The notes under the pieces were generated by a model that ran no database searches, was not told the origin of the DNA, and worked only from the letters and a program-made list of their open reading frames with translations. Below are positions 1-64,000 of a stretch of 64,000 nucleotides of DNA, piece after piece. Every line of letters starts with the position of its first letter. Positions within the stretch are counted from its first letter, which is position 1. The translations under genes and the position numbers were made by a program. The DNA is from Planctomycetota bacterium (GTDB taxonomy: Bacteria > Planctomycetota > UBA8742 > UBA2392): NCBI GenBank assembly GCA_015075515.1, contig JABTUE010000001.1, positions 1,013,001-1,077,000 on the forward strand, written 5' to 3'.

Positions 1-1
1 C

Positions 2-346
2 GCGCTGGAAGAAAAAAAGGCCGGCGTCGGCATCACGGATGTGGTCAACGGCGACTACAAGCTGGCCCCGGTGCTGGAGGCCATCAAGACCGCCATCGGC
101 CGCATTGACAAGGCACTGGCCGACGCCAAGGCCGCGGCCGAGGCCAAACGCCAGGCCGCCCAGCAGAAGCTGGAGGCCGACAAACGCCGCCAGCAGATCC
201 AGGAACGGCTGGCCCGTGCCAGCCAGAAGCTGCAGGCCCTGCCGCCCGATTACGGCGTTGAGCCCCTGGAGAACGAGAAGCCGAAAAAGCAATTCGACGC
301 CCAGGCACTGCCCGACGACGACGTGGACCTGCACGAAGTCGAGTAA
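2..346 (+). CDS. Hypothetical protein, C-terminal fragment (5' end lies outside the window); coiled-coil, Ala/Lys/Gln-rich
   Basis: Open frame runs from window edge (frame 2) to TAA at 344-346; translation AKAAAEAKRQAAQQKLEADKRRQQIQERLARASQKL is heptad-like, not Arg/Pro junk. Confidence 0.45.
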   Translation, partial: ALEEKKAGVGITDVVNGDYKLAPVLEAIKTAIGRIDKALADAKAAAEAKRQAAQQKLEADKRRQQIQERLARASQKLQALPPDYGVEPLENEKPKKQFDAQALPDDDVDLHEVE

Positions 347-348
347 CC

Positions 349-1182
349 ATGCGCACGGTCAAGGTCAGCCGCATTGCCGACCCGGTACCCGCCATCGGGC
401 TTGGCACCTGGAACATGGGCGACTCACGCGCCACGCGCGCGGCCGAAGCCGCGGCCCTGCGCGCCGGGCTGGACCTTGGCATGAACCTGATTGACACCGC
501 CGAAATGTACGCCGGAGGCGGCGCCGAAGAAGTTGTGGCCGAGGCGATTGCCGGACGCCGCAAGGATGTCTTTCTGGTTACCAAGGTTCTGCCCGGCAAC
601 GCCTCGCGCCAGGGAACCCCGCGTGCCTGCGAGGCCAGCCTGAAGCGCCTGCGCGTGGACGTGATTGACCTGTATCTGCTGCACTGGCCCGGCTCGCACC
701 CCCTGGCCGACACGCTGGCGGCGTTTGAGGAACTGCGCGTGTCAGGCAAGATCCGCCACTGGGGCGTAAGCAACTTTGACCCGGCGGCGATGCGCGAAGT
801 TGAGCGGCAGGTGCCCGGCCGCTGCGCCTGCAACCAGGTGCTGTACAACCTGCAACGACGCGGCATCGAGCACGACCTGCTGCCCTGGTGTGTGGACAAA
901 GGCGTGCTGGTGCAGGCCTATTCGCCGCTGGACCAGGGCAACCTGCGCAAGCCCGCGCAGTTGCTTGCTGTCGCCAAACGCCACAAGGCAACGCCCGAGC
1001 AGATCGCGCTGGCGTGGTCGGTGCGTCTGGCGGGCGTACACGCGATTCCGAAATCCGCAAACCCCGAACGTGTGAAGCAGAACGCCGAGGCCGCCAACAT
1101 CAAGCTGACAGCCGCCGACTTGCGCGAACTGGATGCGGCGTTCGCGCCACCAACAGGCCCGACCCCACTGGAGACCGCGTGA
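349..1182 (+). CDS. Aldo/keto reductase family oxidoreductase
   Basis: ATG at 349 directly after upstream stop. Translation has AKR hallmarks (GLGTWNMG, IDTAEMYAGG, DLYLLHWP, RHWGVSNF) and is 277 aa. Confidence 0.9.
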   Translation: MRTVKVSRIADPVPAIGLGTWNMGDSRATRAAEAAALRAGLDLGMNLIDTAEMYAGGGAEEVVAEAIAGRRKDVFLVTKVLPGNASRQGTPRACEASLKRLRVDVIDLYLLHWPGSHPLADTLAAFEELRVSGKIRHWGVSNFDPAAMREVERQVPGRCACNQVLYNLQRRGIEHDLLPWCVDKGVLVQAYSPLDQGNLRKPAQLLAVAKRHKATPEQIALAWSVRLAGVHAIPKSANPERVKQNAEAANIKLTAADLRELDAAFAPPTGPTPLETA

Positions 1183-2021
1183 ACACGCCGCTGGCGGGCA
1201 AAGTCGCGCTGGTCACTGGCGCGTCGCGCGGTGTGGGGCGCGGCATTGCCCATGAACTGGGGTTGGCCGGGGCCACGGTGTACGTGACCGGCCGGTCCAG
1301 TGGCGACCGCACCACCGAGAACCGGCCCGAGACGATTGAGTCCACGGCCGAGCTGGTCACAAGTTCGGGCGGCAAGGGCATCGCGATTGCCTGCGACCAC
1401 GGCGACGACGCGCAGGTGGCGGCGCTGTTTGCGAAGCTGCCTGACCTTGACCTGCTGGTGAACAACGTCTGGGGCGGGTACGAGAACTACGACCACACCA
1501 CCTTCAGCGACCCGTTCTGGAACCAGCCCCTGGAGCGCTTTGATCGCATGTTCCGCACCGGCCCGCGCGCGCACTTTGTGGCCGCGCGGCTGGCCGTGCC
1601 GCGCATGATCGCGCGCAGGCGCGGGCTGGTTGTGAACATTGCCGCCGGCGACCACGGCCGTTTTCTGGGCAACGTGCCCTATGACCTGGTCAAAAGCATG
1701 TGCTCGCGCATGGCCTTTGGCATGGCGACAAACCTGCGCCCGCACAACGTGGCCGCCGTCGGCGTGTTGCCCGGCTTCACGCGCACCGAACGCGTGACAG
1801 ATGCATTTTCGGGCAACCCGCCGCCGATCACCGAAACGCCGCGTTACACCGGCCGCGTGGTCGCGGCCCTGGCGGCCGACGCGAACATCATGCAGCACAG
1901 CGGCCGGGTGCAGGCCACCGCGGCCTGGGCCAAAGTCTATGGCATCAGGGACATTGACGGCCGCAGCCACGAGCCGTTTGTGCTGCCGCCCGAGTACCCC
2001 GCACCGGCGGACCGGTTCTGA
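1179..2021 (+). CDS. Short-chain dehydrogenase/reductase (SDR) family oxidoreductase
   Basis: GTG start at 1179 overlaps the upstream stop (GTGA). The N-terminus GKVALVTGASRGVGRGIA is the SDR Rossmann TGxxxGxG motif. The annotated longer ORF from 888 overlaps the upstream gene and is rejected. Confidence 0.85.
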   Translation: MNTPLAGKVALVTGASRGVGRGIAHELGLAGATVYVTGRSSGDRTTENRPETIESTAELVTSSGGKGIAIACDHGDDAQVAALFAKLPDLDLLVNNVWGGYENYDHTTFSDPFWNQPLERFDRMFRTGPRAHFVAARLAVPRMIARRRGLVVNIAAGDHGRFLGNVPYDLVKSMCSRMAFGMATNLRPHNVAAVGVLPGFTRTERVTDAFSGNPPPITETPRYTGRVVAALAADANIMQHSGRVQATAAWAKVYGIRDIDGRSHEPFVLPPEYPAPADRF

Positions 2022-2024
2022 CAC

Positions 2025-3557
2025 TTAAGCACCAAGCCCGGCCTGTTGCGCCAGCGGGGCCAGAAACCCGCAACCCTGGTCCAGTGAACGCCGCAGAAAG
2101 TCCAGTGCCCGCCGACGCATGGCGGCAAGCTGCGGCTCGCGCTCGCCGGGGCCGCAAAGTTCCAGAACGTTGCGGTAGTGCGTGGCCTCGATCAATATCG
2201 GCATGGCCAGTTCGGGTGGTGTCGCGGCCAGCGCGCGGTCGGCCTGAAGCAGGGTTTTTCCGGCCTCGGCCCGGCGCCCGCAGTGGCGGGCCAGGGTGCA
2301 GGCCCAGGCGGGCAGGCTGACATTCCACGGCGCCCGGTCCGGGTGCAGAAACGTGCTGCGCTCGATCAGGGCGTTGAACTCGGCCAGAACCGCGGTGTCT
2401 TTGTGCCGGATCGCGCGCAACATCAGGCCCGCGATGGCCGGTTCAACGCGCGCGGTGCTGGTGGCGCCCTTGCGCGCGGCTTCATAGTCGCGCGCGGCGC
2501 GTTCCAGGTGCGCGGGTTCCTGTGTGAACAGGGCGATCCGCACCGCCCAGTCGGCGCGGCTTTCGTTGCGCGACGCGCCCAGGGCAAAACGCTCAAACTC
2601 CAGCGCCCCGGCGAAGTACTGGGCCAGTTGCAGCGCGCGGGATACCTCCGCCGCGGGCAGGCCCAACGCGATCGCCTGGTGCAGGCGCGCCGCGCCCTCG
2701 GCGGGACGGCGCAGCAAAAGCAACTGGCCCCCGTGCATGGCCACCAGCCGCGCCACGGCCGAACGCACCGCGCCGGACGGGGACGGAATGTTTTCGGCCA
2801 GGGCCAGCAGCGCGCGGATCAAACGCTCGGCCTCGGCGCTGCGCCCGTTGTGATCCAGCGCCTGCACCAGTTGCATGGCCTCGGCCAGTGAATCCTCGTC
2901 AAGCCCGTCACCCAAGGTACGGAACAGAACGCGCCGCTGCAGGCCGATCAGGCCGGCCAGGTCGCCAAACCGCCGGGTGTGGGCGGCCTCGACGCGCATG
3001 TGTTCGAGGTCGAGGGCTTCGTCCTGGCACAGCCGGGCCACCTGCTGGGCGGCCTTGCGCAACGACGCGGCGCGGGGTTCGTCTTCGGCGTTCAGGGCCT
3101 GGCGCCAGTCGCGCAGAATGCCGGCGAATACCTCGCGGCTCTGGTCGTTCAGGCGGCGCTTGAGTGCCTCGTGGGCCTCCAGCGCGTCGTGCAGCCGCCG
3201 CAGTGCCTGCTGCGAGGGCCGCCCGGCCAGAGAACCCAGCCGCAGGCGCGCCACGTTGTTCATCGCCTGCACCAGTTCCAGCAGGTTGCCAGCCAGCCGT
3301 TCGTTGCCCGCAGCGGTATCGCTCAGATACATGGCCCCTTCGCCGGCAATCAGCCAGGCCGGGTTCACGCCCAGACCGGCCACCAGCGCCGAACAGAACG
3401 ACGCGGGCACGCGGTTGCCGCGCAGATAGCGGTTGACGTTGGCCGGGCTGGTGCCGGTGCGGCGCGCGATTTCGGCCTGGCTGTGGGCGCCGGCCAGTGT
3501 GCGCAGGCGGGCGCGCAGGCCGGCATCAAGGTCCGTGGCTGGTTTTCGCTTCGGCAT
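2025..3557 (-). CDS. Transcriptional regulator: N-terminal XRE-type HTH plus a long C-terminal alpha-helical (TPR-like) domain; paralog of the 59394..60923 gene
   Basis: 510 aa. The N-terminus SQAEIARRTGTSPANVNRYLRGNRVP...GVNPAWLIAGEG is an HTH_XRE-like motif. The gene is divergent from an AT-rich intergenic region (3558-3676). Confidence 0.75.
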   Translation of the reverse strand: MPKRKPATDLDAGLRARLRTLAGAHSQAEIARRTGTSPANVNRYLRGNRVPASFCSALVAGLGVNPAWLIAGEGAMYLSDTAAGNERLAGNLLELVQAMNNVARLRLGSLAGRPSQQALRRLHDALEAHEALKRRLNDQSREVFAGILRDWRQALNAEDEPRAASLRKAAQQVARLCQDEALDLEHMRVEAAHTRRFGDLAGLIGLQRRVLFRTLGDGLDEDSLAEAMQLVQALDHNGRSAEAERLIRALLALAENIPSPSGAVRSAVARLVAMHGGQLLLLRRPAEGAARLHQAIALGLPAAEVSRALQLAQYFAGALEFERFALGASRNESRADWAVRIALFTQEPAHLERAARDYEAARKGATSTARVEPAIAGLMLRAIRHKDTAVLAEFNALIERSTFLHPDRAPWNVSLPAWACTLARHCGRRAEAGKTLLQADRALAATPPELAMPILIEATHYRNVLELCGPGEREPQLAAMRRRALDFLRRSLDQGCGFLAPLAQQAGLGA

Positions 3558-3676
3558 CGGCGGGTTCTATGTTACGGAACAGTAATGATTGTTGAACAGA
3601 AGTGTTCTTAGAAAATTTCTTTTCAGTTATTCTGGTTCCGGCGGGCCGGGGAACCCGCCCAACCGGAGGACAAACC

Positions 3677-5197
3677 ATGAAAGTCATGCTTCTGCTCGCC
3701 GCGCTGGCCTGCGGCCTGTCGGCCCAGTCCTACACCTGTGTCCGCATCGCCAACGACTACGCGGGCAAGGATGTAAGTGCCACGGGCGTGAGACTGCTGA
3801 ACAATCCGTCCGTGCCCTGGGGTGGCGACCTGGATGAAGGCCACGCCGACGACTACCCGATCGGGTTCACGTTTCAGTTCTATGGCCAGTCCCACGCCAC
3901 GGTGGACATCTGCACCAACGGCTGGGTCAGCTTCAACCCGATTCAGGGCACACTGCCGTACATGCCCGCGTCGCCGCCGGCCACGTTTCCGTCCACCAGC
4001 TATCCCAACGGGTTTGTCGCCGCCGGCTGGCAGGATCTGTGGGGATACGTCATGTCCCAAAGCAGCGGCATGTTCGCCCAGACCGTGGGCACCGCGCCCA
4101 ACCGCGAGTTCCGCGTGCAGTTCAACAACATGACCAAACGCCAGCCGCCGGGCGGCACGATGAGCTTTCTGTGGGTGTTCCGCGAGGCCGACAACAGCAT
4201 CGAAATTCACTACGGCCACATCACCGACGGAACGGTCTTTGCCTGCGGGCTGGAAAGCCCCAGCGGCAACGAAGGCACGGCCTCGGCCGACGGCTGGCTG
4301 CTGGGCACACCGGTTCAGACCGCCTACCGATTTGAGCCCCAGCCCGAAATCGAAGTGGAACGCGCTGCGCAGGCTGTGCCGCACCAGGGAACCGACAACA
4401 TCGGGACGGTCACCGCGGGAACCGCGACAGCCGTGACCTACCGCGTGCGCAACACAGGCGTGGGGGCGCTGACACTGACCGGCGTGAACCTGTCAGGCAT
4501 GGTCAACTGCTCGGTTTCGGCTGGCGGCCTGCCGGGGACGGTTCCGCCGGGTTCCTACGCGGATCTGGACTTGCAGGTTACAGCCGCAGCGACGGGCTTC
4601 TGCTCGTTCCTTGTCAGCATCGGCAACAACGACCTGGACGAATCACCGTTTGCCTTCAGCGTGGACGCCAACGCGGTGCCGACCCCGGCGGCCGAGATTG
4701 AACTGACGTACCAGTCCCTGCCGCGCCAGACGGGCGAGGTGGTGACGCTGGGCGCCTTCGCCGTCGGGCGGGCCCAGGTGATCAGCGTTCGGGTGCATAA
4801 TCCGGGTACCGCCGACCTGCACCTGACCGGCGCGCCGGTGGTGCGGCTTGCCGCCGTCCAGAACTGCGCCGTGACGGTTGCCAAACCGCCGGCGGCCATG
4901 GTGGCGCCCGGCGCGCACACGGATTGTGAACTGGAGTTCACGCCGACGGCGTTCGGGCCGTTCGGTTTTGAGATCGCGCTGGACAGCAACGACAGCGATG
5001 AAACGCCGTATGTGCTGCACTTTGCCGGCTCTGCCGGCGCGGAGAACATTGGCGGATCCCACAAGGGCGGCGGCGGGTGCGTCCTGGATACGACCCGCGG
5101 CGCGGGCTTGCTGCCGCCCTTCCTGCTGCTGGCTGCCGCCCTGCGGCGTGGCAAACGGCGCCGCCGCGATGCGATCATGCCGCGGCCACGGGGCTGA
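3677..5197 (+). CDS. Secreted cell-surface repeat protein (Ig-like / choice-of-anchor-D-like beta-sandwich repeats) with a C-terminal sorting-signal-like tail
   Basis: ATG at 3677 is preceded by GGAGGA (3665-3670). The signal peptide is MKVMLLLAALACGLSAQS. Repeats read ...GVNLSG...SIGNNDLDESPFAFSV and ...LDSNDSDETPYVLHFAGSA. The C-terminus is GGGGCVLD-TTRGAGLLPPFLLLAAALRRGKRRRRD (Gly-rich, hydrophobic helix, basic tail). The longer ORF from 3602 is rejected. Confidence 0.7.
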   Translation: MKVMLLLAALACGLSAQSYTCVRIANDYAGKDVSATGVRLLNNPSVPWGGDLDEGHADDYPIGFTFQFYGQSHATVDICTNGWVSFNPIQGTLPYMPASPPATFPSTSYPNGFVAAGWQDLWGYVMSQSSGMFAQTVGTAPNREFRVQFNNMTKRQPPGGTMSFLWVFREADNSIEIHYGHITDGTVFACGLESPSGNEGTASADGWLLGTPVQTAYRFEPQPEIEVERAAQAVPHQGTDNIGTVTAGTATAVTYRVRNTGVGALTLTGVNLSGMVNCSVSAGGLPGTVPPGSYADLDLQVTAAATGFCSFLVSIGNNDLDESPFAFSVDANAVPTPAAEIELTYQSLPRQTGEVVTLGAFAVGRAQVISVRVHNPGTADLHLTGAPVVRLAAVQNCAVTVAKPPAAMVAPGAHTDCELEFTPTAFGPFGFEIALDSNDSDETPYVLHFAGSAGAENIGGSHKGGGGCVLDTTRGAGLLPPFLLLAAALRRGKRRRRDAIMPRPRG

Positions 5198-6104
5198 TGA
5201 ACTTGTGGCCTCGCTGAGGGCCGCGCTTGGTCACGGTCAGCACTTCAGGCCCGGTTTCGGTCATCAGAATCGTGTGCTCGAACTGGGCGCTCAGCCGGCC
5301 GTCGGCGGTGTAGACCGTCCAGTTGTCGCGACGGTCCAGCACGGTCTTCCAGGTGCCGGCGTTGATCATCGGCTCGATCGTGAAGCACATGCCGGGTTCC
5401 AGAATCTGCTGGCCGTGGTAGGCGTCGGGAAAATGCGGAATGTGCGGCTTCTGGTGAAACACCCGGCCGATGCCGTGGCCCTGGTATTCCTTGACCACCG
5501 AAAAACCGCGCGCCTTGGCGATCGCGCTGATCGCCCGGCCGATCTCGATCACGCGGCTGTAGGGCTTGATCACGTCAATCGCCGCCCACATGCAGTCAAA
5601 GCTGCACTGGGTCAATGCCACGGCCTCGTCGCTGACGGGGCCGACGAACAGGGTTTCGCTCTGGTCGCCGTGCCAGCCCTCGACAATTGTGGTCAGGTCA
5701 AGGTTGATGATATCGCCGTCCTTCAGCCGGTAGTCGCCGGGCACGCCGTGGCACACCACCTGGTTGGGGCTGGTGCACAGGCTGGCCGGAAAGCCGCGAT
5801 AGCCCAGCGTGGCCGGAATATGCCCGCGGCTGGTGGTCCACTGGTGGATCAGCGTGTCAATTTCGCGCGTGGTGATGCCGGCCTTCACATAGTCGCGGAT
5901 GTAGTCCATCAGCTCGGCGTTGACGCGGCAGGCCTTGCGCATGGCGTCGCGTTCGGCGGTGTTGAGAAGCAGCGGGTCCTTGCGCGGGGCGGGCTGGGGC
6001 ACGCCGGCCTCGTTGCCGTGGTGGCACTTTTTGTACTTCTTGCCGCTGCCGCACCAGCAGGGGTCATTGGGGCCGGGCTTGCGGTTGTTGGACTCGTCTT
6101 TCAT
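5175..6104 (-). CDS. map: Type I methionine aminopeptidase with an N-terminal SEC-C zinc-binding motif
   Basis: 309 aa. CWCGSGKKYKKCH is a SEC-C motif. The MetAP core has the metal ligands context (DGDIINLDLT, HGIGRVFHQKP, FTIEPMIN, FEHTILMTE). Confidence 0.9.
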   Translation of the reverse strand: MKDESNNRKPGPNDPCWCGSGKKYKKCHHGNEAGVPQPAPRKDPLLLNTAERDAMRKACRVNAELMDYIRDYVKAGITTREIDTLIHQWTTSRGHIPATLGYRGFPASLCTSPNQVVCHGVPGDYRLKDGDIINLDLTTIVEGWHGDQSETLFVGPVSDEAVALTQCSFDCMWAAIDVIKPYSRVIEIGRAISAIAKARGFSVVKEYQGHGIGRVFHQKPHIPHFPDAYHGQQILEPGMCFTIEPMINAGTWKTVLDRRDNWTVYTADGRLSAQFEHTILMTETGPEVLTVTKRGPQRGHKFISPVAAA

Positions 6105-6187
6105 CCGTGCTGACTTTATCGCGCGGCGGCGCGGGCTTACAGGGGCGGCTCATGGACGCTGGGTCAAACCCGTGCCATCGTGCGGCC

Positions 6188-7291
6188 ATGCGCCAGGCCA
6201 GTTACTGGGAACTTGCCGCCACGCCGCAGCCCGCGCCGCAAAGCCTGCCCGAGACGGTAGACGTTCTGGTCGCGGGCGCGGGGTTCATGGGCCGGTGGCT
6301 GGCGCTGTTTCTGGGGCGGCGCAACCCCGCCCCGCGCGTGCTGGTGGTAGAACGCGACCGCATCGGCTACGGTGCCAGCACGCGCAACGCCGGGTTTCTG
6401 ACCACCGGCCAGATCACCGAAATGTTCGAAGATGCCCGCGACAGCGGCCTGGACGCCGTGCTGGCGACGTTTGCGCGTCGCCGGACAGGGCTGGCGCTGG
6501 TGCGGCAGGAATTTCCGCAGCTTGAGGTGGACGCCTGCGGCAGCACGGATTTTGACCCCGTCAACGACGAAAAACGCGAGTTCGCCCGCCATGTCAACGC
6601 GGCGCTGGGCGAAATCATGTTCGTCGAGCGCCCGGTCAACCTGGGTGGCCGGGCCACCACGGGCTTCTTTCAGGCCCGCGACGGCGGCGTGCACCCGGTG
6701 AAGCTGCTGGAGCTGATCCGGTTGCGCGCCACGGGCGCCACGTTCGCCTTTGGCGTGAACGTGCGGCGGATCGGCCAGGGTGCGGCCCTGTGCGAAGCCG
6801 GCGGCCGGACGCACGAAGTGCGGTACAGACGCGCGTTTGTGTGCACCAACGGCTTTGCCCCTGATCTGGAGCCGGCAAGCCCGGTCGTGCCGGGCCGCGG
6901 CCAGGTGATTGTGACCTCGCCGGTGACAACCACGACCGACCGCACGCTGGGGTATCTGAACGCGGGCTACGACTACTTCCGGTTTGTGGACGGGCGGCTG
7001 CTGATCGGCGGCGGCCGCGACCGCTTTCGCGCGCAGGAAACCACGGCCGAGATTGCCGTAAGCGACGCGCTGCTGGGTCATCTGCGCGCCACGGCCGCGC
7101 GCGTTCTGGGGCATGAACGGTTTGTGGTGGACTGGCACTGGGCCGGCATCATGGGTTTTGTAGGCGGCCGGCATCTGGGCGGCAGCCCGCGCCGCGCCAT
7201 GGACGAAACCACCGAAGCCGTGGCAGGCTTCGGTGGCATGGGTGTGGCGCTGACACCTGTGTTCGCGCGTGAAATCGCGCAGGAGTTTTAG
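6188..7291 (+). CDS. FAD-dependent oxidoreductase (DAO / glycine-D-amino-acid oxidase family)
   Basis: The dinucleotide-binding motif DVLVAGAGFMGRWLA lies near the N-terminus. The start is uncertain (ATG 6188 preferred; ORF opens at 6107). The gene is divergent from map. Confidence 0.8.
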   Translation: MRQASYWELAATPQPAPQSLPETVDVLVAGAGFMGRWLALFLGRRNPAPRVLVVERDRIGYGASTRNAGFLTTGQITEMFEDARDSGLDAVLATFARRRTGLALVRQEFPQLEVDACGSTDFDPVNDEKREFARHVNAALGEIMFVERPVNLGGRATTGFFQARDGGVHPVKLLELIRLRATGATFAFGVNVRRIGQGAALCEAGGRTHEVRYRRAFVCTNGFAPDLEPASPVVPGRGQVIVTSPVTTTTDRTLGYLNAGYDYFRFVDGRLLIGGGRDRFRAQETTAEIAVSDALLGHLRATAARVLGHERFVVDWHWAGIMGFVGGRHLGGSPRRAMDETTEAVAGFGGMGVALTPVFAREIAQEF

Positions 7292-9264
7292 TCCATCACA
7301 ATCACGGACAGCAGGCTGCGGTCGCTGGTGTTCGGTGCCGGGACTGTTCCGGTCATGCCCGGCAGCATCATCGGCGGCGGCGGCGCGGGCTGGTAGGACC
7401 CAGCGCCCGACCCGCCGGACGCCGCGGCGGCCGTGGTTCCGCCGGCCCAGCCCGTCATGGCCGGCAGGCCCCACGCGTTCCACCACGCATAGACATCGTA
7501 GTTCAGTTCGTGCACCACCACGGCCACCTGGTCGCCGCGAACCACCGCGTCATAACCCAGCCAGCCCAGGGTCCGGATCACCATGCCCTGCGGGCAGCCG
7601 GGCGGGGGTGTGCCGCCGGGCAACGAAGAAACCCGGGTCAGCGCAAACGGCTGGCCGGCCTGTCCCGGCGTGAAGTCGTCCCACCTCAGGTTGTGCAGTT
7701 CCAGGCCCCAGCCGACCGGGTTGGCGTACAGCATGTCCACGCGCTTGAGGCCGCCGACCAGACGCGGGTGCACCGAGGGCTGCATCGCCCCCGGGATCGC
7801 CACGTGCGCCACGGTCTGCCATGTCAGGCCGGCGTCGGCGCTGTACTTCAGGTGCACGCCGTCGGTTTTCTCGTAGGCGTAAAACACTTCCATGGCCGCG
7901 CCTGAGCCCAGTACCGCCACGTGCGGGTCAATCGGTGCGACCCGGTCTTCGCGGTCCACTTCACTGTCGCGCCAGGCACCGCCCCAAGGGCGCACGGCGC
8001 AGCGGAACCGCGCCGAATTGATGCGCTGCCCGCCCACCCACTGAAACAGCGAGTAGCCGTAACCCACGACCAGATCGCCGCCGGCGCTGTATTCCAGGTG
8101 CATCAACAGCGGGGTCACGTCGCTGCCCGGGTTGTGCACCACGGTGTTCTGGGTCCAGGCGTAGCCGGTGGGTGTGTTGTTGGCGTCGAACCCGGTGGGC
8201 GCGGCCTCGCACAGACGCAGCGAAGCCGTGCCGCCGCTGCAGCGCCAGTAGAGCACACCCAGCGTGTAGTCCGGGGCAATCGCGATCTGCACCAGGCGTT
8301 GCGCCCCCCAGCCGCCGGAGCTTTCCAGCGTGTGCAGCAGCGGAAAGCTTGCCCCGCGGTCCAGGCTGATCTCGGCCCGGATGTCTCCGGCCTGGCTGTA
8401 GACCACGGCCAGAACGTTGCCGCGCGCGGCGATTTCCTGGTCGCGCCATGAGGCGATGTCGTCGGAATAGCAATCGGCCTGGCCGCCGGTCACGGTCGAA
8501 GTCGCGGCATCCAGTTGCAGCCACTGGCGCCGGCGCTGGCCGTAGCCGATGCCGGTGCCGTCATAGGTGGCCACGCTGTAGCGGTCACCCGAAACGGCAA
8601 TCGCCGGCAGCCCGCAGTACCACGAGTTGCTGCTGAACACCGGGGTCGTGACCATGCCCGGTCTGGTCGGCGGGGCCGCGTGGTTGGGCAGGTTGATGAT
8701 GCTGGAGTTGCCAATGCGCACCCGCAGGCCGATGTTCAACGGGCTCAGGCCCCACCACCGGGGAACCTGCACCAGCAGCACCTGGTCCGTGCTGATACTG
8801 CCGCGAACCGTCACGCGCGAAAAGCCGTCGCCGATTACCTCGACCAGGTTGCCGTTGTAGCTCAGGCTGCTGCCCTCCAGGTGCATGCCCGCGGCCACGA
8901 TGCTTTCGGCGCCCAGTGCCGGCGCCAGCCCGTTGTCGGCCACATGGCCGACCGACAGTTGCGTCAGGCCGAAGTTGCCGGCGCCGCGCGCGATCACGGT
9001 AAACGAAAAATCCTGCCCGGCCGGAGTTTCCATTTCATAGACGCGGTCAAATCCCGACAGGCCAAAGCGGGACAGGCTGACAGAAGCGGAAAGCGTGTCT
9101 GTGGTCGCGGGCGAAACTTCCGACATGCCGGCAGCCACAGTTACGTCTTCCGTGGACCAGAACACGCGCCACGGAGTTGGGGTGATCGTAGGCGGGCCGT
9201 TGAAGTGGCCGCAGCCGGCCACGGCAAGCAGCAGACAGCCAAGCAGGATGGGAATCTTGCGCAT
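7288..9264 (-). CDS. Lipoprotein with BNR/sialidase-like (beta-propeller) repeats
   Basis: Lipobox MRKIPILLGCLLLAVAGC at internal ATG 9264; upstream extension to 9381 is rejected. BNR-like S-x-D-x-G-x-T/S-W/F motifs are present (YSADAGLTWQ, SLDRGASFP). Confidence 0.6.
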   Translation of the reverse strand: MRKIPILLGCLLLAVAGCGHFNGPPTITPTPWRVFWSTEDVTVAAGMSEVSPATTDTLSASVSLSRFGLSGFDRVYEMETPAGQDFSFTVIARGAGNFGLTQLSVGHVADNGLAPALGAESIVAAGMHLEGSSLSYNGNLVEVIGDGFSRVTVRGSISTDQVLLVQVPRWWGLSPLNIGLRVRIGNSSIINLPNHAAPPTRPGMVTTPVFSSNSWYCGLPAIAVSGDRYSVATYDGTGIGYGQRRRQWLQLDAATSTVTGGQADCYSDDIASWRDQEIAARGNVLAVVYSQAGDIRAEISLDRGASFPLLHTLESSGGWGAQRLVQIAIAPDYTLGVLYWRCSGGTASLRLCEAAPTGFDANNTPTGYAWTQNTVVHNPGSDVTPLLMHLEYSAGGDLVVGYGYSLFQWVGGQRINSARFRCAVRPWGGAWRDSEVDREDRVAPIDPHVAVLGSGAAMEVFYAYEKTDGVHLKYSADAGLTWQTVAHVAIPGAMQPSVHPRLVGGLKRVDMLYANPVGWGLELHNLRWDDFTPGQAGQPFALTRVSSLPGGTPPPGCPQGMVIRTLGWLGYDAVVRGDQVAVVVHELNYDVYAWWNAWGLPAMTGWAGGTTAAAASGGSGAGSYQPAPPPPMMLPGMTGTVPAPNTSDRSLLSVIVMD

Positions 9265-9382
9265 GAGGATGCTCCCGAGAACACACCGAGGGGTCGGGGC
9301 GGGGTGATGGCTTTGCAAGCCGCGCAAACACTGTGCCACAGGGCCTGAAAGGGCGGTTTGGGCACCGATTCCGGTAACCACA

Positions 9383-10705
9383 TTGACGGATAGAGAAAAC
9401 CTTACACAGCCGCGCTATCCTGCGGCTATGACCATGCCACGGCACGTACCCCCGGCCGAAGCGGTGGCCGAGATTTCCAGCGGCCAGCGCGTGTTTATCG
9501 GCAGCGGCGCCGCCGAGCCGGAAAGCCTGGTGCAGGCGCTGACCGCCCGCGCGCGTGAACTGCGCGACGTGAACCTGCTGCACATCCTTACCCTGGGCAG
9601 TGCCCCCTATGCCGCGCCCGAACACGCCGCCAGTTTCCGCCACACGGCGTTTTTCATCGGCCCCAACGTGCGCCAGGCGGTGCAGGACGGCCGTGCCGAT
9701 TTTGTGCCGATCTTTCTGAGCGAAATTCCCGCGCTGTTCGAGCGCCGCATGACACCGGACTGGGCGCTGGTGCAGCTCAGCCCGCCCGACCGCCACGGCT
9801 GGTGCACCGTGGGTGTCAGCGCCGATGTCGTGATCGGGGCGCTGCGGCATGCACAGCGCGTGGTGGCTGAAATCAATCCGCGCATGCCGCGCACGCACGG
9901 CGATACGGTGATTCACCTGTCGCGCCTGCACGCGACCGTGCAGGTTGAGCGCGAACTACCCGAATTGAAGCCCGAACCGATAGACGAGGCCAGCGCCGCG
10001 ATCGGCCGCCATGTGGCGGGCATGGTGGACGACGGTGACTGTCTTCAGCTCGGCATCGGCACCATTCCCAACGCCGTGCTGCGCGAACTGCGCGGGCACC
10101 ATCACCTGGGCCTGCACACCGAAATGATGTCCGACGGTGTTGTCGAGCTGGCGCGCTGCGGGGCGCTGGATTGCTCGCGCAAAAGCTACCGGCCCGGCAA
10201 GGCGATCTGCAGCTTCGTGATGGGCACGCGGCGGTTGTACGACTTTGTGGACGACAACCCGTTTGTGAACCTGCTGGGCAGCGATTTTGTGAACGACCCG
10301 GCGATCATCGCCCGCAACGACAACCTGGTGGCCGTCAACAGCGCGCTTCAGATAGACCTGACCGGCCAGGTCAACGCCGACAGTGTTGGCGTGCGGCCCT
10401 ACAGCGGCATCGGCGGCCAGGTGGATTTCATCCGCGGCGCGGCGCGTTCGCGCGGCGGCAAGCCGATCATCGCCCTGCCCAGCACCGCCCGCGGCGGCGA
10501 AGTCAGCCGAATTGTGCCCACGCTGCTGGAGGGCGCGGGCGTTGTGACCTCGCGCGGCGACGTGCGCTTTGTGGTCACCGAATACGGCGTGGCCGACCTG
10601 TACGCCAAAGGCACGCGCCAGCGCGCCCGGGCGCTGCTCGAAATCGCCCACCCGAAGTTCCGCCCCGACCTTGAACGCCGCGCCCTGGAGTTGAAACTGC
10701 TGTGA
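9383..10705 (+). CDS. Acetyl-CoA hydrolase/transferase family protein (4-hydroxybutyrate CoA-transferase-like)
   Basis: 440 aa with family-typical segments (GIGTIPNAVL, DLTGQVNADS, GIGGQVDF). Alternative starts lie at 9428 and 9434. Confidence 0.85.
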   Translation: MTDRENLTQPRYPAAMTMPRHVPPAEAVAEISSGQRVFIGSGAAEPESLVQALTARARELRDVNLLHILTLGSAPYAAPEHAASFRHTAFFIGPNVRQAVQDGRADFVPIFLSEIPALFERRMTPDWALVQLSPPDRHGWCTVGVSADVVIGALRHAQRVVAEINPRMPRTHGDTVIHLSRLHATVQVERELPELKPEPIDEASAAIGRHVAGMVDDGDCLQLGIGTIPNAVLRELRGHHHLGLHTEMMSDGVVELARCGALDCSRKSYRPGKAICSFVMGTRRLYDFVDDNPFVNLLGSDFVNDPAIIARNDNLVAVNSALQIDLTGQVNADSVGVRPYSGIGGQVDFIRGAARSRGGKPIIALPSTARGGEVSRIVPTLLEGAGVVTSRGDVRFVVTEYGVADLYAKGTRQRARALLEIAHPKFRPDLERRALELKLL

Positions 10706-11556
10706 TGCGCAACGCCCTGCTGCTGATTGCGATACTCGGGGTTCTGCCGGCCTGCGGGTCCGGCAATGCCCCCGGTGCCGCCAACGCCAACGCCGACACC
10801 AACACCCCGGCGCTGACACCCCGCATGACCCCCGACGAGGCGCGCGCCGGCCAGTCCCGCGACGCGCTGGCCCGTGCCCGCGACCTGCGCCGTGACGGCA
10901 AACTCGAGGCCGCCATCACCGAGGGCGAACTGGCCGCCGAGCTGGACCCGGCCAACGGCATGGCCTTTGCCTGGCTGGGCGATGCCTACACCGAGGCCGG
11001 CCGACACCTGGAGGCCGCCCGCGCGCACCGCCAGGCCGCGCGTCTGGCCAAAGATGAACGCGACCGTGCCGACCAGACCTACCGCGCCGGCGGCGCCTCG
11101 CGCGCCGTGGCCCGGGCCGCCTTCGCGCGGGGGCATTACAAAATGGCCGCCGAGCACGCCCGCGACGCCGTCAAGGCCAACGAACTGGACGCCGAGGCCC
11201 GGCGTGTGCTGGCCGATTCGCTGTTTCACGCCGGCCTGCACGCCGAGGCCCGGCCCGAATACCAGCGCCTGGCCGACGAATCCGCCGCCGCCCGCCGCCA
11301 GGAAAATCTGTACTGGGTGGGAGTGTGCGGCCTGTACCTGAAGGAATACGAGGCCGCCGAGGCGGTGTTTTCGACCCTGATCAAGGAAGGGTACAAGGAC
11401 GGCGACGTGTACCTGTGGCGCGGACGTTGCCGGTTTTCGCGCGGCGACCGTGCGGGCGCCCGCCAGGACCTGCGGCTGGCCATGGAGTTTGCCACCAGCG
11501 ACGAACAGCGCCAGGCCGCCCAGGACTTTCTGAACGAACTGGAAAAGGGCGAATGA
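10702..11556 (+). CDS. TPR-repeat lipoprotein
   Basis: Lipobox LIAILGVLPACGS. The rest is Ala/Arg-rich helical TPR-like repeats. ATGA overlaps the upstream stop. Confidence 0.75.
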   Translation: MMRNALLLIAILGVLPACGSGNAPGAANANADTNTPALTPRMTPDEARAGQSRDALARARDLRRDGKLEAAITEGELAAELDPANGMAFAWLGDAYTEAGRHLEAARAHRQAARLAKDERDRADQTYRAGGASRAVARAAFARGHYKMAAEHARDAVKANELDAEARRVLADSLFHAGLHAEARPEYQRLADESAAARRQENLYWVGVCGLYLKEYEAAEAVFSTLIKEGYKDGDVYLWRGRCRFSRGDRAGARQDLRLAMEFATSDEQRQAAQDFLNELEKGE

Positions 11557-12263
11557 CCCGGCGCGTCGGCGCAGCCAACGCCAGCGTGGCCGCCGAATAC
11601 GGCGTGCCGTGCCTTGCGGATGCCGATCTGGTGCTGGAGCAAAGCCGGGGCCGTCTGCAGTTGCGCGACACCCGACCCGGCGCGCCGGGGCCGATCTGGG
11701 CTGATTTTCCGGCCCCGGCCTCGGACCGGCGGCTTCGGGCCGGACGGGGTTTGCTGCTGGCGCGTGCCTGCGGGGTGCGCAAGGGCCGGCCGCTGCCTTG
11801 TGTGCTGGACGCCACGGCGGGCCTGGGCCATGACGCGTGGGCGCTGGCCGGTCTGGGTTGTCTGGTCACGGCCGTGGAACGCGACCCGGTGGTATCTGCC
11901 CTGCTGCGCGACGGTCTGGCGCGGGCGCGCGCCGAGGCGCCTGACACCGCCGCGCGCCTTGAACTGGTGCACGACGACGCCGTGCGCGTCATGACGCCGG
12001 GGCGATTCTGGGACGTCGTGTACCTGGACCCGATGTTTCCCGATGTCGGCGCCACGGCGCTGCCGGGCAAAGAGATGCAGTACTTCCGCGCGCTGCTGCC
12101 CCACGCGCGGGATGACGCCGGCCTGCTGGATCGCGCGCGGGCCTGCGCGACGGGGCGCGTGGTGGTCAAGCGCGCGCGTCTGGCCCCGCCGCTGGATCCG
12201 CGGCGCGACGCGGACGTAACCTTTGAAGGCAAAAGCGTGCGGTTTGACGTCTACCTGGCATGA
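11553..12263 (+). CDS. rsmJ: 16S rRNA (guanine1516-N2)-methyltransferase RsmJ (YhiQ family)
   Basis: Matches conserved RsmJ blocks VLDATAGLGHDAWALAGLGC, VYLDPMFP, KEMQYFRAL, RVVVKRARLAPPL. ATG at 11553 overlaps the upstream stop (ATGA). The longer ORF from 11325 is rejected. Confidence 0.8.
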   Translation: MTRRVGAANASVAAEYGVPCLADADLVLEQSRGRLQLRDTRPGAPGPIWADFPAPASDRRLRAGRGLLLARACGVRKGRPLPCVLDATAGLGHDAWALAGLGCLVTAVERDPVVSALLRDGLARARAEAPDTAARLELVHDDAVRVMTPGRFWDVVYLDPMFPDVGATALPGKEMQYFRALLPHARDDAGLLDRARACATGRVVVKRARLAPPLDPRRDADVTFEGKSVRFDVYLA

Positions 12264-12862
12264 ACTACCTGGCTCATCTGGTGCTGGCGGACAACACGCC
12301 CGAGTCGCTGGTCGGGAACCTGGCGGGCGACTTTGTGGGCGGTCTTGGTCTTGGCGAGGTGCACCCGTCGCTGCGCCCCGGCGTGGAACGCCACCGGGCG
12401 GTGGACCGCTTTACCGACAGCCACCCGGTCACGGCGCGTTCGCGAGCCCGTTTGCAGGCCCGGTGGCGGCTGTTTTCGGGGGTGCTGGTGGACGTTTTTT
12501 ACGACCACTTTCTGGCGCGCGACTTTGAACGCCTGGCCGGCGAGCCGCTGGCCCGGTTTGCCGGGCGCGTGTACGCGGCGCTGCAGAGCCAGGCGGCCGT
12601 GCTGCCGCCGCGGCTGGCCAAAGCGGCGCCGGTGATGATCCGGCATGACTGGCTGGCCGCCTACGCCGAACTGGATGGCGTGGCCGTGATTCTGGGCCGC
12701 ATGGCGCGGCGCACGCGGCGCGGCGCCGAACTGGCCCGCGCGGCCGAAGACCTGCGCGACCACTACGCCGCGCTGGCCGCTGACTTCAACGAATTCTTCC
12801 CCCAACTGTGGCAACAATTCCGGCCCGATACCGGGCCGGCCGGAATCCGCGCGCCGTTTTGA
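12260..12862 (+). CDS. acpH: Acyl carrier protein phosphodiesterase
   Basis: The N-terminus MNYLAHLVLADNTPESLVGNLAGDF matches the AcpH MNFLAHLHLA signature. ATGA overlaps rsmJ. Confidence 0.8.
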   Translation: MNYLAHLVLADNTPESLVGNLAGDFVGGLGLGEVHPSLRPGVERHRAVDRFTDSHPVTARSRARLQARWRLFSGVLVDVFYDHFLARDFERLAGEPLARFAGRVYAALQSQAAVLPPRLAKAAPVMIRHDWLAAYAELDGVAVILGRMARRTRRGAELARAAEDLRDHYAALAADFNEFFPQLWQQFRPDTGPAGIRAPF

Positions 12863-12939
12863 CGAAAGTTCGCGGCCCCACATTCCGTTTTAACAGTGGG
12901 CCGGCAGGGGCCGGCGGTCGAAGACCGCGGGAGTGTGCC

Positions 12940-13740
12940 ATGCCGCAGCGACAGAACATCACCGTGGGCGACCTGCGCCGCGCCCTGCGCGCGTACTGGC
13001 GTCATGCCTGGCCGGGCGGGTCGGCCTGCCCGCCGATGCCGCATTGGCGGGGCCTGCGCCTTTGCCAGGTGCTGGCGACATTCGAGGACGAATCGGGGCC
13101 CTGTCCGCGTCATGTGCTCCGGCTTGGCAACCACGTCTACCCGCACATGAAGTTCGCCGTCGAACAGGGCCTGTCCGGCGGCGATTTCTATTTTGTCGCC
13201 GATTGCCACGATTCCGCGCCCTGCCCCGCGGCCGATGACCCGGCCTGGGTCGCCCTGCGCACCCGCAACCGCGAGATCAAACAGGCGATTGAGGCCGCCT
13301 GGCACGCCGCCGGTTTGCCCACCCTGGCGGTGCTGGCCCGCGCCGCCTCCGACAGCGCCCGCGGCCTGCGCCCGCGCGGGCGGCGCATCCTGCTGGTGGA
13401 CGATGAACCGGCCAACCTGGAACTGTGCGGCGCGATTCTGCGCACCGACGGCTTTGCGATTGCCAGCAGCACCAACGGGGCCGACGCAATTGAACAGGCG
13501 GCGGCCACCCGCCCCGATCTGGTGGTCAGCGACTACGAGATGCCCGGCCTGACCGGCCGCGACGTCGCCCGGCAGATCAAGGCCATGAATGAAACCCGCT
13601 CGGTGCCGGTGCTGATCTGCACCTATGCCGATCTGTCCCTGGGCGAGTTGCGGCCCGCCGACGCGGTGCTGCGCCGGCCCTTCAGCGTCGAGGCGCTCAA
13701 GGACGCGGTTACCCGGCTGGTGCCCTGCGAGGACGCATGA
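12940..13740 (+). CDS. Response regulator with a C-terminal receiver (REC) domain and an N-terminal Cys/His-rich domain of unknown function
   Basis: The REC domain runs RILLVDDEPANLEL...DLVVSDYEMPGLTG...VPVLICT. The N-terminal roughly 150 aa are rich in C/H (CPPMPHW, CPRH, HMKF, DCHDSAPCP). ATG at 12940. Confidence 0.7.
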   Translation: MPQRQNITVGDLRRALRAYWRHAWPGGSACPPMPHWRGLRLCQVLATFEDESGPCPRHVLRLGNHVYPHMKFAVEQGLSGGDFYFVADCHDSAPCPAADDPAWVALRTRNREIKQAIEAAWHAAGLPTLAVLARAASDSARGLRPRGRRILLVDDEPANLELCGAILRTDGFAIASSTNGADAIEQAAATRPDLVVSDYEMPGLTGRDVARQIKAMNETRSVPVLICTYADLSLGELRPADAVLRRPFSVEALKDAVTRLVPCEDA

Positions 13741-13943
13741 CCGACGGACTGCCACGCCTGCGCCGCCCGCTGCGCTATACCATCCGCTGCCACGGTTGCC
13801 GCGCCGAGCTGGAGATCGCGCCCGAGGAGCTCGATCAGCGCCTGGCGGTCTGCGGCCGCTGCGGACAGGCCAACCCTACACCCGTGTACGCGCTGCTGTC
13901 GGGGCGGCGCCAGTCCCAGGGAACGCCTGAAACTGAAGCCTGA
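13737..13943 (+). CDS. Small zinc-ribbon protein (CxxC...CxxC)
   Basis: 68 aa with CHGCRAELE...CGRCGQANP. ATGA overlaps the upstream response regulator stop. Confidence 0.4.
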   Translation: MTDGLPRLRRPLRYTIRCHGCRAELEIAPEELDQRLAVCGRCGQANPTPVYALLSGRRQSQGTPETEA

Positions 13944-13977
13944 GCCGCCGGCCTGCCGATACAGGCTGCGGTGGCCC

Positions 13978-14841
13978 ATGCGATGGTGGTGGCTTTGTCT
14001 GTTGTTCTTTACGCCGGGGCTGGCGGCGATGGACGCCGACGGCTGCCGCTTTGCCCGGCGCGTGCTGCTGGATGAATCCGCGCGCCGGCACCTGGGCGCC
14101 GAGGTCGGCGACCTGCGCCAGATCACGCACTGCACCGTGCTGCGCGCCGATTTTGACGCCGACGGCGCCGACGACCAGGCCGCACTGGTACGCAACGGCA
14201 AGGCCTGCGTGCTGGCCCTGTTCGGCGCTGACCGGGCGTCGCCGACGGGTGTGCGTCTGTGGACCAGCGAGCCCGAGCCCGTTGTGGCGGTGCTGGTGGT
14301 GGCCGGCCGCGCCTGCGTGCGCGTGGAAACCGCGCGACAGGAACGGTCAGCGGGGGTCGAAACAGCGATCCGGCACTGGCAGTGTGTGGTCTGGCGCCGG
14401 GGAGACTGGCAGCCGGTACTGGAGTTTGAACAGTCGCGCACCACGATCGGTGCCGGCGGCCGGGTGGTGCGCCGGTGCACGCGCGAAATTGAAGTGTCCG
14501 GCGCGACAACCGTGCTGGTTGCCCGCGCGGCGGACCTGCTGGACGACAAGGTGCTGGAGGGCAGCGAGACCTGCCGCCGTTCGTCGCTGGCGTGGGACGC
14601 CGACGGCGCGCTGCAGATCGGCGCGCCCGACAGTGCGGATGTTCCTGTGGCCACACGCGTCCAGATTGCCCGCACGCTGGAACGCGAGGGTCTGGTCGCG
14701 GCGGCGCTGGACCAGGCGGCCGACGCGCTGGCCCAGGCCGAACGCGAAAAGCTCAAACCGAACGATTCCCGGCTGCTGGATGCCCAGGCGCTGCGCCTGC
14801 GCCTGCTTGGCCGCCTGCCGGCGGCGGCAGTGCAGCGTTAG
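13978..14841 (+). CDS. Hypothetical exported protein
   Basis: N-terminal hydrophobic segment MRWWWLCLLFFTPGLAAM. No recognisable domain. Confidence 0.45.
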   Translation: MRWWWLCLLFFTPGLAAMDADGCRFARRVLLDESARRHLGAEVGDLRQITHCTVLRADFDADGADDQAALVRNGKACVLALFGADRASPTGVRLWTSEPEPVVAVLVVAGRACVRVETARQERSAGVETAIRHWQCVVWRRGDWQPVLEFEQSRTTIGAGGRVVRRCTREIEVSGATTVLVARAADLLDDKVLEGSETCRRSSLAWDADGALQIGAPDSADVPVATRVQIARTLEREGLVAAALDQAADALAQAEREKLKPNDSRLLDAQALRLRLLGRLPAAAVQR

Positions 14842-14844
14842 CCG

Positions 14845-15942
14845 TCAGGCGAAGTCGCGCAGACGGATCGGCCGGCGTTTGGCGCCCCAGGCGCCGGGCG
14901 CGGCCTCGAAGTGCCCGGCGCAGGGCGTGCCGCAGCGGTTGCATCTGCCGTCGGGTGTCAGGTTCCAGTCGCCCAGCACATACCAGTCGCGGCCGATCAG
15001 CCTGTGGCCGCAGCCGTGGCAGTACGTGCTGCCGCCCTCGGGGTCGTGCACGTTGCCGGTGTAGACGTAGCGCAGTCCGTGCGACAGGGCCACGCGCCGC
15101 GCCCGGGTCAGTGTGCTTTCCGGCGTGTGCGGGATGTCGGTCATCCTGAAATCGGGGTGAAAGGCCGTGAAGTGCAGCGGCACGTCGGGCCCCAGCTCGC
15201 GGGTGTACCATTCGCTCAGGCGGTGCAGTTCGTCGTCGCTGTCGTTTTTGCCGGGGATCAGCAGGGTCGTGACCTCGAACCACACCGGCGTTTCGTGCCT
15301 GAGGTACTTCAGCGTGTCCAGCACCGGCTGCAGGTGGCCGATGCACACGCGCTGGTAGAAGTCCTCGGTAAAGCCCTTCAGGTCCACGTTGGCAGCGTCC
15401 ATATGGCGGTAAAACTCGCGCCGTGGCGCGTCGTTGACGTAACCCGCCGTTACGGCCACGGTCTTGATGCCCTGGTCGCGGCAGGCCCTGGCCACGTCAA
15501 TGGCATATTCGTGAAAGATCACCGGGTCGTTGTAGGTAAACGCCACACTGCGGCACTGGGTGCGCCGGGCGGCGCGGGCGATGACTTCGGGTGTGGCCTG
15601 GTCCAGCAGCGTGTCCAGTTCGCGCGATTTGCTGATGTCCCAGTTCTGGCAGAAGCGGCAACCCAGGTTGCAGCCCGCGGTGCCGAAGCTGAGAATCGGC
15701 GTGCCGGGCAGAAAGTGGTTCAGCGGTTTTTTCTCGATCGGGTCAATGCAGAAGCCGCTGGAGCGTCCGTAGCTGGTCATCACGATGGCGCCGGCCCGGT
15801 TGGCCCGCACGAAACAGAAGCCGCGCTGGCCGTCAGCCAGTTTGCACAGGCGTGGGCACAGGTCGCACTGCACGCGCCCGTCGGGCAGGGGCGACCAGTA
15901 TTTTGTCGCGACAGTCGAGGCCGGGTCGAAGGTTTCGGGCAT
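14845..15942 (-). CDS. AmmeMemoRadiSam system radical SAM enzyme
   Basis: Starts at internal ATG 15942; extension to 16131 is rejected. It has the characteristic N-terminus YWSPLPDGRVQCDLCPRLC...GFCFVR and the radical-SAM CxxxCxxC within GTAGCNLGCRFCQNWDIS. Confidence 0.8.
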   Translation of the reverse strand: MPETFDPASTVATKYWSPLPDGRVQCDLCPRLCKLADGQRGFCFVRANRAGAIVMTSYGRSSGFCIDPIEKKPLNHFLPGTPILSFGTAGCNLGCRFCQNWDISKSRELDTLLDQATPEVIARAARRTQCRSVAFTYNDPVIFHEYAIDVARACRDQGIKTVAVTAGYVNDAPRREFYRHMDAANVDLKGFTEDFYQRVCIGHLQPVLDTLKYLRHETPVWFEVTTLLIPGKNDSDDELHRLSEWYTRELGPDVPLHFTAFHPDFRMTDIPHTPESTLTRARRVALSHGLRYVYTGNVHDPEGGSTYCHGCGHRLIGRDWYVLGDWNLTPDGRCNRCGTPCAGHFEAAPGAWGAKRRPIRLRDFA

Positions 15943-15965
15943 GGTTGACCAGCCTGCCGCGCGGG

Positions 15966-17174
15966 TCAGTTCTGGAACACCGGCAGATAGCCGCGCGGGA
16001 TACTCAGCACCAGACACGCCATGGCCGTGGCAAAGGCGTTGGTTTTGGGGTCCCAGCCTCCGATTTCGTCGGTCCAGGCGCCATTGGCGTGCTGCAGCTT
16101 CAGGAAGTTTTCGCGGTTCTGGCTGTGCCATTCGTGCCAGGTGCGCGGGCTGACAAACTGGTACTGGTGCATGGCCTGGGCGGCGTAGTAGTGGCCGTAC
16201 CAGAACCCGTAGTTGCAGATCGCGCTGCCCGGCGCAAGCCCGCGCGGCGAGCTGTCGGGGCGGTTGTTCTGCAGGTAGGTGATGCTGCGGTTGAGGTCCA
16301 GCGTCAGGCGCACCATGCCGGTGACGCCCTGCACGTCATAGCTGTGCGTGTCGTACTCGCCCATGCTCTGCAGCGCCACGATGCCGGCCGCCGTCAGCGC
16401 AAACGTGCTGCGGCCGTCCCAGTCAATCTGGTACTGAAAGCCGCCGGCCTGGCCGCGCGTGATGTAGCTCTTGCGCACGTAGTCCTTGGCGGCTTCGATC
16501 ACCGAATGTGGCACGATCACACCCACGTTGGCCGCGGCGCGCAGCGCCTGAAGCTGGCACACGCAGATGGACATGTCGCTGTCCTGCTGGTTGGGCACAT
16601 AGCGCCAGGCGCCCTGCTGGTTCTGGCTTTTGACAATGAACTGAATCGCGCTGCGCAGCTTGCTGAGAATCACCGGGTCGTGGGTCATGCCGTAAACTTC
16701 GGCCAGGCACATGCTGCAGAACGCGTGTTCGTACATGCGCGTGCCGTTGGCCGAAATCCAGCCGGTTTCCGGGTCCACGTTGCTGATGATGAAGTTGATG
16801 CCCGCGGCCACATGCCGCTTGAACTCGCCGCGGTCGGGGGTGTGGCCGGCGGCCATGAACGCCATGCAGGCAATCGCCGTGACGCCCAGGTGCGGCCGCC
16901 CGATGCCGTCACGGTTGACCTGGTAACGGTGCCCCAGCTTGTTGCCCACGTCGTTGCTCCAGGACCCGTCGTTGTTCTGGATCGAGGCCAGGTGCTTCAG
17001 CCCGCGCTGCACCGCCGCGCGCACCACCATGTCGTTGGGCGTCGGGCGCGGGTCGCGCGTGGAGTCCGACTCGGCCGGGGCGCGCAAAGGCGCGTCCTGG
17101 GCCAGCGCCGCAAAGGTGAAACACCCGGCCGCCGCCAGGCCGAGTACCATTGTGGTTGCCCAACTGCGAATCAT
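15966..17174 (-). CDS. Secreted prenyltransferase/squalene-oxidase-repeat (alpha/alpha toroid) protein
   Basis: Signal peptide MIRSWATTMVLGLAAAGCFTFAALAQD. Repeats read NNDGSWSN, QNQQGAWRY, HANGAWTDE (QxxxGxW-type). Confidence 0.7.
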   Translation of the reverse strand: MIRSWATTMVLGLAAAGCFTFAALAQDAPLRAPAESDSTRDPRPTPNDMVVRAAVQRGLKHLASIQNNDGSWSNDVGNKLGHRYQVNRDGIGRPHLGVTAIACMAFMAAGHTPDRGEFKRHVAAGINFIISNVDPETGWISANGTRMYEHAFCSMCLAEVYGMTHDPVILSKLRSAIQFIVKSQNQQGAWRYVPNQQDSDMSICVCQLQALRAAANVGVIVPHSVIEAAKDYVRKSYITRGQAGGFQYQIDWDGRSTFALTAAGIVALQSMGEYDTHSYDVQGVTGMVRLTLDLNRSITYLQNNRPDSSPRGLAPGSAICNYGFWYGHYYAAQAMHQYQFVSPRTWHEWHSQNRENFLKLQHANGAWTDEIGGWDPKTNAFATAMACLVLSIPRGYLPVFQN

Positions 17175-17289
17175 GGCACACTCCGTTCGGGGTCACCGCC
17201 CCTCAGTATACGAACGAGAACAGCCCGGAGTTACCCAATCGTCCCACAACCGGCGGTCTTCATGGCAAAGCAAGCTATTCTGGCCGGTC

Positions 17290-19548
17290 ATGGACCTGCT
17301 TTCCGACCTGAACCCCGAACAGCGCGATGCCGTCACCTGCATCGAGGGCCCGCTGCTGGTGCTGGCCGGCCCGGGCTCGGGCAAGACCCGCGTCATCACC
17401 ACCCGCATTGCCTGGATGATCAGCCAGGGCATCAAACCCTGGCACATCCTGGCCATGACGTTCACCAACAAGGCCGCGGCCGAAATGAAGCAGCGCGTGG
17501 AACGCTGGCACCCCAATGCCGGCGCCCAGGTCAGCACCTTTCACAGCTTCGGGGCGTTTCTGCTGCGGCGCGAGGCCGAAGCCCTGGGCTATGCGCGGGA
17601 TTTCACGATCTACGACACCGACGACCGGCTGTCGCTGGTGCGCCGGATCATGAAAGAAAAAAGCATTGACGCGGCCTTTGTCAGCCCCGGTGCCGCGGCC
17701 AACCTGATCAGCGACGCCAAGAACCGCGGCATTTCCGCGCGCGATTTTGCCGCCGGCGCCTATGACCCGAAACTCAAGGCCGTGGCCGACGTGTTTGCCG
17801 GCTACGAACAGGCGCTGGCCCGCCACAACGCGCTGGATTTTGACGACCTGCTGGTCAAGCCGCTGGAGCTGCTGCAGAAGAACCCCGAGGTCCTGGAAAA
17901 ATACCGCCAGCGCTTTCTGTATGTGCTGATTGACGAATACCAGGACACCAACGCCATCCAGTACGGACTGTCCCGGCTGCTGTCGGCGACCCACCGCAAC
18001 CTGTGCGTGACGGGCGACCCGGACCAGAGCATTTACTCGTGGCGCGGGGCCGATATCCGCAACATTCTTAACTTCGAACGCGACTTTCCTGAAGCGCGCA
18101 CCGTGGTACTGGGGCGCAACTACCGCAGCACGGCCAACATCGTGAAGGCCGCCGACGCCCTGGTGGCGCGCAACCTGACGCGCAAGCACAAGCACCTGAC
18201 CACCGACAACGAGCCCGGCCGGGTGATTTCCGTGCTCAAATGCCAGGACGAACAGCACGAAGCCCGCAGCGTGGCCGAGACGATTGAAACCATCACCCGC
18301 GACGGCCAGGTGCGGCGCGGCGACGTGGCGGTGTTCTTTCGCACCAACGCGCAAAGCCGCGTGCTGGAACAGGCCATGCGCGAACGCAACCTGCCTTACC
18401 AGTTGATGGGCGCGGTCAGCTTCTACCAGCGCCAGGAAATCAAGGACGTGCTGGCGTACCTGCGTCTGATTCTGAACCCCCGCGACGCCGTCAGTTTTGC
18501 CCGGGTGCTGGAACGGCCCGCGCGCGGCGTGGGCGACGGCACCGTAGCCAAGCTGGTCGAGGCCGCGGTCAAGTCCGGCCTGTCGCCGCTTGATGTCGCC
18601 GCCGATCCCAAAGCCCACGGCGTCAGCCGCGTTCCGGCCCGCGCCCTGCAGGGACTGAAGGAACTGGCCGACATGTACGCGCGGCTGGCCCGCCGCGACC
18701 TGTACCCGATTGAAGACGTCGTGCGCACCGTGATCGTGGAAAGCGGCTACGAACAGATGCTGCGCACCGACGTGGACCCGCGGTCGCAGGAACGCCTGGA
18801 AAACGTCAACGAACTGGTTTCCGACGCGCGCACCCGCCAGCAGGAACAGCCCGATATTGACCTGCGCACCTGGCTGGAACAGGTCGCCCTGGCCAGCGAC
18901 ACCGACCGGCTGGACCTGGCCGCCGACAGCGTCAAGCTGATGACCCTGCACAGCGCCAAGGGGCTGGAGTTCGACGCCGTGTTTCTGACCGGCCTGGAAG
19001 AAAACGTCCTGCCCCATGCCCGCAGCGTGCAGGGCGACGGCGATGTCGAGGAAGAGCGCCGCCTGTGCTATGTGGGCATCACCCGCGCCCGCAAACTGCT
19101 GACACTCAGTCTGGCGCGGCACCGCGAGGCCTTCGGCCGCGCCCAGCGCAACAGCCCCTCGCGCTTTCTGCACGAGATTCCAACCGAGCTTACCGCCGTG
19201 GACGACCGCGCCGACACCGCCGCCTGGGGCGGCCAGGACTTCGCCCGCTGGTTTACCGGCCGGGCCGCCAGACCCGCCACGCGCCAGGACGACAACGACG
19301 ACCCGTTTGATTTTGGCGACCTGCCGCCGGTGGAAGACGGGCCCGCCGACCACCTGGCCGCCGCGACACCCCCGCCGGTGGTGCCCGCCGACCCGCGCCA
19401 GTTGCAGGCCGGTGACCGGGTGCGCCACGGCGTGTTCGGCATCGGCAGGGTGCTCGAGGTAAACTCGACCGGGAGGGTCAAGGTGCACTTTCAGGGCTGG
19501 GGCGAAAAAAGCCTGGCGCTGGAGTTCGCCAGGCTGGAGAAAATGTAG
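17290..19548 (+). CDS. ATP-dependent DNA helicase, UvrD/PcrA family
   Basis: ATG at 17290; the longer ORF from 16939 is rejected. Motifs include Walker A AGPGSGKTRV, the MTFTNKAA-AEM block, the DEYQDTN motif, and a UvrD C-terminal Tudor-like tail RVRHGVFGIGRVL. Confidence 0.9.
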   Translation: MDLLSDLNPEQRDAVTCIEGPLLVLAGPGSGKTRVITTRIAWMISQGIKPWHILAMTFTNKAAAEMKQRVERWHPNAGAQVSTFHSFGAFLLRREAEALGYARDFTIYDTDDRLSLVRRIMKEKSIDAAFVSPGAAANLISDAKNRGISARDFAAGAYDPKLKAVADVFAGYEQALARHNALDFDDLLVKPLELLQKNPEVLEKYRQRFLYVLIDEYQDTNAIQYGLSRLLSATHRNLCVTGDPDQSIYSWRGADIRNILNFERDFPEARTVVLGRNYRSTANIVKAADALVARNLTRKHKHLTTDNEPGRVISVLKCQDEQHEARSVAETIETITRDGQVRRGDVAVFFRTNAQSRVLEQAMRERNLPYQLMGAVSFYQRQEIKDVLAYLRLILNPRDAVSFARVLERPARGVGDGTVAKLVEAAVKSGLSPLDVAADPKAHGVSRVPARALQGLKELADMYARLARRDLYPIEDVVRTVIVESGYEQMLRTDVDPRSQERLENVNELVSDARTRQQEQPDIDLRTWLEQVALASDTDRLDLAADSVKLMTLHSAKGLEFDAVFLTGLEENVLPHARSVQGDGDVEEERRLCYVGITRARKLLTLSLARHREAFGRAQRNSPSRFLHEIPTELTAVDDRADTAAWGGQDFARWFTGRAARPATRQDDNDDPFDFGDLPPVEDGPADHLAAATPPPVVPADPRQLQAGDRVRHGVFGIGRVLEVNSTGRVKVHFQGWGEKSLALEFARLEKM

Positions 19549-19578
19549 CCGCAAGCCGGTTACGGGCCGGGCACCACC

Positions 19579-20445
19579 ATGCGCGTCGGCGTTGACTTCG
19601 GCGGAACCAACATCAAGGCCGCGCTGGTCGAGGGCGCCGGCGTGCGGGCCCACGCCAGTGTTCCCACCCGCGGCGAGGCCGGGCCCGCGGCCGTTCTGGA
19701 CAACCTGGCCGCGGCCGTGCGGCAGCTTGGCGCGCGGGCAGAGGTGGTGGGCGTGGCCATTCCCGGCGAAGTGGATGACCGGGGCGTTTGTTACCGCCTG
19801 CCCAACGTGCCAGGCTTTGACGGCTACCCGCTGCGCGCGGAACTGGAGCGCCGGCTGGGCTGCCCGGTACACCTTGAAAACGACGCCACCGCCGCCGCCG
19901 TGGCCGAGCAGCGCTTTGGCTGGGGTACAAAGTACCGCAGTTTTCTGCTGGTCACGCTGGGCACGGGCATCGGCGGCGGTCTGGTGCTGGACGGCGCCGT
20001 GCGCCGGGGGCGCGGCGGTTTTGCCGGCGAAATCGGGCATGTGCTGGTGGATTCCACGCCCGGCGCCTGGCCCTGCGGTTGCGGCCTGAAGGGGTGCATG
20101 GAGGCCTATGCCGGCGCGCGCGGGCTGTTGCGCCATGACAGCGAACACGGCGGCAGCGCCACGGAGGTGCGCCAGATCGTGGACGCCGGGGGGCAGCGGG
20201 CGCAGAGGCTGTTTGATTTTCTGGCCCGCGCGCTGGGCGCGGGGCTGGCGCGGCTGAACAACGCGCTGGACCTGGACGCGCTGGTGTTCACCGGCGGCGT
20301 GGCGGGCAGTTTCGCCGCGATTGAGCCGCCCCTGCGTGCCCACTTTGCCGCGCACAGTTACGCGCCGCCGATGGGCGCGATCCCGATGCAGGTCAGCAAA
20401 CTGGGCGAGCACGCGGGCGTGATCGGCGCCGCGTGGCTGGGCTGA
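19579..20445 (+). CDS. ROK family sugar kinase (glucokinase-like)
   Basis: ROK motifs are DFGGTNIKAALV, LENDATAAAVAE, and GTGIGGGLVL...CGCGLKGCMEAY (zinc site). Confidence 0.85.
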   Translation: MRVGVDFGGTNIKAALVEGAGVRAHASVPTRGEAGPAAVLDNLAAAVRQLGARAEVVGVAIPGEVDDRGVCYRLPNVPGFDGYPLRAELERRLGCPVHLENDATAAAVAEQRFGWGTKYRSFLLVTLGTGIGGGLVLDGAVRRGRGGFAGEIGHVLVDSTPGAWPCGCGLKGCMEAYAGARGLLRHDSEHGGSATEVRQIVDAGGQRAQRLFDFLARALGAGLARLNNALDLDALVFTGGVAGSFAAIEPPLRAHFAAHSYAPPMGAIPMQVSKLGEHAGVIGAAWLG

Positions 20446-20472
20446 TGCCGCCGGGCAACCTACAATCCGGCC

Positions 20473-20973
20473 ATGGCCGGCAACCGCAACCACTACGAAC
20501 GCGCGTTCACCGGCTGGCTGGCCGGCCACGGCATCCAGGCCCTGGCCGTTGACGAACGCCGCCGCCCGGTGGTGGAAAGCCGCCTGCTGAAGAACTTTGA
20601 TTTTCTGGTCAACGGCGCGCAATCCGTGCTGGCGCTGGATCTCAAGGGCCGCCGGGGCACGCCCTGGATTACCGGCGACGATCTTTTTTCCGCCATGGCC
20701 TGGCGCAATCTTCTGGCCGGCCGCGTGCAGCCGGCATTTCTGTTTGCTTTCTTTTCGCCCGCCGGCCGGTTTTCCGCCCGCGTGGAAGCATTGCCCGCCA
20801 CAACGCACGGGCAGGACTGCGGCACGTACCGGTTCTGCCTGCTGTGGCTGGACGACGCCCAGCGCCTGGCGCGCCGGCGCAGCGCGAGCTGGGGTACCTA
20901 CGGCTTTGAATGGGCGGCCTTTGCCCGCGCCGTGACGCCGGCCGCGGAAGCCCTTCTGCCGCTCTATGCCTGA
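20473..20973 (+). CDS. Hypothetical protein (HYExAFE-like N-terminal motif)
   Basis: 166 aa. The N-terminus MAGNRNHYERAFTGWLAGHG resembles the conserved-hypothetical HYExAFE family. Recalled from memory, so weak. Confidence 0.45.
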   Translation: MAGNRNHYERAFTGWLAGHGIQALAVDERRRPVVESRLLKNFDFLVNGAQSVLALDLKGRRGTPWITGDDLFSAMAWRNLLAGRVQPAFLFAFFSPAGRFSARVEALPATTHGQDCGTYRFCLLWLDDAQRLARRRSASWGTYGFEWAAFARAVTPAAEALLPLYA

Positions 20974-22259
20974 ACCGGCGGCAGGGCCGCAATCGCCTCA
21001 ATTACTTCGCGGCAGCGGCGGTAGCGTTTGTCGCGTTCGCGCAGCACCAGCCGGTCAATGATGGCGCAGAACGCCTCGCTGATGTGCGGGGCTGATTCGC
21101 GCAGCGGCGGCGGGTCTTTGGTCAGGTGCGCCAGCACCACCTGTTGCAGGTTGTCGCCCGGAAACACCGGCTTGCCCGCCAGCAGGTGATAGAACGTGGC
21201 CCCCAGCGAATACAGGTCGCTGCGCGTGTCCAGGTCTTTGGCGCCGTTGGCCTGCTCGGGGCTGATGTAATGCGGCGTGCCCAGCAGGTAGCCCTCGGCG
21301 GTCTGGCCGGTGTCATCCACCAGCCGCGACAGCCCGAAGTCGCCCAGCTTGGCCACGCCGTCGCTGGTGACGTAGATGTTGCCGGGTTTGACGTCGCGGT
21401 GGATCAGCTTGTGCTGTTCCAGGTATTCCAGGGCCTGCGCGGTCTGGCTCATCAGCTTGCGGGCGCGGGCTTCGTCCAGTTTTTCGGCCGGGTTGTCCAC
21501 GTAACGGTCCAGCGGCGCGCCCTCGACCAGCTCCTGCACCATGAAATGCACGTCCTGGTACTCGCCCATGGTGTAGGTACGCACGATGTGAGCGTGCAGC
21601 AGCTTGACGCTGATTTCGTTGCTGCGCTGCAGACGCTTGAGAAAACCGTCTTTCACCGCGGCGAACGGGCTGATCACTTTAAGCGCCACGGGCTTGAGGT
21701 TGATCGGCTCCAGGGCCCGGTACACCGTGGCGGTACCGCCCTGACCCAGCTTGTCCACGATTGTGAACCCGGCGAAATCCTTGCTTACGATCTGGCCGGT
21801 TTCCTTGAAACGCGTGACCGCGCGGTCGTCTTCGTGGGCCGATTCCAGACCCTGCACCGTGGTTTCGTCCAGCTTGCGGTCGGCGGTGCCCACCTTGCGC
21901 AGCAGAATGCGCACCTTGGTGGCCAGTTCGGGGTGACGGAACGGCTTGATCAGGTATTCGTCGGCCCCGGCGTCTATGCCCTCGATGATCTCCTGTTCTT
22001 CGCCCAGCGCCGCCAGCAGGATGATTGGCGTGTGCACCAGATCGGGGTCTTCGCGCATCTTCTTGGTGGCCGCCAGTCCGTTCATGCGCGGCATCTGGAT
22101 GTCCATGAAGATCAGCGCGGGCTTGAAGCGCTTGGCCTTGGCCAGGCCGTCCTGCCCGTCCACGGCGGTGTCCACCTCAAAGCCCAGCTTGCGCAACTGG
22201 TCGGAAAGGGACGCGCGCAACTGGCTGGAGTCGTCCACCACAAGGATACGTTCGGGCAT
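20964..22259 (-). CDS. Response-regulator receiver domain fused to a Ser/Thr protein kinase
   Basis: The N-terminal REC domain has ILVVDDS...ALIFMDIQMPRMNG...PIILLAA. The C-terminal Hanks kinase has GQGGTATVYRA, ALK, HRDVKPGNIYV, DFGLS, YISPE. Confidence 0.85.
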   Translation of the reverse strand: MPERILVVDDSSQLRASLSDQLRKLGFEVDTAVDGQDGLAKAKRFKPALIFMDIQMPRMNGLAATKKMREDPDLVHTPIILLAALGEEQEIIEGIDAGADEYLIKPFRHPELATKVRILLRKVGTADRKLDETTVQGLESAHEDDRAVTRFKETGQIVSKDFAGFTIVDKLGQGGTATVYRALEPINLKPVALKVISPFAAVKDGFLKRLQRSNEISVKLLHAHIVRTYTMGEYQDVHFMVQELVEGAPLDRYVDNPAEKLDEARARKLMSQTAQALEYLEQHKLIHRDVKPGNIYVTSDGVAKLGDFGLSRLVDDTGQTAEGYLLGTPHYISPEQANGAKDLDTRSDLYSLGATFYHLLAGKPVFPGDNLQQVVLAHLTKDPPPLRESAPHISEAFCAIIDRLVLRERDKRYRRCREVIEAIAALPPVQA

Positions 22260-22430
22260 GATGCGATTATCCCGCGCCGGCCCGCGCCGTCAACCGAGCC
22301 GCCCGCGCAGGCGGCCAAACGGTTTTTTGGCGGGCCTTCGGCGGTGTGCGGGGGCTTTGCGCCGCCGCGCCGCGCCCGTTGCGCCCCATTGACAGCCCCG
22401 CCGCGCGCGGTTACCCCTGAGCCCCGCAGC

Positions 22431-22507
22431 GCACCCGTAGCTCAATTGGATAGAGCATCTGACTACGGATCAGAAGGTTGCACGTTCGACTCGTGCCGGG
22501 TGTACCA
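22431..22507 (+). tRNA. tRNA-Arg (anticodon ACG)
   Basis: 77 nt with a cloverleaf: acceptor GCACCCG/CGGGTGT, D-stem GCTC/GAGC, anticodon stem TCTGA/TCAGA with loop CTACGGA, T-stem GCACG/CGTGC with loop TTCGACT, 3' ACCA. A terminator hairpin follows at 22513-22547. Confidence 0.85.
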
Positions 22508-22557
22508 GCCAAAAAGCCGCCTTGGAAGCTACTTCCAAGGCGGCTGACGTTTCTGGC
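22463..22557. repeat. attL-like direct repeat: tRNA-Arg 3' half from the anticodon loop plus about 50 bp downstream including the tRNA terminator hairpin; an imperfect extension continues to about 22630
   Basis: A near-identical copy (few mismatches) lies at 42547-42641. The downstream approximately 70 bp are also similar and contain GGACAAGGTT motifs. Confidence 0.75.
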
Positions 22558-22740
22558 AGTGATTGCCAGTTAGGCAAGAGGGACAAGGTTGGGGACAAGG
22601 TCTGCGGTATTCCGGCGACGGCTGCCTGCGGCACGCGCCTTTCCGGCAGCACAGGCAGTCTGAAGCCTGCTCAGAATTCAACCAATGCAGTGCAGACAGC
22701 AGCTTCGGGCAGAAAACCGGGCCAAAACGCGTCTTTGGTG

Positions 22741-25700
22741 TTATCGACCAACAAGCGCCATCCAACAGACCAAGTGAATGTGCTCTTCGTGCAGCACATC
22801 CAGTGGTTTGGGGCGCTCATAGGGCTGCAAGCCAAGCTCCTCGACTACTTCGGCTAGTCGTTTGGCGGCTTCTTGCGGGCTCTCCTCGTGTGACCGTATT
22901 GCTTCCTGAATAGGGCGTTGAATCTTGTGGCCGTGAGGTGCCTGCAAGCGCGCCACGAGGCTTGCCGTGTACTCGGGCGTCCAGTCGGGGGCGGCATGGC
23001 TGCGGACAATGTCGGCCGCTCTCTGCATGGACGGCGGAATTTTTGGTTGAAGGTTTGCGGGGTCGGTCAACTCATTCCACTTTGCCAGAATGTGCTGCCG
23101 AGCTATGCGCCAAGCCTCGTAGGCCTGCTGCCGTAGCGCCTCAGTCAGCGTCGTGGGGGCGTCCTCCGGGCAGCGGATGCGACGCAGGCTGGTCAACACG
23201 CGGTCATCTACCAGCGTTCCGTCAGCGGTGACGAAACGGAACAAAGGTTCCTTGCCCACGCGCGCGCAAAAGAAGAAACCAGAGGGACCCTTGGTCGCCA
23301 GGGCCGAGCCTGCGGTCCAAGGGAAGTCAAGAATCGCAGTCTTGTGCCGCGGGTTCTCCAGCGCCTTGCGGAGTTCCTGCCGGAACTCTTCGCCGCTCTC
23401 CGGCGCTTCCCGCTCTCCGCCCAGTTCAAGCAGCGAAGCGTCGCCCTTCTTGATGCGCTCTAGTTCGTCCTTCACGCCGAGCACCACGTCGCCGGTCTCG
23501 GTTCCGGGCAAAATCTCGGCCTCGACACCGACCGTTCGTGCGGCCACCTTCACCTTGTCCTGGATGCGGTCGTGCAGCCTGAGCAACCGGTCCAGTTCAT
23601 CGTCCGGCAGGAAACAGTAGATGTAGTTGTCTTTGTGCTTGCTGCCAATGCGGTCAATTCGCCCATGGCGCTGTACCAAGCGCATCGGGTTCCAAGGCAG
23701 GTCGTAGTTGATCAAATTCCGGCACTGCTGAAGGTTCATGCCCTCTGCCAGAACGTCCGTCGTAACCAGAATGTCGAACCGGTCATCGCGTTTGTCTGCC
23801 GGTGCGTCCATGGACTCAGGTGCGAAACCGAACACTGCCTCCGTACCTTCGGCACTTGACACCTTGGCGACACGCCCCCGGAAGTGCTTGAGCCTTGCGT
23901 TGGTCGCAAGCTCATTCTCCAGAAAGTCAAAGATCCAGTTCATCGTGTCCGCGAAGTAGGTGAAGATCAGAACCTTGCGGTTGTCGCGCTGCGCTTCCGG
24001 AGTGGTGCCGTCCTTGTCCGCGTGTGCGGCTATCTGCTCCAACGCCTTGACCAATGATTTGAGTTTGGGATCCTGTTCAGCCGTCACTTTCTCTACGCGC
24101 TTGTGGAAGTTGCGCAGAATGGCCAAGTCACACTCTACGGCTTCGCGAAGATCGTTGACCTTGTAGGCGCTGGAGTTCTCCAGATCGCCCTCCCGTTCAA
24201 GCTCGTCCATCGCCTCTTCCGCCTCGTCCGTGTCCGCGGAAGGCAGCTCCAGAACCGCTTCCAGGGCCTTCGTTGTCGCCACCTTGCCTTTGCCAAGCAA
24301 CTGCAGAAATGTCTCGTGGTGGCGGATCATCCTCTGCACGGTCTTGCGAAAAGCCTCGATCGACGATTCAAACCGTTTGAGCATTCCAGAGCGGACCAGA
24401 CCCACCAGAACCACCTCGCTCTGCTCGATGTCGCCGTCTTTGCGAAACGCCGATGGCTGATAGCGCGCCAGGCGCAACTCGGGCTCGCCTTCTTCGGGCA
24501 TCACCCGCCGCTCAAACTCGGCAAAGAAGCCGGGCAGGAGCGCGTCCAGCCTGTAGCCCAGTTTGTCTACATGCGGCTTGGGAAACTCGATCTGGATCTC
24601 GCTGCCGTCGGGCAAGCGGATGCGGTCGTGTGGGTAGTACTTCTTCACGAAGTGCCGCGTGCGGCGCACCACCACGCGGTCCAGCAGTTCGAACAACAGG
24701 TCGGGTGTCAGGTCGTCCGGGTCCGTGCGCGAGGCCTGCTTGAACAGATCGCGCATGCTGCGGATGCCGGCCTCGGCAAAAGCCGCATCCTGCTTGATGA
24801 AGAATTCCAGCAGGTAGTACAGGTCCCACACCGAGTTGTTGACCGGCGTGGCCGTCAGCATCACCAGCCGTTTGGGCGGGTCGCCGCGCAGCAGCTTGCG
24901 CAAGGCCTTGCTGCGGTCGGCGTCGGGGTTGCGCACGCCGTGAGCTTCGTCCACTACCACCATGGCGTAGTCTGAGGCATCTACGTCGCGCTTGCCCTGT
25001 GCAATCTCTTCGAAACTGCGCACTTCCACCCGCAGGTCGGTGCGCGCCATGAAGCGCGCCCATGAGCCGTCGCGCAAAGCCGCCGGCGCCACCAGCAGCA
25101 CGCGCTGATGCGACTGGCGGGCATCCTCGATCAGCTTGGCGGCGATGAACGACTTGCCCAGGCCCACGCTGTCGGCGATCAGCACGCCGCCGCGCTGCGC
25201 CAGAATCTTCCGGGCGCGCTCAACGCCGTCGTTCTGGAAGTTGGTCAGGTGGATGCGCGACAGGCCGCCGTGTTCTTCGTTGAGTTGCTCACCGTAGCGC
25301 TCATACAACGCGCGCATGTACACCAGCCAGGGCGAAACCGGCGCGAAACGATCTTCGTACAAGCGCGCCAGGTCAAAGTCTTCAGAGCGCTCCCACAGGT
25401 TGTCGAACCACTGGCGCGCCTTGTTGTAGGGCTCCGTGTCCTTGCGCGAGACGTTGAGTTCAAGGTTCTTGCGCAGGCCGGCGTAGGTGAAGTTGCTGGA
25501 GCCGACGAAGACGCCTTCGCCGTCGGACAAGATAAACGCCTTGGCGTGCAGAAACGGCGGGAACTTGAAGCGGCGCACGCGCAGATTGCCACCGCGTTGC
25601 AGATCTATCAGGCGCTTGACGACGCCCTCGGCCTGGGCATCGAACTCGGTCAGGTTGCGGTCCAGCCGCAAACCCTCTTCCTGCCGCTCCAGTTGCGCCG

Positions 25701-25980
25701 CAAGCTGCTTTTCGAGGGCTTTTTCGCCCTTGGGGCCGCCCAGCTTGACCGGCAACGTGCGGCCTTCAAAGGGCGGCTCGGCACCCAGCAGCAGCCGGAT
25801 GCCGGACAAACGCTCAAGCTCTTCCACCAGCAGCGAAAAGCCGCCCAGGTTGAAGTACCCCGTTGCCACGTCCAGCGACGGCGGCGTCTTGAGCTTGGCC
25901 ACGCTGCCCTGAATGGCGGCCTTGAGCGCCTCCTCCATCGTGCCGTTGTCGAGATTGTCCGCGATGTCCCGCAGCGTCAT
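22741..25980 (-). CDS. Phospholipase-D (HKD) nuclease domain fused to an SNF2-family helicase
   Basis: 1079 aa. The N-terminal HKD motif is FLHAKAFILSDGEGVFVGSSNFTYAGL. The SNF2 core has Walker A LIADSVGLGKS, DEAH box VVVDEAHGVRN, and helicase-C LVTTDVLAEGMNLQQ...QRHGRIDRIG. Confidence 0.85.
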   Translation of the reverse strand: MTLRDIADNLDNGTMEEALKAAIQGSVAKLKTPPSLDVATGYFNLGGFSLLVEELERLSGIRLLLGAEPPFEGRTLPVKLGGPKGEKALEKQLAAQLERQEEGLRLDRNLTEFDAQAEGVVKRLIDLQRGGNLRVRRFKFPPFLHAKAFILSDGEGVFVGSSNFTYAGLRKNLELNVSRKDTEPYNKARQWFDNLWERSEDFDLARLYEDRFAPVSPWLVYMRALYERYGEQLNEEHGGLSRIHLTNFQNDGVERARKILAQRGGVLIADSVGLGKSFIAAKLIEDARQSHQRVLLVAPAALRDGSWARFMARTDLRVEVRSFEEIAQGKRDVDASDYAMVVVDEAHGVRNPDADRSKALRKLLRGDPPKRLVMLTATPVNNSVWDLYYLLEFFIKQDAAFAEAGIRSMRDLFKQASRTDPDDLTPDLLFELLDRVVVRRTRHFVKKYYPHDRIRLPDGSEIQIEFPKPHVDKLGYRLDALLPGFFAEFERRVMPEEGEPELRLARYQPSAFRKDGDIEQSEVVLVGLVRSGMLKRFESSIEAFRKTVQRMIRHHETFLQLLGKGKVATTKALEAVLELPSADTDEAEEAMDELEREGDLENSSAYKVNDLREAVECDLAILRNFHKRVEKVTAEQDPKLKSLVKALEQIAAHADKDGTTPEAQRDNRKVLIFTYFADTMNWIFDFLENELATNARLKHFRGRVAKVSSAEGTEAVFGFAPESMDAPADKRDDRFDILVTTDVLAEGMNLQQCRNLINYDLPWNPMRLVQRHGRIDRIGSKHKDNYIYCFLPDDELDRLLRLHDRIQDKVKVAARTVGVEAEILPGTETGDVVLGVKDELERIKKGDASLLELGGEREAPESGEEFRQELRKALENPRHKTAILDFPWTAGSALATKGPSGFFFCARVGKEPLFRFVTADGTLVDDRVLTSLRRIRCPEDAPTTLTEALRQQAYEAWRIARQHILAKWNELTDPANLQPKIPPSMQRAADIVRSHAAPDWTPEYTASLVARLQAPHGHKIQRPIQEAIRSHEESPQEAAKRLAEVVEELGLQPYERPKPLDVLHEEHIHLVCWMALVGR

Positions 25981-26239
25981 TTACGTTCCCCTTTGACCCA
26001 GGGCCGGATGAACTGGCCTTGATGTCATTTATAGCGACCAGCGCGACATTGAATACCTTGACGCCGTTCCAGGATTGCCTTGGCGGTTTCACCAAAGTTT
26101 TGCTCATCCTGTTTCCGACACTTCGGGATGGAGGTTACGGGCAAAGATTCAACCACTGTCTGGCCCTCGTTGTGCTCCATCGGCCAATCGTGTATGTCGG
26201 CCTCAACTGCTACCATGGAACGAGGCAAAGGAGCATGCG

Positions 26240-27223
26240 GTGGCGCGCTCAGACCTGATTGTGAAACTTGTTCGTGCCGGGGTGGCACGCGATGATGAGC
26301 GCTTTCGAAGGGCGGTTGAGGCCCTGATCGTCGAGGAAGAAGCCCGGCAACACCACACGGTGGCAAAGCAGTTGGCCGAAGCCCTTTCGACGCAAGGCCC
26401 CTCCGTTGCGCAGCTCACCGCTCCCAAGCTTCCGTCAACGGGTCTGGTGTTTGAGCGAGCGCCCCGGCGAACGCTGTCGGAGCTTGTGCTGCCCAAGACT
26501 ACCCGTCAGGCCGTTCAAGAACTCGTGGAAGAGCAGCACCGGGGCGACTTGCTGCGAAACCATGGCCTTGAGCCCCGCCATCGGCTGGTGCTGGTTGGTC
26601 CGCCGGGGAACGGCAAGACGACGCTGGCTGAGGCCATCGCAGATGCACTGCTTGTGCCGCTGCTGATGGTCCGTTACGACGCCATCATCAGCAGCTTCCT
26701 TGGCGAAACCGCCGTTCGCCTGCGCCAGTTGTTCGATCAAGTGCGCACTCGCCCGTGTGTTCTGTTCTTTGACGAGTTCGACGCGCTGGGCAAAGAGCGC
26801 GGCGACGAACACGAAACCGGCGAGATTAAGCGCGTGGTCAACACCCTCCTGATGCAGATTGACGACCTGCCAAGCCATGTTGTCGTCGTCGCCGCGACCA
26901 ATCACCCTGAACTTCTGGACCGTGCCGCTTGGCGTCGCTTTCAGCTTCGCCTGGAGCTTCCGTCGCCGACACAGGCGCAACTTGCGCACTGGTTTCAGAC
27001 GCTTTCGGACCGTCTGGGCCAGCCGCTGGGGCTGGCACCGAGGACACTTGCCGCTAAACTTCCCGGCATAAGTTTCGCAGAAGCGGAAGAGTTTGCGCAG
27101 GATGTTCGCCGCCGCCAGGTGCTTGGCATCCCCGATGCCGATCTCAAGCGGATTGTGAACGATCGGCTGGCAATCTGGACAGCACGCTACATCCAGCGCT
27201 CGAAGTCCAGCACGCGGCGATAA
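26240..27223 (+). CDS. AAA+ ATPase (IetA-like)
   Basis: GTG start at 26240 sits 6 nt after AAGGAG (26228-26233). Walker A is GPPGNGKTTLAEA, Walker B is CVLFFDEFDALG, with sensor-1/arginine-finger context VAATNHPELLDRAAWRRF. The longer ORF from 26075 lacks an in-frame ATG. Confidence 0.75.
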   Translation: MARSDLIVKLVRAGVARDDERFRRAVEALIVEEEARQHHTVAKQLAEALSTQGPSVAQLTAPKLPSTGLVFERAPRRTLSELVLPKTTRQAVQELVEEQHRGDLLRNHGLEPRHRLVLVGPPGNGKTTLAEAIADALLVPLLMVRYDAIISSFLGETAVRLRQLFDQVRTRPCVLFFDEFDALGKERGDEHETGEIKRVVNTLLMQIDDLPSHVVVVAATNHPELLDRAAWRRFQLRLELPSPTQAQLAHWFQTLSDRLGQPLGLAPRTLAAKLPGISFAEAEEFAQDVRRRQVLGIPDADLKRIVNDRLAIWTARYIQRSKSSTRR

Positions 27224-27254
27224 ACAATGGCGCTAACACTGCTGTGGAGTTTCC

Positions 27255-29900
27255 ATGCCGGACGAGCGGCGTCCAGTCCTGCTGTTCCCAAGCGCTTCAA
27301 CCGTAGAGCGCAGGAAGGGAAGCGGTGGTCCATCCAGCTTTCGGTTTCCATCCAGACAACGCCAGCAGGAGCGTTTGTCTGCGACCATGGCGGCCCTGGA
27401 GCGGTCGCTGGAACAGCGAAGCATGCTCCTGTCCGATCATGCCTTGGGCGGCGAGCCCGAAGGTGTGCTGGTGCTGGAGATCGCCGGCAACCTCGACAAG
27501 TTTCATATCGCGGCCAAGGCCGCAGGCATCGAGTGGCTGGGCGAATACGACGAAACAGCCGTAGAGCCGGATGAAGATTTTGCAGTCCAACGTCAACGAC
27601 GAACCCGGCAAACCGATGGCGGATCCATTGGCGACGAAGACGAGCCTGAGGATTCCGGGAATCTCGTCCCGCGCCACGTTTATCTGACCGCCACCAACCA
27701 GCGACGACTGAGGCAGTTTCTTGCCATGTGGGAGCGCTGGCTGCGCAACCAGGACTTTGAGCGAGGCCAGAAGAAGTGGTCGCAGCTCTTCAAGCAGTTG
27801 CGCACGGTCCGGTTCTGGGATGCCGAAGACCGTTTCCGCGCCACAGGCATGCTGGAGGTCTGGCAACGGGCCGTGGATGAGGACCGCGAGCCCGAGCCCT
27901 TTGCCGTGGAACTCTGGTTCCGCGAAGACGAGGCCCAGCGCGACGCAGCCGAGCAGAAGGTTCGCGCTTTCGTCACGGCGTCCGAGGGACAGGTCATCGG
28001 CCGTCCAACGGTGATCCCTGAGATCGCCTATCACGCCCTGATCGTCAGTCTTCCGAAGCAACGAGTTGAAGCCCTGTTGCGCGACCAGGCATCTGTGGTC
28101 TTGGCCAAGTGCGACCAGGTCATGCTGATCCGTCCCACGGGCCAAGTTGTGGGAGGGCCAACGTCAGGGCCGCCGCTTCAGGGTATTCAGAAGCCTGCAT
28201 CCGAGAGCGTCCGGCAGGCAGTCCGACCCAACCCCGATTTGCCGCCGGAGATTGCCATCCTTGACGGCCTGCCGATGGGCAATCACGAGGCGCTCGACGG
28301 CCGCCTGGATATCGATGATCCTGACAACTGGGGCGCAGAGTATCCCGTTCAAGCGCGGACACACGGCACCATGGTTGCCTCGAACGTTATTCACGGAGAC
28401 CTGGGAGCAGCCGGTGCGCCGCTAACCCGCCGCATCTACATCCGCCCGATCATGCGGCCTCGGCCTGGCGGCAGCGACGAGTTCATTCCGCCCGACCTAA
28501 ACGAGATTGACCTTGTGCACGGCGCGGTCACCCGCGCCAAGCAGCGGCACCCCTCGCTCAAGGTCTTTCTGCTTGCGGTCTGCGACCCGGTGCAGGTGTT
28601 TTCCGGCAGGATCAGTCCTTGGGCACGGCTCATCGACTACCTTTCCCACAAACACAACATTCTGTTTGTCATCAGCAGCGGCAACCACACCGGCGCCCTG
28701 CACTATGATGTCGGCACGCAACAGCTTCATGATATGCCGCCCGATCAGCGCGATTTGCTGACCATGACCCATGTGCTTGATGGCGCCATTACGCGCGGCG
28801 TCATGGCGCCCGCCGATTCCATCAACGCCCTCACCGTCGGCGCGGCCAACAACGATTTATCGGATCTGGACAACACGCCGTCCGGCACACTGCTGCCGGT
28901 GACGAACAGAAGCCTCCCTGCACCATACTCCGCGCTGGGCCCCGGTTACCGGCGCGCCGTCAAGCCGGATTTTCTGACCAACGGCGGCCGCAAGCCCTAT
29001 CGGCCAATGCTCCGGAGCTCAACGCAAACGCGGCTTGAGGTGCCGGATAACCTGTCCATCTTCCCGGGCATTGTCACGGCGATTCCGCACCAATCCTTCC
29101 GCTATCGCTTCGAGGCGGGCACGACCTTGGCGGCTGCTCTGACCACACGAAGGCTTGCCCAGGCGCTGGACTATCTGCGCGATCCCCAGTTTGCGGGCCA
29201 GATTCCTGACGAGTTCCTGCCCGTTATCATCAAGGCTTTGGTCGCCCATTCCGCCCGTTGGGATGATGCCGCGCGTCAATCCATTGAAGCCGCTGTGGGC
29301 AACGGCGCAGACTGGCGAGCGCAGAAGGCTGCCGTTACGCGCATGCTGGGCTACGGCTACGTGCCGCCGGAAGGCACTTTCGATTGCGCGCAACATCGCG
29401 CCACGTGCATCGGGCTCGGAACCCTCAAAGTGGACCAAGGGCACGAGTTCCAACTTCCGCTCCCGCCCATACCCGCTGACCCAATGCAACAAATTTGGCG
29501 CAGGTTGACCGTGACCATGGCCTACCTCAGCCCCATCAAGCCGAGGGTTCAGGCATATCGGCAAGTGGTCTGCTGGGCGGATCGCGCCGTGCCGGACGAC
29601 GTAGGTTTCGACTTTAATTCAACGTCAGACGTCGAGGTGCGGGCCGCCCAGCGGGGGACGTTGCAGCATCTGGTCTTCGAGGGCAACTCCGCGCCGGTGC
29701 TTACGGACGGTGACGCCCTGCAACTGATCGTGTCGTCGCGTCCAGGCGCCTATGACGGTATCAGGGCCGACGGCGAAGTATCGACACGCTATGGCCTTGT
29801 CGTCAGCCTCGAAGTTGCCCAGAACATCAACATTTACGACGAAATCCGCGACCGCATTCGCCCGCGGGTGCAGGTCCGGAACCGTCCCCCGTCTCGGTAA
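27255..29900 (+). CDS. Subtilase (peptidase S8)-like protein with a long N-terminal extension (IetS-like); the predicted nucleophile position reads Thr
   Basis: 881 aa. The Asp block is IAILDGLP, the His block HGTMVASNV, the oxyanion-Asn block FVISSGNHTGA, and the Ser block reads GTTLAAA (GTS to GTT). A GGAG lies 5 nt upstream of the ATG. Confidence 0.7.
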   Translation: MPDERRPVLLFPSASTVERRKGSGGPSSFRFPSRQRQQERLSATMAALERSLEQRSMLLSDHALGGEPEGVLVLEIAGNLDKFHIAAKAAGIEWLGEYDETAVEPDEDFAVQRQRRTRQTDGGSIGDEDEPEDSGNLVPRHVYLTATNQRRLRQFLAMWERWLRNQDFERGQKKWSQLFKQLRTVRFWDAEDRFRATGMLEVWQRAVDEDREPEPFAVELWFREDEAQRDAAEQKVRAFVTASEGQVIGRPTVIPEIAYHALIVSLPKQRVEALLRDQASVVLAKCDQVMLIRPTGQVVGGPTSGPPLQGIQKPASESVRQAVRPNPDLPPEIAILDGLPMGNHEALDGRLDIDDPDNWGAEYPVQARTHGTMVASNVIHGDLGAAGAPLTRRIYIRPIMRPRPGGSDEFIPPDLNEIDLVHGAVTRAKQRHPSLKVFLLAVCDPVQVFSGRISPWARLIDYLSHKHNILFVISSGNHTGALHYDVGTQQLHDMPPDQRDLLTMTHVLDGAITRGVMAPADSINALTVGAANNDLSDLDNTPSGTLLPVTNRSLPAPYSALGPGYRRAVKPDFLTNGGRKPYRPMLRSSTQTRLEVPDNLSIFPGIVTAIPHQSFRYRFEAGTTLAAALTTRRLAQALDYLRDPQFAGQIPDEFLPVIIKALVAHSARWDDAARQSIEAAVGNGADWRAQKAAVTRMLGYGYVPPEGTFDCAQHRATCIGLGTLKVDQGHEFQLPLPPIPADPMQQIWRRLTVTMAYLSPIKPRVQAYRQVVCWADRAVPDDVGFDFNSTSDVEVRAAQRGTLQHLVFEGNSAPVLTDGDALQLIVSSRPGAYDGIRADGEVSTRYGLVVSLEVAQNINIYDEIRDRIRPRVQVRNRPPSR

Positions 29901-29952
29901 GCAGCGGGATCGGCGTCATGCACGCTCATCTTCTCCCGGCGGGCGGGTTGGG

Positions 29953-32900
29953 TCATGCTGGGGACTTGAGGCGGCGGTAGTGGGCCAAAACGGGGGTGAG
30001 GCGCTGCTGGTAGGGCTGGCCTTCGATTTTGCCTTCGTGGAAGGTCTCGAAGATGTGGGTCAGGTGTTCTTCCGTCAGGCCGTAGAGCAGGGCGACGGCG
30101 GCGTCGAGCTCGTGGATGTGGCCCTGTCTGGTGCGGTCATCGAGGGTTCCGCAATCCACGCCGACGGCTTGGGCCCAGCCCTGGTAACGGTCATCCACGG
30201 CGGCCAGGCGGCCGGCCAGGGCCACGACACGCTGCCACAGGGGGTGCGTGCGTTCGGGACGCGGGATGGGGAGGGCGTTGAAAATGTGGAAGTTCATGTG
30301 GATTTCGACCCAGCGGCGGGCGAACCAATCCAAAGGGACGGAGCAGAGGACGCCCAGCAGGAAAGCCTGATCCTTCTCGTCACCACGGGGCCAAACCGCG
30401 TAAGGCGCTGCGTTGACAATAACCGCTTCCGGCGGGACCAGTGCGGCAATCACGGTGCGGTTATTCGTGCGGTTCGTGACATCGCGAAAGGCGATACGCG
30501 GGTGCAGGGCCGGAAGTGTCTTTTTGTCCTTCACCCACGCCGCGGGCATCTCACTGAAGGCCGAGGCGCTGTTACGGGCCGCGCGTGCGCGCTTGTCTTG
30601 CAGGTAAGCGTAAACCTTTTTCGGGTTCGCCCAGGCGTAGTAGCTGCTTTCGCCCCGGTCGGGCTGCCAGATGTCAAAACTGCCGCCGGTGAAGACGGGG
30701 ATATGCCCCTTGGGGCGCCTTTCGACAAACTTGCCGAGCGCCGGGCCTTTCTTGACTTCGTTGGTGGCGTCCATTTCACGTTGCGGCCGCGCGCGCCAGG
30801 CCTTCTTGTCGTCCAAGTCCAGGCGCGGCGCCTTGCGCAGTTGCAGAAAGGGCTCCAGCGAATCGTCGCTGGGCAACAGCGGAAACGCCGCTGTTTCCGT
30901 CCAGGTCAGAAACTCGGCGACGGGCACGGCGGGGGGCTCGCCGGCTGTGCCGGCGCGGAAGCGCTCCAGTGAGCTGTAAGGCCCGCGAAAGCGCACGACT
31001 GTGCCCGGCGCGCGCCGCAGGACGGAAAGTGCGACGGTGTACTGCGGATGCACGTCGGGAAAGAACCAGTTGCGATTGTTCAGCAGGAACGTCAGTTCTT
31101 CCACGGCGCCGTCGGCCAAGACGGCTTTGCGGAACTCCTCACTGCCGCCGCTGCACCAGACACTGCGCGGCACGACCACGCCAAGCCGGCCTTCAGGTCG
31201 GCATAACCGCCAGAATCGCCAACAAAAGCCTTTGTAAAGGTCGGGGTCGCCCGTGCCCATACCGGGGAACGCGCCGGAAGTGAGGATGACGCGCATGGCT
31301 TCGGCTGATTCCTGTTCGGCCTCGAAGCGCTTAACCAAGTCGGGGCGTTCTCCGCGGAGCTTCTCCGCCTGCTTCTTCTGTTGGGCCGCACTCAAACCGT
31401 TCATGCCCGGTTGATAGCGCACCCAGAACTTGAGTTCCTCGATGGTGGCTTCTTCCCACGGCGGGTTGCCGAGGATCACGTCAAAGCCGGGGTTGTCGCC
31501 GAAAAACACTTCGGGGAAGGCTGCCGGGAAGTGCAGGACATGCAGGCCCTCAAGGGCCTTCAGGGCCTGTTTGTGCAGCTTGCTGCCGGGGATGGCCGCG
31601 TCGCCCTTGCCCAGCAGCAGCGACAGCTCGCCGCCCTCGACGGCCTGTTGGCAGCCTTCGTCCAGGCGCGCGGCGGTCAGCACGTCAAAGATGGCCGTGG
31701 CCGGGGCCAGCTTTTGCTGGATTTGCTCATCAAGCCGTTTCGCCTGGGCGATGTCCTGCACGCTGCTGTCCGTAAGCGCCCGCAACTTCTCAAGGTCGCC
31801 GGCCACAAGCTTGAGGTACTTTTTGAGTTCACCGGTAAAGCCGAAACCGCCATCCTTGAGCAGCTCTTCGGCTTCCGCGACGCGCTCAATGCCCGCCAGG
31901 CTGTTGCCGTGGCGCAGGGTGCGGTCCAGAAACGAAAGGGGCAGGCCGGGCACGAAGGTGTGAATCCACAGGGCCAGGCGCGACAGCTCAACGGCGGTGC
32001 GGTTGTAATCGACGCCGTAGATGCAGCGGCGGGCGATCATGCGGCGCAGAAGCTGGCTGCCGTCCACGCGGCGCTGCACGCCGACCTGGGCCAGGCCGGC
32101 TTCGGCGGCTTTGCGCAGGCTTTCCAGCTCGGCCTTGACGGCGGGCAGGGGCCGTCGCTCAAGGTAGCGTGACATGCCGGCTTCGATGAAATCCACGGCG
32201 GAGACGAGAAAGTGGCCGCTGCCCATGGCGATGTCGGAGACGCGGAAGTCAAAGAAGCGTTTGCCGGCCTCGGCTTCGGGCAGTGTGTCGAGACGCTGGA
32301 AGTGTTCTTCGAGGGCGGGGTTGAGGGCCCCGCGCAGCAGGTGGGCGACGGCGAACTCGGGTGTGTAATAGCTGCCGCTGGCCTTGCGGGCGCCGGAAGC
32401 GTTGTGCAGGTAGAAGTCGCCCTTGGCGACAATGACGGCGTCGGTTTTCTTGCTTACGGGGCGATAACGGCCCTCGGCGTCGCTTGTTAAATCTTCTTCG
32501 GCCTGGCCGAGTTCCGAGAGCAGCAGGCCTTCGTAGATGGTGCCGAACTCGCGCACGCCAATGGCGCTGAAGTCAACGGGGCCGGGGATGCCGTCGCGGG
32601 TGTCATCCACGAGCAGGGTGGAGAGTGCGGCGCGAAAGACGCTGTCGGGCAGCTCGACGCTGTCGATGACTTGGCCTTCAGGGCGGGTCTTGTCGAACAA
32701 GCCGCCGTTGTAGGCGGGGACAGACAGCGCCTTGTCGCCTTCGCGGATGGCGTGAAAGACGCGCTGGACATCTTTCCAGGTGCCGGTGCCGGCGTCCTTG
32801 TGGTAGGTGGCGTTCTTGAGGCGTTCCTCGACCAGGTCCTGGGCGAGGCCCTTGATTGACTTCTTGCGGTAAGCCTGGCTTTCGAGGTAGGGCAGCAGGT

Positions 32901-34005
32901 CTTTGTCTTCGGCGTAGGCAACAAACAGCAGGCGGAACAGCAGCACCAGCGCGGCGTCGTAGGTCTCGCGCAACTGCCCGGCGTTCATGCGCTTGAGGCC
33001 GCGGGCAGCGGCCAGGCCTTGGGCGAGTCTGGGGATGACGGCGGTGTAAATGCGGTCGCGCAGCTTGACGCGGACATCGACGGCAAAGCGTGAGGATTCA
33101 TTGAGGATGTAATCCACCGTGCCGTCGGGGCGCAGGGCCTCGGCGCTGAACAGCAGCCACAGGAAGGGCTGGTGCTGTTCTTCGATCAGGGCCAGGTTGA
33201 TCTCGGCGAAGGTTTCCGTGCGGCCTTTGCTTGCGACCGGGCGTTCGCCATCGGTGGAGTACAGGCGCAGCTTGTCGCCCTGCATGGTGACGACCCAGGG
33301 GCAGCCGTTGTCCTGGGCCTTGTTCAGGGCGTAGGCGGCGGGGCTGAGGTCGGCAAAGCGGGTTGCCGGGCGGTCCGGCATTTCGTCTTCACGAACGAGT
33401 ACGGCGACGGCCTGCTTGCGGCCGCCGGTCTTGAGCAACAGGTAGTTTTGGTTGGTTTCCTCGATTTCAAAGCCGAGGCCTTGGAGCAACTGGCGCTCGC
33501 GCAGGTTGACGACGGCAGCGGCCCTTTGGCTGGCGGGTGTGTAGTGGGCGGTGCCGCTGACGCGCTCGTGCAGGTAGTGGCTGGAAAACATGCCCTCGTT
33601 GCGCAGGCCGGGGACAGCGGAGACCATCTGGGGCAGGGCTTCACGGACGAACTTGACGGCGGCTTCGTTGTTGGGCTGATTCAGGAATTCGCGGCAGACG
33701 GTTTGGGCGCGTTCCACGGGCAGATCGAAGTAGATGGGCGGGTGGCCTGTGTTGTGGGTGATGACGGGGCCGCACAGGGTGACGTAGCTGCCGTGCAAGA
33801 AGACGGCGAGCACGGGCACGGCGCGGCCTTTCTCGCGCTCCTTCCAGCATTCGCGCACGGCGGCCTGTGTGGGGCGGCGGTTGAACTGGAAGACGGCGAC
33901 CTCGGCGGCGGATTTGTCCGTGAGGAAGTACTCGACTGGTTTGCAGCCTTCCGGCAGCTTGCCCTGGGTGAGGGGGCGAGGTTCGAGATCGTCAAGGAAT
34001 GCCAT
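29953..34005 (-). CDS. Large (1350 aa) gamma-class N6-adenine DNA methyltransferase of the Eco57I / BREX-PglX / DISARM-DrmMI type with a C-terminal target-recognition region
   Basis: Motifs are GSYYTPEFAV (motif X-like), DIAMGSGHFLV (motif I, SAM), and VILGNPPWEE (motif IV, NPPW). The N-terminal roughly 450 aa are unassigned. A GGAG lies upstream of the ATG at 34005. Confidence 0.85.
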   Translation of the reverse strand: MAFLDDLEPRPLTQGKLPEGCKPVEYFLTDKSAAEVAVFQFNRRPTQAAVRECWKEREKGRAVPVLAVFLHGSYVTLCGPVITHNTGHPPIYFDLPVERAQTVCREFLNQPNNEAAVKFVREALPQMVSAVPGLRNEGMFSSHYLHERVSGTAHYTPASQRAAAVVNLRERQLLQGLGFEIEETNQNYLLLKTGGRKQAVAVLVREDEMPDRPATRFADLSPAAYALNKAQDNGCPWVVTMQGDKLRLYSTDGERPVASKGRTETFAEINLALIEEQHQPFLWLLFSAEALRPDGTVDYILNESSRFAVDVRVKLRDRIYTAVIPRLAQGLAAARGLKRMNAGQLRETYDAALVLLFRLLFVAYAEDKDLLPYLESQAYRKKSIKGLAQDLVEERLKNATYHKDAGTGTWKDVQRVFHAIREGDKALSVPAYNGGLFDKTRPEGQVIDSVELPDSVFRAALSTLLVDDTRDGIPGPVDFSAIGVREFGTIYEGLLLSELGQAEEDLTSDAEGRYRPVSKKTDAVIVAKGDFYLHNASGARKASGSYYTPEFAVAHLLRGALNPALEEHFQRLDTLPEAEAGKRFFDFRVSDIAMGSGHFLVSAVDFIEAGMSRYLERRPLPAVKAELESLRKAAEAGLAQVGVQRRVDGSQLLRRMIARRCIYGVDYNRTAVELSRLALWIHTFVPGLPLSFLDRTLRHGNSLAGIERVAEAEELLKDGGFGFTGELKKYLKLVAGDLEKLRALTDSSVQDIAQAKRLDEQIQQKLAPATAIFDVLTAARLDEGCQQAVEGGELSLLLGKGDAAIPGSKLHKQALKALEGLHVLHFPAAFPEVFFGDNPGFDVILGNPPWEEATIEELKFWVRYQPGMNGLSAAQQKKQAEKLRGERPDLVKRFEAEQESAEAMRVILTSGAFPGMGTGDPDLYKGFCWRFWRLCRPEGRLGVVVPRSVWCSGGSEEFRKAVLADGAVEELTFLLNNRNWFFPDVHPQYTVALSVLRRAPGTVVRFRGPYSSLERFRAGTAGEPPAVPVAEFLTWTETAAFPLLPSDDSLEPFLQLRKAPRLDLDDKKAWRARPQREMDATNEVKKGPALGKFVERRPKGHIPVFTGGSFDIWQPDRGESSYYAWANPKKVYAYLQDKRARAARNSASAFSEMPAAWVKDKKTLPALHPRIAFRDVTNRTNNRTVIAALVPPEAVIVNAAPYAVWPRGDEKDQAFLLGVLCSVPLDWFARRWVEIHMNFHIFNALPIPRPERTHPLWQRVVALAGRLAAVDDRYQGWAQAVGVDCGTLDDRTRQGHIHELDAAVALLYGLTEEHLTHIFETFHEGKIEGQPYQQRLTPVLAHYRRLKSPA

Positions 34006-34255
34006 TTGCTGCTCCGTGCGGTTCCGTCAGCGCCCCGGACTGCCCGGGCACGCCCGATACGTGTTCTTCCGATGGCGGGTTTCGTCCTGGCAACGCTCGC
34101 CCCGAATGTCCGGCGCGACTTTAGCGAGCCGCGCGACATGAGGCGAGACTTGGCAGCATTGGGCCGCGTGTGGCTGCCTGCGGCACCCTGTCGCATCAGG
34201 GGACAGGGACCGGCCCCTTTTTTGGGTGTCGGAAGTGTCGTACCGGCGGAGGCGC

Positions 34256-34726
34256 TCAGGCCTTGTGGGACTTCAGGGAGCCTTCGGAGGGGGTCTGGCC
34301 TTTCTTGCCCCAGTAGCCAAGCACCTTGTCCAGCAGGAGCTTCAGGCGTTCGCCCCGGAATGACGCCTTGGCCTTGGCGTCTTTGGGGTGCGGGCGCGGG
34401 TAGATGAACTTGGCGTCCACGACGGTCAGCAAGCCCACGTGCAGGTAGGTCGGATACTTGATGATGTCGGCTTCGCCCAGCTTGATGTATTCGGGCGTGG
34501 GGACTTCCTTGCCGCTGGCGTGCGGGAAGCGCGAAAGCGGGCAGAGTGCCCAGCCGTCGTTGCGTTGCTCAACAACCATCAACAGGTGGCCGGTGTCCTG
34601 ACAGCCCTGCGGAATGTTGCCGTCTTTGCAGAGTTGCTCGCCCGTGCAGTCCATCGTCGCCAGCACGGCGTCGTTGTACGCCTTGTCAGGCTTAACGCGA
34701 ACCACCATGCCCGGCTCAATGGACAT
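34256..34726 (-). CDS. Hypothetical protein (island cargo)
   Basis: 156 aa with non-repetitive composition and several Cys (CTGEQLCKDGNIPQGCQD). No recognised domain. Confidence 0.5.
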   Translation of the reverse strand: MSIEPGMVVRVKPDKAYNDAVLATMDCTGEQLCKDGNIPQGCQDTGHLLMVVEQRNDGWALCPLSRFPHASGKEVPTPEYIKLGEADIIKYPTYLHVGLLTVVDAKFIYPRPHPKDAKAKASFRGERLKLLLDKVLGYWGKKGQTPSEGSLKSHKA

Positions 34727-34734
34727 TCACGTTC

Positions 34735-35361
34735 CTACCGGCCTTTGGACGGATTGGCCGCCAGTTCGTTGATCAGCGTGTTTTCCAGCTTCTCAAGACC
34801 GTCGGCCAGGCGCGCCATCGTGCCGGGCACCGGCTCCGGCGCGCCGTGTTCAAGGCGGCTGCGAAGGTCCGAAATCTTCTTGCGCGCTTCGCCGATGGCC
34901 GGCATGGCGTCGCCAAGGGCTTTCATCATGTCAGCGATCAGCGCATCAAACGACGTGTTCACGACCGTTTGCGTTCCCGACTTGGCGTTCTTGGTGCTGG
35001 CGTGGCCAAGGTCCGTGACTGCCTTCCACAGGCCGGCCCACTCCAGGACGTGCGGTCGGGCAATGTTGGCCATGTAGTCGGCCAAGCGCTGATCTACGAA
35101 CGCAGCATCAGCCTTCATTGCTTCGTGCAGGTTCTTGAAGCCGTATGCCGCCACGCCCCGCATGGTGGCGACCAGCGCCAGCAGGAACCAGCCGAACTCG
35201 TTGAAAGTCAGCGCAACGACGTACTGCCCGACTTCTTCGTCTTTCAGTTCGGGCATGAACAGCTTGGGGAAGGGCTTGGGCTTACCTTGCAAGGCCGCTG
35301 CAAGCTCTGCCTGCGCGTGCTTCTTGGCGGTTGGAACGTCAAAGCCAGCTAGACCGGGCAT
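34735..35361 (-). CDS. Hypothetical protein (island cargo)
   Basis: 208 aa, largely alpha-helical. No recognised domain. Confidence 0.5.
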   Translation of the reverse strand: MPGLAGFDVPTAKKHAQAELAAALQGKPKPFPKLFMPELKDEEVGQYVVALTFNEFGWFLLALVATMRGVAAYGFKNLHEAMKADAAFVDQRLADYMANIARPHVLEWAGLWKAVTDLGHASTKNAKSGTQTVVNTSFDALIADMMKALGDAMPAIGEARKKISDLRSRLEHGAPEPVPGTMARLADGLEKLENTLINELAANPSKGR

Positions 35362-35584
35362 TGGCCCCTCCGGCAGGGCGAATTGCTATATCCTGCACAA
35401 GCAACGCGCGCAAGGTTCAGCGGCGCGGGGTAAGTATCGGCAACCTGCGGGCCGAACTTTACACTTTTGATGTTTCGCCTAGCGGTCACTCAGAAACATC
35501 ATGGCGTCGGCATCGGCTGATTGCCAGCCCCAAGCCCATACCCATCAACAGCCGACGGACACGCTTTGTTCCCCGTGCGCCGGG

Positions 35585-35899
35585 TCAGTCGGTGAGCACT
35601 TGCCCCACGCCGTCGGTGGTCACGTCAGCGAAGGGGTCGGGGCTTTCCGGCAGCAGGTACTTGGACAGCCAGGCGCGCGCGGTCGCGTCGCCTTCGCGGG
35701 CCTGTTCGATGGCCTTGTCGATGATGGCGGCCCAGTCGGCTTCGCTGACGCTGGCGTCCATGATCCGCAGGCGCGAATACTGGACACGGCGCACGCTGCG
35801 CGGCCGGCCGCCGGGGTTGCCGGTTTGTCCGGGCTTCCAGCTTGTGCTTGTCTTGGTTCCCATGGTCATCCTGCCTGTTCTTTGCCTGCTGTCAGGCAA
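35585..35899 (-). CDS. Phage-like small protein with a GNPGGRP motif (DUF5681-like)
   Basis: The sequence WKPGQTGNPGGRPRS matches the motif of a phage-associated family recalled from memory. The start is probably an internal ATG near 35869 or 35863. Confidence 0.45.
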   Translation of the reverse strand: MPDSRQRTGRMTMGTKTSTSWKPGQTGNPGGRPRSVRRVQYSRLRIMDASVSEADWAAIIDKAIEQAREGDATARAWLSKYLLPESPDPFADVTTDGVGQVLTD

Positions 35900-36429
35900 A
35901 CTTCCGGGTGTTCGGCTTTCAGGCGTTCCGCAAAGGCGCTTGCGCTTACCGGCCCGCCGTCTGCCAGCGCGCGGGCGAACGCTTGCCCCTGCTCCGGCGT
36001 CAAGGCTTCCGGGTTCAAGCCGCGCACCCTTGCCATGGCTTCCAGCAGGTCTTGCAAGGCGTCCAGAATGGGCGCTTGCTGTTCGGGCGAAAGCGTAGAC
36101 CAGTCAAAGTCCGGCGCGCCCAGGCGCACTTTGCGGCAGTGTTCAATCAGCCGATCACACCACGCGCGGGTTTCAGCGCTGCTTTCGCTCCAACGGCCGC
36201 GCCACAGCTTGTCCAGGCCGTCGCCCCAATCCGCCAGAAAGTCGATGTGCAGCTTCATGCGTTCGACCAACTCGCGCTGGCGGGTGAAGCCGGCCCACAG
36301 ATTTTGCACGTCCACGGCTGGCGCGTGCTTGGCACACCACGCTGCCGCGCGTTGGTCGCCCGCCATGGCGCGGGCCTGCTGGCGGGCGCACAGGTCAAGC
36401 CAATCATCGGGGGCAAGCGTTTGGGTCAT
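35866..36429 (-). CDS. Hypothetical protein (island)
   Basis: Only the C-terminal 187 aa of the 375-aa ORF look protein-like (MTQTLAPDDWLDLCARQQ...). ATGA overlaps the upstream gene at 36426-36429. The N-terminal part of the long ORF is Arg/Pro-rich junk. Confidence 0.45.
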   Translation of the reverse strand: MTQTLAPDDWLDLCARQQARAMAGDQRAAAWCAKHAPAVDVQNLWAGFTRQRELVERMKLHIDFLADWGDGLDKLWRGRWSESSAETRAWCDRLIEHCRKVRLGAPDFDWSTLSPEQQAPILDALQDLLEAMARVRGLNPEALTPEQGQAFARALADGGPVSASAFAERLKAEHPEVCLTAGKEQAG

Positions 36430-36785
36430 GGCGTCCCCTTTCGTGGCCGCAAGTAGCCCAGCGCGCGCAGGTGCTCCAGTCGCGTCCTGCCCGCACTGAA
36501 GGCGTCCAAGTCCAGCGCGTCGCCGTGCCAGCAGCCCTTGCCGGGCAGGCCCACGGGCTTGCCGTCGGCCCCGGTTGCCGCAGCGTGATTGGCCGAAAAG
36601 CAGGCCCAGCGCGTTGGCTTGCCTGGAATGCGCCCGAAACAGCCGCGATGGCCGCACACGGGGCACTGCCCGCCGGCTCGCCCGAAGTCGCGCGCGTGGT
36701 CGCGGTTGTAGGACTCGACGGCGGCGCGAATGTTCGTGGTGTCGTTCAAGCCGGGAATCGGGCCGCGATAGATCGGGAAACTCAT
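36426..36785 (-). CDS. Small zinc-finger protein (island)
   Basis: 119 aa with CPVCGHRGCFGRIPG...WACF. The stop is coupled to the downstream gene. Confidence 0.45.
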   Translation of the reverse strand: MSFPIYRGPIPGLNDTTNIRAAVESYNRDHARDFGRAGGQCPVCGHRGCFGRIPGKPTRWACFSANHAAATGADGKPVGLPGKGCWHGDALDLDAFSAGRTRLEHLRALGYLRPRKGTP

Positions 36786-39640
36786 GCCGTCCCCCTGTAT
36801 GCGCCGGAAAGTGGGGCGGTCGGGGCAGGTGGGGCGGATGGGCCTTGCAAGCGGGTTTCAGGCCGTCTGTCCTGCCCCGCCCTGCCTGCCTGTTGGGGCA
36901 GGTCGTGGGGCGCGCCTTTGTTCCCTGCCCCACTGTCGCCCCAGTCCTGCCCCAGTGATTCATGCATAGTGGGGCAGCGGGAATCCCCTTCATTTAGGCT
37001 TTCGTCGCCATCCTGCCCCACTTGCCCCACTTCCTCACCAAGTAAGAACGACGGCGACAGGCACAACACGCGCGGCCGGCTTCCCGCGATGGAAACCTTG
37101 ACGGTCAGGTGTTTGCCGTCCGTGCGGATCAGCAGGCCCTTTTCACGCAACTGTCGGCGCAGGGTGCTTTCGGAAACGGCCAGCGGCTCGCCCGTGCGGT
37201 TGCACATGCCCTGCACGGCGGCAAACGCGGCTTGCGGCTCCAGGTACAGGATTTCCCCGTCTGTCCAGCCGGCCCGCGCGCCCTTGGCCCGCCAGTGGCC
37301 TTCAATGCGGTCGCCGACGACTTCTTGGCCGCCCAGGTATTCCCAGCCCCACGCCGACGCGCGGGGCGGATTGTCGTTGTTCATGCCGGCGACGTGGGCC
37401 GCGCCGGAGTGGATTGCCGCTTGCAGCAACTCGCGGAAGCGGTCCACGGGATCGGCGCTGGCCAGATGCTCGCCTTGCAGTCGGGCGACTTCCAGCAGCG
37501 CGGCGCGGGCCTTGGCCAGCAACTCGCGCGTCCCGGCGGTGTCAAGCACGCCGCAGTGCTGGCCGAACTCCGCGAACACTTCCAGGGCGGCGTACAAGCC
37601 GGCAACGTGGTCCGGCGTTTGTCCGTGCGTGAACCCGCCCATGCCGCGCCAGGCCGTAGGCGCGCGCAAGATGCGGTCTTGGGCGGCGGTCAGGTTGTTG
37701 CCCGTCGCCAACCAGCGAATGAAGCCGGCCAAAGCGGCGGCGTACAGGCCCGCGTCGCCGTCGTGCTGGCAGCGGGTCAGGGCGGCCAGATTCACGTCGC
37801 CGTCGCCGGCTCCTTCACGCGACGCGGCTTGCAGGTTCAACACCAGCAGGCGCGCGCGGAGGCTCTGGCCGCGCGGCACATCTTCGCCCGTGACCAGCAG
37901 GGTCCCGCGCGGCGGCTTGGCGTCAATCGGCGTGCCATCCTGCCGACAGCGGCCGCGCCCTTGCCCGTTGTTCTGGCCGCGTAAGACTTGATCGGCGCGC
38001 CGGTGATAGGCCGCCACGTCGAATTGGGTGCCGCCGGGCGCGAAGTCGTCAATCACAAGCAGGGCGTCCTTGGCGTGAAAACAAAGCGCGCGCAGGGCGT
38101 TGGGTGTGTGCTCCCAGCTTGCGGGCAGGTTGCCACGGTTCATGGCCGGCCCGAAGAAGCGTTGCACCAGCGCGGCCAGTTCGCTCTTGCGCGTGCCGGT
38201 GCGGCCGTTGAGAAACACCGTCGCGTCGCACTTGCCCAGCACCGCGCGCCACGGCAGGGCGAACAGCGGCAACGCCACGCGGCCAGGCGCGACTTCCAGC
38301 AGGCGCAGGGACGCGGCCACGGCATCGCGCAGGGCGTCGCCTTGGGGCGGATCAGGCAGGCGGTACAGCGCAAGTCCCTGCGGGTCCGTCTCAATGTCGT
38401 CGCGCGCGCCGTCTGCCCCAATGCCGCCGGCGGTGTGCAGGTAAACCCGCTGGCCCGCGACTTGCCGCCAGCCGGTGTGCGTGAACACGACGCGCGTTGG
38501 CGTTTCGCCGGACGTGAGTTGCAGGGCTGCTTGCACGTGCGCCTCCGCGTTGAAACCGGGGAACACCACGGCGTTTGTGCCCAGGTGTTCCACGGCCCAT
38601 TTGCGGACGTTGGCGAGTTGGGCGGCGGGAATCGTGAACGGCGCGGTCCTTCGGCCGGCGTGTTCGGCCTGCACCTCAAGTGTCCGCGCGGGCTGGCCCG
38701 ATCCGTCGTCGCGCGTTACTTGCGCGACAATGCGCGCGGTCCAGTTGGTCAACGTAAGCGGCACGTGGCCGTCGCGTGTCGGCTTCAGCCAGACGAACCC
38801 GCCGGGCGTGACTTGGTAGGCGCAGTCTGCCGGAGCGTCCGTGGCCGCCGGTTCGGTGACGGGAACATCTGGCGCGGCCGCCAGCAGGTCCGCCACGGCG
38901 CAGGGCGTGTCGCGCCACACAAGCACACTCTCGCGGCGCGGGTTGGCTTCGCCGGCGACGGCGCAGTTGGGGGCACGGAACACGCGCGCCAGGTCGTGCG
39001 TCACATCGGCCTTGAAGCCGGCCCGTCGGGCCTCTGCCAGCGGCTCACCCAAGGCCGCCAGGGCGTCAACGCACAGGCGCGCCAACCCTTCGCAGGCGCG
39101 GCGGTACTCGTTGGCGTCGGTCACTGGCGCAAGCAGCGGCGCAATCACGCGCGCCCCGCGCGGCGTCAGGTGGCCCAGCGCGCCGGGCAGCTTGCCGTCG
39201 AGCATGGCCAGAGTCAGAGCGTCGGCGCGGTCGTGCGGCAGGGCGGCGTGTTTGCCGGCGCTGTCGTGCCAGTCCAGGTCGCAGACGGCGCAGGATGCCG
39301 AAAGCCAGTGGTCGCCCTTGCGCCGGTTGTCGCGCCAGCGGTGCGGCGCGAACCAGCTTTCCTTGTCCGGGTCCAGTTCGGACAAGCCGTCAGCAAGGGC
39401 GGCAGGCGTCCATTCGGACAGCGTATGAAAGCCCTTGGCGCTGCGAACCTTCAGGCCGGCACCGAATGAAAAGCCGGTGTCGGGTCCGGCGCTTGTCGCG
39501 CCAGGTGGTGCAATTTCCCCTGAACTCGCGTCACGTCCGATTCCACTTTCGGGGGTCTGGGGGCCGTCGCCGGGTTCGTCGGTTTGTGTCGGGCTGGCGT
39601 TGCCGCGCCGGCCCGACGTGTTTTCGGTCGGTGCGAGCAT
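36782..39640 (-). CDS. Large P-loop protein, putative phage/plasmid primase-helicase (DUF927-like) replication protein
   Basis: 952 aa. A Walker-A-like motif VFLNGRTGTRKSELA and Walker-B-like LLVIDDFAPGG sit in the C-terminal half. Its position between the excisionase-like gene and small phage-like genes suggests a replication role. Confidence 0.55.
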   Translation of the reverse strand: MLAPTENTSGRRGNASPTQTDEPGDGPQTPESGIGRDASSGEIAPPGATSAGPDTGFSFGAGLKVRSAKGFHTLSEWTPAALADGLSELDPDKESWFAPHRWRDNRRKGDHWLSASCAVCDLDWHDSAGKHAALPHDRADALTLAMLDGKLPGALGHLTPRGARVIAPLLAPVTDANEYRRACEGLARLCVDALAALGEPLAEARRAGFKADVTHDLARVFRAPNCAVAGEANPRRESVLVWRDTPCAVADLLAAAPDVPVTEPAATDAPADCAYQVTPGGFVWLKPTRDGHVPLTLTNWTARIVAQVTRDDGSGQPARTLEVQAEHAGRRTAPFTIPAAQLANVRKWAVEHLGTNAVVFPGFNAEAHVQAALQLTSGETPTRVVFTHTGWRQVAGQRVYLHTAGGIGADGARDDIETDPQGLALYRLPDPPQGDALRDAVAASLRLLEVAPGRVALPLFALPWRAVLGKCDATVFLNGRTGTRKSELAALVQRFFGPAMNRGNLPASWEHTPNALRALCFHAKDALLVIDDFAPGGTQFDVAAYHRRADQVLRGQNNGQGRGRCRQDGTPIDAKPPRGTLLVTGEDVPRGQSLRARLLVLNLQAASREGAGDGDVNLAALTRCQHDGDAGLYAAALAGFIRWLATGNNLTAAQDRILRAPTAWRGMGGFTHGQTPDHVAGLYAALEVFAEFGQHCGVLDTAGTRELLAKARAALLEVARLQGEHLASADPVDRFRELLQAAIHSGAAHVAGMNNDNPPRASAWGWEYLGGQEVVGDRIEGHWRAKGARAGWTDGEILYLEPQAAFAAVQGMCNRTGEPLAVSESTLRRQLREKGLLIRTDGKHLTVKVSIAGSRPRVLCLSPSFLLGEEVGQVGQDGDESLNEGDSRCPTMHESLGQDWGDSGAGNKGAPHDLPQQAGRAGQDRRPETRLQGPSAPPAPTAPLSGAYRGTA

Positions 39641-39643
39641 GGC

Positions 39644-39865
39644 TCAAACCCCCTTCATTTCGAGTTGTTCGATCCACGCCAGCAGCGTGGCCCGGCGCAC
39701 GAAGATTTTGGATTTCTTCGCGCCGCGTCCGGGCCGCACAACGGCCAGTTCGCCGGCGTACACCGCACGGCGGATCGTGTCGCGGCTGACGCCGACGATT
39801 TGGGCGGCGTCGTCCAGCGACAACAGCAGGGCTTGCACGGGGGGCGTTTCAAGAGTCTTGCTCAT
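39644..39865 (-). CDS. Excisionase/AlpA-like helix-turn-helix DNA-binding protein
   Basis: The internal ATG at 39865 gives about 73 aa with an HTH (DAAQIVGVSRDTIRRAVYAGELAVVRPG). It lies between the integrase module and the primase-like gene. Confidence 0.6.
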   Translation of the reverse strand: MSKTLETPPVQALLLSLDDAAQIVGVSRDTIRRAVYAGELAVVRPGRGAKKSKIFVRRATLLAWIEQLEMKGV

Positions 39866-40085
39866 GGGTTCCTCCATTGCCGGCGAACGGCCGGCGCGTT
39901 GTCGGACAGCCTCCAGTCGGAGCGACAAGTCGGAAGCTCAACCCCGCGTTTGTCGTCCCAGTGACGGCGTGTCACGCGGAGTGAGGCTTTCTGTAGAATC
40001 GGACCGAAGTTGAATCCGGCCGCCCCAGGAACGTGCAGACCCGCCTTGGAGGCGGGTCTGCAAAACACCGAAGGTTGAAATTCAA

Positions 40086-40943
40086 CTATTCTTCGGCGGC
40101 AACGGCCTCGATTCGCCCTTGGTGATCCTTGGTCCCCCGGAAAACCGTTCCATGAGGGAGCATTGTGAGACCTTCTCGGTAGTACTCAGAGTTGGGAGGC
40201 TTGGACAAAGCGGACTTGCTGAGTCCGACTTGCGCGGCTACGGCTTCCCGGCTGACAGTCAAACCTGCGTCAGAGAGCTTCTTCATTGCCCCCCAAATCT
40301 CCGCTTGCCGATTTCCCCGCCTCTTGGTGCTCTTCGCGGCCAGGACTGCGGCCGCTTGGGTCTCAGCTTGAATCCGTGCGTGGTACTGAATCGCTGCCAG
40401 TGCAGCTGACGGCCAGTCTCTCAACTGCTCAAGCAACAAGTGCAACTTCATGTAGTACTGCTCGGGCGCGCTGTTAAAGCGGGCATTCTCACTGCCCCAG
40501 TGAGCTGTTTGCCATTCGAGGCTGCGAGTAAGTGAATTCCAAGTCGCTCCAATTGCCTTCGCCCACGTGACCCCTTGGTGGCGCGAAGGCCATCCGGGAA
40601 TGGCCGCGGTGTTGAGTCGCTCGCAGAGACTCCCAATCTTCTTGTTCGTCACCCACCACCACGTCTGGTTCTTGGGGTCGGTCACCCCTTGGCCCTTCCA
40701 ATCGGACGTGTAGAACTGGTGTTCGACTTCTGGCCTGTCAAGAATGTCTGGCCGCGCCCATCCAATCATTGACCCGCCCAAGCCGTTTCCACTCAAATGC
40801 GGAGAGGCCTGCGCTCGTATATGTGCCAGTAGCCCATCCGACACAAGGAAGCACCGTCCAATGTGGTACCCGAACATCTGGCGGCAGAAGTCCAAGTCGC
40901 GTTGGATTTCGCCAAGTAGTAGCTGTAAGTCGGTGGTTGTCAT
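40086..40943 (-). CDS. Hypothetical protein, low-GC cargo gene (C-terminal HTH-like segment)
   Basis: 285 aa. Local GC is about 57%, the lowest in the window. It is Trp-rich with LSDAGLTVSREAVAAQVGLSKSAL near the C-terminus. Confidence 0.5.
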   Translation of the reverse strand: MTTTDLQLLLGEIQRDLDFCRQMFGYHIGRCFLVSDGLLAHIRAQASPHLSGNGLGGSMIGWARPDILDRPEVEHQFYTSDWKGQGVTDPKNQTWWWVTNKKIGSLCERLNTAAIPGWPSRHQGVTWAKAIGATWNSLTRSLEWQTAHWGSENARFNSAPEQYYMKLHLLLEQLRDWPSAALAAIQYHARIQAETQAAAVLAAKSTKRRGNRQAEIWGAMKKLSDAGLTVSREAVAAQVGLSKSALSKPPNSEYYREGLTMLPHGTVFRGTKDHQGRIEAVAAEE

Positions 40944-41012
40944 GTGCGTTCCTCCAACGGTTCCAGCCGCACTTGGCCACGATTATAGGACGCCCCGCGA
41001 CATCTTGAGCGG

Positions 41013-42383
41013 TCAGGCGCGGTTCAGCTTCAACAGGCGGCCCGCGCGGCCGGTACGCGCTGAAATCCAGCCTTCCAGGGCGGGCTTGATTCCCAACAGT
41101 TCCTCCACAGTCGCGGCGCTGGCCTGCTTGCGCGGCAGCGCGAAGTGGCCGGCGTAGTGCTTGACCAGAACCGCGTAGTCGTGGCCCAGTTCGCCGGCCA
41201 CGACGTACAGGTTCAGCCCAAGGCCGGAGTTGGCAAGGTACGTCGCGCAGGTTGAGCGGAAGTCCTTGGGCTTCCACTTGAAGTCCGTCGCCCCTTGGAC
41301 GGCCTTGATGGCGGCCTTCAGGCTGCGCCCCACAACGGTTTCCGCGTCGTCGTCGTCATCGTCGTCGGGCAAGACGTGGCGCTTGTCGCCAATCGCCAGG
41401 GGCAGCGCCCCGCCGAAGACGTAAGGCTCGGCCTTGGGGTCGGCCGCGCCCGCCATCGTTTGCAGCATCTTGCGCAGCGCAGGCCGGGAGGTCAGCGGCA
41501 CGACCCGTTGCCGGCGCGTCTTGGCACCGTAGATCAGCAGCCGGTCGCCGTCGAAATCAACCCACGACTCCGGCGCGTCGGGCGCGGACGGCTTCCAGCG
41601 CAGGCGTTCGGCTTCACCGCGACGGCAGCCCGTGACCATCAGAAATGCCAGCAAGGGGAACAACTCGCTGTCAGGGCGCTCTTCGTCGTGCGTCGCGGCT
41701 GCTTCCAGTATCCCCCGCAGGTTGGCGGAAGTCAGGGTAACGGGTTTGACTTCCACGCGACCCACGGACAGTCCCTCGTTGATGGCTTCGGCGTCCAAGC
41801 GCACGCATGACAGCCGCCTGCGCCCGAAGTTCAGCATGGCCTTGAAGTGGCGGGCGATGCCAGCGACGGAATGGGGCGACAGCGCCGCGCCGGTGCGGCT
41901 GTTGGGTTGGTTTCGCACATGCTCAACAAATCCCTCCAGGTCGCCGACGGTCAAGTCGTGTGGCCGGGCCGGCCGGCCGCGCCAGGACTCAAGAAACGGC
42001 CAGCACTGGCGGTAGCCGATCAAGGTCTTGGGCGAGCGGTCCTTGGCGGTCAGGTGCTTGGCGTGTTGCTCTAGCAGTTGCAGCCATGTCGCGTCACGGT
42101 CAACAGGCTTGGCGCCGTCGGCCAGTTGCTGCCGTTCTTTGGCCAGTTCGCGCGACTTGGCGACGGCGAACGGCCGGGCCGCTTCCCGCGACGAAAGAGG
42201 CAGGCCGTCGTGGCCGGCAAGAACCAGTTTGCGGCGTGCTCCCACCCTGCCTTGTGGCGCCGGATCACGCCAGCGCAGCGCGACAACAGTCTGTCCGCCG
42301 CGCCTCTCGGTTGAAATGGTGACGCCGGGGTGCTCGCTTCGCGACCTTTTGCTGTAGCCCTTGCGTGTGCGTTTGCGTGCCAT
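41013..42383 (-). CDS. Tyrosine-type site-specific integrase
   Basis: ATG at 42383; the longer ORF to 42662 would run into the att repeat and is rejected. The C-terminal catalytic region is RSTCATYL...LGHDYAVLVKHYAGH. It has an N-terminal core-binding/SAM-like domain and lies adjacent to attR. Confidence 0.85.
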   Translation of the reverse strand: MARKRTRKGYSKRSRSEHPGVTISTERRGGQTVVALRWRDPAPQGRVGARRKLVLAGHDGLPLSSREAARPFAVAKSRELAKERQQLADGAKPVDRDATWLQLLEQHAKHLTAKDRSPKTLIGYRQCWPFLESWRGRPARPHDLTVGDLEGFVEHVRNQPNSRTGAALSPHSVAGIARHFKAMLNFGRRRLSCVRLDAEAINEGLSVGRVEVKPVTLTSANLRGILEAAATHDEERPDSELFPLLAFLMVTGCRRGEAERLRWKPSAPDAPESWVDFDGDRLLIYGAKTRRQRVVPLTSRPALRKMLQTMAGAADPKAEPYVFGGALPLAIGDKRHVLPDDDDDDDAETVVGRSLKAAIKAVQGATDFKWKPKDFRSTCATYLANSGLGLNLYVVAGELGHDYAVLVKHYAGHFALPRKQASAATVEELLGIKPALEGWISARTGRAGRLLKLNRA

Positions 42384-42409
42384 GCAGTACTCCCGTGGGG
42401 GACAAGAAT

Positions 42410-42439
42410 GGGGACAAGGTTTGGCATAACCTTGTCCCC
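42410..42439. promoter_or_regulatory. Perfect 12-bp inverted repeat GGGGACAAGGTT-N6-AACCTTGTCCCC immediately upstream of the integrase start; the same half-site recurs as direct repeats beside both att copies
   Basis: The repeat is seen directly. Copies of GGGACAAGGTT lie at 22580-22600 (two tandem) and 42664-42683 (two tandem, degenerate). Confidence 0.45.
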
Positions 42440-42546
42440 ATTTGGCCCTATCCGGCACCGGATGGCCATTACAAAACAGGCCCAAATCCGCATAGGGAGC
42501 AACTTTGCGCAACTTGGCACTTTTCGGCACTAAATCCGTGGACCTA

Positions 42547-42641
42547 CTACGGATCAGAAGGTTGCACGTTCGACTCGTGCCGGGTGTACCAGCCACAAAG
42601 CCGCCTTGGGAGCCAATCCCAAGGCGGCTGACGTTTCCGGC
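42547..42641. repeat. attR-like direct repeat (partial tRNA-Arg 3' half plus downstream hairpin); an imperfect extension continues to about 42720
   Basis: It matches 22463-22557 with a few mismatches. There is no tRNA 5' half upstream. Confidence 0.75.
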
Positions 42642-42734
42642 TGGCACCCTGAAAAACCCCAAACGGACAAGGTTACGGACAAGCTCTGCGTTATTCCGGC
42701 GCCGGCTGCCCCGGCGCGTGCTTGCGGGCGGGGG

Positions 42735-45545
42735 CTAGCCGTGCGGGTGGCGCACGGCCTCGAGTTCGGCCTCGGCGGGGGCGGCCTTGCCGCCCCGAAC
42801 CGGGATCAGGTTGACCGCGCACACCTTGTATTCGGCGGTGCCGGCCAGCGGGTCGCCCACGTCAACCGTGAGTTTATTGATCGCAGCCTCGGTGAAGTGC
42901 AGCGGCATCCAGACGTTGCCCTTCTGCACGCGGCCGGAAACCCAGACTTTGGCGTACACCCCGCCGCGGCGCGAGACAACCTTGACCTTGTCGCCGTCGG
43001 CCACGCCCAGTTTTGCCGCGTCTTCTTCATGCACTTCAACAAAGCACTCGCCCACCTTGGCCATGGTCCCGCTGTCGCGGCGGGTCTGGGTGCCGGCGTT
43101 GTAGTGGTACAGCACGCGGCCGGTGGCCAGGTTGTACGGGTATTCTTCGTCGGGCAGCTCCACGGGCGGGCGATAGTTGGTGACAATAAACGTGCCCTTG
43201 CCCTTCACCGGCCCGCCCTTGTGCATGTACTGGGTGCCTTCGTGGTCGGGGCCGGTGCAGGGCCACTGGATGCCCATCGGCGTGGCATCCAGGCGTTCGT
43301 GGCTGATGCCCGCGTAGCGCGGGGCCAGGCTGGCAATTTCGGCGTACACCTCGCCGGCGTTGCGATAGTGCGGCATGGCGTATCCCGCCGCGCGGGCAAA
43401 GTCGCACAGGATCTGCCAGTCCGGCCGCGCGTTGCCGGGCGGGTTGACGGCCCTGCGCACGCGCTGGACACGACGGTCGGTGTTGGTGAACACGCCGTCT
43501 TTTTCGGCAAAGCTGGCGCCGGGGAAGACCACATGGGCGTACTTTGTGGTCTCGTTCATGAAGATGTCCTGGTGAATCAGGAACTCCAGCGCCTTCACGC
43601 CGTGTTCCAGGTGGTTGGTGTTGGGCTCGGAAATCAGGATGTCCTCGCCCATGACGTACAGCGCCCTGACGCTGCCGTCTTCAACCCCCTTCATGATCTC
43701 GTTCAGGTTCTTGCCCACGCCGGCCGGCAGGTCGGTCTGCCAGGCGGCCTCAAATTTGGCGCGGTTGGCCGGGTCGCCCGCGGGCTGAAAGCCCGTGTAA
43801 TACAGCGGTGTGGCGCCCGCATCCGTCGCGCCCTGCACGTTGTTCTGGCCGCGCAATGAGTTCAGGCCGCCAAAGGGCACGCCCAGGTGCCCGGTCATCA
43901 TCACCAGGTTGGCCAGGCTGAAAATGTTGTCCGTGCCGTGGGCGTGTTCGGTGATGCCCAGCGTGTAGTAGATCGCGGCCTTACGCGTGGTGGCGTATTC
44001 AATGGCCGCGGCCTTGATCAGCTCGGCAGGCACGCCGGTGACGCGCTCGGCTTCGGGCAGCTTGAACTTGGCCAGGTTGGCGCGCAGTTCGGGCCAGCCT
44101 TCGGTGTGTTTTTCGATGAAGTCTTTGTCCACCAGGCCTGCGTCAATGATCGCCTGGGCCATGGCGTTGATCAGCCACACATCGGTGCCGGGCCTGAGCT
44201 GCAGGTGCATGTCGGCGTAGTCGCACAGCCAGATTTTGCGCGGGTCGGCAATCACCATGCGGGCGCCGCGCTGGCGCGCGACCTTCATTTCCATGGCGAT
44301 GATGGGGTGGGCTTCGGTGGTGTTGCTGCCGATGATGAACAGAAAGTCCAGGTCCCGGATTTCCGGGATGCTGTTGGACATCACGCCTGCGCCAAAGCTC
44401 TTCACGAGAGCCTGTTCCGTCGGGAAATGTCACGTGGCGGCACAGGAGTGAATGTTGCCGGTCTTGAAGGCCGCGCGGGCGACCTTGCCCATCAGGAAGT
44501 TTTCTTCGCCGGTGCAGCGCGCCGATGAAATGAAGCCCAGGGCCCCGGGCCCGTGGCGCTGCTTGACGCGGTTCATGCCCTCGGCGGCGAACTTGAGGGC
44601 TTCGTCCCAGCTTACGGCGTGCAGCCTGCCGTCGGCCTTGCGGATCATCGGCTCGGTGATGCGGTCCTTGTGGTGGATGAAGTCGTAGGCAAAGCGGCCC
44701 TTGATGCACAGGTTGCCGTCGTTGACGGTTTCGCCGGGCGGGGGGCTGGTGACGCGCACGACTTTTTCGACGCCGTCCACCCTGGCAACGTTCAAATCCA
44801 TCTGGCAGCCGACGCCGCAGTAGTTGCAGGTGGTGCGCACCTTGCGCTCGATGTGGTGGGGCAGAAACTCGATTGCCTTTTTCTCGACCAGCGCGCCCGT
44901 CGGGCAGGTGTCAATGCAGCCGCCGCAGAGTTCACAGGTGGTGTCCAGCAGCCCGCGCATGCCCGCGGTGCCGATGGTGGTTTCGCTGCCGCGGCCGGTG
45001 AGTGTAATGGCGTTCACGGCCTCGATTTCGTCGCAGTAGCGCGTGCAGCGGGCGCAGAGAACGCATAGTTCGGGGTTGAACTGGATGTACGGGTTTTTGT
45101 CGCCGGGGCGCGCGGCACGCGGCGCCTCGACGGGTTCCAGCGCCACGGGCCTGCATTGCGTGGCCCAGGCGCGCAGGTCGTTGCCGTTGCAGGTTTCCAC
45201 CGGCAGGCCGGAATCATCCAGCTTGTGGTCGGCCATGTACAGGCTGACCAGCAGGTCCTGGTGTTTCTGCACGCGCGGGCTGGTGACCTGGGTCTTGACC
45301 ACCTGGTTGGGCACGGCGTTCCAGGCGCACGAGGGCTGCAACCGGCGCTGGCCTTCAACCTCGACCAGACAGGCGCGGCAGGCGCCGGCGGGGTCCAGAC
45401 GCTTGTCGTCGCACAGGGTGGGGATGGAGATGCCCGCGCGCTGGCAGGCGCGCAGGACGGTTTCGCCGGGCTGTGCAGCCACGGGTTTGCCGTCAACAGT
45501 GATGGTGAAACCGTCGGTCATGGTACCCGCGGGCAAGTGTACCAT
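42735..45545 (-). CDS. fdhA: Formate dehydrogenase alpha subunit (molybdopterin oxidoreductase with N-terminal 2Fe-2S/4Fe-4S domains), selenocysteine-containing; the in-frame TGA at 44430-44432 is read as Sec
   Basis: Two same-frame ORFs (44430..45545 and 42735..44405) are separated only by TGA. Around the TGA the sequence NIHSCAAT-U-HFPTEQALVKSFGAGVMSNS aligns with E. coli FdhF NVDCCARV-U-HGPSVAGLHQSVGNGAMSNA. A hairpin GCUCUCGUGAAGAGC lies 18 nt downstream of the UGA. The N-terminal start could also be 45521. Confidence 0.8.
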
Positions 45546-45581
45546 TTTTCCACAACCGCCAAGGGTGGCAAAGGGTTGGGG

Positions 45582-47093
45582 CTATCGCTTGGTGAACTCT
45601 TGCGGCCAGTACTTCATGGCGCTTTCCAGCGGCTTGGCCGCGACCATGCCCAGGCCGCAGATGCTGCCTTCTTCCATTTCCCAGCCGATGTCTGCGGCGT
45701 GTTTGAGCGCGCCGGGGTCGCCGGTCTTGAGGTACTTTGTGGTCTGGCGGTGCAGATAGCGCGAGCCAATGCGGCAGGGCGCGCACTGGCCGCAGGATTC
45801 GACCTCAAAGAACTCCAGTTGCCATTGCGCGGCCTTGGCCATGTCCACCGTGTCGTTCAACACGACCACGCCCGCGCTGCCCAGCATCGAGCCCTCTTTG
45901 GCCAGGCTCTTAAAATCCAGCGGCGTGTTGCTTTTGCTGATCGGCAGAAAGCCGGAACTCGCGCCGCCGGGGCTGAAGGCCTTGGGTTTGCCGTCGTAGC
46001 CGCCGGCCACGGCCACCAGTTCATCCAGCGTCGCGCCCAATGGCAGTTCGTACACGCCGGGTTTGTTCACGTGGCCGCTGATGCAATACAGCTTGCTGCC
46101 GGCCTCGGCGCGGCCCAGTGCCCTGAACGCCGCGCCGCCGTGGCGGAAGATCCACGGCACGCAGGCCAGCGTTTCCACGTTATTGATCAGCGTGGGCTTG
46201 CCGCGAAAGCCGTACTCGTGCGGAAACGGCGGCTTCAGCCGCGGCATGCCGCGTTTGCCCTCCATGCTTTCCAGCAGTGCCGTTTCTTCGCCGCAGATGT
46301 AGGCCCCGTGGCCCTGGTGAAAGTACCAGCTCACGAAGTTCACGTCGGCTTCGGCGCGCTTGAGCGCGGCCTTCACGCTTTCGTACTCGGCCCGGAACTC
46401 GCCCCGGATATAGAAGTGGCACTCCTGCGCGCCCACGGCGTGGGCCGCGATCGCCATGCCCTCAATGATCGCGTCAGGCCGGCGCAGCATCGTTTCGCGG
46501 TCCTTGAACGTTGCGGGTTCGGCCTCGTCGGCGTTGCACACCACGTAGCGTTCGGTTTCTTTCTGCGAGGCCACACCCTTCCACTTGATATGGGCCGGAA
46601 AGCCCGCGCCGCCGCGGCCCTGCAACCCGGATTCCTCCAGCAGCTTGAAGATGTCGGCCGGCGCCATGGCGCGGGCTTTCTTGAGCGCGGCAAAGCTGAA
46701 ATCCGGCCTGCCGCCCAGGTTCACGGCCAGGCCGGGGTTGTCGGGCGTAATGCCGCGCGGTCCGCGGGCCTTGTCAAAGACGTTGAGGGATTCATCCAGC
46801 GCCGCGGGCGCGCGGTCACACTGGCCCAGACAGCTTACCTCTTCAACCTGTTTGCCCGACTGGCGCAGCTCGGCCGCAAGTTCGTCACTGCCGCGCACGC
46901 GACAGCTCAGGCCGTTGCACACGCGCACGCGCGGGCCGCCCTTGAGCAGCGTATAGAACGTGCCCGCGCCCCAGACTTCGGCTTCGCTGACAAGCGTTCG
47001 GCGGGCGACCTCGCGCACGTTGTCTTCCGTGACGCCGCCCAATTCCTCAAGCAGGTGGAGAACCGCTTCGCGTCTGGCGCCGGTCTTTTGCAT
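45582..47093 (-). CDS. NAD-dependent formate dehydrogenase beta subunit fused to a gamma-like (NuoE-type 2Fe-2S) N-terminal domain (NuoE/NuoF homolog)
   Basis: The N-terminal thioredoxin-like 2Fe-2S block is VCNGLSCRVRG...CLGQCDRAP. The NuoF core has GRGGAGFP, the FMN site CNADEAEPATFKDR, and the 4Fe-4S site ESCGQCAPCRIG. Confidence 0.85.
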   Translation of the reverse strand: MQKTGARREAVLHLLEELGGVTEDNVREVARRTLVSEAEVWGAGTFYTLLKGGPRVRVCNGLSCRVRGSDELAAELRQSGKQVEEVSCLGQCDRAPAALDESLNVFDKARGPRGITPDNPGLAVNLGGRPDFSFAALKKARAMAPADIFKLLEESGLQGRGGAGFPAHIKWKGVASQKETERYVVCNADEAEPATFKDRETMLRRPDAIIEGMAIAAHAVGAQECHFYIRGEFRAEYESVKAALKRAEADVNFVSWYFHQGHGAYICGEETALLESMEGKRGMPRLKPPFPHEYGFRGKPTLINNVETLACVPWIFRHGGAAFRALGRAEAGSKLYCISGHVNKPGVYELPLGATLDELVAVAGGYDGKPKAFSPGGASSGFLPISKSNTPLDFKSLAKEGSMLGSAGVVVLNDTVDMAKAAQWQLEFFEVESCGQCAPCRIGSRYLHRQTTKYLKTGDPGALKHAADIGWEMEEGSICGLGMVAAKPLESAMKYWPQEFTKR

Positions 47094-47143
47094 GGCGGCA
47101 GTCTAGGGATATGCCGCGAAATCGCCAACAGTAGCCCGAAGCA

Positions 47144-47722
47144 TCACGGCTTGGCCGACCACAGGCCCTTTTTTTCGGCCCTGGCTCTGGCTTCGGCCTT
47201 CTGCATGCGGTCGCGCAGGCCGGGGTCGGCAATTTCGGCAATGTTGCGGATCTTGACCAGACCCTCGCCGAGCATGGCCTGGTTCACGCACAGATAACCG
47301 CCGGGGATGATGCGGCCGGGCTTGCCGTCGGCCAGCCGTTCGTAGGCCTGCACATAGACAATGCCGTAGATGACGTACTGGCGCACGTCGCTGTCCAGCG
47401 CGGGCTTGATGAAGATCTGTTCCTCGCCGGCCAGATAGTTGGCCATCCATTCCTGGGTCATGGCAAAGGTGTTGGGCGCCTGGCGCTGGGGCAGGCCTTC
47501 AACGCCCAACAGGCGGATTTCGCGCTCGGTGGGCGAGTTGCCGTTGACAATGATGGTGTGGGGAGCCTTCAGCAGCGTGGGCCGCATGATCAGGCGCCCG
47601 GCGTCGTCGGTGACGATTTCGTCGGATTTGCCGCGCCGCACGGGATTGCCGGCGTCGTCCACTTCCTGGGTAACGCATCCGGCCAGCACCAGGCACAGCC
47701 CGAAAATCGCCCAACGGCCCAT
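47144..47722 (-). CDS. Thermonuclease (SNase-like) family lipoprotein
   Basis: Lipobox MGRWAIFGLCLVLAGC. The C-terminal ARARAEKKGLWS matches the SNase-family end motif. Confidence 0.6.
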   Translation of the reverse strand: MGRWAIFGLCLVLAGCVTQEVDDAGNPVRRGKSDEIVTDDAGRLIMRPTLLKAPHTIIVNGNSPTEREIRLLGVEGLPQRQAPNTFAMTQEWMANYLAGEEQIFIKPALDSDVRQYVIYGIVYVQAYERLADGKPGRIIPGGYLCVNQAMLGEGLVKIRNIAEIADPGLRDRMQKAEARARAEKKGLWSAKP

Positions 47723-47826
47723 TGCTTTCTCCTGCCCATGAAACGCGCCAGGACGGTGCGAGTTGGCACAACCGCGCGACGCGGCTACACTTAAGCCTGC
47801 CCCGGTACACGCCCCAAACCCGACAT

Positions 47827-49977
47827 ATGGCCACGGAAAACCTGGCGTTCAAGCTGGTCGGTCAGACCATCGGCGGTTGCCAGATCAAGAAACTGATCGG
47901 CACCGGCGGCATGGGCGCGGTGTATCTGGCGCACCAGTTGTCGCTGGGCAAGGAAGTTGCGCTCAAGGTTCTTGACGAAAAATGGTCGCGCCACGCCCGG
48001 CACGTCGAGGGCTTTCTGCGCGAGGCGCGCCTGGCCGCCAAGCTCGAAGACGAACACATCGTGCAGATCTACGACGTGGGCACCGACGGCCGGCATCACT
48101 TCATTGTGATGCAGCTTGCCCGCGGCGAAAACCTGAAAGACCGCCTGCGGCGCGGCGCGCTGGAGGTGGAAGAAGCCCTGAAATACATCGAGGGCATCGC
48201 CCGCGGGCTGGCGCTGGCCCACCGCCACAACATCGTGCACCGCGACATCAAGCCCGGCAACCTGGTGATCGGCGAAGACGGCATCGTCAAGATTCTGGAC
48301 TTCGGACTGGCCAAACTCGAAGAGGCCGAAAGCGACAAGAGCCAGGGCCAGTTCATGGGCAGCATCGCCTACATGTCGCCCGAACAGAGCGAATACATGC
48401 CGATTGACGCCCGCACCGACATCTATTCGCTGGGCATTACGGCATGGCAGTGTCTGGCCGGACAGATGCCCTTTCGCGGCGAAAACAACTTTGACCTGAT
48501 TGTGAAGCACCACACCGAGGAACCCCTCGCCCCCAGCGTGATCCGGCGCGAGGTGCCGCTGACGCTGTCGCGCGTGGTGCTGCGCATGCTGGGCAAAAAC
48601 CCGGCCGACCGCTACGCCACCGTGGACGACCTGCTGCTGGACCTCAAGCTGATACGCCGCCACCAGTTGCCCGCCGCGCCCAGCCCCTGGGGCAAACGCC
48701 CGCTGAACCCCGAGCCCGTGGACCTGTCCGGCCACAGCAGCGAACAGCTTTACAAGAACGCGCTGGAAATGCAGCGCGAACTGTTCGGCGCCGGCAAACA
48801 GGTCGTGCCGATGCGCGAGCTGCTGCCCAAAATGGGCCTCAAGCCCCGCGCCGGCGCCGACGCGCCGCTTACCCCCGCGACCTTTCTGGAACTGCGCTGC
48901 GGCGATAAACGCATGCCCCTGGCCGGCGCCGCGCGCTACGGCTTTGCGCCCCCCGAATGCGAAGACCGCCTGTACTACGGCGAGCGCTTCCGCATCGGCG
49001 AACTCGACGGCCGCGTGATCGTGCGCGTGCGCGGGCCCAAACCCCTGGGCATCGTGGACGTGCAGCGCCTGTTTGACCTGCTTGAGGCCCTGCCCGCCAC
49101 GTTCAAACAACTGGCCGTGGCCCTTGACCCCGATTATTCAGCCCAGGGCAGCGACATCCGCTGGGTCGTGGATACCTACAACCTGCTGGACAAACGCGGC
49201 TGCCAGTTCACGCTGATCGTCGGCAGCATGGAAAACCACACCACCTTCGTGAACCTGGGCATTGACAGCCACATCAGGCTCGAACTTGAACTCGAACGCA
49301 CCCAGACCGTCAGCCTGGAACGCCTCACACCGCAACAGACACCCCTGCCCGCCGCGCCCGAACTGCCCGCGCCCCTGACGCCCAGCGCCAACGCCCTGGT
49401 CGCCCAGATCGAATCCCTGCTGCAAAGCGGCAACCTGGTCGAGGCCGCCCGCAACTGGCGCCGCCTGGTCAGCGAAGGCCTCGAACGCCGCCAGTTGGCC
49501 AACCTCGATGACCTGCGCAAACGCCTGTACGACCGCCTGCTGGACGACGGCCGCGAAGCAATGGAGGCCGACGACCACGACACCGCAACCGAACGCTTCA
49601 ATACATTGATTGACCTTGACCCCGGCCGCCACGAGGGCCACTTCTACAAGGGCCTGCTGCTCAAAAGCGAAGGCAAGCTCGAGTACGCCCAGGCATTTTT
49701 GACCCAGGCAATTCTGGCTGCGCCCGACGAAGCCGAACTGTTCTACCACCGGGCGATTGTGCGCTCGCGCGTGGACGACCTCGAGGGCGCCCTGCGCGAC
49801 CTCGACATGGCCCTGCAACACAACCCCAGACTGGTGGCGGCCTATTACAACCGCGCCAAGGTTCACCACCAGATGGGCCGTGACGACCTGGCCAAGCGCG
49901 ACATGCTGATGTACCAGCGGCTCAAGGGCGGCACGGCCAAAAGCAGCCGCGCCGGCGCAACCCCCGAGGCCGAATAA
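47827..49977 (+). CDS. Ser/Thr protein kinase with C-terminal TPR repeats
   Basis: ATG at 47827; the longer ORF from 47722 is rejected. Hanks motifs are GTGGMGAVYLA, VALK, HRDIKPGNLVI, DFGLAK, YMSPEQ. The C-terminal TPR region is YHRAIVRSRVDDLEGALRDLDMALQHNPRLVAAYYNRAKVHHQ. Confidence 0.85.
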   Translation: MATENLAFKLVGQTIGGCQIKKLIGTGGMGAVYLAHQLSLGKEVALKVLDEKWSRHARHVEGFLREARLAAKLEDEHIVQIYDVGTDGRHHFIVMQLARGENLKDRLRRGALEVEEALKYIEGIARGLALAHRHNIVHRDIKPGNLVIGEDGIVKILDFGLAKLEEAESDKSQGQFMGSIAYMSPEQSEYMPIDARTDIYSLGITAWQCLAGQMPFRGENNFDLIVKHHTEEPLAPSVIRREVPLTLSRVVLRMLGKNPADRYATVDDLLLDLKLIRRHQLPAAPSPWGKRPLNPEPVDLSGHSSEQLYKNALEMQRELFGAGKQVVPMRELLPKMGLKPRAGADAPLTPATFLELRCGDKRMPLAGAARYGFAPPECEDRLYYGERFRIGELDGRVIVRVRGPKPLGIVDVQRLFDLLEALPATFKQLAVALDPDYSAQGSDIRWVVDTYNLLDKRGCQFTLIVGSMENHTTFVNLGIDSHIRLELELERTQTVSLERLTPQQTPLPAAPELPAPLTPSANALVAQIESLLQSGNLVEAARNWRRLVSEGLERRQLANLDDLRKRLYDRLLDDGREAMEADDHDTATERFNTLIDLDPGRHEGHFYKGLLLKSEGKLEYAQAFLTQAILAAPDEAELFYHRAIVRSRVDDLEGALRDLDMALQHNPRLVAAYYNRAKVHHQMGRDDLAKRDMLMYQRLKGGTAKSSRAGATPEAE

Positions 49978-51384
49978 CAACCCCGCCCGCGTCGGCGTGG
50001 CTTGAACCGCAAAAGCCGGAACCACAGATACACACGGCCACGCAACGGCACACGCGGCACGGGTCGCGGCACGGGACACGCGGCACGAAAAAACGAAACG
50101 TCTACGACGTGTCGTCGTCCACGCCGCGGCGGGCTCGCGGCGGGCCTGGCGTTTCAGGTCGGCCTCCATGCGTTTGCGCCAGAACGTGATTTCGTGCCAG
50201 TAGTTCGGGTCTTCGCGTCGCGCGGCGATGCGCTGTTTCAGGTCTTCCACGGTCTTGATCGAAGACAGCCGGAAACTCTTGGCCAGGCTCAGCGGCGGCG
50301 CGCAGTAACAATCCTGTGATGTTTCCGAAATCGGCGGCGTTCCTCCAGCAGCCGCTGGTACGTCAGGTCGGTGTCGGCAGGATCAGACCGTGCGCCGCCA
50401 GCACCCGCGTCATCACCCCGGCAAAGGCCGTCATCTGGTCAAAGTACCGAAACGGCATCCAGTTGCCGGAGCAGGTTCAAACACCTCGTCCATCTTGGTG
50501 ATCACGTCCAGCACAATGCACACGCGCGGTCCTGCATGAACTCCTGGCGCAGCTCGCCGTCGGCTCAGATAGGCGTACTTCTGCTCGGTCTGCAACAGCA
50601 CCGGCGCCAGCACCGAAGCTCGGCGCCGCCCGCACGCCAAGGCTCACGGCGGCGGTCAGGCTGAAGGCCGTGTACACACGGCGCGCGCGGGGCGGTCTGA
50701 GCGTCTTCCGGCGCGGGTGGTCTGGGTCGCATCCGTTTCCGGCGCGGCTTCCGTGTCCGTTTCGTCCGTCGCCGCGGCTTCCACCTGGCGCGCGGCTTGC
50801 GGCCAGTTGGCGGCAACCAGCGCAGCCTTGCGGATGTCGGGCGGCAGCTCGTCCAGGGTTTAGCCTGGCTCAGGGTCTGGGCAGCAGGCAGCGGGACTGG
50901 TTTTCGATTCCGGTTTGCAAAGCGGCGCCTTCGGCGGCGGCGGTCATAACTGGCGGCAGCCTGTCCGGCGGCAATCGCGGCGCAGTGCATGTCGGCGCAC
51001 AGGCGCAGGTCATGCGCATGCGCTTTTGGGTGCAGCAGGACGTGGGCCGAGGCGGCCTTTGGTGTTCGGAGTATTCCAGGCAGTTTGGGAGTTTCGCCGG
51101 GCGGATCTGCCAGGGCAAAAGGGCGGGTGCATTTCCTTGGATGGAAAGTGCAGGGGTTTGCCGTCCTTGGTGACCCCGTTGAAGTATTCGCCGGGGTCAT
51201 GCAGGTGAAAGTTGGGCAGGTCGTCGGTCGCGTGCTCCCGCACACAGGCACGAAACGTGACAGTCCGGCGCGGCGTTTTTGCCGGCGCGGGCCCCAACCG
51301 GCCGCGCGGGCAGGGTTTGCGGCAAGGACGATTTTTCGATTTTGGGGCGAAAAAAGCGCGCGGGCGGGTGCCACGGGGAGGCCT
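49978..51384. pseudogene. Probable decayed gene region: protein-like fragments on the minus strand in three different frames, no intact ORF
   Basis: Minus-strand fragments include VLDVITKMDEVFEPAPATG (frame a), NWMPFRYFDQMTAFAGVMTRVLAAHGLILPTPT (frame b), LTYQRLLEERRRF (frame c), and SLAKSFRLSSIKTVEDLKQRIAARREDPNYWHEITFWRKRMEADLKRQ (frame a'). Further upstream the fragment is FHLHDPGEYFNGVTKDGKPLHF. Confidence 0.3.
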
Positions 51385-52344
51385 TCAGGCCGGGAGCACG
51401 TCGCCCAGATACCGCAGCAGGTTTGCGCTGAACACGGCGCGGATTGTGTCGTCGTCCAGTCCGCGGCGGGCCAGTGCGCGTTCCAGGTTGTCCAGATCCC
51501 CCAGATGGCGCAGGTCACTGCAGGTGTCGGCAAAGCCGTCCAGGTCGCCGCCAATCACGACATGTTCGCGCCCGCACACATGCAGGGCATGGGCGATATG
51601 GGCGGCAATGTCGTCGCAGGTGACAGTGGGGCCGCCGGGCTCGCCGGCGCCGGCGCGCAGGTGGCCGGGGTAAAAATCAATTCCCACCACGCCGCCGCGA
51701 TCGGCCACAGCGCGCAGCATGGCGTCGTCGGCGTTGCGCGTGATGTTGACCAGCGCGCGGCAGCCGGTGTGGCTGATGCAGGGCGGGGCCTTGGTCGCGG
51801 CCATCACGTCGTCAAAGGCGGGGCGGGGCAGATGCGCGCAATCCACCGCCACGCCCAGCTCGTTCATGCGCGCCACCAGTTCACGCCCGAAGGCGCTCAG
51901 GCCGCGCCGGGGTTCGGGCACGCCGCAGCCGTCGGCAACCTCGTTGGCGTGGTTGTGGGTCAGGCCGATGCCGCGTACGCCGCGGGCAAACAGGGCGTCC
52001 AGGCGCCACAGTTCGCCGCACAGCGGGCTTGCGCCCTCCAGCCACGGGATCAGCCCCACGCGGTCGCCCAGCGCCGCCAGGTCGCGCCGGTTCCGCACGG
52101 GCGCGAACGCGCCGGCGTCAGCCGTCAGATGGCGGTCTATCGCGTCCAGAATGCGCGCCGCAAATCCGGCCGCCGCCGTGCCCGAATAATGCCGCGGCGT
52201 GAAAACCGAACAGACCTGAAGCGTCTGGCCGGCCTCGCGCATGCGCGGCAGGTTGACGTGCAGTCCGCCGTCGCGGGCCAGGGGGTCGAGTCCTTCGGTG
52301 GCCACACGGTAAAAGGTGTCGGCGTGGGCGTCGGCGTAGCGCAT
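51385..52344 (-). CDS. Membrane dipeptidase (peptidase M19 family)
   Basis: M19 blocks include HADTFYRV, GLTHNHANEVADG, DCAHL and HTGCRAL. It is 319 aa. Confidence 0.8.
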   Translation of the reverse strand: MRYADAHADTFYRVATEGLDPLARDGGLHVNLPRMREAGQTLQVCSVFTPRHYSGTAAAGFAARILDAIDRHLTADAGAFAPVRNRRDLAALGDRVGLIPWLEGASPLCGELWRLDALFARGVRGIGLTHNHANEVADGCGVPEPRRGLSAFGRELVARMNELGVAVDCAHLPRPAFDDVMAATKAPPCISHTGCRALVNITRNADDAMLRAVADRGGVVGIDFYPGHLRAGAGEPGGPTVTCDDIAAHIAHALHVCGREHVVIGGDLDGFADTCSDLRHLGDLDNLERALARRGLDDDTIRAVFSANLLRYLGDVLPA

Positions 52345-52449
52345 GATCGGATCCGGGCGGCCGGTGGCCGTACCATCGTATCGTCTTGCGGGGCGGGTTT
52401 GCTGAACCCGCAGTGGTGGTTTGCGGGCTGACCCCTATAATCCCGCCCC

Positions 52450-54597
52450 ATGCGAATGCTGCTGGTGTGCGCGCTGCTGCTTGCCCCGATTGCGGCGGCC
52501 CAGGACTACGAACTGACGGTCGAACTTGGCATCGGCGGCACGGCGGCCACGCCGGGTCTGGTCGCGCCGCCATTTGCGCCGCTGACGGTGCAGATCCAGC
52601 GCGCCGACACGCGGCCGTTCAAAGGCCGGGTGGTGGTGGAGCTGTCGTCACAGATGGGCGGTCGCAGCCGCGGCCCGTTCGCGTCGGAACCCCGGCGGGT
52701 GGAACTGTCGCAGGAACTGAGCCTGGAAGAAGGCGCGCGCGGCGCCACGGTGCGTTTTGAGGTGCCGGCGCTGGGCATGATCCAGGGTGTGGTGACGCTG
52801 GAGGCCGCGTCAGGGGGCGGCTACGACGTGGTGGACGCGCGCAGCATTTCGGGGGGCGTGCGGTCGGACGGCCGCGCGCTGGTGGCGTTTGTCAGCCAGG
52901 CGCGGCTGGCCAATGCCCAGCCGTACCTGTTTCAGGAACTGGTCGAGGTACAGCCCCAGCATCTGCCGGAAACGTGGAAACTGCTGGCGTGTTTTGACGC
53001 CGTGATTCTCAATGACGGGCGGCCCAGCCCGCGCCAGATTGAGGCGCTGCTGGATTATGTGGCCGCCGGCGGGTGCCTGATCCTTTCGCCCAACACCGCC
53101 GCGGCCTTCAACCCCGAACAGCCGGCGGCGCGGCTGCTGGGTCTGACCGGCGCCGCGACGCGCGGCTCGGTCAGGGTGGGCGAGTTCAAGGCGCTGCGAG
53201 CGGCGCTGACGCCTTCGGGGCTGTCGCGCGGCATGGGCATGCCGCGCATGCCCGCGCCCGAGCACGGCGAAATGCCCGAGGAAGGCCCCGCCCCCGCCGA
53301 AGAACTGCCCCAGGCGCCGGACGACAGCGCCGAGCTGCTGTTATGGAACACCGGCGGCCGCGCCCGCGTCATCGAGGACTGGAAGGGACTTCTGAGTTAC
53401 GCGCGCGCCGGCGCGGGCGTGGTGGTTCTGGTGCACGCCGATCTGTCGCAGTACCCGCTGGTGACGCCCGGCGCCCGCAAGCCCACGGTGGCGGGCGTAA
53501 ACCTGATTGCCGCGGCGATCAAGGCCGGGATCAGCCCCTCCGACGTCACGCCGCTGGCGCGGCTGGGCGGCACCGAAACGCGCGACACGCTGGAGATCGC
53601 GGGCAGGCGGATCCCCGGCCGCGACGTGCAGGTGATACTGCTGTTTGTGTATGTCGGCGCCGCGGGCGTGGGCATGTTTCTGCTGGCGCGGCGGCTGCGC
53701 CGGCCTGAAATTTACCCGGCCGCGCTGCTGGGGCTGGCGCTGGTTTCGGTGCTGCTGGTGTTCAGTCTGGGCGAGGTCTACAAGCGCGCCGGCCCCCGGG
53801 CCAAAGCCGCGCGTCTGGTGGTAAGCGACGGCGCCAGCGGCCGCAGCGCCGTGTTCAGCATGGGCTGCGCCTACATTGTGGACCAGACGGCGCTTGAGTT
53901 CGCCACCGACCGGTCAGGCTGGCTGCTGCCGGCCAAGCCGGGCGGGGCGTTTCGCGGGCTGCCGGCCGATTTTCTGCCGCACACCGCGCGCCAGTCGGCG
54001 ATGGAAACCGTAACCGCGGTGGATTCGCTTTCGCGCTGGCAGAACCTGTTCTTTGCCGCCGCCGGGCCGGGCGCGGTCGGCGACCTGCGCGTGGGGCTGG
54101 CCGCCACCGGGGGCGCCCACACACTGGAAAACCGCTCGCCTCACCGGCTGGACTGCTGTCTGGTGCTGATTGGCGGCCCGGCCGTCACCGGCGCCGGCCC
54201 GCGCTGTGAATGGCATTATCTGGCCTCGGTCGGCGCGGGCGCCGGCCCCGACGCCAAAGCGCCGCTGAGCAAGGCCACACGCGCCCCCGACGAAGGCACA
54301 AAAATCGCCGAACGCCTGGCCGCCGACAGCGGCGACAAGGAGCTGGCGGGGCGGGTTCTGGCGGCGCTGCTGGGCGTTTCGGAGCACCGCCGCGTGTACA
54401 CCCCGCGCAGTCTGGAGGAACTGGAGCGCCTGCTGGAACAGTCGGGCCTGCTGCCGGCCGAGGGCGAGTTCCTGCTGCTGGCGCTGCTGCCGTCTGAAAC
54501 AGTCAGCAAGGGCTCGCTGGGGCTGCGCGATCTTGAGCCCGGGCGCGTGGACCAGGCCGTGCTGTGGGCCGCGCGCGGTCTGGTGGAGTCGCGCTGA
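52450..54597 (+). CDS. Hypothetical exported/membrane protein
   Basis: Signal peptide MRMLLVCALLLAPIAAAQD. Two internal TM segments lie near residues 395-440. There is no domain call. Confidence 0.5.
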   Translation: MRMLLVCALLLAPIAAAQDYELTVELGIGGTAATPGLVAPPFAPLTVQIQRADTRPFKGRVVVELSSQMGGRSRGPFASEPRRVELSQELSLEEGARGATVRFEVPALGMIQGVVTLEAASGGGYDVVDARSISGGVRSDGRALVAFVSQARLANAQPYLFQELVEVQPQHLPETWKLLACFDAVILNDGRPSPRQIEALLDYVAAGGCLILSPNTAAAFNPEQPAARLLGLTGAATRGSVRVGEFKALRAALTPSGLSRGMGMPRMPAPEHGEMPEEGPAPAEELPQAPDDSAELLLWNTGGRARVIEDWKGLLSYARAGAGVVVLVHADLSQYPLVTPGARKPTVAGVNLIAAAIKAGISPSDVTPLARLGGTETRDTLEIAGRRIPGRDVQVILLFVYVGAAGVGMFLLARRLRRPEIYPAALLGLALVSVLLVFSLGEVYKRAGPRAKAARLVVSDGASGRSAVFSMGCAYIVDQTALEFATDRSGWLLPAKPGGAFRGLPADFLPHTARQSAMETVTAVDSLSRWQNLFFAAAGPGAVGDLRVGLAATGGAHTLENRSPHRLDCCLVLIGGPAVTGAGPRCEWHYLASVGAGAGPDAKAPLSKATRAPDEGTKIAERLAADSGDKELAGRVLAALLGVSEHRRVYTPRSLEELERLLEQSGLLPAEGEFLLLALLPSETVSKGSLGLRDLEPGRVDQAVLWAARGLVESR

Positions 54598-55559
54598 TGC
54601 CGTGGTGCCTGGCGGCGCTTTTGCTGTGGGCCGCGCTGGCCGCGCCCGCCGCGGCGCGCCAGATTGACTTTGTCAACCTGGGCGTGCCCGAGCACCGCGC
54701 CGCCCGCGTGCAGTCGCAGATTGAACCCGCCTTTGCGCACGTGCAGGCGCGCACCGGTCTGGCCGACGACCGCGAAGTGTTCGTGACCATCGTGCAGTCC
54801 GGCCGGCGCTTTGCCGAAATCGCGGCCGCCGACGGCGTGAGCATGGATTCCGAAAGCGTGCTGGGCTACGCCGTGCCGTCGCGCCGGCGCGTGGTGCTGA
54901 ACTTTGCGGCGATGGACGAGCGCGGGCTGGAACCGCTTGGCGTGCTGCGCCACGAAATCGCGCACCTGGTGCTGGGCGGGCTGGCCGCGCCGCGCCCGCT
55001 GTGGTTCGAAGAAGGCGTGGCCAACTGGGTTGAAAACATGGCTTTCAACGCACTGGTGGAAGGCGCCCAGGTGCCGCTGGTGGCGGCCGACTTTGCGGGG
55101 CTTGACGACCTGTCCGCCGGTCTGCGCGACCAGCGCGCGCCCGAGGCCTATCCGGAATCGCGCCGGGTAATCGAACTGATCGTGCAGACCTGGGGCCGGC
55201 CGGCGCTGACGAAGCTGCTGGCCGAACTGGAAGGCGGCACCGGTTTTGAGGCCGCCTTTGCCGCGGCCACAGGCGACAACCTCGCGCGCCTGGAACAGTT
55301 GTGGCTGCAGGACCGCGCCGACCGCGCCTCGGGGCGGCTGGTGCTGTGGCTGGGCGCGAACTGGGGCTGGCTGATCTTTGCCGGCGCGGGCGGGCTGCTG
55401 CTGGCGGCGGTGGTGATCAAACGCCGGCGCGGCCGGCGCCAGGTGGACCAATGGGAGGAACAGGAAAAGCTGTTCCCCAGCGACCCGGCCTGGAGCTACA
55501 CCGAACCCGACGAGGGGTTTTCAACCGACGAGGACGGCGAGCCGGCGGCGCGGCGCTGA
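54597..55559 (+). CDS. Membrane-anchored HEXXH zinc-metalloprotease-like protein
   Basis: The start overlaps the upstream stop. A signal/TM sequence is at the N-terminus. It has HEIAHLVL (HExxH), a C-terminal TM helix LVLWLGANWGWLIFAGAGGLLLAAVVI, and an acidic tail. Confidence 0.55.
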   Translation: MPWCLAALLLWAALAAPAAARQIDFVNLGVPEHRAARVQSQIEPAFAHVQARTGLADDREVFVTIVQSGRRFAEIAAADGVSMDSESVLGYAVPSRRRVVLNFAAMDERGLEPLGVLRHEIAHLVLGGLAAPRPLWFEEGVANWVENMAFNALVEGAQVPLVAADFAGLDDLSAGLRDQRAPEAYPESRRVIELIVQTWGRPALTKLLAELEGGTGFEAAFAAATGDNLARLEQLWLQDRADRASGRLVLWLGANWGWLIFAGAGGLLLAAVVIKRRRGRRQVDQWEEQEKLFPSDPAWSYTEPDEGFSTDEDGEPAARR

Positions 55560-55608
55560 GCGCCACAAGCCGCTTTGCACGGCGCGGCGCGCGGGTTAGC
55601 TTGGGCAC

Positions 55609-57795
55609 ATGCGCGGGCTCTGCACCCTGATTGCGCTGGCGGCCCTTACCGCGCCGGCGCTGCTGTGGCTCGGGCCGCCGGCGGGCGGCCAGGCCGCGGC
55701 GCCGGATCTGGCCGAGCGTTTCAGCCCCGGCCTGCGCCGCACGGCGCGGATCGAGCGCCGCTTCACCCGAACCCTGCAGGCCGCCGGCGACACCGCCGCC
55801 CAGACCCAGCGGCTGGACACCACGGCGCTGGTGCACGAATGGTACCCGCAACCGGACGCCGCGGGCCGGCCCGCGCGCGTGGTGCGCACCTACCGCGAGC
55901 TGCGCCGTGTGCTGACCACCGAAGACCGCGCCGACGGGGCCGCGCCCGTGGTGACCGCCGCCGACGCCACGCCGCCGTGGGCAAACATGGTGCTGACGCT
56001 GGAAACCGCAAACGGCGAACTGCGCGTCAGCGGCGGCGCCGGCCTGAACGATTTTGCCCGCGCCGCCGTGGCGGCAGACTTTGAGACCGACCTGCAGCCC
56101 CAGCGCGCCAGAGAAGTCGGCCGGTCGTGGCGCATACGCGGCAGCGGGCTGGAGCCGCTGTTTGACCTGGGCGAGGCCGTCGAACACGAAGACGGCGTGG
56201 TCACGGTCACGCTCAAGTCGCTGGATGCCGCGCGCGCGGTATTCGAGTTCAGCGGCGCGCTGAAGTTCCGGCACCGCCGCCCCGACCCGGCCGACGCCGC
56301 GCGCGATGCCGCCAACCTGCTGTATGAATCCACGCTGCGGGGCAGCGCCGAGTTTGACGTTGTCCAAGGGCGCTGGCTGGGCCGGACACTGACCGTGGCT
56401 GCAACCATCAGCGGCACACGCGACGGCCGGGAAGCGCGCGGCACGGCCGAGCTTTCCGACCGCCGCGTGTTCACCTGGGGCGCGATTGTGGACGCGCCGC
56501 CGCCGGCGGAATCCGCCTTTGCGGAACCCCCGGCACGGCCGGAGGTCGCCGGCGACGGGCCGGTCGCGCCCGGCCGGATTGTTCTGGGCCTGGCAAACCC
56601 CGCCCGAACGGCGCTGGTGGAATTCGACCCGGTTTCGGGGCGGGTCACGCGCGCGCTGGCGCGCTTTCCGGCCGGCGTGGCGGTCGGGCCGCCGGCGCTT
56701 TCCCTTGACGGGTCAAGGCTTGTCTTTGCTTCCACACTGCACAACGACCGCACCATCGAACCCTGGAACATCTTTGCGCTGGACCTGGCGGCCGGACGGC
56801 TGGACCAGCTCACGCCCGCCTGGGCGCCGGCACAGGGGCTGGTCAGGGCGGAATCGCCCTCCGACGGCCACAGTGTCGAGGTGCAACTGCCCTGGACAGG
56901 GCCGCTGAACGCCACGGTGTGGGTTCAGGGCCTGTCGCGCCCGCAGGAGATCACGCGGCCCGAGCGCGACTTTGACGGCAAGCTGAAACTGGAACACCTG
57001 CCCGCGGGCAAGCACACCATCCACGTGCTGGCCGGGCGGGACGCCGCGTGGCGCAAGGCCTGGTACGGCACGCCGCCCCAACGCTCGCGCCTGGAAACAA
57101 CGCACATGACAGGCGAAGTGACAGTCACGGCCGCCGGCCCCAACACGGCGCGCCTGGCGACGGTGACCGAACCCGTGCCCGAATACCAGTGCCCCGCCTG
57201 GGCCGGCAAAGAAGCCGCGTGGCTGGAGGTCTGGCCCGGCCGGCCCGCACCGCCCGAGCGCCCGGCCGCGCCACCCGGCGCGCGCCTGGTGGCCGGCGGC
57301 AAGGCCGGGGCCGTGGAGACCGGGCTGGTGCTGGCCACAACCGAAGGCGGCGGGCGGCACTGGCTGGCGATCCGGCGCGCGGGCGGGGGTCATGTCTTTG
57401 AGATACGCGGCGCCGACGGCGAAGTTGTCACGGCGCTGAACCTGGCGGCATCGGGCGTGCTGGCCGACCCGCGACTGGGTGGGAGTTTTTCCGCCGACGG
57501 CACGCTGTGGTACACGGCCGGGGTGCTGGCCGGCAGCGACGGGCGCGAAGGTCTGGGGCCGGCGCTGCTGGCCGCCGACGCGCGCACCGGCGCGGTGCGC
57601 GTGGCCGGTCTGTGGCCCGAACTTTCGGGCCGGCGCGTGCTGGCGGTGTCGGCGGCGCCGCACGGGACGGTGTATCTGGTGCTGGCAACGGGCACGGACA
57701 CGGCCGATGTCTACCGGTATGACCCGGCGGCCGACACGCTGCGGCGGCTGACGGCGCTGGGCGACGTGCAGGGTGTATCCGCGGCCGGCCGGTAG
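55609..57795 (+). CDS. Hypothetical secreted protein
   Basis: Signal peptide MRGLCTLIALAALTAPALLWL. 728 aa, with no motif recognised. Confidence 0.5.
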   Translation: MRGLCTLIALAALTAPALLWLGPPAGGQAAAPDLAERFSPGLRRTARIERRFTRTLQAAGDTAAQTQRLDTTALVHEWYPQPDAAGRPARVVRTYRELRRVLTTEDRADGAAPVVTAADATPPWANMVLTLETANGELRVSGGAGLNDFARAAVAADFETDLQPQRAREVGRSWRIRGSGLEPLFDLGEAVEHEDGVVTVTLKSLDAARAVFEFSGALKFRHRRPDPADAARDAANLLYESTLRGSAEFDVVQGRWLGRTLTVAATISGTRDGREARGTAELSDRRVFTWGAIVDAPPPAESAFAEPPARPEVAGDGPVAPGRIVLGLANPARTALVEFDPVSGRVTRALARFPAGVAVGPPALSLDGSRLVFASTLHNDRTIEPWNIFALDLAAGRLDQLTPAWAPAQGLVRAESPSDGHSVEVQLPWTGPLNATVWVQGLSRPQEITRPERDFDGKLKLEHLPAGKHTIHVLAGRDAAWRKAWYGTPPQRSRLETTHMTGEVTVTAAGPNTARLATVTEPVPEYQCPAWAGKEAAWLEVWPGRPAPPERPAAPPGARLVAGGKAGAVETGLVLATTEGGGRHWLAIRRAGGGHVFEIRGADGEVVTALNLAASGVLADPRLGGSFSADGTLWYTAGVLAGSDGREGLGPALLAADARTGAVRVAGLWPELSGRRVLAVSAAPHGTVYLVLATGTDTADVYRYDPAADTLRRLTALGDVQGVSAAGR

Positions 57796-57820
57796 GGCAG
57801 GCGGCTGGGCCGGGAAGTGT

Positions 57821-59329
57821 TCAGCGAACCTGCGGCACCAGCACGTCCGGGCTTGGGGGCGCGTCAGGGGTTGCAAGCAAACGCCCCGTGCGGATCCGGG
57901 AACGGACGGTGCCGGTCAGCCTGCGGGCCGAACCGGCAGAGTCCGGCGTGATCGCAAAACCCGCCGGCGCCGTGGGCCGGGCGGCGCCGGTGTGGCTGCC
58001 GGCGGGCGCCGAACGCGGAGTCACCACCCAGGCCATGCGTTTGCCCGCAAATACATCCCAGGCCGCAACAATCGAGATTGCCGTCTTGAGCAGCGTGTAC
58101 AGGGGCGCCAGCAACCCGTAACCCAGCCAGCTCCATGCACCCAGTTTGACCCCGCGGCGGCGCCAGGCGGCAAAGGTGTGCAACGGGCCGGCCAGTTGCG
58201 TGGCGGCAAACGAGACCCAGAAGAACCACTGGATCGGGCCGGCATCGTAGGTGCCCGTCAGCCCGTAGGCGGCCAGCAACGGAAACAGGGAAAGCGAAAG
58301 CCACGCGTTCAGTTCGCGCACCCCCAGCAGAAAGGTCAGCGACGCGCGGCGCGCCAGGGGCATATCGGCGCGCAGTACGTCAAGCTGCTGCCGCAGCGTC
58401 ACTTCCAGCCAGCCGCGGGCCCAGCGCACCCGCTGGTGCCAGAATGCCGTCAGCGTTGCGGTGGCAAGCTCCGTGGACTGCATGGCCGTGTCATAGGTAA
58501 TGCGCATGCCGCACAGCCAGGCGCGCACCGAGGCGTCAATGTCCTCTGTCTGCATGTACGGGTCGAAGCGAAGCTTGCGCAGGCTGGAGGCGCGCCATAC
58601 CGCGTTGGTCCCGCAGAACAGGCCCAATCCCGTGGCGCGCGCCCAACTGGCGTGGCCCACGGCATACATGGCGTCGAACTCCATGGCCACGATTGCCGCG
58701 CCGGCGCTTTCGGCGGTGTTGCGCACCACGCACCGGCCCTGCACGCAGTCATGGCCCAGCGCGATATGCCGGGCCCCGCGCAGCAGGCAGTCGGCTGCGG
58801 GCAGATGATCGGCGTCAAACAGCGCCACGATCTGTCCGTGTGCCTGGTTCAGAACAGCGTTCAGGTTGGCGGCCTTGCTGCGGCTGTGGGGCACGCGCAC
58901 GGCACGAAACTCGGGGAAGCGGGTCTCGATTTCCTTCAGTGTCTGTTCCACCGGCAGGGGCCTGGGCGTGTTGTAGGCAAGAATGACTTCAAACCCGGCC
59001 CGGGGCCGGGCAACACGCGTCAGCATGTGCATCACCGTTTCCACGATGATGTGCTGTTCGTTGGGCAGATACGCGGCAATGATGACGGTCGCCGACAGGC
59101 CGCTGTCCGCGGGAACGGGCGGAACCCGTCGCGAAGGCAGGGCCAGCAGCTGCAGCATGGCAAACAGGGAAATGCCAAGGTAGGCGGCGCTGACGCACAC
59201 CAGCAGCCAGGTCAGACTCAACCCGAGTACCAGCAGCGTGGAAAAGGCTGCCGTAGCAACCACAAATGCCCCGCCGGCCACACAAGCAAGCTTGCCAAGC
59301 GGAATGCCCCTGCCCGTTTTGAGCGCCAT
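57821..59329 (-). CDS. Family 2 glycosyltransferase, processive (cellulose/chitin/hyaluronan-synthase-like) with multiple TM helices
   Basis: Starts at internal ATG 59329; the 142-codon upstream extension is Ser/Arg junk. Motifs are DAD (ALFDADH), the TED-like QTEDID, and QRVRWARG (QxxRW). It has N- and C-terminal TM segments. Confidence 0.8.
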   Translation of the reverse strand: MALKTGRGIPLGKLACVAGGAFVVATAAFSTLLVLGLSLTWLLVCVSAAYLGISLFAMLQLLALPSRRVPPVPADSGLSATVIIAAYLPNEQHIIVETVMHMLTRVARPRAGFEVILAYNTPRPLPVEQTLKEIETRFPEFRAVRVPHSRSKAANLNAVLNQAHGQIVALFDADHLPAADCLLRGARHIALGHDCVQGRCVVRNTAESAGAAIVAMEFDAMYAVGHASWARATGLGLFCGTNAVWRASSLRKLRFDPYMQTEDIDASVRAWLCGMRITYDTAMQSTELATATLTAFWHQRVRWARGWLEVTLRQQLDVLRADMPLARRASLTFLLGVRELNAWLSLSLFPLLAAYGLTGTYDAGPIQWFFWVSFAATQLAGPLHTFAAWRRRGVKLGAWSWLGYGLLAPLYTLLKTAISIVAAWDVFAGKRMAWVVTPRSAPAGSHTGAARPTAPAGFAITPDSAGSARRLTGTVRSRIRTGRLLATPDAPPSPDVLVPQVR

Positions 59330-59393
59330 GTCTGTCTCCGCACTGGCGCCAATCTTACGCGGTGGCTGTGACGGGCGGGTGTTGCATACTAAA

Positions 59394-60923
59394 ATGCATT
59401 TACGTTGTTGCACCGGCTGGGGTTCTATATTGCGAAAACGTAATTCACTCGACACGGACCTCCGCCGGCGCCTGCAGGTGCTGGCCGCACAGTACAGCCA
59501 GGCGGAACTGGCCCGCCGTACCGGCGAAGTCGTAACCAACGTGCACCGGTACCTGCGCGGAACACGGGTACCAGGCCGCTTTCTGGCCGCGCTGGTGCGT
59601 GAACTGGGTGTGAATCCGGCCTGGCTGCTTTCCGGGCACGGGCCTGTCCACGCAGCCGACGTAAGCGACAGCGCCGCCAGCCTGGCCAGTGAACTGCTGG
59701 AACTGCTGGGGGCCATGGGCGAGGTGAACCGTGTTCGTCTTGGCGCTCTGGACAAGGGCCATCACCTGGCACTGGTGCGGCGTCTGGCGCAGTCTCTGGC
59801 TGAATACGAACGGTTGCGCGGCCGGCTCAGTGAGCGTTCGCGCGACGTCATGGCACGGCTGCTGGATCGCCTGTACGGGGCACTGAACCGCCGCGACATG
59901 CAGGCCGCCACGGATCTGCGTCAGGCCGCTTTGATGCTGCGCCCTTTGTGCGACGAACCCGCGCTGGATCAGCAGTTCCGCCGCATGCTGGCCTATTACG
60001 AATACCAATGCGGCCATACGCTTCAGGCCACCGAACTGCAACGCGAAACGTTCCTGCGTTATCTGCCCCGGGGTGAAGTCTTCACGCGCGAGGCCTGCCA
60101 GGACGCCATGCACCTGTGCAGCGCGCTGGGAACGCTGCGGCGTATGGCCGAAGTCCGGCGGCTTGCCAACGCGACAATCGCGCTGGCCGAAGGCGTGGGT
60201 GAAACGTGGCGCCCGGTGCTGATTCTGCGCATGCTGCGCGCGTCGGCCAATGCCGACCTGGGGCATCTGCACGAGGCGCTGCGCGACGCCAGTCAGGCTC
60301 TGCCGCTGCTGGATCCGGCGGATCGCGCGGAACAGACCGCGCGTCTGACCCGCATTCTGTGGCTGTGCGGAACGATGGATCTGGCCGGCGCGCTGAATCA
60401 CGGGCCGGCGTCCCGGCTGCGTTCTGTCACCGCGCTCAAGATCGCGTTGTGGGACGCCGACGTTCAGGGCCTTCGCGCCGCCCTGGCGGAATGCACGGGC
60501 AGCGGGCCGGGCATGGCAGAGCCGGACAGCCAGGAAGCCGTGGCCGTTCAGGGGCTGGTTGCTGCCCTGGCATCACCGCGGCGGTTTCGCGCCGCGTCTT
60601 TCCTGCGCGCGATGGATCAGGCCAGCCATTACCCGTTACCTGCGGAACTGGCGAAGTTTCCGGCCATGGCCCTGGCCGCGGCGACACTGTTGCGGGCCGG
60701 TTTTGAACAACACGCCGCGCAATGCTGTCTGCGCGGCTGCAAGCTGCTGCAGGACCAGCCCCCGGGCCTGGAGCAGGAGGTCATGCTGGCCGGGCTGTTC
60801 TGGCGGACAACAGCACGTCTGGATGCGGCCGGCCACAGCCCGTGGCGCGGCAGCGGCGAGCAGGCCCGTCGCTGGTTGTCCGAAAAACGCGCCGCCGGCT
60901 ACCTGCGTTTTGGGGCCGGCTAG
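59394..60923 (+). CDS. Transcriptional regulator, XRE-type HTH plus TPR-like domain; paralog of 2025..3557
   Basis: The N-terminus SQAELARRTGEVVTNVHRYLRGTRVP...GVNPAWLLSGHG aligns with the first regulator. The start is ATG 59394 or TTG 59430. The gene is divergent from the GT2 gene across an AT-rich spacer. Confidence 0.7.
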   Translation: MHLRCCTGWGSILRKRNSLDTDLRRRLQVLAAQYSQAELARRTGEVVTNVHRYLRGTRVPGRFLAALVRELGVNPAWLLSGHGPVHAADVSDSAASLASELLELLGAMGEVNRVRLGALDKGHHLALVRRLAQSLAEYERLRGRLSERSRDVMARLLDRLYGALNRRDMQAATDLRQAALMLRPLCDEPALDQQFRRMLAYYEYQCGHTLQATELQRETFLRYLPRGEVFTREACQDAMHLCSALGTLRRMAEVRRLANATIALAEGVGETWRPVLILRMLRASANADLGHLHEALRDASQALPLLDPADRAEQTARLTRILWLCGTMDLAGALNHGPASRLRSVTALKIALWDADVQGLRAALAECTGSGPGMAEPDSQEAVAVQGLVAALASPRRFRAASFLRAMDQASHYPLPAELAKFPAMALAAATLLRAGFEQHAAQCCLRGCKLLQDQPPGLEQEVMLAGLFWRTTARLDAAGHSPWRGSGEQARRWLSEKRAAGYLRFGAG

Positions 60924-63919
60924 AAACCCTCTTCTTTTTCGTCTTCGCCCTCGAGTTCGCGCTCGATGGTCTTGATGCGCGGGTTGGTCGGGTCCAGTTG
61001 TTTCACTTCTTCAAGAACCTTGCGGCACTTTTCCTTTTCGTCGGCCTGCATCCAGGTCGCGGCGATGTCCAGCAGGGCGTTGGCTTCGGCGGTGCGGGCT
61101 TCTTCGGGTGTGCCTCTGGCCAGACGGCGCACGAACTCGAAGTGCTTTACCGCTTCGTCCCACTGTTTGAGCTTGCGCAGGGCAAAGGCGCGGAAGCTGT
61201 GCGTGCGCGGGTCCAGTGGCGCGATGTACAGCGCCTGCAGCGCCATGTCGGCCATCTTGGTCCAGTTGCGGCTCTGCTGGTACACGTTTTCAATCAGCCA
61301 CAGCCGCACATCCAGGTTGTTTTCGTCCACGCGCATCCACTGTTCGGCGGCTTCCACGGCCAGTTCACGGTTCTGCATGGACTGGTAGATCTGGTACTTG
61401 GCGGCGTAGGGCTGGGGGTTTTCGGGAAACGCGCGCTGGGCCTCGTTCAGCCAGTGCAGCATCTGGTCCATGCGTTGTTCGGCCCGGGCCATCTGGGCCA
61501 GCATCAGATACGTGTTGAAATCCTCCAGTCCGCGCAGAATCGCGGCGTCAATGTGGCTGCGCAGCAGTCGCTGGCGCTCGGCGGCGCTGAGGGTTTCGTC
61601 GCTGCGGGCCAGCATGGCGCGCGTGTAATGCCACAGCGCGCCCTCTTCGCCCTGGGCCTTGTCGGCGCCCTGCTGCTGGGTCATGCCGGAAAACAGCCGC
61701 GCGTCCACCAGCCGGCCGGTCTGCATGTAGCCCAGCGCCAGCTCGACCAGGTTGGCGCGCGTGGCCTTGCCGTCTTCGTACAGGAAGAACAGCTCGTCCA
61801 TGCGTTTCTGGCTGACGCGCTTGACCATGCGCAGGTGGGCGATGCGTTCGTCGCGCACGTAATCGGCAAAGCGGCGGTCGAAGACTTCGGGCTCGATGCC
61901 CAGGCAGGCGCGGAAGACTTCTTCGGGGGTTTTTTTCTGGCCGAACAGTTCCAGCATCTTGCGCACGGCGCCCATGCCGCCCAGTTTCTTGTCAATGAAC
62001 TCGAGCATCACGTTGCCCAGATAATAGGCAAACAGGATCTTGCTGCCGTCGCGGAACCATTCGTTGAAGCGCTTGACGGGCGGAATGTCGTTCATGTGGT
62101 AGTGCATGAACAACTGGTCTTCCATGTGGCGTTCCCATTCGGGGCGGGTGGTTTTTTCCTCGTAGACGCTCAGGCCCTCGGCCAGCCAGCGCGGCACCTG
62201 GCCGTTGCTGATCTGGATCTGCCACACGTGGTCCATTTCGTGGCGCAGCGTGCTGGCCCAGTTATAGCTGCCGGGCGGCCGCGCCGACGGGCTGTCCAGC
62301 GTCACAAGCTGGCCAAAGCACGCGCCCAGCGCCGGCAGGCCGGTGATGCCCACGGTGCGCACTTCGAAATCCTGGTGGATGTGAAAGGCCTCGATCGTCA
62401 GCGGGATGCGCGGCTTGAAGTCGTACTTTTTCTCAAGGCGTGCCCAGGCTTCTTCCAGATGCTCCAGGTAAATGTCGCGCATCACCCGCGCCTCGGATTT
62501 GTGCACCAGCAGGCGCCAGCGGCCGTCGGGGCTTTCGTAGCGTTCGAAGTTCTTGTAGCTGTCCAGCAGCGTAAGCAGGTTCAGCGTCTGCTTGTTGTTG
62601 CGCAGCGGGTCGTTCTTGTGGGCGGTTTCCAGCATCTTCTTGCCCAGAACGTCGTCGCCCTTGTTCATGGCCGCCATGCCCGCGCCGCGCCAGGCCGTCC
62701 AGTGCGCGCCGTGGCAGGCAATCGCCTTGTCGTACAGCGGCAGGGCCTCGTGGTAGCGGAAGCGTTCGCTCAGGCCGTCGGCGACGATTTCGTAAAAGCG
62801 CGCGGGTTTTGCGTTGACCGACAGCGCGGCCTTTTCGGCCTCGTCGTAGACGCCGGCCAGACCCAGCGTGGCGCCGTGCAGGGCCTTGGCGCCCAGCGCC
62901 TCGATGTTGCGGGGGTTGAGTTTCAGCGCGCGTTCGTAGTCGCGGCGGCCGGCGTCGTAGTCGTCGGTGCTGATGAAGCGCTGGGCACGGTAGGCCAGGG
63001 CCAGGTAATGATCCGGCGCGATCTTGAGGCACTGTTCCAGCGCCTTGAGCCCCTGGCCGCCGCGCCACTGGCTGAAGTGCGCCTGCGCGGCCCAGTAGTG
63101 CAGGTCGGCGGCCTGGGGGTTGACGCGCAGGCCTTCGCCCACGTAGTTGACCAGCGCGCTGGATTCGTGGTTCTGTTCCAGGTACAGGCGCGCCATGTGC
63201 GCCAGCGTGCGCATGTGCCAGGCGTCGGCGTCCAGCGCCAGCCCCCAGGCCTCGTTGGCGTTGTGCAGCAGGTTGAGCATGAAATAGCACTCGCCGGCGC
63301 TGGACCACAGGTCGGCCACGCGGGGGTTGCGTTTGCCTTTTTCAACCCGCCAGGCCCTGGGCGCGTTGGCCGGGGCGATCTGGCGCACGCGCAGGAACAC
63401 TTTGGCCGCTTCGTCGTAGCGCCCGGCGTCGTGCAGCACGCGGCCGGACAGCAGCACGCCGTCAATGTCGTCGGCATCCAGTTTGAACAGCGCGTCGGCG
63501 CAGGCGGTGACGCCCGCGTAATCGCCCAGAATCAGGCGCGTACGCCCCAGCCGCGCCCAGGTGGCGGATTCAGACTTGTCGCCGGCGGCGGCCAGGACGC
63601 GTTCGAGCGTTCTGGCGGCTTCGCGGTAGTCGCTTTCGGCGGCCAGGGCATCGGCCAGACCGCGGGCGGCGGCCTGGTGGGCCGGCTGTTCCTTCAGCAC
63701 CTTGCGCAGTTCCGTGCGCGCGGACTTGTAGCGCCCCTGGTCCAGCGCCTGTTCGCCGGCCACCAGCCATGCATCCAGCGTGTCGGCCGCTTCGTCGTCA
63801 TCGTCGGCGTCATTGCCGGCCAGCGGCTGTATGCCGCCGGCGCCCGGATAGTCCGGCACCGGCGCGGCGTGCAGCGGGCCAAGCACCAGCGCGACCACAA
63901 GGAATAGCCACAGCTTCAT
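60920..63919 (-). CDS. Secreted TPR-repeat protein with an embedded HEXXH (HEMDH) peptidase-MA-like domain
   Basis: Signal peptide MKLWLFLVVALVLGPLHA at ATG 63919. It has many TPR-like repeats and the LRHEMDHVWQ zinc-binding motif. Confidence 0.7.
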   Translation of the reverse strand: MKLWLFLVVALVLGPLHAAPVPDYPGAGGIQPLAGNDADDDDEAADTLDAWLVAGEQALDQGRYKSARTELRKVLKEQPAHQAAARGLADALAAESDYREAARTLERVLAAAGDKSESATWARLGRTRLILGDYAGVTACADALFKLDADDIDGVLLSGRVLHDAGRYDEAAKVFLRVRQIAPANAPRAWRVEKGKRNPRVADLWSSAGECYFMLNLLHNANEAWGLALDADAWHMRTLAHMARLYLEQNHESSALVNYVGEGLRVNPQAADLHYWAAQAHFSQWRGGQGLKALEQCLKIAPDHYLALAYRAQRFISTDDYDAGRRDYERALKLNPRNIEALGAKALHGATLGLAGVYDEAEKAALSVNAKPARFYEIVADGLSERFRYHEALPLYDKAIACHGAHWTAWRGAGMAAMNKGDDVLGKKMLETAHKNDPLRNNKQTLNLLTLLDSYKNFERYESPDGRWRLLVHKSEARVMRDIYLEHLEEAWARLEKKYDFKPRIPLTIEAFHIHQDFEVRTVGITGLPALGACFGQLVTLDSPSARPPGSYNWASTLRHEMDHVWQIQISNGQVPRWLAEGLSVYEEKTTRPEWERHMEDQLFMHYHMNDIPPVKRFNEWFRDGSKILFAYYLGNVMLEFIDKKLGGMGAVRKMLELFGQKKTPEEVFRACLGIEPEVFDRRFADYVRDERIAHLRMVKRVSQKRMDELFFLYEDGKATRANLVELALGYMQTGRLVDARLFSGMTQQQGADKAQGEEGALWHYTRAMLARSDETLSAAERQRLLRSHIDAAILRGLEDFNTYLMLAQMARAEQRMDQMLHWLNEAQRAFPENPQPYAAKYQIYQSMQNRELAVEAAEQWMRVDENNLDVRLWLIENVYQQSRNWTKMADMALQALYIAPLDPRTHSFRAFALRKLKQWDEAVKHFEFVRRLARGTPEEARTAEANALLDIAATWMQADEKEKCRKVLEEVKQLDPTNPRIKTIERELEGEDEKEEGF

Positions 63920-64000
63920 GCGCGTCTCCGGCGTTCGCGCCCGGAACGCACCTTCACGGGCGCCTGTCCAGCACAATCTATAGTACGCACAAACGCGGCG

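Follow-up and report, generated by a model that had tools for sequence, protein, structure and literature searches.

The IetAS pair of the Agrobacterium plasmid pTiC58 reported by Yamamoto in 2009, in which IetS is a subtilase toxin and IetA an AAA ATPase antitoxin, is said to be the founding plasmid-stability pair of this kind, and an antiphage IetAS was reportedly described by Gao et al. in 2020. IetAS is widespread, and recent work still describes it in no more detail than as a combination of a protease toxin and an ATPase antitoxin (PMC13069673). In distant relatives of the present pair the toxin role falls to IetS and the antitoxin role to IetA, cloning of ietA mutants did not succeed, and protease activity is required for defence (PMC13069673, PMC5006074). 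The defence has been characterized as abortive infection set off by a phage protein (bioRxiv 10.1101/2022.08.27.505566), with YosG of SPbeta as a trigger (Stokar-Avihail et al.). These functional data derive from relatives at 23-38% identity to the proteins described in this study. The IetAS module itself is known; what is new here is a rare IetAS lineage that carries threonine in place of the catalytic serine.

The locus was found in a 64,000-nucleotide stretch of DNA from a Planctomycetota bacterium (GCA_015075515.1, JABTUE010000001.1:1013001-1077000), referred to as the window. The genes and the elements around them are as follows.

22462-22557, plus strand: left copy of a 96-nt direct repeat, overlapping the 3' part of tRNA-Arg(ACG) (22431-22507)
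22741-25980, minus strand: PLD(HKD)-SNF2 helicase of 1079 aa, in divergent orientation to ietA (Pfam PLDc_2, SNF2-rel_dom, Helicase_C)
26227-26232, plus strand: Shine-Dalgarno sequence AAGGAG, 7 nt upstream of the ietA GTG, read directly from the sequence
26240-27223, plus strand: ietA, classical-clade AAA ATPase, 327 aa, starting with GTG (Pfam AAA, PADLOC IetA)
27255-29900, plus strand: ietS, cytoplasmic subtilase, 881 aa and a stop codon
29953-34005, minus strand: type IIG-like methyltransferase of the Eco57I family, 1350 aa, convergent with ietS (PADLOC REase_MTase_IIG, E 3e-283)
42546-42641, plus strand: right copy of this 96-nt repeat, at a distance of 20,084 bp from the left one and 94% identical to it

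The preliminary description of this DNA had proposed two plus-strand genes 31 bp apart, inserted in opposite orientation between two minus-strand genes, and the coordinates of the pair and of its flanks confirm both points. The 881-residue start of ietS is backed by the segment MPDERRPVLLFP, which is conserved across the Thr clade described below; the NCBI call of 837 aa for an identical protein is probably 44 codons too short. The promoter and terminator scan gave 0 promoters, and terminator-like sites were as frequent as expected from shuffling.

IetA matched the PADLOC model PDLC04232 over residues 1-322 (positions 1-325 of 330, E 5e-146) and IetS matched PDLC04233 over residues 1-875 (positions 1-851 of 855, E 4e-251). 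The NCBIfam equivalog cut-offs were missed widely, with 237 bits against 510 for IteA_antiphage NF042959 (IetA core, E 3e-70) and 58 bits against 900 for IteS_antiphage NF042956, where the match was limited to IetS residues 416-678, so the pair belongs to a divergent subfamily and is not an equivalog of the phage-tested prototype. This PDLC04233-type subfamily comprised 806 clusters at 50% identity (E<1e-30). The similarity to pTiC58 is distant, with 38% identity over 254 aa for IetA (E 4e-51) and 23% over 582 aa for the catalytic and C-terminal domains of IetS (E 2e-13). The pTiC58 pair has the same gene order and sizes (328 and 836 aa, genes 3 bp apart). The two IetS proteins could not be aligned over the N-terminal 330 residues, the pTiC58 protein has a Ser where T624 stands, and the present copy belongs to an integrative island in a chromosome instead of to a plasmid. 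The antiphage IetAS of Gao has the two-domain logic in common with the present pair, in which the nucleophile of IetS is Thr. Among 43 related loci, 42 have IetA directly upstream of IetS, and the other one has no upstream DNA. The earlier assignment of the two genes to IetAS is upheld by the full-length PADLOC matches and the pTiC58 homology, and the co-conservation of ATPase and protease agrees with it; judged by homology, the locus is a two-gene IetAS-type defence or toxin-antitoxin module on a mobile island.

By its motifs, IetA belongs, intact, to the classical AAA ATPases of the PF00004 clade (Pfam AAA, E 3e-33), with all tested motifs present: GPPGNGKT at 120-127 (Walker A), FLGE at 153-156 (pore loop), FFDEFD at 176-181 (Walker B), ATNH at 219-222 (sensor-1) and WRRF at 231-234, which supplies the arginines of the second region of homology. 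The Walker A, Walker B, pore loop [YF]LGE, sensor-1 and the arginines of WRRF are invariant among 42 orthologues, and FLGE is of the canonical Ar-Leu-Gly substrate-threading type.

IetS was divided into three parts, and four catalytic positions were located in the second.

27255-28229, plus strand: N-terminal region, residues 1-325, predicted ferredoxin-like alpha/beta modules
28242-29324, plus strand: S8 catalytic domain, residues 330-690
28263-28265, plus strand: Asp337 codon GAC, catalytic acid position in ILDG, invariant in 262/262
28362-28364, plus strand: His370 codon CAC, catalytic base position in HGTMVAS, invariant in 262/262, aligned with subtilisin His64
28683-28685, plus strand: Asn477 codon AAC, oxyanion-hole Asn in SSGNHTG, invariant in 262/262, aligned with subtilisin Asn155
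29124-29126, plus strand: Thr624 codon ACC, nucleophile position (subtilisin Ser221) in GTTLAAA
29352-29897, plus strand: C-terminal all-beta domain, residues 700-881, from AF2 secondary structure

All four S8 blocks stand where the preliminary description had put them, and its reading of Thr instead of Ser at the nucleophile was borne out, since the profile alignment to S8 places the nucleophile exactly at T624. IetS residues 333-684 were aligned with positions 6-288 of the 288 positions of Pfam Peptidase_S8, and the catalytic positions follow in the order Asp337, His370, Asn477 and Thr624. The hhalign comparison with subtilisin BPN' aligned only the His-to-Asn part, with H370 opposite His64, FLLAVCD opposite INMSLGG and SSGN opposite AAGN, and left the Ser block outside; a sub-profile of the IetS family aligned the GTS block to G219-T220-S221 of BPN', and pTiC58 IetS (GETSAATAL) has its Ser opposite T624. 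No alternative Ser was found in the aligned GT[ST] motif block of IetS. Because the alignment gives T624 and there is no other conserved Ser, a conserved catalytic Ser elsewhere, which would have overturned the earlier reading, is discounted. A PDB sequence search gave 0 matches with IetS alone and two weak matches only with the IetS-family profile (E 0.04). In the local alignment of these two, the subtilase GTSMA fell on the family's PGQxVAxP, which offered another place for the nucleophile; it was rejected because this segment is free of Ser and because GT[ST] is near-invariant and aligned to S221 by the sub-profile, Pfam and pTiC58.

In the structural model of IetS a long helix (34-61) leads into ferredoxin-like alpha/beta modules. 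The final module (216-294, beta-alpha-beta-beta-alpha-beta) is prodomain-like and is closed by the conserved R293-P-x-G-Q297. The best fold matches to these modules were subtilase prodomains. The long N-terminal region noticed at the outset (about 300 aa, here 325) is now predicted by structure to consist of ferredoxin-like modules, the last of them prodomain-like. KP-43 and Tk-SP carry C-terminal beta domains, and the long structural alignments of IetS to both agree with such a domain in IetS. PCSK9, the Tk-SP pro-form, CspB and CspC/CspA were the best structural matches, and in them a covalently attached prodomain-like module also precedes the catalytic domain. All of these proteins are either secreted or found in spores, and they have kept Ser or else have lost several residues of the triad; we know of none that is paired with an AAA ATPase or has an Asp-His-Thr triad. 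With such a module in place, Thr624 might serve a single turnover, cleaving only IetS itself near R293-P-x-G-Q297 and leaving a non-enzymatic product, as PCSK9 does. This is improbable, as the Ser-type majority shares both the module and the motif, by which autoprocessing is not tied to Thr, and the linker at 301-313 is of low confidence in the models.

Of 262 sampled members of the IetS family, 255 have Ser at the nucleophile position and 7 have Thr. The seven Thr members form one clade of 54-100% identity, at most 41% identical to any sampled Ser-type member, and two of their assemblies are named Planctomycetota; within this sampling, Thr is a trait of one small clade and not of the whole subfamily. 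The Ser-type majority of PDLC04232/PDLC04233 belongs to the same subfamily and has the full-length architecture, and its D, H and N, prodomain-like N-terminus and C-terminal beta domain are also found in the Thr clade. All 255 Ser-type members read GTSNA, whereas the Thr clade reads GTT[LF]A and in addition carries M374V, L377N, N439L and S441A. The nucleophile codon is AGC or AGT in 21/21 Ser-type relatives and ACC, ACT or ACA in the Thr clade, and one G-to-C change (AGC to ACC) gave the Ser-to-Thr replacement in this lineage. Thr624 is not an error, because it is present in seven independently assembled loci and is encoded by three Thr codons. The three synonymous codons, together with the absence among clade members of the one-step reversion to AGY, indicate that Thr is maintained by purifying selection.

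Members of the Thr clade are very rare: they made up 6 of 5.8 billion clusters, and a search of 1.84 billion representatives showed a single 50% cluster. One further member, L008, came from the GTDB species scan; the metagenome scan for further members returned 35 loci, every one of Ser type, and the scan of viral contigs found none. This rarity, and a frameshift near codon 330 in L008, would suit a decaying remnant, a module heading for loss after Thr had made the toxin inactive. We give this almost no credence. Both reading frames are intact at six of the seven loci across up to 45% protein divergence, and the frameshift, coming from a MAG, may stem from faulty assembly. The dN/dS of IetS is about 0.1 in each of its three parts (N-terminal, S8 and C-terminal) and that of IetA, the gene under the strongest constraint within the locus, about 0.05 (range 0.03-0.09), figures that are rough because dS is saturated (>1). 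D337, H370 and N477 are present in every Thr-clade member. Among 110 family-conserved columns of IetS, 88 are unchanged in each of the six clade sequences and 11 are altered in all six, 8 of these 11 being fixed to one new residue; the altered sites are fixed and not scattered, which points to a pattern of switch and then hold, not to decay.

The switched active-site neighbours are M374V (equivalent to subtilisin V68), L377N, N439L and S441A, the last two in the NMSLG motif, and N625L/F (M222). Clade-specific changes were enriched in the active-site motif blocks at the 80% conservation threshold (odds ratio 3.9, p 0.009) and marginally at a stricter one (p 0.095), in a test that counts the nucleophile itself, which is the clade-defining site. 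Classical serine proteases are generally thought to be intolerant of a Ser-to-Thr nucleophile; according to what Buller and Townsend are said to have written in 2013, the replacement normally kills activity in classical triads and natural Thr nucleophiles sit at the N-terminus. In the passage of PMC3835919 that cites Baird, Wright and Craik (2006), trypsin S195T is a working Thr protease only once the adjacent C42-C58 disulfide is removed. The engineered trypsin, as presented there, likewise combines Ser-to-Thr in a classical triad with changes of the residues crowding the methyl group; it is man-made, of S1 fold and reduced in activity, whereas the present change is natural, in an S8 fold and known from sequence. 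That the Thr clade hydrolyses peptide bonds via an internal Thr, enabled by the five substitutions above, is a real possibility, although we would stop short of calling it probable.

The conservation of D, H and N would suit a binding-only pseudoenzyme equally well. Hydrolysis would then have been lost, IetS would act as a substrate-binding sensor or scaffold whose cleft still grasps a target, and IetA, as an unfoldase, or a partner would do the damage. We consider this rather unlikely. Pseudoenzymes such as CspC have lost further catalytic residues, whereas D337, H370, N477 and the G-T motif are kept here; the nucleophile stays Thr through synonymous drift, with no shift to Ala or Gly; and IetA, which neutralizes protease toxins in the known systems, is the most constrained gene.

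The IetAS genes are carried on a 20-kb tRNA-Arg integrative island bounded by the 96-nt repeats, the right copy of which abuts an integrase gene (41013-42662, minus strand). The helicase matched PADLOC 'HKD+Snf2' (E 9e-58), and in loci L049 and L050 methyltransferase and helicase genes form an overlapping operonic pair. Orthologous islands (L045 and L047, with methyltransferases 76-78% identical) have other cargo in the slot between these two genes, and by this comparison IetAS occupies a variable cargo slot inside a methyltransferase-helicase system, in agreement with the defence-island nesting suggested earlier. Both flanking proteins gave DrmD/DrmMI-like PADLOC matches; a DISARM class 1 reading was rejected because neither DrmA nor DrmB was found among the neighbouring ORFs.

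An E. coli ietAS variant depends on an SNF2, DrmD-like helicase (PMC13069673), and in ietHAS ietAS is joined by an essential SNF2 helicase (Liu et al., NAR 2026). The present pair, which also has a neighbouring SNF2 helicase, might by analogy be non-autonomous and act with the helicase and perhaps the methyltransferase. Such a helicase adjoins IetAS at three of six distinct Thr-clade loci, namely the window, L003, with the same helicase gene in divergent orientation, and L001, with a different helicase and a DUF1156 methyltransferase. We nevertheless regard this dependence as highly unlikely. An ietHAS system calls for a helicase within the ietAS operon, whereas the present one is encoded on the other strand, is fused to a PLD nuclease domain and has as its conserved, translationally overlapping operonic partner the type IIG methyltransferase; in the orthologous islands different cargo fills the space between these two genes, the neighbouring ORFs lack DrmA and DrmB, and a related helicase occurs in 0/35 Ser-type loci. 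The published ietH has its Walker A at K65 and hence no N-terminal PLD domain, unlike the PLD-fused helicase here (PMC13069673).

Our best explanation, put forward tentatively and at nearly an even chance, is an autonomous IetAS module with a still-working Asp-His-Thr protease restrained by IetA. IetS, a cytoplasmic subtilase, would probably be held in a zymogen-like, self-occluded state because it retains its own prodomain-like module. IetA, from its motifs, probably spends ATP on restraining or remodelling IetS, which would be its antitoxin role. A phage-derived trigger would free the protease, and the freed IetS would abort the infection by cleaving proteins of the cell or of the phage. The Asp-His-Thr enzyme would be active with a remodelled pocket that fits the methyl group of Thr, although probably at a lower rate or in a more restricted way than the Ser-type enzymes.

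In the large PDLC04233-type subfamily the protease has a fused prodomain-like module and is paired with an ATPase carrying an unfoldase-type pore loop, and these together offer a concrete model for toxin restraint. The Thr clade serves as a natural experiment on why the nucleophile of classical triads is Ser or Cys rather than Thr, as its alignment holds both the Thr change and the candidate compensating substitutions. If Thr catalysis is true, the clade would be a natural counter-example to the free-N-terminus rule, with the conversion recipe readable from the alignment. If the enzyme is dead, it would be a defence toxin turned pseudoenzyme with its ATPase partner still strongly constrained, which would inform the role of IetA.

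The two genes of the IetAS pair lie on the plus strand between two minus-strand genes, in a window of high GC content (0.61-0.73), and the coordinates and motif strings of the preliminary description were all correct when rechecked on the sequence:

22741-25980, minus strand: PLD(HKD)+SNF2 helicase, 1079 aa, upstream neighbour of ietA
26240-27223, plus strand: ietA, 327 aa, GTG start at 26240 with AAGGAG 7 nt ahead of the GTG
27255-29900, plus strand: ietS, 881 aa, 31 bp past ietA
29953-34005, minus strand: Eco57I/type IIG-like methyltransferase, 1350 aa, downstream neighbour of ietS

The identical IetS protein in NCBI ('MAG: S8 family peptidase [Planctomycetes bacterium]') starts 44 codons later and has 837 aa, the region concerned being 27255-27386. 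The 881-aa start is probably the correct one, because the first 12 residues, MPDERRPVLLFP, are kept throughout the clade of IetS proteins with a Thr nucleophile (the Thr clade) and an RBS-like GGAG lies ahead of 27255.

IetA belongs to the classical AAA proteins (Pfam AAA, E 3e-33), and both proteins matched the PADLOC models end to end (IetA with PDLC04232, E 5e-146; IetS with PDLC04233, E 4e-251). Scores against the NCBIfam equivalogs were far below the cut-offs, i.e., 237 bits versus 510 for 'anti-phage ATPase IteA' and 58 bits versus 900 for 'S8 family anti-phage peptidase IteS'. The founding pair of pTiC58 was located in NC_003065 at 97873-98859 ('ATP-binding protein') and 98863-101373 ('S8 family peptidase'); direct protein comparison gave 38% identity over 254 aa for IetA (E 4e-51) and 23% over 582 aa for IetS (E 2e-13), the latter restricted to the catalytic and C-terminal domains. 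IetA was directly upstream of IetS in 42 of 43 cases among the 44 loci fetched, in every locus having upstream DNA. The full-length PADLOC matches, the pTiC58 homology and this A-then-S adjacency bear out the IetAS identity proposed for the pair, and the end-to-end matches, the sub-cut-off NCBIfam scores and the distant pTiC58 homology together mark it, on sequence comparison, as a genuine but divergent IetAS subfamily. The subfamily comprises 806 clusters (50% identity, E<1e-30) among 1.84 billion representatives and was found on 96 PLSDB plasmids, which were mainly rhizobial.

The nucleophile position of IetS was placed by four independent alignments (Pfam, hhalign, the family sub-profile and the pTiC58 IetS), which together support the earlier reading of a Thr in the Ser block (GTTLAAA), here Thr624. 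IetS 333-684 aligned onto positions 6-288 of the 288-position Pfam S8 model; hhalign to subtilisin BPN' paired H370 with His64, FLLAVCD with INMSLGG and SSGN with AAGN; the family sub-profile set GTSnA opposite BPN' G219-T220-S221-M-A; and the Ser of 'GETSAATAL' in pTiC58 IetS stands opposite T624. A weak HMMER alignment to SubHal, in which the subtilase Ser block fell opposite PGQxVAxP, was discarded because that segment contains no Ser. In an alignment of 262 family members, made up of the window, 120 word-search matches and 141 additional representatives, Asp337, His370 and Asn477 were invariant, whereas position 624 carried Ser in 255 members and Thr in the other 7.

The seven Thr sequences are that of the window, which is identical to P0001, and five others (P0002-P0006) at 54-74% identity, and a Planctomycetota MAG supplies an eighth assembly (locus L008, 76% identity). 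The Thr members form one clade, because none of the other sampled sequences exceeds 41% identity to them, and every member has an IetA of 327-331 aa directly upstream. As nucleophile codon the window has ACC, two loci have ACT and the remaining ones ACA, against AGC or AGT in 21 of 21 Ser-type relatives with DNA; the simplest history would be a single G-to-C change followed by synonymous drift with no reversion. For IetS, pairwise dN/dS (NG86) was about 0.07-0.23 whichever part was taken (N-terminal, S8 or C-terminal), and for IetA it was 0.03-0.09, values that are rough because dS is saturated, though far below 1. In the MAG (FR_29), the IetS orthologue at 8001-10627 of its locus keeps GTTLAAA and is frameshifted near codon 330, just ahead of the catalytic Asp; the split reflects an assembly error or else a genuine pseudogene.

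The mean identity of the Thr clade to the family is at about the 1st percentile, and its members carry 12-15 changes at the 110 family-conserved columns versus a median of 3. All six clade sequences keep 88 of the 110 columns; 11 are altered in all six, and 8 of these 11 are fixed to a single new residue. Among the fixed changes and those found at the 80% conservation threshold are the following:

M374V: at the position of subtilisin V68, four residues past the catalytic His
L377N: clade-specific change
N439L and S441A: in the block aligned with subtilisin N123-M-S125-L-G
N625L/F: adjoining the nucleophile, equivalent to subtilisin M222

Clade-specific changes were enriched in the five active-site motif blocks, with odds ratios of 3.9 (80% threshold, p 0.009) and 3.2 (90% threshold, p 0.095). 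This enrichment is suggestive only, because the count takes in the nucleophile that defined the clade. Thr-clade IetA has the fixed changes S201N and S202T (26840-26845), in the helix after Walker B, and further R34E, L117V, S128T and E147D, all at otherwise conserved positions, which could be co-adaptation with the altered IetS.

The AF2 model of IetS is confident (pLDDT 90.7, pTM 0.92), and the C-terminal 180 residues form an all-beta domain in it. No signal peptide or TM segment was found in IetA or IetS. Directly after the final strand of the prodomain-like module comes the segment R293-P-x-G-Q297 (28131-28145), which is near-invariant subfamily-wide (Q297 without exception) and is a candidate for a pseudo-substrate or for a site of self-cleavage. 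The IetA motifs that stay unchanged in 42 sequences are Walker A and Walker B, the [YF]-L-G-E pore loop, sensor-1 and the arginines of WRRF; in classical AAA proteins such as FtsH, Vps4 and the proteasomal ATPases, this set of motifs is the hallmark of machines that thread their substrates.

PADLOC labels the flanking genes 'HKD+Snf2' (helicase) and 'REase_MTase_IIG' (methyltransferase). The helicase family is large, and in two related loci (L049 and L050, 49-50% identical) a methyltransferase gene of the Eco57I type (~1340 aa) lies on the same strand as the helicase gene and shares a 4-bp overlap with it; this methyltransferase and the PLD-SNF2 helicase (~1080 aa) occur widely as an operonic pair. 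The closest islands are L047 (helicase and methyltransferase both 76% identical) and L045 (83% and 78%). In both, two small genes occupy the methyltransferase-helicase slot, joined in L045 by a GmrSD_N gene; the same slot in the window holds IetAS in inverted orientation. The junction is a variable cargo slot in close relatives, and the nesting proposed for the cassette holds on these grounds. The variable slot content, together with the absence of a related helicase or methyltransferase from all 35 Ser-type loci, argues for IetAS as autonomous cargo. In the locus of the closest IetS relative (L003), the beginning of the same helicase gene likewise stands next to ietA in divergent orientation. 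At 54% identity, the IetAS of L001 (8974-18938) is the most divergent of the Thr clade; it too adjoins an SNF2 helicase (1061 aa) and a methyltransferase (DUF1156, 992 aa), which are of a type unrelated to the pair in the window and lie convergent and downstream of IetAS, with an AbiEi_2 gene further along.

The wider region carries the following features:

22462-22557: left copy of a 96-nt direct repeat, overlapping the 3' part of tRNA-Arg(ACG)
42546-42641: right copy, 94% identical, 20,084 bp away
41013-42662, minus strand: tyrosine integrase ORF abutting the right copy

The repeat bounding the region at tRNA-Arg, the integrase and a GC content lower than that of the flanks mark 22431-42662, on sequence features, as a 20-kb integrative island. 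Just outside it, beside the tRNA gene, a minus-strand gene (20964-22259, 431 aa) fuses the receiver domain of a response regulator to a Ser/Thr protein kinase domain. Pfam and PADLOC gave no match for the island ORFs of 156, 208, 375 and 952 aa (34256-39640, minus strand) or for the 1177-aa ORF outside it (17275-20808, minus strand). One of them, the 208-aa ORF, weakly resembles (33%) the small genes in the slot of L045 and L047.

IetAS was originally reported as a plasmid-stability toxin-antitoxin in which a serine protease is the toxin and an ATPase the antitoxin; phage defence needs protease activity, ietA mutants were impossible to clone, the E. coli variant ietHAS depends on a SNF2 helicase, and the mechanism is still unknown according to published work (PMC13069673). 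A homologous working TA pair is present on SGI1 (PMC5006074), and a Bacillus IetAS, for which the SPbeta protein YosG is the trigger, works through abortive infection (bioRxiv 10.1101/2022.08.27.505566). All these functional data come from relatives distant to the subfamily of the window. Our comparisons demonstrate strict co-inheritance, under purifying selection, of two proteins, an AAA ATPase that is intact and a predicted cytoplasmic subtilase that carries a prodomain-like module. They also show a clade whose aligned nucleophile is Thr, evidently maintained by selection and accompanied by fixed changes at neighbouring positions. IetS may be a self-occluded toxin which IetA would use ATP to restrain or remodel; a phage cue would free the protease, and proteolysis would then abort infection. 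Thr624 would remain the nucleophile, in a pocket remodelled for its methyl group.

Buller and Townsend reportedly concluded in 2013 that classical triads generally do not tolerate Thr. The nearest precedent for Thr624 in such a triad is engineered trypsin S195T, which reportedly works only once the C42-C58 disulfide that crowds it has been taken out (Baird 2006, cited in PMC3835919). The chief competing explanation is a pseudoprotease whose cleft is kept for binding, and a PCSK9-like enzyme cutting only itself is a further possibility; the fact that Asp, His, Asn and Thr have all been kept, combined with the strong constraint seen in IetA, favours continued chemistry without proving it. Full-text literature searches on IetAS, and on threonine nucleophiles with subtilisin, gave no mention of the Thr clade. 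The module itself is a further member of an already known system, and we know of no description of a Thr-nucleophile IetS clade with co-substitutions. The Thr clade, a single rare clade with putative catalysis, is a clear and well-supported oddity, and it touches a textbook question of enzymology.

Follow-up and report, generated by a model that had tools for sequence, protein, structure and literature searches.

A single fdhA gene on the minus strand of the window (the whole 64-kb stretch of planctomycete DNA that was analyzed), at positions 42735-45545, very probably encodes the catalytic alpha subunit, about 936 amino acids long, of an NAD-linked, cytoplasmic formate dehydrogenase (FDH) that depends on molybdenum or tungsten, with an in-frame UGA decoded as selenocysteine (Sec) and with a NuoE/NuoF-like subunit as the other member of a two-gene operon. 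The gene was delimited by translation, Pfam, the NCBIfam model TIGR01591, and solved homologues. A preliminary description had proposed a UGA-recoded selenoprotein and not a split pseudogene, and conservation of the TGA, the TIGR01591 score, and synonymous-site conservation of a hairpin past the codon all support that proposal. The finding is correct but ordinary, FdhA being the commonest and most widespread bacterial selenoprotein (PMC1794560).

In the proposed mechanism, SelB carrying Sec-tRNA(Sec) would bind an in-ORF mRNA hairpin just past the UGA (nt 20-38, loop NGUNA) and would deliver Sec once the UGA enters the ribosomal A site, as in other bacteria. The resulting Sec372 would ligate the metal of the bis-PGD cofactor.

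Reading frame, domains, and operon partner of FdhA

Two minus-strand open reading frames of 371 codons (44433-45545) and 564 codons (42738-44429) lie in one frame, and their sole interruption is the TGA at 44430-44432 on the minus strand; translation thus bears out what had been noticed from the six-frame track. Joined, they give 936 codons including one Sec-UGA, closed by a TAG stop at 42735-42737, and the peptide around the TGA reads NIHSCAAT*HFPTEQALVKSFGAGVMSN. Translation may start at the ATG at 45521 and not at 45545 (928 versus 936 amino acids), because alignment to most relatives begins only at residue 9.

By Pfam, the N-terminal part (44433-45545) holds NuoG-like 2Fe-2S and 4Fe-4S domains and then the start of the molybdopterin domain, while the C-terminal part (42735-44429) holds the remainder of that domain and a dinucleotide-binding domain. 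The joined protein matches Fer2_4, Fer4_Nqo3, Molybdop_Fe4S4, Molybdopterin, and Molydop_binding, the first three of which form a NuoG-like N-terminal extension at residues 13-292; the Molybdopterin match is interrupted by the TGA, with profile positions 1-75 ahead of it and 96-352 behind. Against TIGR01591 (Fdh-alpha), an equivalog with a curated cut-off of 666.25 bits, the 936-residue protein scores 755.5 bits over residues 238-912. Its closest solved homologues are 9wxb_B and 6tg9_A (FdsA), which align over residues 13-922 with E values of about 1e-210. Every public gene call found for the clade nonetheless divides fdhA, into products of 355-374 and 544-556 amino acids. The N-terminal part is a separate 371-aa gene in L001-L004, and the C-terminal part, annotated as 'molybdopterin-dependent oxidoreductase', is started at GTG 44405 or ATG 44381 to give 548-556 amino acids. 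The database matches to the C-terminal part (P0001-P0024) are without exception fragments of about 550 amino acids.

The gene 36 nt upstream on the same strand (45582-47093) encodes a 503-aa fusion of a NuoE-like domain (2Fe-2S, thioredoxin-like) and a NuoF-like domain (FMN/NADH, 4Fe-4S), recognized through PF01257, PF01512, PF10531, and PF10589 (2Fe-2S_thioredx, Complex1_51K, SLBB, and NADH_4Fe-4S) and through partial NCBIfam matches to nuoF_fam and FDH gamma. Its best solved homologue is the beta subunit of the tungsten FDH of M. extorquens (7e5z_B, residues 12-500), followed by 6tg9_B. The fused FdsGB-like gene of the preliminary description is thereby recovered, and its domains and homologues support a predicted role as the diaphorase partner of FdhA (FdsGB- or Fdh1B-like). 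NAD+ would be the electron acceptor, but the FDH may instead serve an electron-bifurcating or other partner. No FdsD or FdsC homologue was seen beside the operon, and a promoter and terminator scan of it gave chance-level results only.

Several characterized enzymes share parts of this arrangement. The NAD+-dependent molybdenum enzyme FdsGBAD of Rhodobacter capsulatus (6tg9/6tga) and the related 9wxb have NuoG-like N-terminal Fe-S domains, the active-site His, and the Arg motif LRGQNNVQG in common with the window FdhA, and they too have an FMN subunit of the NuoF type; the R. capsulatus enzyme differs in having Cys386 in place of Sec, separate FdsG and FdsB subunits, and an FdsD. The tungsten FDH1 of M. 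extorquens AM1 (Fdh1A/Fdh1B; 7e5z, 7vw6), a Cys-type enzyme, resembles the window pair in its two-subunit alpha-beta organization with a NuoE-NuoF fusion as beta subunit, although its alpha subunit is more distant from the window FdhA (E 1e-169). FDH-H of E. coli (FdhF; 1aa6/1fdo) has Sec followed by His at the homologous position, but it has no NuoG-like extension at its N terminus, and its role is in formate-hydrogen lyase and not with a NuoEF module. Within the phylum, planctomycete P1 from Porphyra umbilicalis has been described as having a Sec-encoding fdhA that shares an operon with nuoEF, the sel genes lying elsewhere (Kim et al. 2016, PMC4807772). P1 resembles the window in having a selenoprotein FdhA gene beside NuoE/NuoF-like genes, with Sec-insertion genes not co-localized; it belongs to a different lineage (the comparison is by description only), and in the window NuoE and NuoF are fused.

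The catalytic UGA and its SECIS-like hairpin

The in-frame UGA (44430-44432, minus strand) encodes residue 372, which alignment and conservation place at the Mo/W ligand position and which would be Sec. HMMER alignments set the stop against Sec140 of E. coli FDH-H, written X in the 1aa6 sequence CARVXHGPSVAGLHQSVGNGAMSN, in agreement with the match first proposed for the NIHSCAAT-U context. The counterpart in the F420-dependent FDH 9t1s_L is again an X, for Sec, and in R. capsulatus FdsA (6tg9) it is Cys386. Conservation extends to the next residue, a His, the UGA-His pair aligning with U140-H141 in 1aa6 and C386-H387 in 6tg9, and the Arg motif LRGQNNVQG has the same letters in 7qv7, 6tg9, 9t1s, and 7bkb.

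The clade to which the window belongs comprised 16 planctomycete sequences, the 15 others being 82-90% identical to it; two members came from a metagenome scan and four more from exact-protein look-ups. Like its relatives, the window comes from a metagenome-assembled genome (MAG) of an uncultured organism, and several of these MAGs have wastewater- or sludge-style isolate names. At the homologous codon every one of the 16 clade sequences has TGA, as do 16/16 Planctomycetota genome loci covering the site. Among FdhA-type genome loci from several phyla, 36 of 40 have it, TGC or TGT occurring in the other four. It is also present in 12 metagenome loci, and the loci that have it include those of more distant Planctomycetota, Desulfobulbales, Latescibacterota, and Calditrichia. 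Cys is found at the site in L022, L023, L036, L039, and L073, in P0002, P0003, P0018, and P0023, and in the nearest full-length database homologues (52-59% identity).

A SECIS-like hairpin, AGGCUCU-CGUGA-AGAGCUU, was identified at 44395-44413 (minus strand) by folding and conservation. Counted from the U of the UGA it spans nt 20-38; the core, GCUCU-CGUGA-AGAGC, begins at nt 22 with 18 nt intervening after the UGA, and the 7-bp stem consists of five Watson-Crick core pairs (44397-44411) extended by an A-U and a G.U pair; the core, its distance from the UGA, and the extension to 7 bp are as first described. The 5-nt loop occupies nt 27-31, beginning 23 nt past the UGA, and has G-U at loop positions 2-3 (nt 28-29).

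This element is conserved throughout the clade. The pattern A(A/G)GCUCU-NGUNA-AGAGCUU occurs in 16/16 sequences, with the loop CGUGA in 12 of them, and all seven pairs form in every sequence, the one change being A-U to G.U in the window itself; slid controls were only 25-53% paired. Loop positions 27 and 30 co-vary as C..G or G..C, a mixed state never being seen. The third positions of the core-stem codons GCT, AAG, and AGC are the only invariant degenerate-codon third positions among codons +1 to +16, where the 13 other third positions vary. Of 60 conserved Ala columns, in which GCT makes up 5.8% of codons, no other has an invariant GCT. By chance, a stem of 7 bp or more in bacterial SECIS (bSECIS) geometry follows just 1.7% of the fdhA codons taken in frame, and about 4% of positions in the window as a whole.

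The bSECIS consensus model specifies an upper stem of 4-16 bp, a loop of 3-9 nt that has G in its first two positions and lies 16-37 nt past the UGA, and a minimum free energy of at most -7.5 kcal/mol (PMC13188914). Applied by hand, the model accommodates the hairpin, whose stem has 7 bp and whose loop is 5 nt long, has G as its second and U as its third nucleotide, and is spaced 23 nt from the UGA, while the energy is borderline at -7.3 kcal/mol for the apical hairpin alone (-19.6 in a 60-nt context). The 66-nt fold is not thermodynamically unusual for GC-rich sequence (z = -0.71), and support for the hairpin therefore comes from conservation and geometry. Similarly, there were no compensatory double changes in the stem among the clade sequences, so the stem is supported by synonymous-site invariance and not by covariation. 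Rfam returned no SECIS or other relevant family, either for the whole window at gathering thresholds or for 44300-44500 at E <= 10, where only noise appeared. In a sliding-window test of synonymous diversity the hairpin did not stand out, since its two loop codons are variable and codons +16 to +26 vary even less; comparison of individual sites was more informative.

The SECIS of E. coli fdhF is likewise within the ORF, directly 3' of the UGA, and exposes G-U in a small loop. That element has a GGUC loop with G-U at nt 23-24 counted from the U of UGA, and by this fdhF-type standard (loop G-U at nt 23-24, GGUC(N) loop) the window hairpin falls outside. Relatives at 74% identity or less and deltaproteobacterial loci carry a GGUCU loop at nt 22-26, and the window loop is 5 nt further from the UGA than these E. 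coli-like SECIS elements of distant relatives. Judged by its geometry and conservation, the window hairpin would be bSECIS-like in its working but is not an fdhF-type element.

Alternative readings of the UGA

Insertion of another amino acid such as Trp, Cys, or Gly, through a near-cognate or suppressor tRNA or a reassigned code, is very unlikely, although it is the alternative that survives best. UGA is reassigned in some uncultured bacteria, which provides a general precedent, and the Sec machinery has to be assumed for this genome, as sel genes are absent from the window and the flanks searched. Neither the 64-kb window nor the planctomycete relatives' 10-kb flanks contained selA, selB, selD, or tRNA-Sec; ARAGORN detected no tRNA-Sec in the window and 18 loci, and Pfam no SelA, SelB, or SelD domains in about 40 window ORFs. 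In tblastn searches of 1.46 Mb, including the relatives' loci, E. coli SelA, SelB, and SelD queries matched only the Blautia locus L043, where selB-selD-selA adjoin fdhA and served as a positive control. Against a reassigned codon, 18 of the 32 genes in the window end in TGA, which makes it the commonest stop there, and a scan of the 64 kb gave no other convincing gene with an in-frame TGA. The position of the codon also argues for Sec, since it coincides with the catalytic Sec/Cys site and a conserved hairpin with the geometry of a SECIS lies just past it. Under the Sec reading, the genome would encode selA, selB, selC, and selD, SelB would bind the hairpin, and selenium would be incorporated into FdhA.

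It is more improbable still that translation stops at the UGA and restarts at GTG 44405 or ATG 44381 to give two polypeptides lacking a Sec/Cys ligand. These codons lie 9 and 17 codons past the TGA, respectively, and gene callers use both, but the GTG is GTC in four sequences (L007, L008, L009, and L062), so that no start codon is conserved ahead of Met+17. Across the 16 sequences, moreover, the protein encoded by codons +1 to +16 is 100% identical, and all variable columns in the 57 nt past the UGA are third codon positions; this stretch is therefore translated in frame, through the UGA. Both pieces of a split enzyme would be without the metal ligand and its adjacent catalytic His, and no known FDH among the solved homologues compared is divided at the UGA point.

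A pseudogene, in which the TGA would be a nonsense mutation in a former Cys-type fdhA with a decaying downstream ORF, is effectively ruled out by the conservation data. Such a reading could draw on the division of fdhA by public gene callers, the generic GenBank name of the C-terminal part, just 'molybdopterin-dependent oxidoreductase', and the absence of sel genes from view locally. However, the TGA is common to 16 clade sequences in which about 25% of codons differ synonymously, as well as to relatives in other phyla, and it falls exactly on the catalytic Sec/Cys codon. The 564 codons past it are open in every relative, with no frameshifts or stops, and synonymous exceed nonsynonymous codon differences alike in both halves of fdhA, indicating purifying selection on the downstream part equal to that on the upstream part. 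Cys codons in close relatives and a strain-specific TGA were the contrary outcomes envisaged in the preliminary description; none of the close relatives has Cys, and the TGA is carried by the 15 other clade sequences (15/15) and by five independent assemblies.

A false stop created by sequencing or assembly error, conceivable in that the source is a metagenome-assembled genome, is ruled out by the identical TGA and flanks in five independent assemblies from different runs and by the TGA in 15 related sequences.

Possible SECIS turnover and significance

Sister Planctomycetota and other phyla carry an fdhF-like element, GUGGCC-GGUCU-GGCCAC, with its loop at nt 22-26, and the active-site peptide, otherwise highly conserved, reads H-A-P-T-V-A-G-L in others versus H-F-P-T-E-Q-A-L in the window clade. 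It is somewhat more likely than not that the clade lost an ancestral fdhF-like SECIS and gained a replacement hairpin 5 nt downstream, built from different codons and coupled to the peptide change. The replacement loop would retain just the G-U, and its flanks possibly switched between C..G and G..C more than once. If this is true, SECIS turnover and a change in protein sequence would have gone together here in nature, and the SelB of this lineage would accept an altered UGA-to-loop distance, whether by tolerance or by adaptation.

Knowledge of selenocysteine decoding itself is left unchanged, and the fdhA-nuoEF arrangement was already known in a planctomycete (PMC4807772). The window clade is one more on the list of Sec-using Planctomycetota, and its hairpin, which has apparently shifted inside the coding sequence, makes a clean if small example for comparative work on the SECIS. 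The main value of the result lies in the annotation of these planctomycete MAGs: because public calls divide fdhA, metabolic reconstructions would overlook the presence of an NAD-linked formate dehydrogenase in complete form, along with the selenium requirement that it implies.

Reading frame and catalytic site of fdhA

The formate dehydrogenase alpha subunit gene fdhA (42735-45545, minus strand) consists of two same-frame ORFs, listed as 44430..45545(-) and 42735..44405(-), whose common frame is broken only by a TGA at 44430-44432, and the ORF list and translation agree on this arrangement. Translated straight, the interval is interrupted once, by a stop that follows ...NIHSCAAT and precedes HFPTEQALVKSFGAGVMSN..., and it terminates in TAG, giving 371 + 1 + 564 = 936 codons. 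Around the internal stop the minus strand reads TGT GCC GCC ACG TGA CAT TTC CCG ACG GAA CAG GCT CTC GTG AAG AGC TTT GGC. Translation may in fact begin at ATG 45521 rather than 45545, because the alignment of most relatives begins only at residue 9. Pfam places Fer2_4, Fer4_Nqo3, Molybdop_Fe4S4, and Molybdopterin profile positions 1-75 before the TGA, and positions 96-352 of the same profile plus Molydop_binding after it, so the TGA cuts one domain.

HMMER alignment to solved structures puts the stop at X (Sec140) of E. coli FDH-H (1aa6, CARVXHGPSVAGL...GNGAMSN), bearing out the preliminary description's match to the Sec140 region of FdhF, as well as at X of an F420-dependent formate dehydrogenase (9t1s_L) and at Cys386 of Rhodobacter capsulatus FdsA (6tg9, CARVCHSPTGYGL). 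The His following this position is conserved in all three and in the window protein, in which the LRGQNNVQG arginine motif is also intact. The joined protein scores 755.5 bits against TIGR01591, the NCBI equivalog model for the alpha subunit (cut-off 666.25), and its closest solved homologs, near full length, are the NAD-dependent alpha subunits 9wxb_B and 6tg9_A (E about 1e-210).

The exact C-terminal protein occurs on five independently assembled contigs, one from GenBank MAG GCA_048499555.1 and four from Logan assemblies of different runs, and the gene is split identically in all five. Protein database matches at 66-100% identity are all fragments of ~550 aa starting just past the stop, and the nearest full-length matches (52-59% identity) have Cys at the TGA position. 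The homologous codon was read in the DNA of relatives (one genome per species, metagenomes, and exact-protein look-ups). Each of the 15 other members of the window clade (82-90% protein identity) has TGA there, so this is not a strain-specific nonsense mutation set among close relatives with Cys. TGA is also the codon in 16/16 Planctomycetota genome loci covering the site (61-90% identity) and in 36 of 40 FdhA-type genome loci, including Desulfocapsaceae/Desulfobulbales, Latescibacterota, Calditrichia, Nitrospirae, Sulfurimonas, and Blautia. The other four (L022, L023, L036, and L039) have TGC or TGT, as do distant non-FDH molybdoenzymes. TGA is not reassigned in the window; 18 of the 32 genes that could be placed with confidence end in it, and the 64 kb contains no other convincing candidate for a gene with an in-frame TGA.

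In a 10-species codon alignment, an example compared with the window differs downstream of the TGA by 155 synonymous and 67 nonsynonymous codons out of 563, and upstream the pattern is the same (75 and 32 out of 359). Across the 57 nt past the TGA in the 16 clade sequences, all 14 variable columns are third codon positions and the 19 encoded residues are identical. Gene callers start the second ORF at a GTG that four of the 16 replace by GTC, making Met+17 the first conserved start codon (codons counted after the UGA). Codons +1 to +16 are nevertheless constrained in the fdhA frame, and on this comparative evidence ribosomes must read through the UGA. Catalytic-site alignment, TGA conservation, and coding constraint past the UGA thus show that the observation is real and that the initial interpretation, a UGA-recoded selenoprotein and not a split pseudogene, is right.

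A SECIS-like hairpin and its proposed turnover

A hairpin at 44395-44413 on the minus strand (A20-G-G-C-U-C-U26 / A32-G-A-G-C-U-U38, loop C27-G-U-G-A31, nt 1 being the U of UGA) has the perfect 5-bp stem, beginning 18 nt past the UGA and extendable to 7 bp, that had been proposed, and folding agrees. Its stability is unremarkable: the z-score of the 66-nt fold is -0.71, and the apical hairpin by itself reaches -7.3 kcal/mol. The consensus bSECIS model calls for a loop of 3-9 nt, a stem of 4-16 bp, a UGA spacing of 16-37 nt, a G within the first two nucleotides of the loop (the next base often being G or U), and energy <= -7.5 kcal/mol (PMC13188914); the window hairpin satisfies it, reaching the energy criterion only when flanking pairs are counted. 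The geometry is uncommon: in a scan requiring a stem of >=7 bp (<=1 G.U), a loop of 3-9 nt with a G among its first two nucleotides, and a spacing of 16-37 nt, just 1.7% of the in-frame codons of fdhA and roughly 4% of positions in the window were followed by a matching hairpin.

Comparative support is stronger. All seven pairs form in all 16 clade sequences, the sole departure being a G.U in place of A-U at pair 21-37 of the window sequence, while slid controls have only 25-53% of cells paired. Exactly three third positions are invariant in codons +1 to +16, those of GCT (Ala+7), AAG (Lys+10), and AGC (Ser+11); these lie within the 5-bp core stem, and the other 13 all vary. In fdhA, GCT makes up only 5.8% of conserved Ala codons; of the 60 conserved Ala columns just four keep one codon throughout, and Ala+7 alone does so with GCT. 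Twelve sequences have the loop CGUGA and four have GGUCA, and loop positions 1 and 4 (nt 27 and 30; window 44403-44406) are always complementary (C..G 12, G..C 4, mixed 0), which suggests that they are constrained, possibly as a cross-loop pair flanking an exposed G-U. The same positions are G..C in canonical-type relatives. A rough neighbour-joining tree (645 nt, weak) does not recover the four GGUCA sequences as one clade, a hint that the coupled changes may have occurred repeatedly.

In Planctomycetota at <=74% identity, Latescibacterota, Calditrichia, and deltaproteobacterial loci, the peptide after Sec is H-A-P-T-V-A-G-L and the hairpin is GUGGCC-GGUCU-GGCCAC, whose loop spans nt 22-26 and whose G-U occupies nt 23-24, the geometry of E. 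coli fdhF. Compensatory changes are visible between these loci (GUAGCC/GGCUAC in L069, GUCGCC/GGUGAC in L017). The window clade, in contrast, has H-F-P-T-E-Q-A-L after Sec and lacks a GUGGCC-type hairpin, and its own loop lies 5 nt further downstream. Given this loss and displacement, the window element is, as judged from sequence, bacterial SECIS-like in its predicted working and not fdhF-type, and the simplest reading would be SECIS turnover within coding sequence. This is only a modest point, since diversity among bacterial SECIS elements has been described before (PMC13188914).

Two Cys-type (TGC) relatives from deltaproteobacterial MAGs (L022 and L039, both 11048-11107) keep a SECIS-like hairpin after the Cys codon, GUUGCC-GG(G/U)CU-GGC(A/U)AC, which looks like a remnant of Sec-to-Cys conversion, of a kind described previously (PMC1794560). 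A planctomycete relative at 69% identity (L048, 4573-4632) has TGA and the hairpin GGCC-GGACU-GGCC, in whose loop the G-U dinucleotide carried by every other Sec-type locus is missing.

Operon, neighbourhood, and selenocysteine machinery

Ending 36 nt upstream of fdhA, a 503-aa gene (45582-47093, minus strand; Pfam, NCBIfam) joins a NuoE-like 2Fe-2S domain to a NuoF-like FMN/NADH/4Fe-4S module. Its best solved homolog is the beta subunit (7e5z_B, residues 12-500) of the two-subunit tungsten FDH1 of Methylobacterium extorquens, and R. capsulatus FdsB (6tg9_B) is among its top five matches; the fusion and these matches support its earlier designation as fused FdsGB-like. By homology the enzyme appears most like two-subunit NAD-linked formate dehydrogenases, from which we infer its cofactor metal and electron acceptor. 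FdsD, FdsC, and FdhD do not adjoin the operon, which Pfam shows flanked by an SNase-like gene upstream and an integrase downstream.

The SNase-like gene (staphylococcal nuclease homologue, 192 aa; 47144-47722, minus strand) precedes the NuoEF-like gene by 50 nt on the same strand, a placement conserved in loci L001 and L002. Two clade relatives have a small toxin-antitoxin-like pair immediately ahead of fdhA: a PIN pair between the NuoEF-like gene and fdhA (L088, 1290-1858), and a PemK pair on a contig that ends ahead of any NuoEF-like gene (L087, 277-914). The two-gene operon is thus interrupted in at least one lineage. Eukaryote-like Ser/Thr protein kinases are encoded at 20964-22259 (minus) and 47722-49977 (plus), the latter divergent from the SNase-fdsGB-fdhA string; one has an N-terminal response-regulator receiver domain and the other C-terminal TPR repeats.

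Immediately downstream of fdhA lies a ~20-kb integrated island (22431-42637; GC 64.0% vs about 67.7% in flanks). The 3′ half of tRNA-Arg(ACG) (22431-22507, plus) and a terminator-like hairpin are directly repeated (22462-22553 matching 42546-42637, 50 nt exact), and a tyrosine integrase (41013-42383, minus) adjoins the partial tRNA copy. The cargo looks defence-related and includes an SNF2+PLD helicase (22741-25980, minus), an S8 subtilase (27255-29900, plus), an Eco57I-like N6-methylase (29953-34005, minus), and a 952-aa protein of unknown function (36782-39640, minus). The fdhA-integrase junction recurs in the independent assembly L001.

No tRNA-Sec, SelA, SelB, or SelD is encoded in the 64-kb window or within 10 kb of fdhA in planctomycete relatives. 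The tblastn queries work, as they recovered selB-selD-selA adjoining fdhA in the Blautia locus L043. Location of Sec genes away from fdhA is the normal arrangement for the phylum: in planctomycete P1 from Porphyra umbilicalis, a Sec-containing fdhA shares an operon with nuoEF and the Sec-insertion genes lie elsewhere, and complete gene sets have also been reported in P2, Gemmata obscuriglobus, and Isosphaera pallida (PMC4807772). Within the selenocysteine reading, the one step that we infer is that this genome has the decoding machinery.

No bacterial selenoprotein is more widespread than FdhA, which occurs in 67 of 75 organisms that use Sec (PMC1794560), so the window gene belongs to an already known kind. 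The practical value of the result is the correction of a systematic mis-annotation of fdhA throughout the clade, with the relocated SECIS hairpin its one mildly interesting feature.
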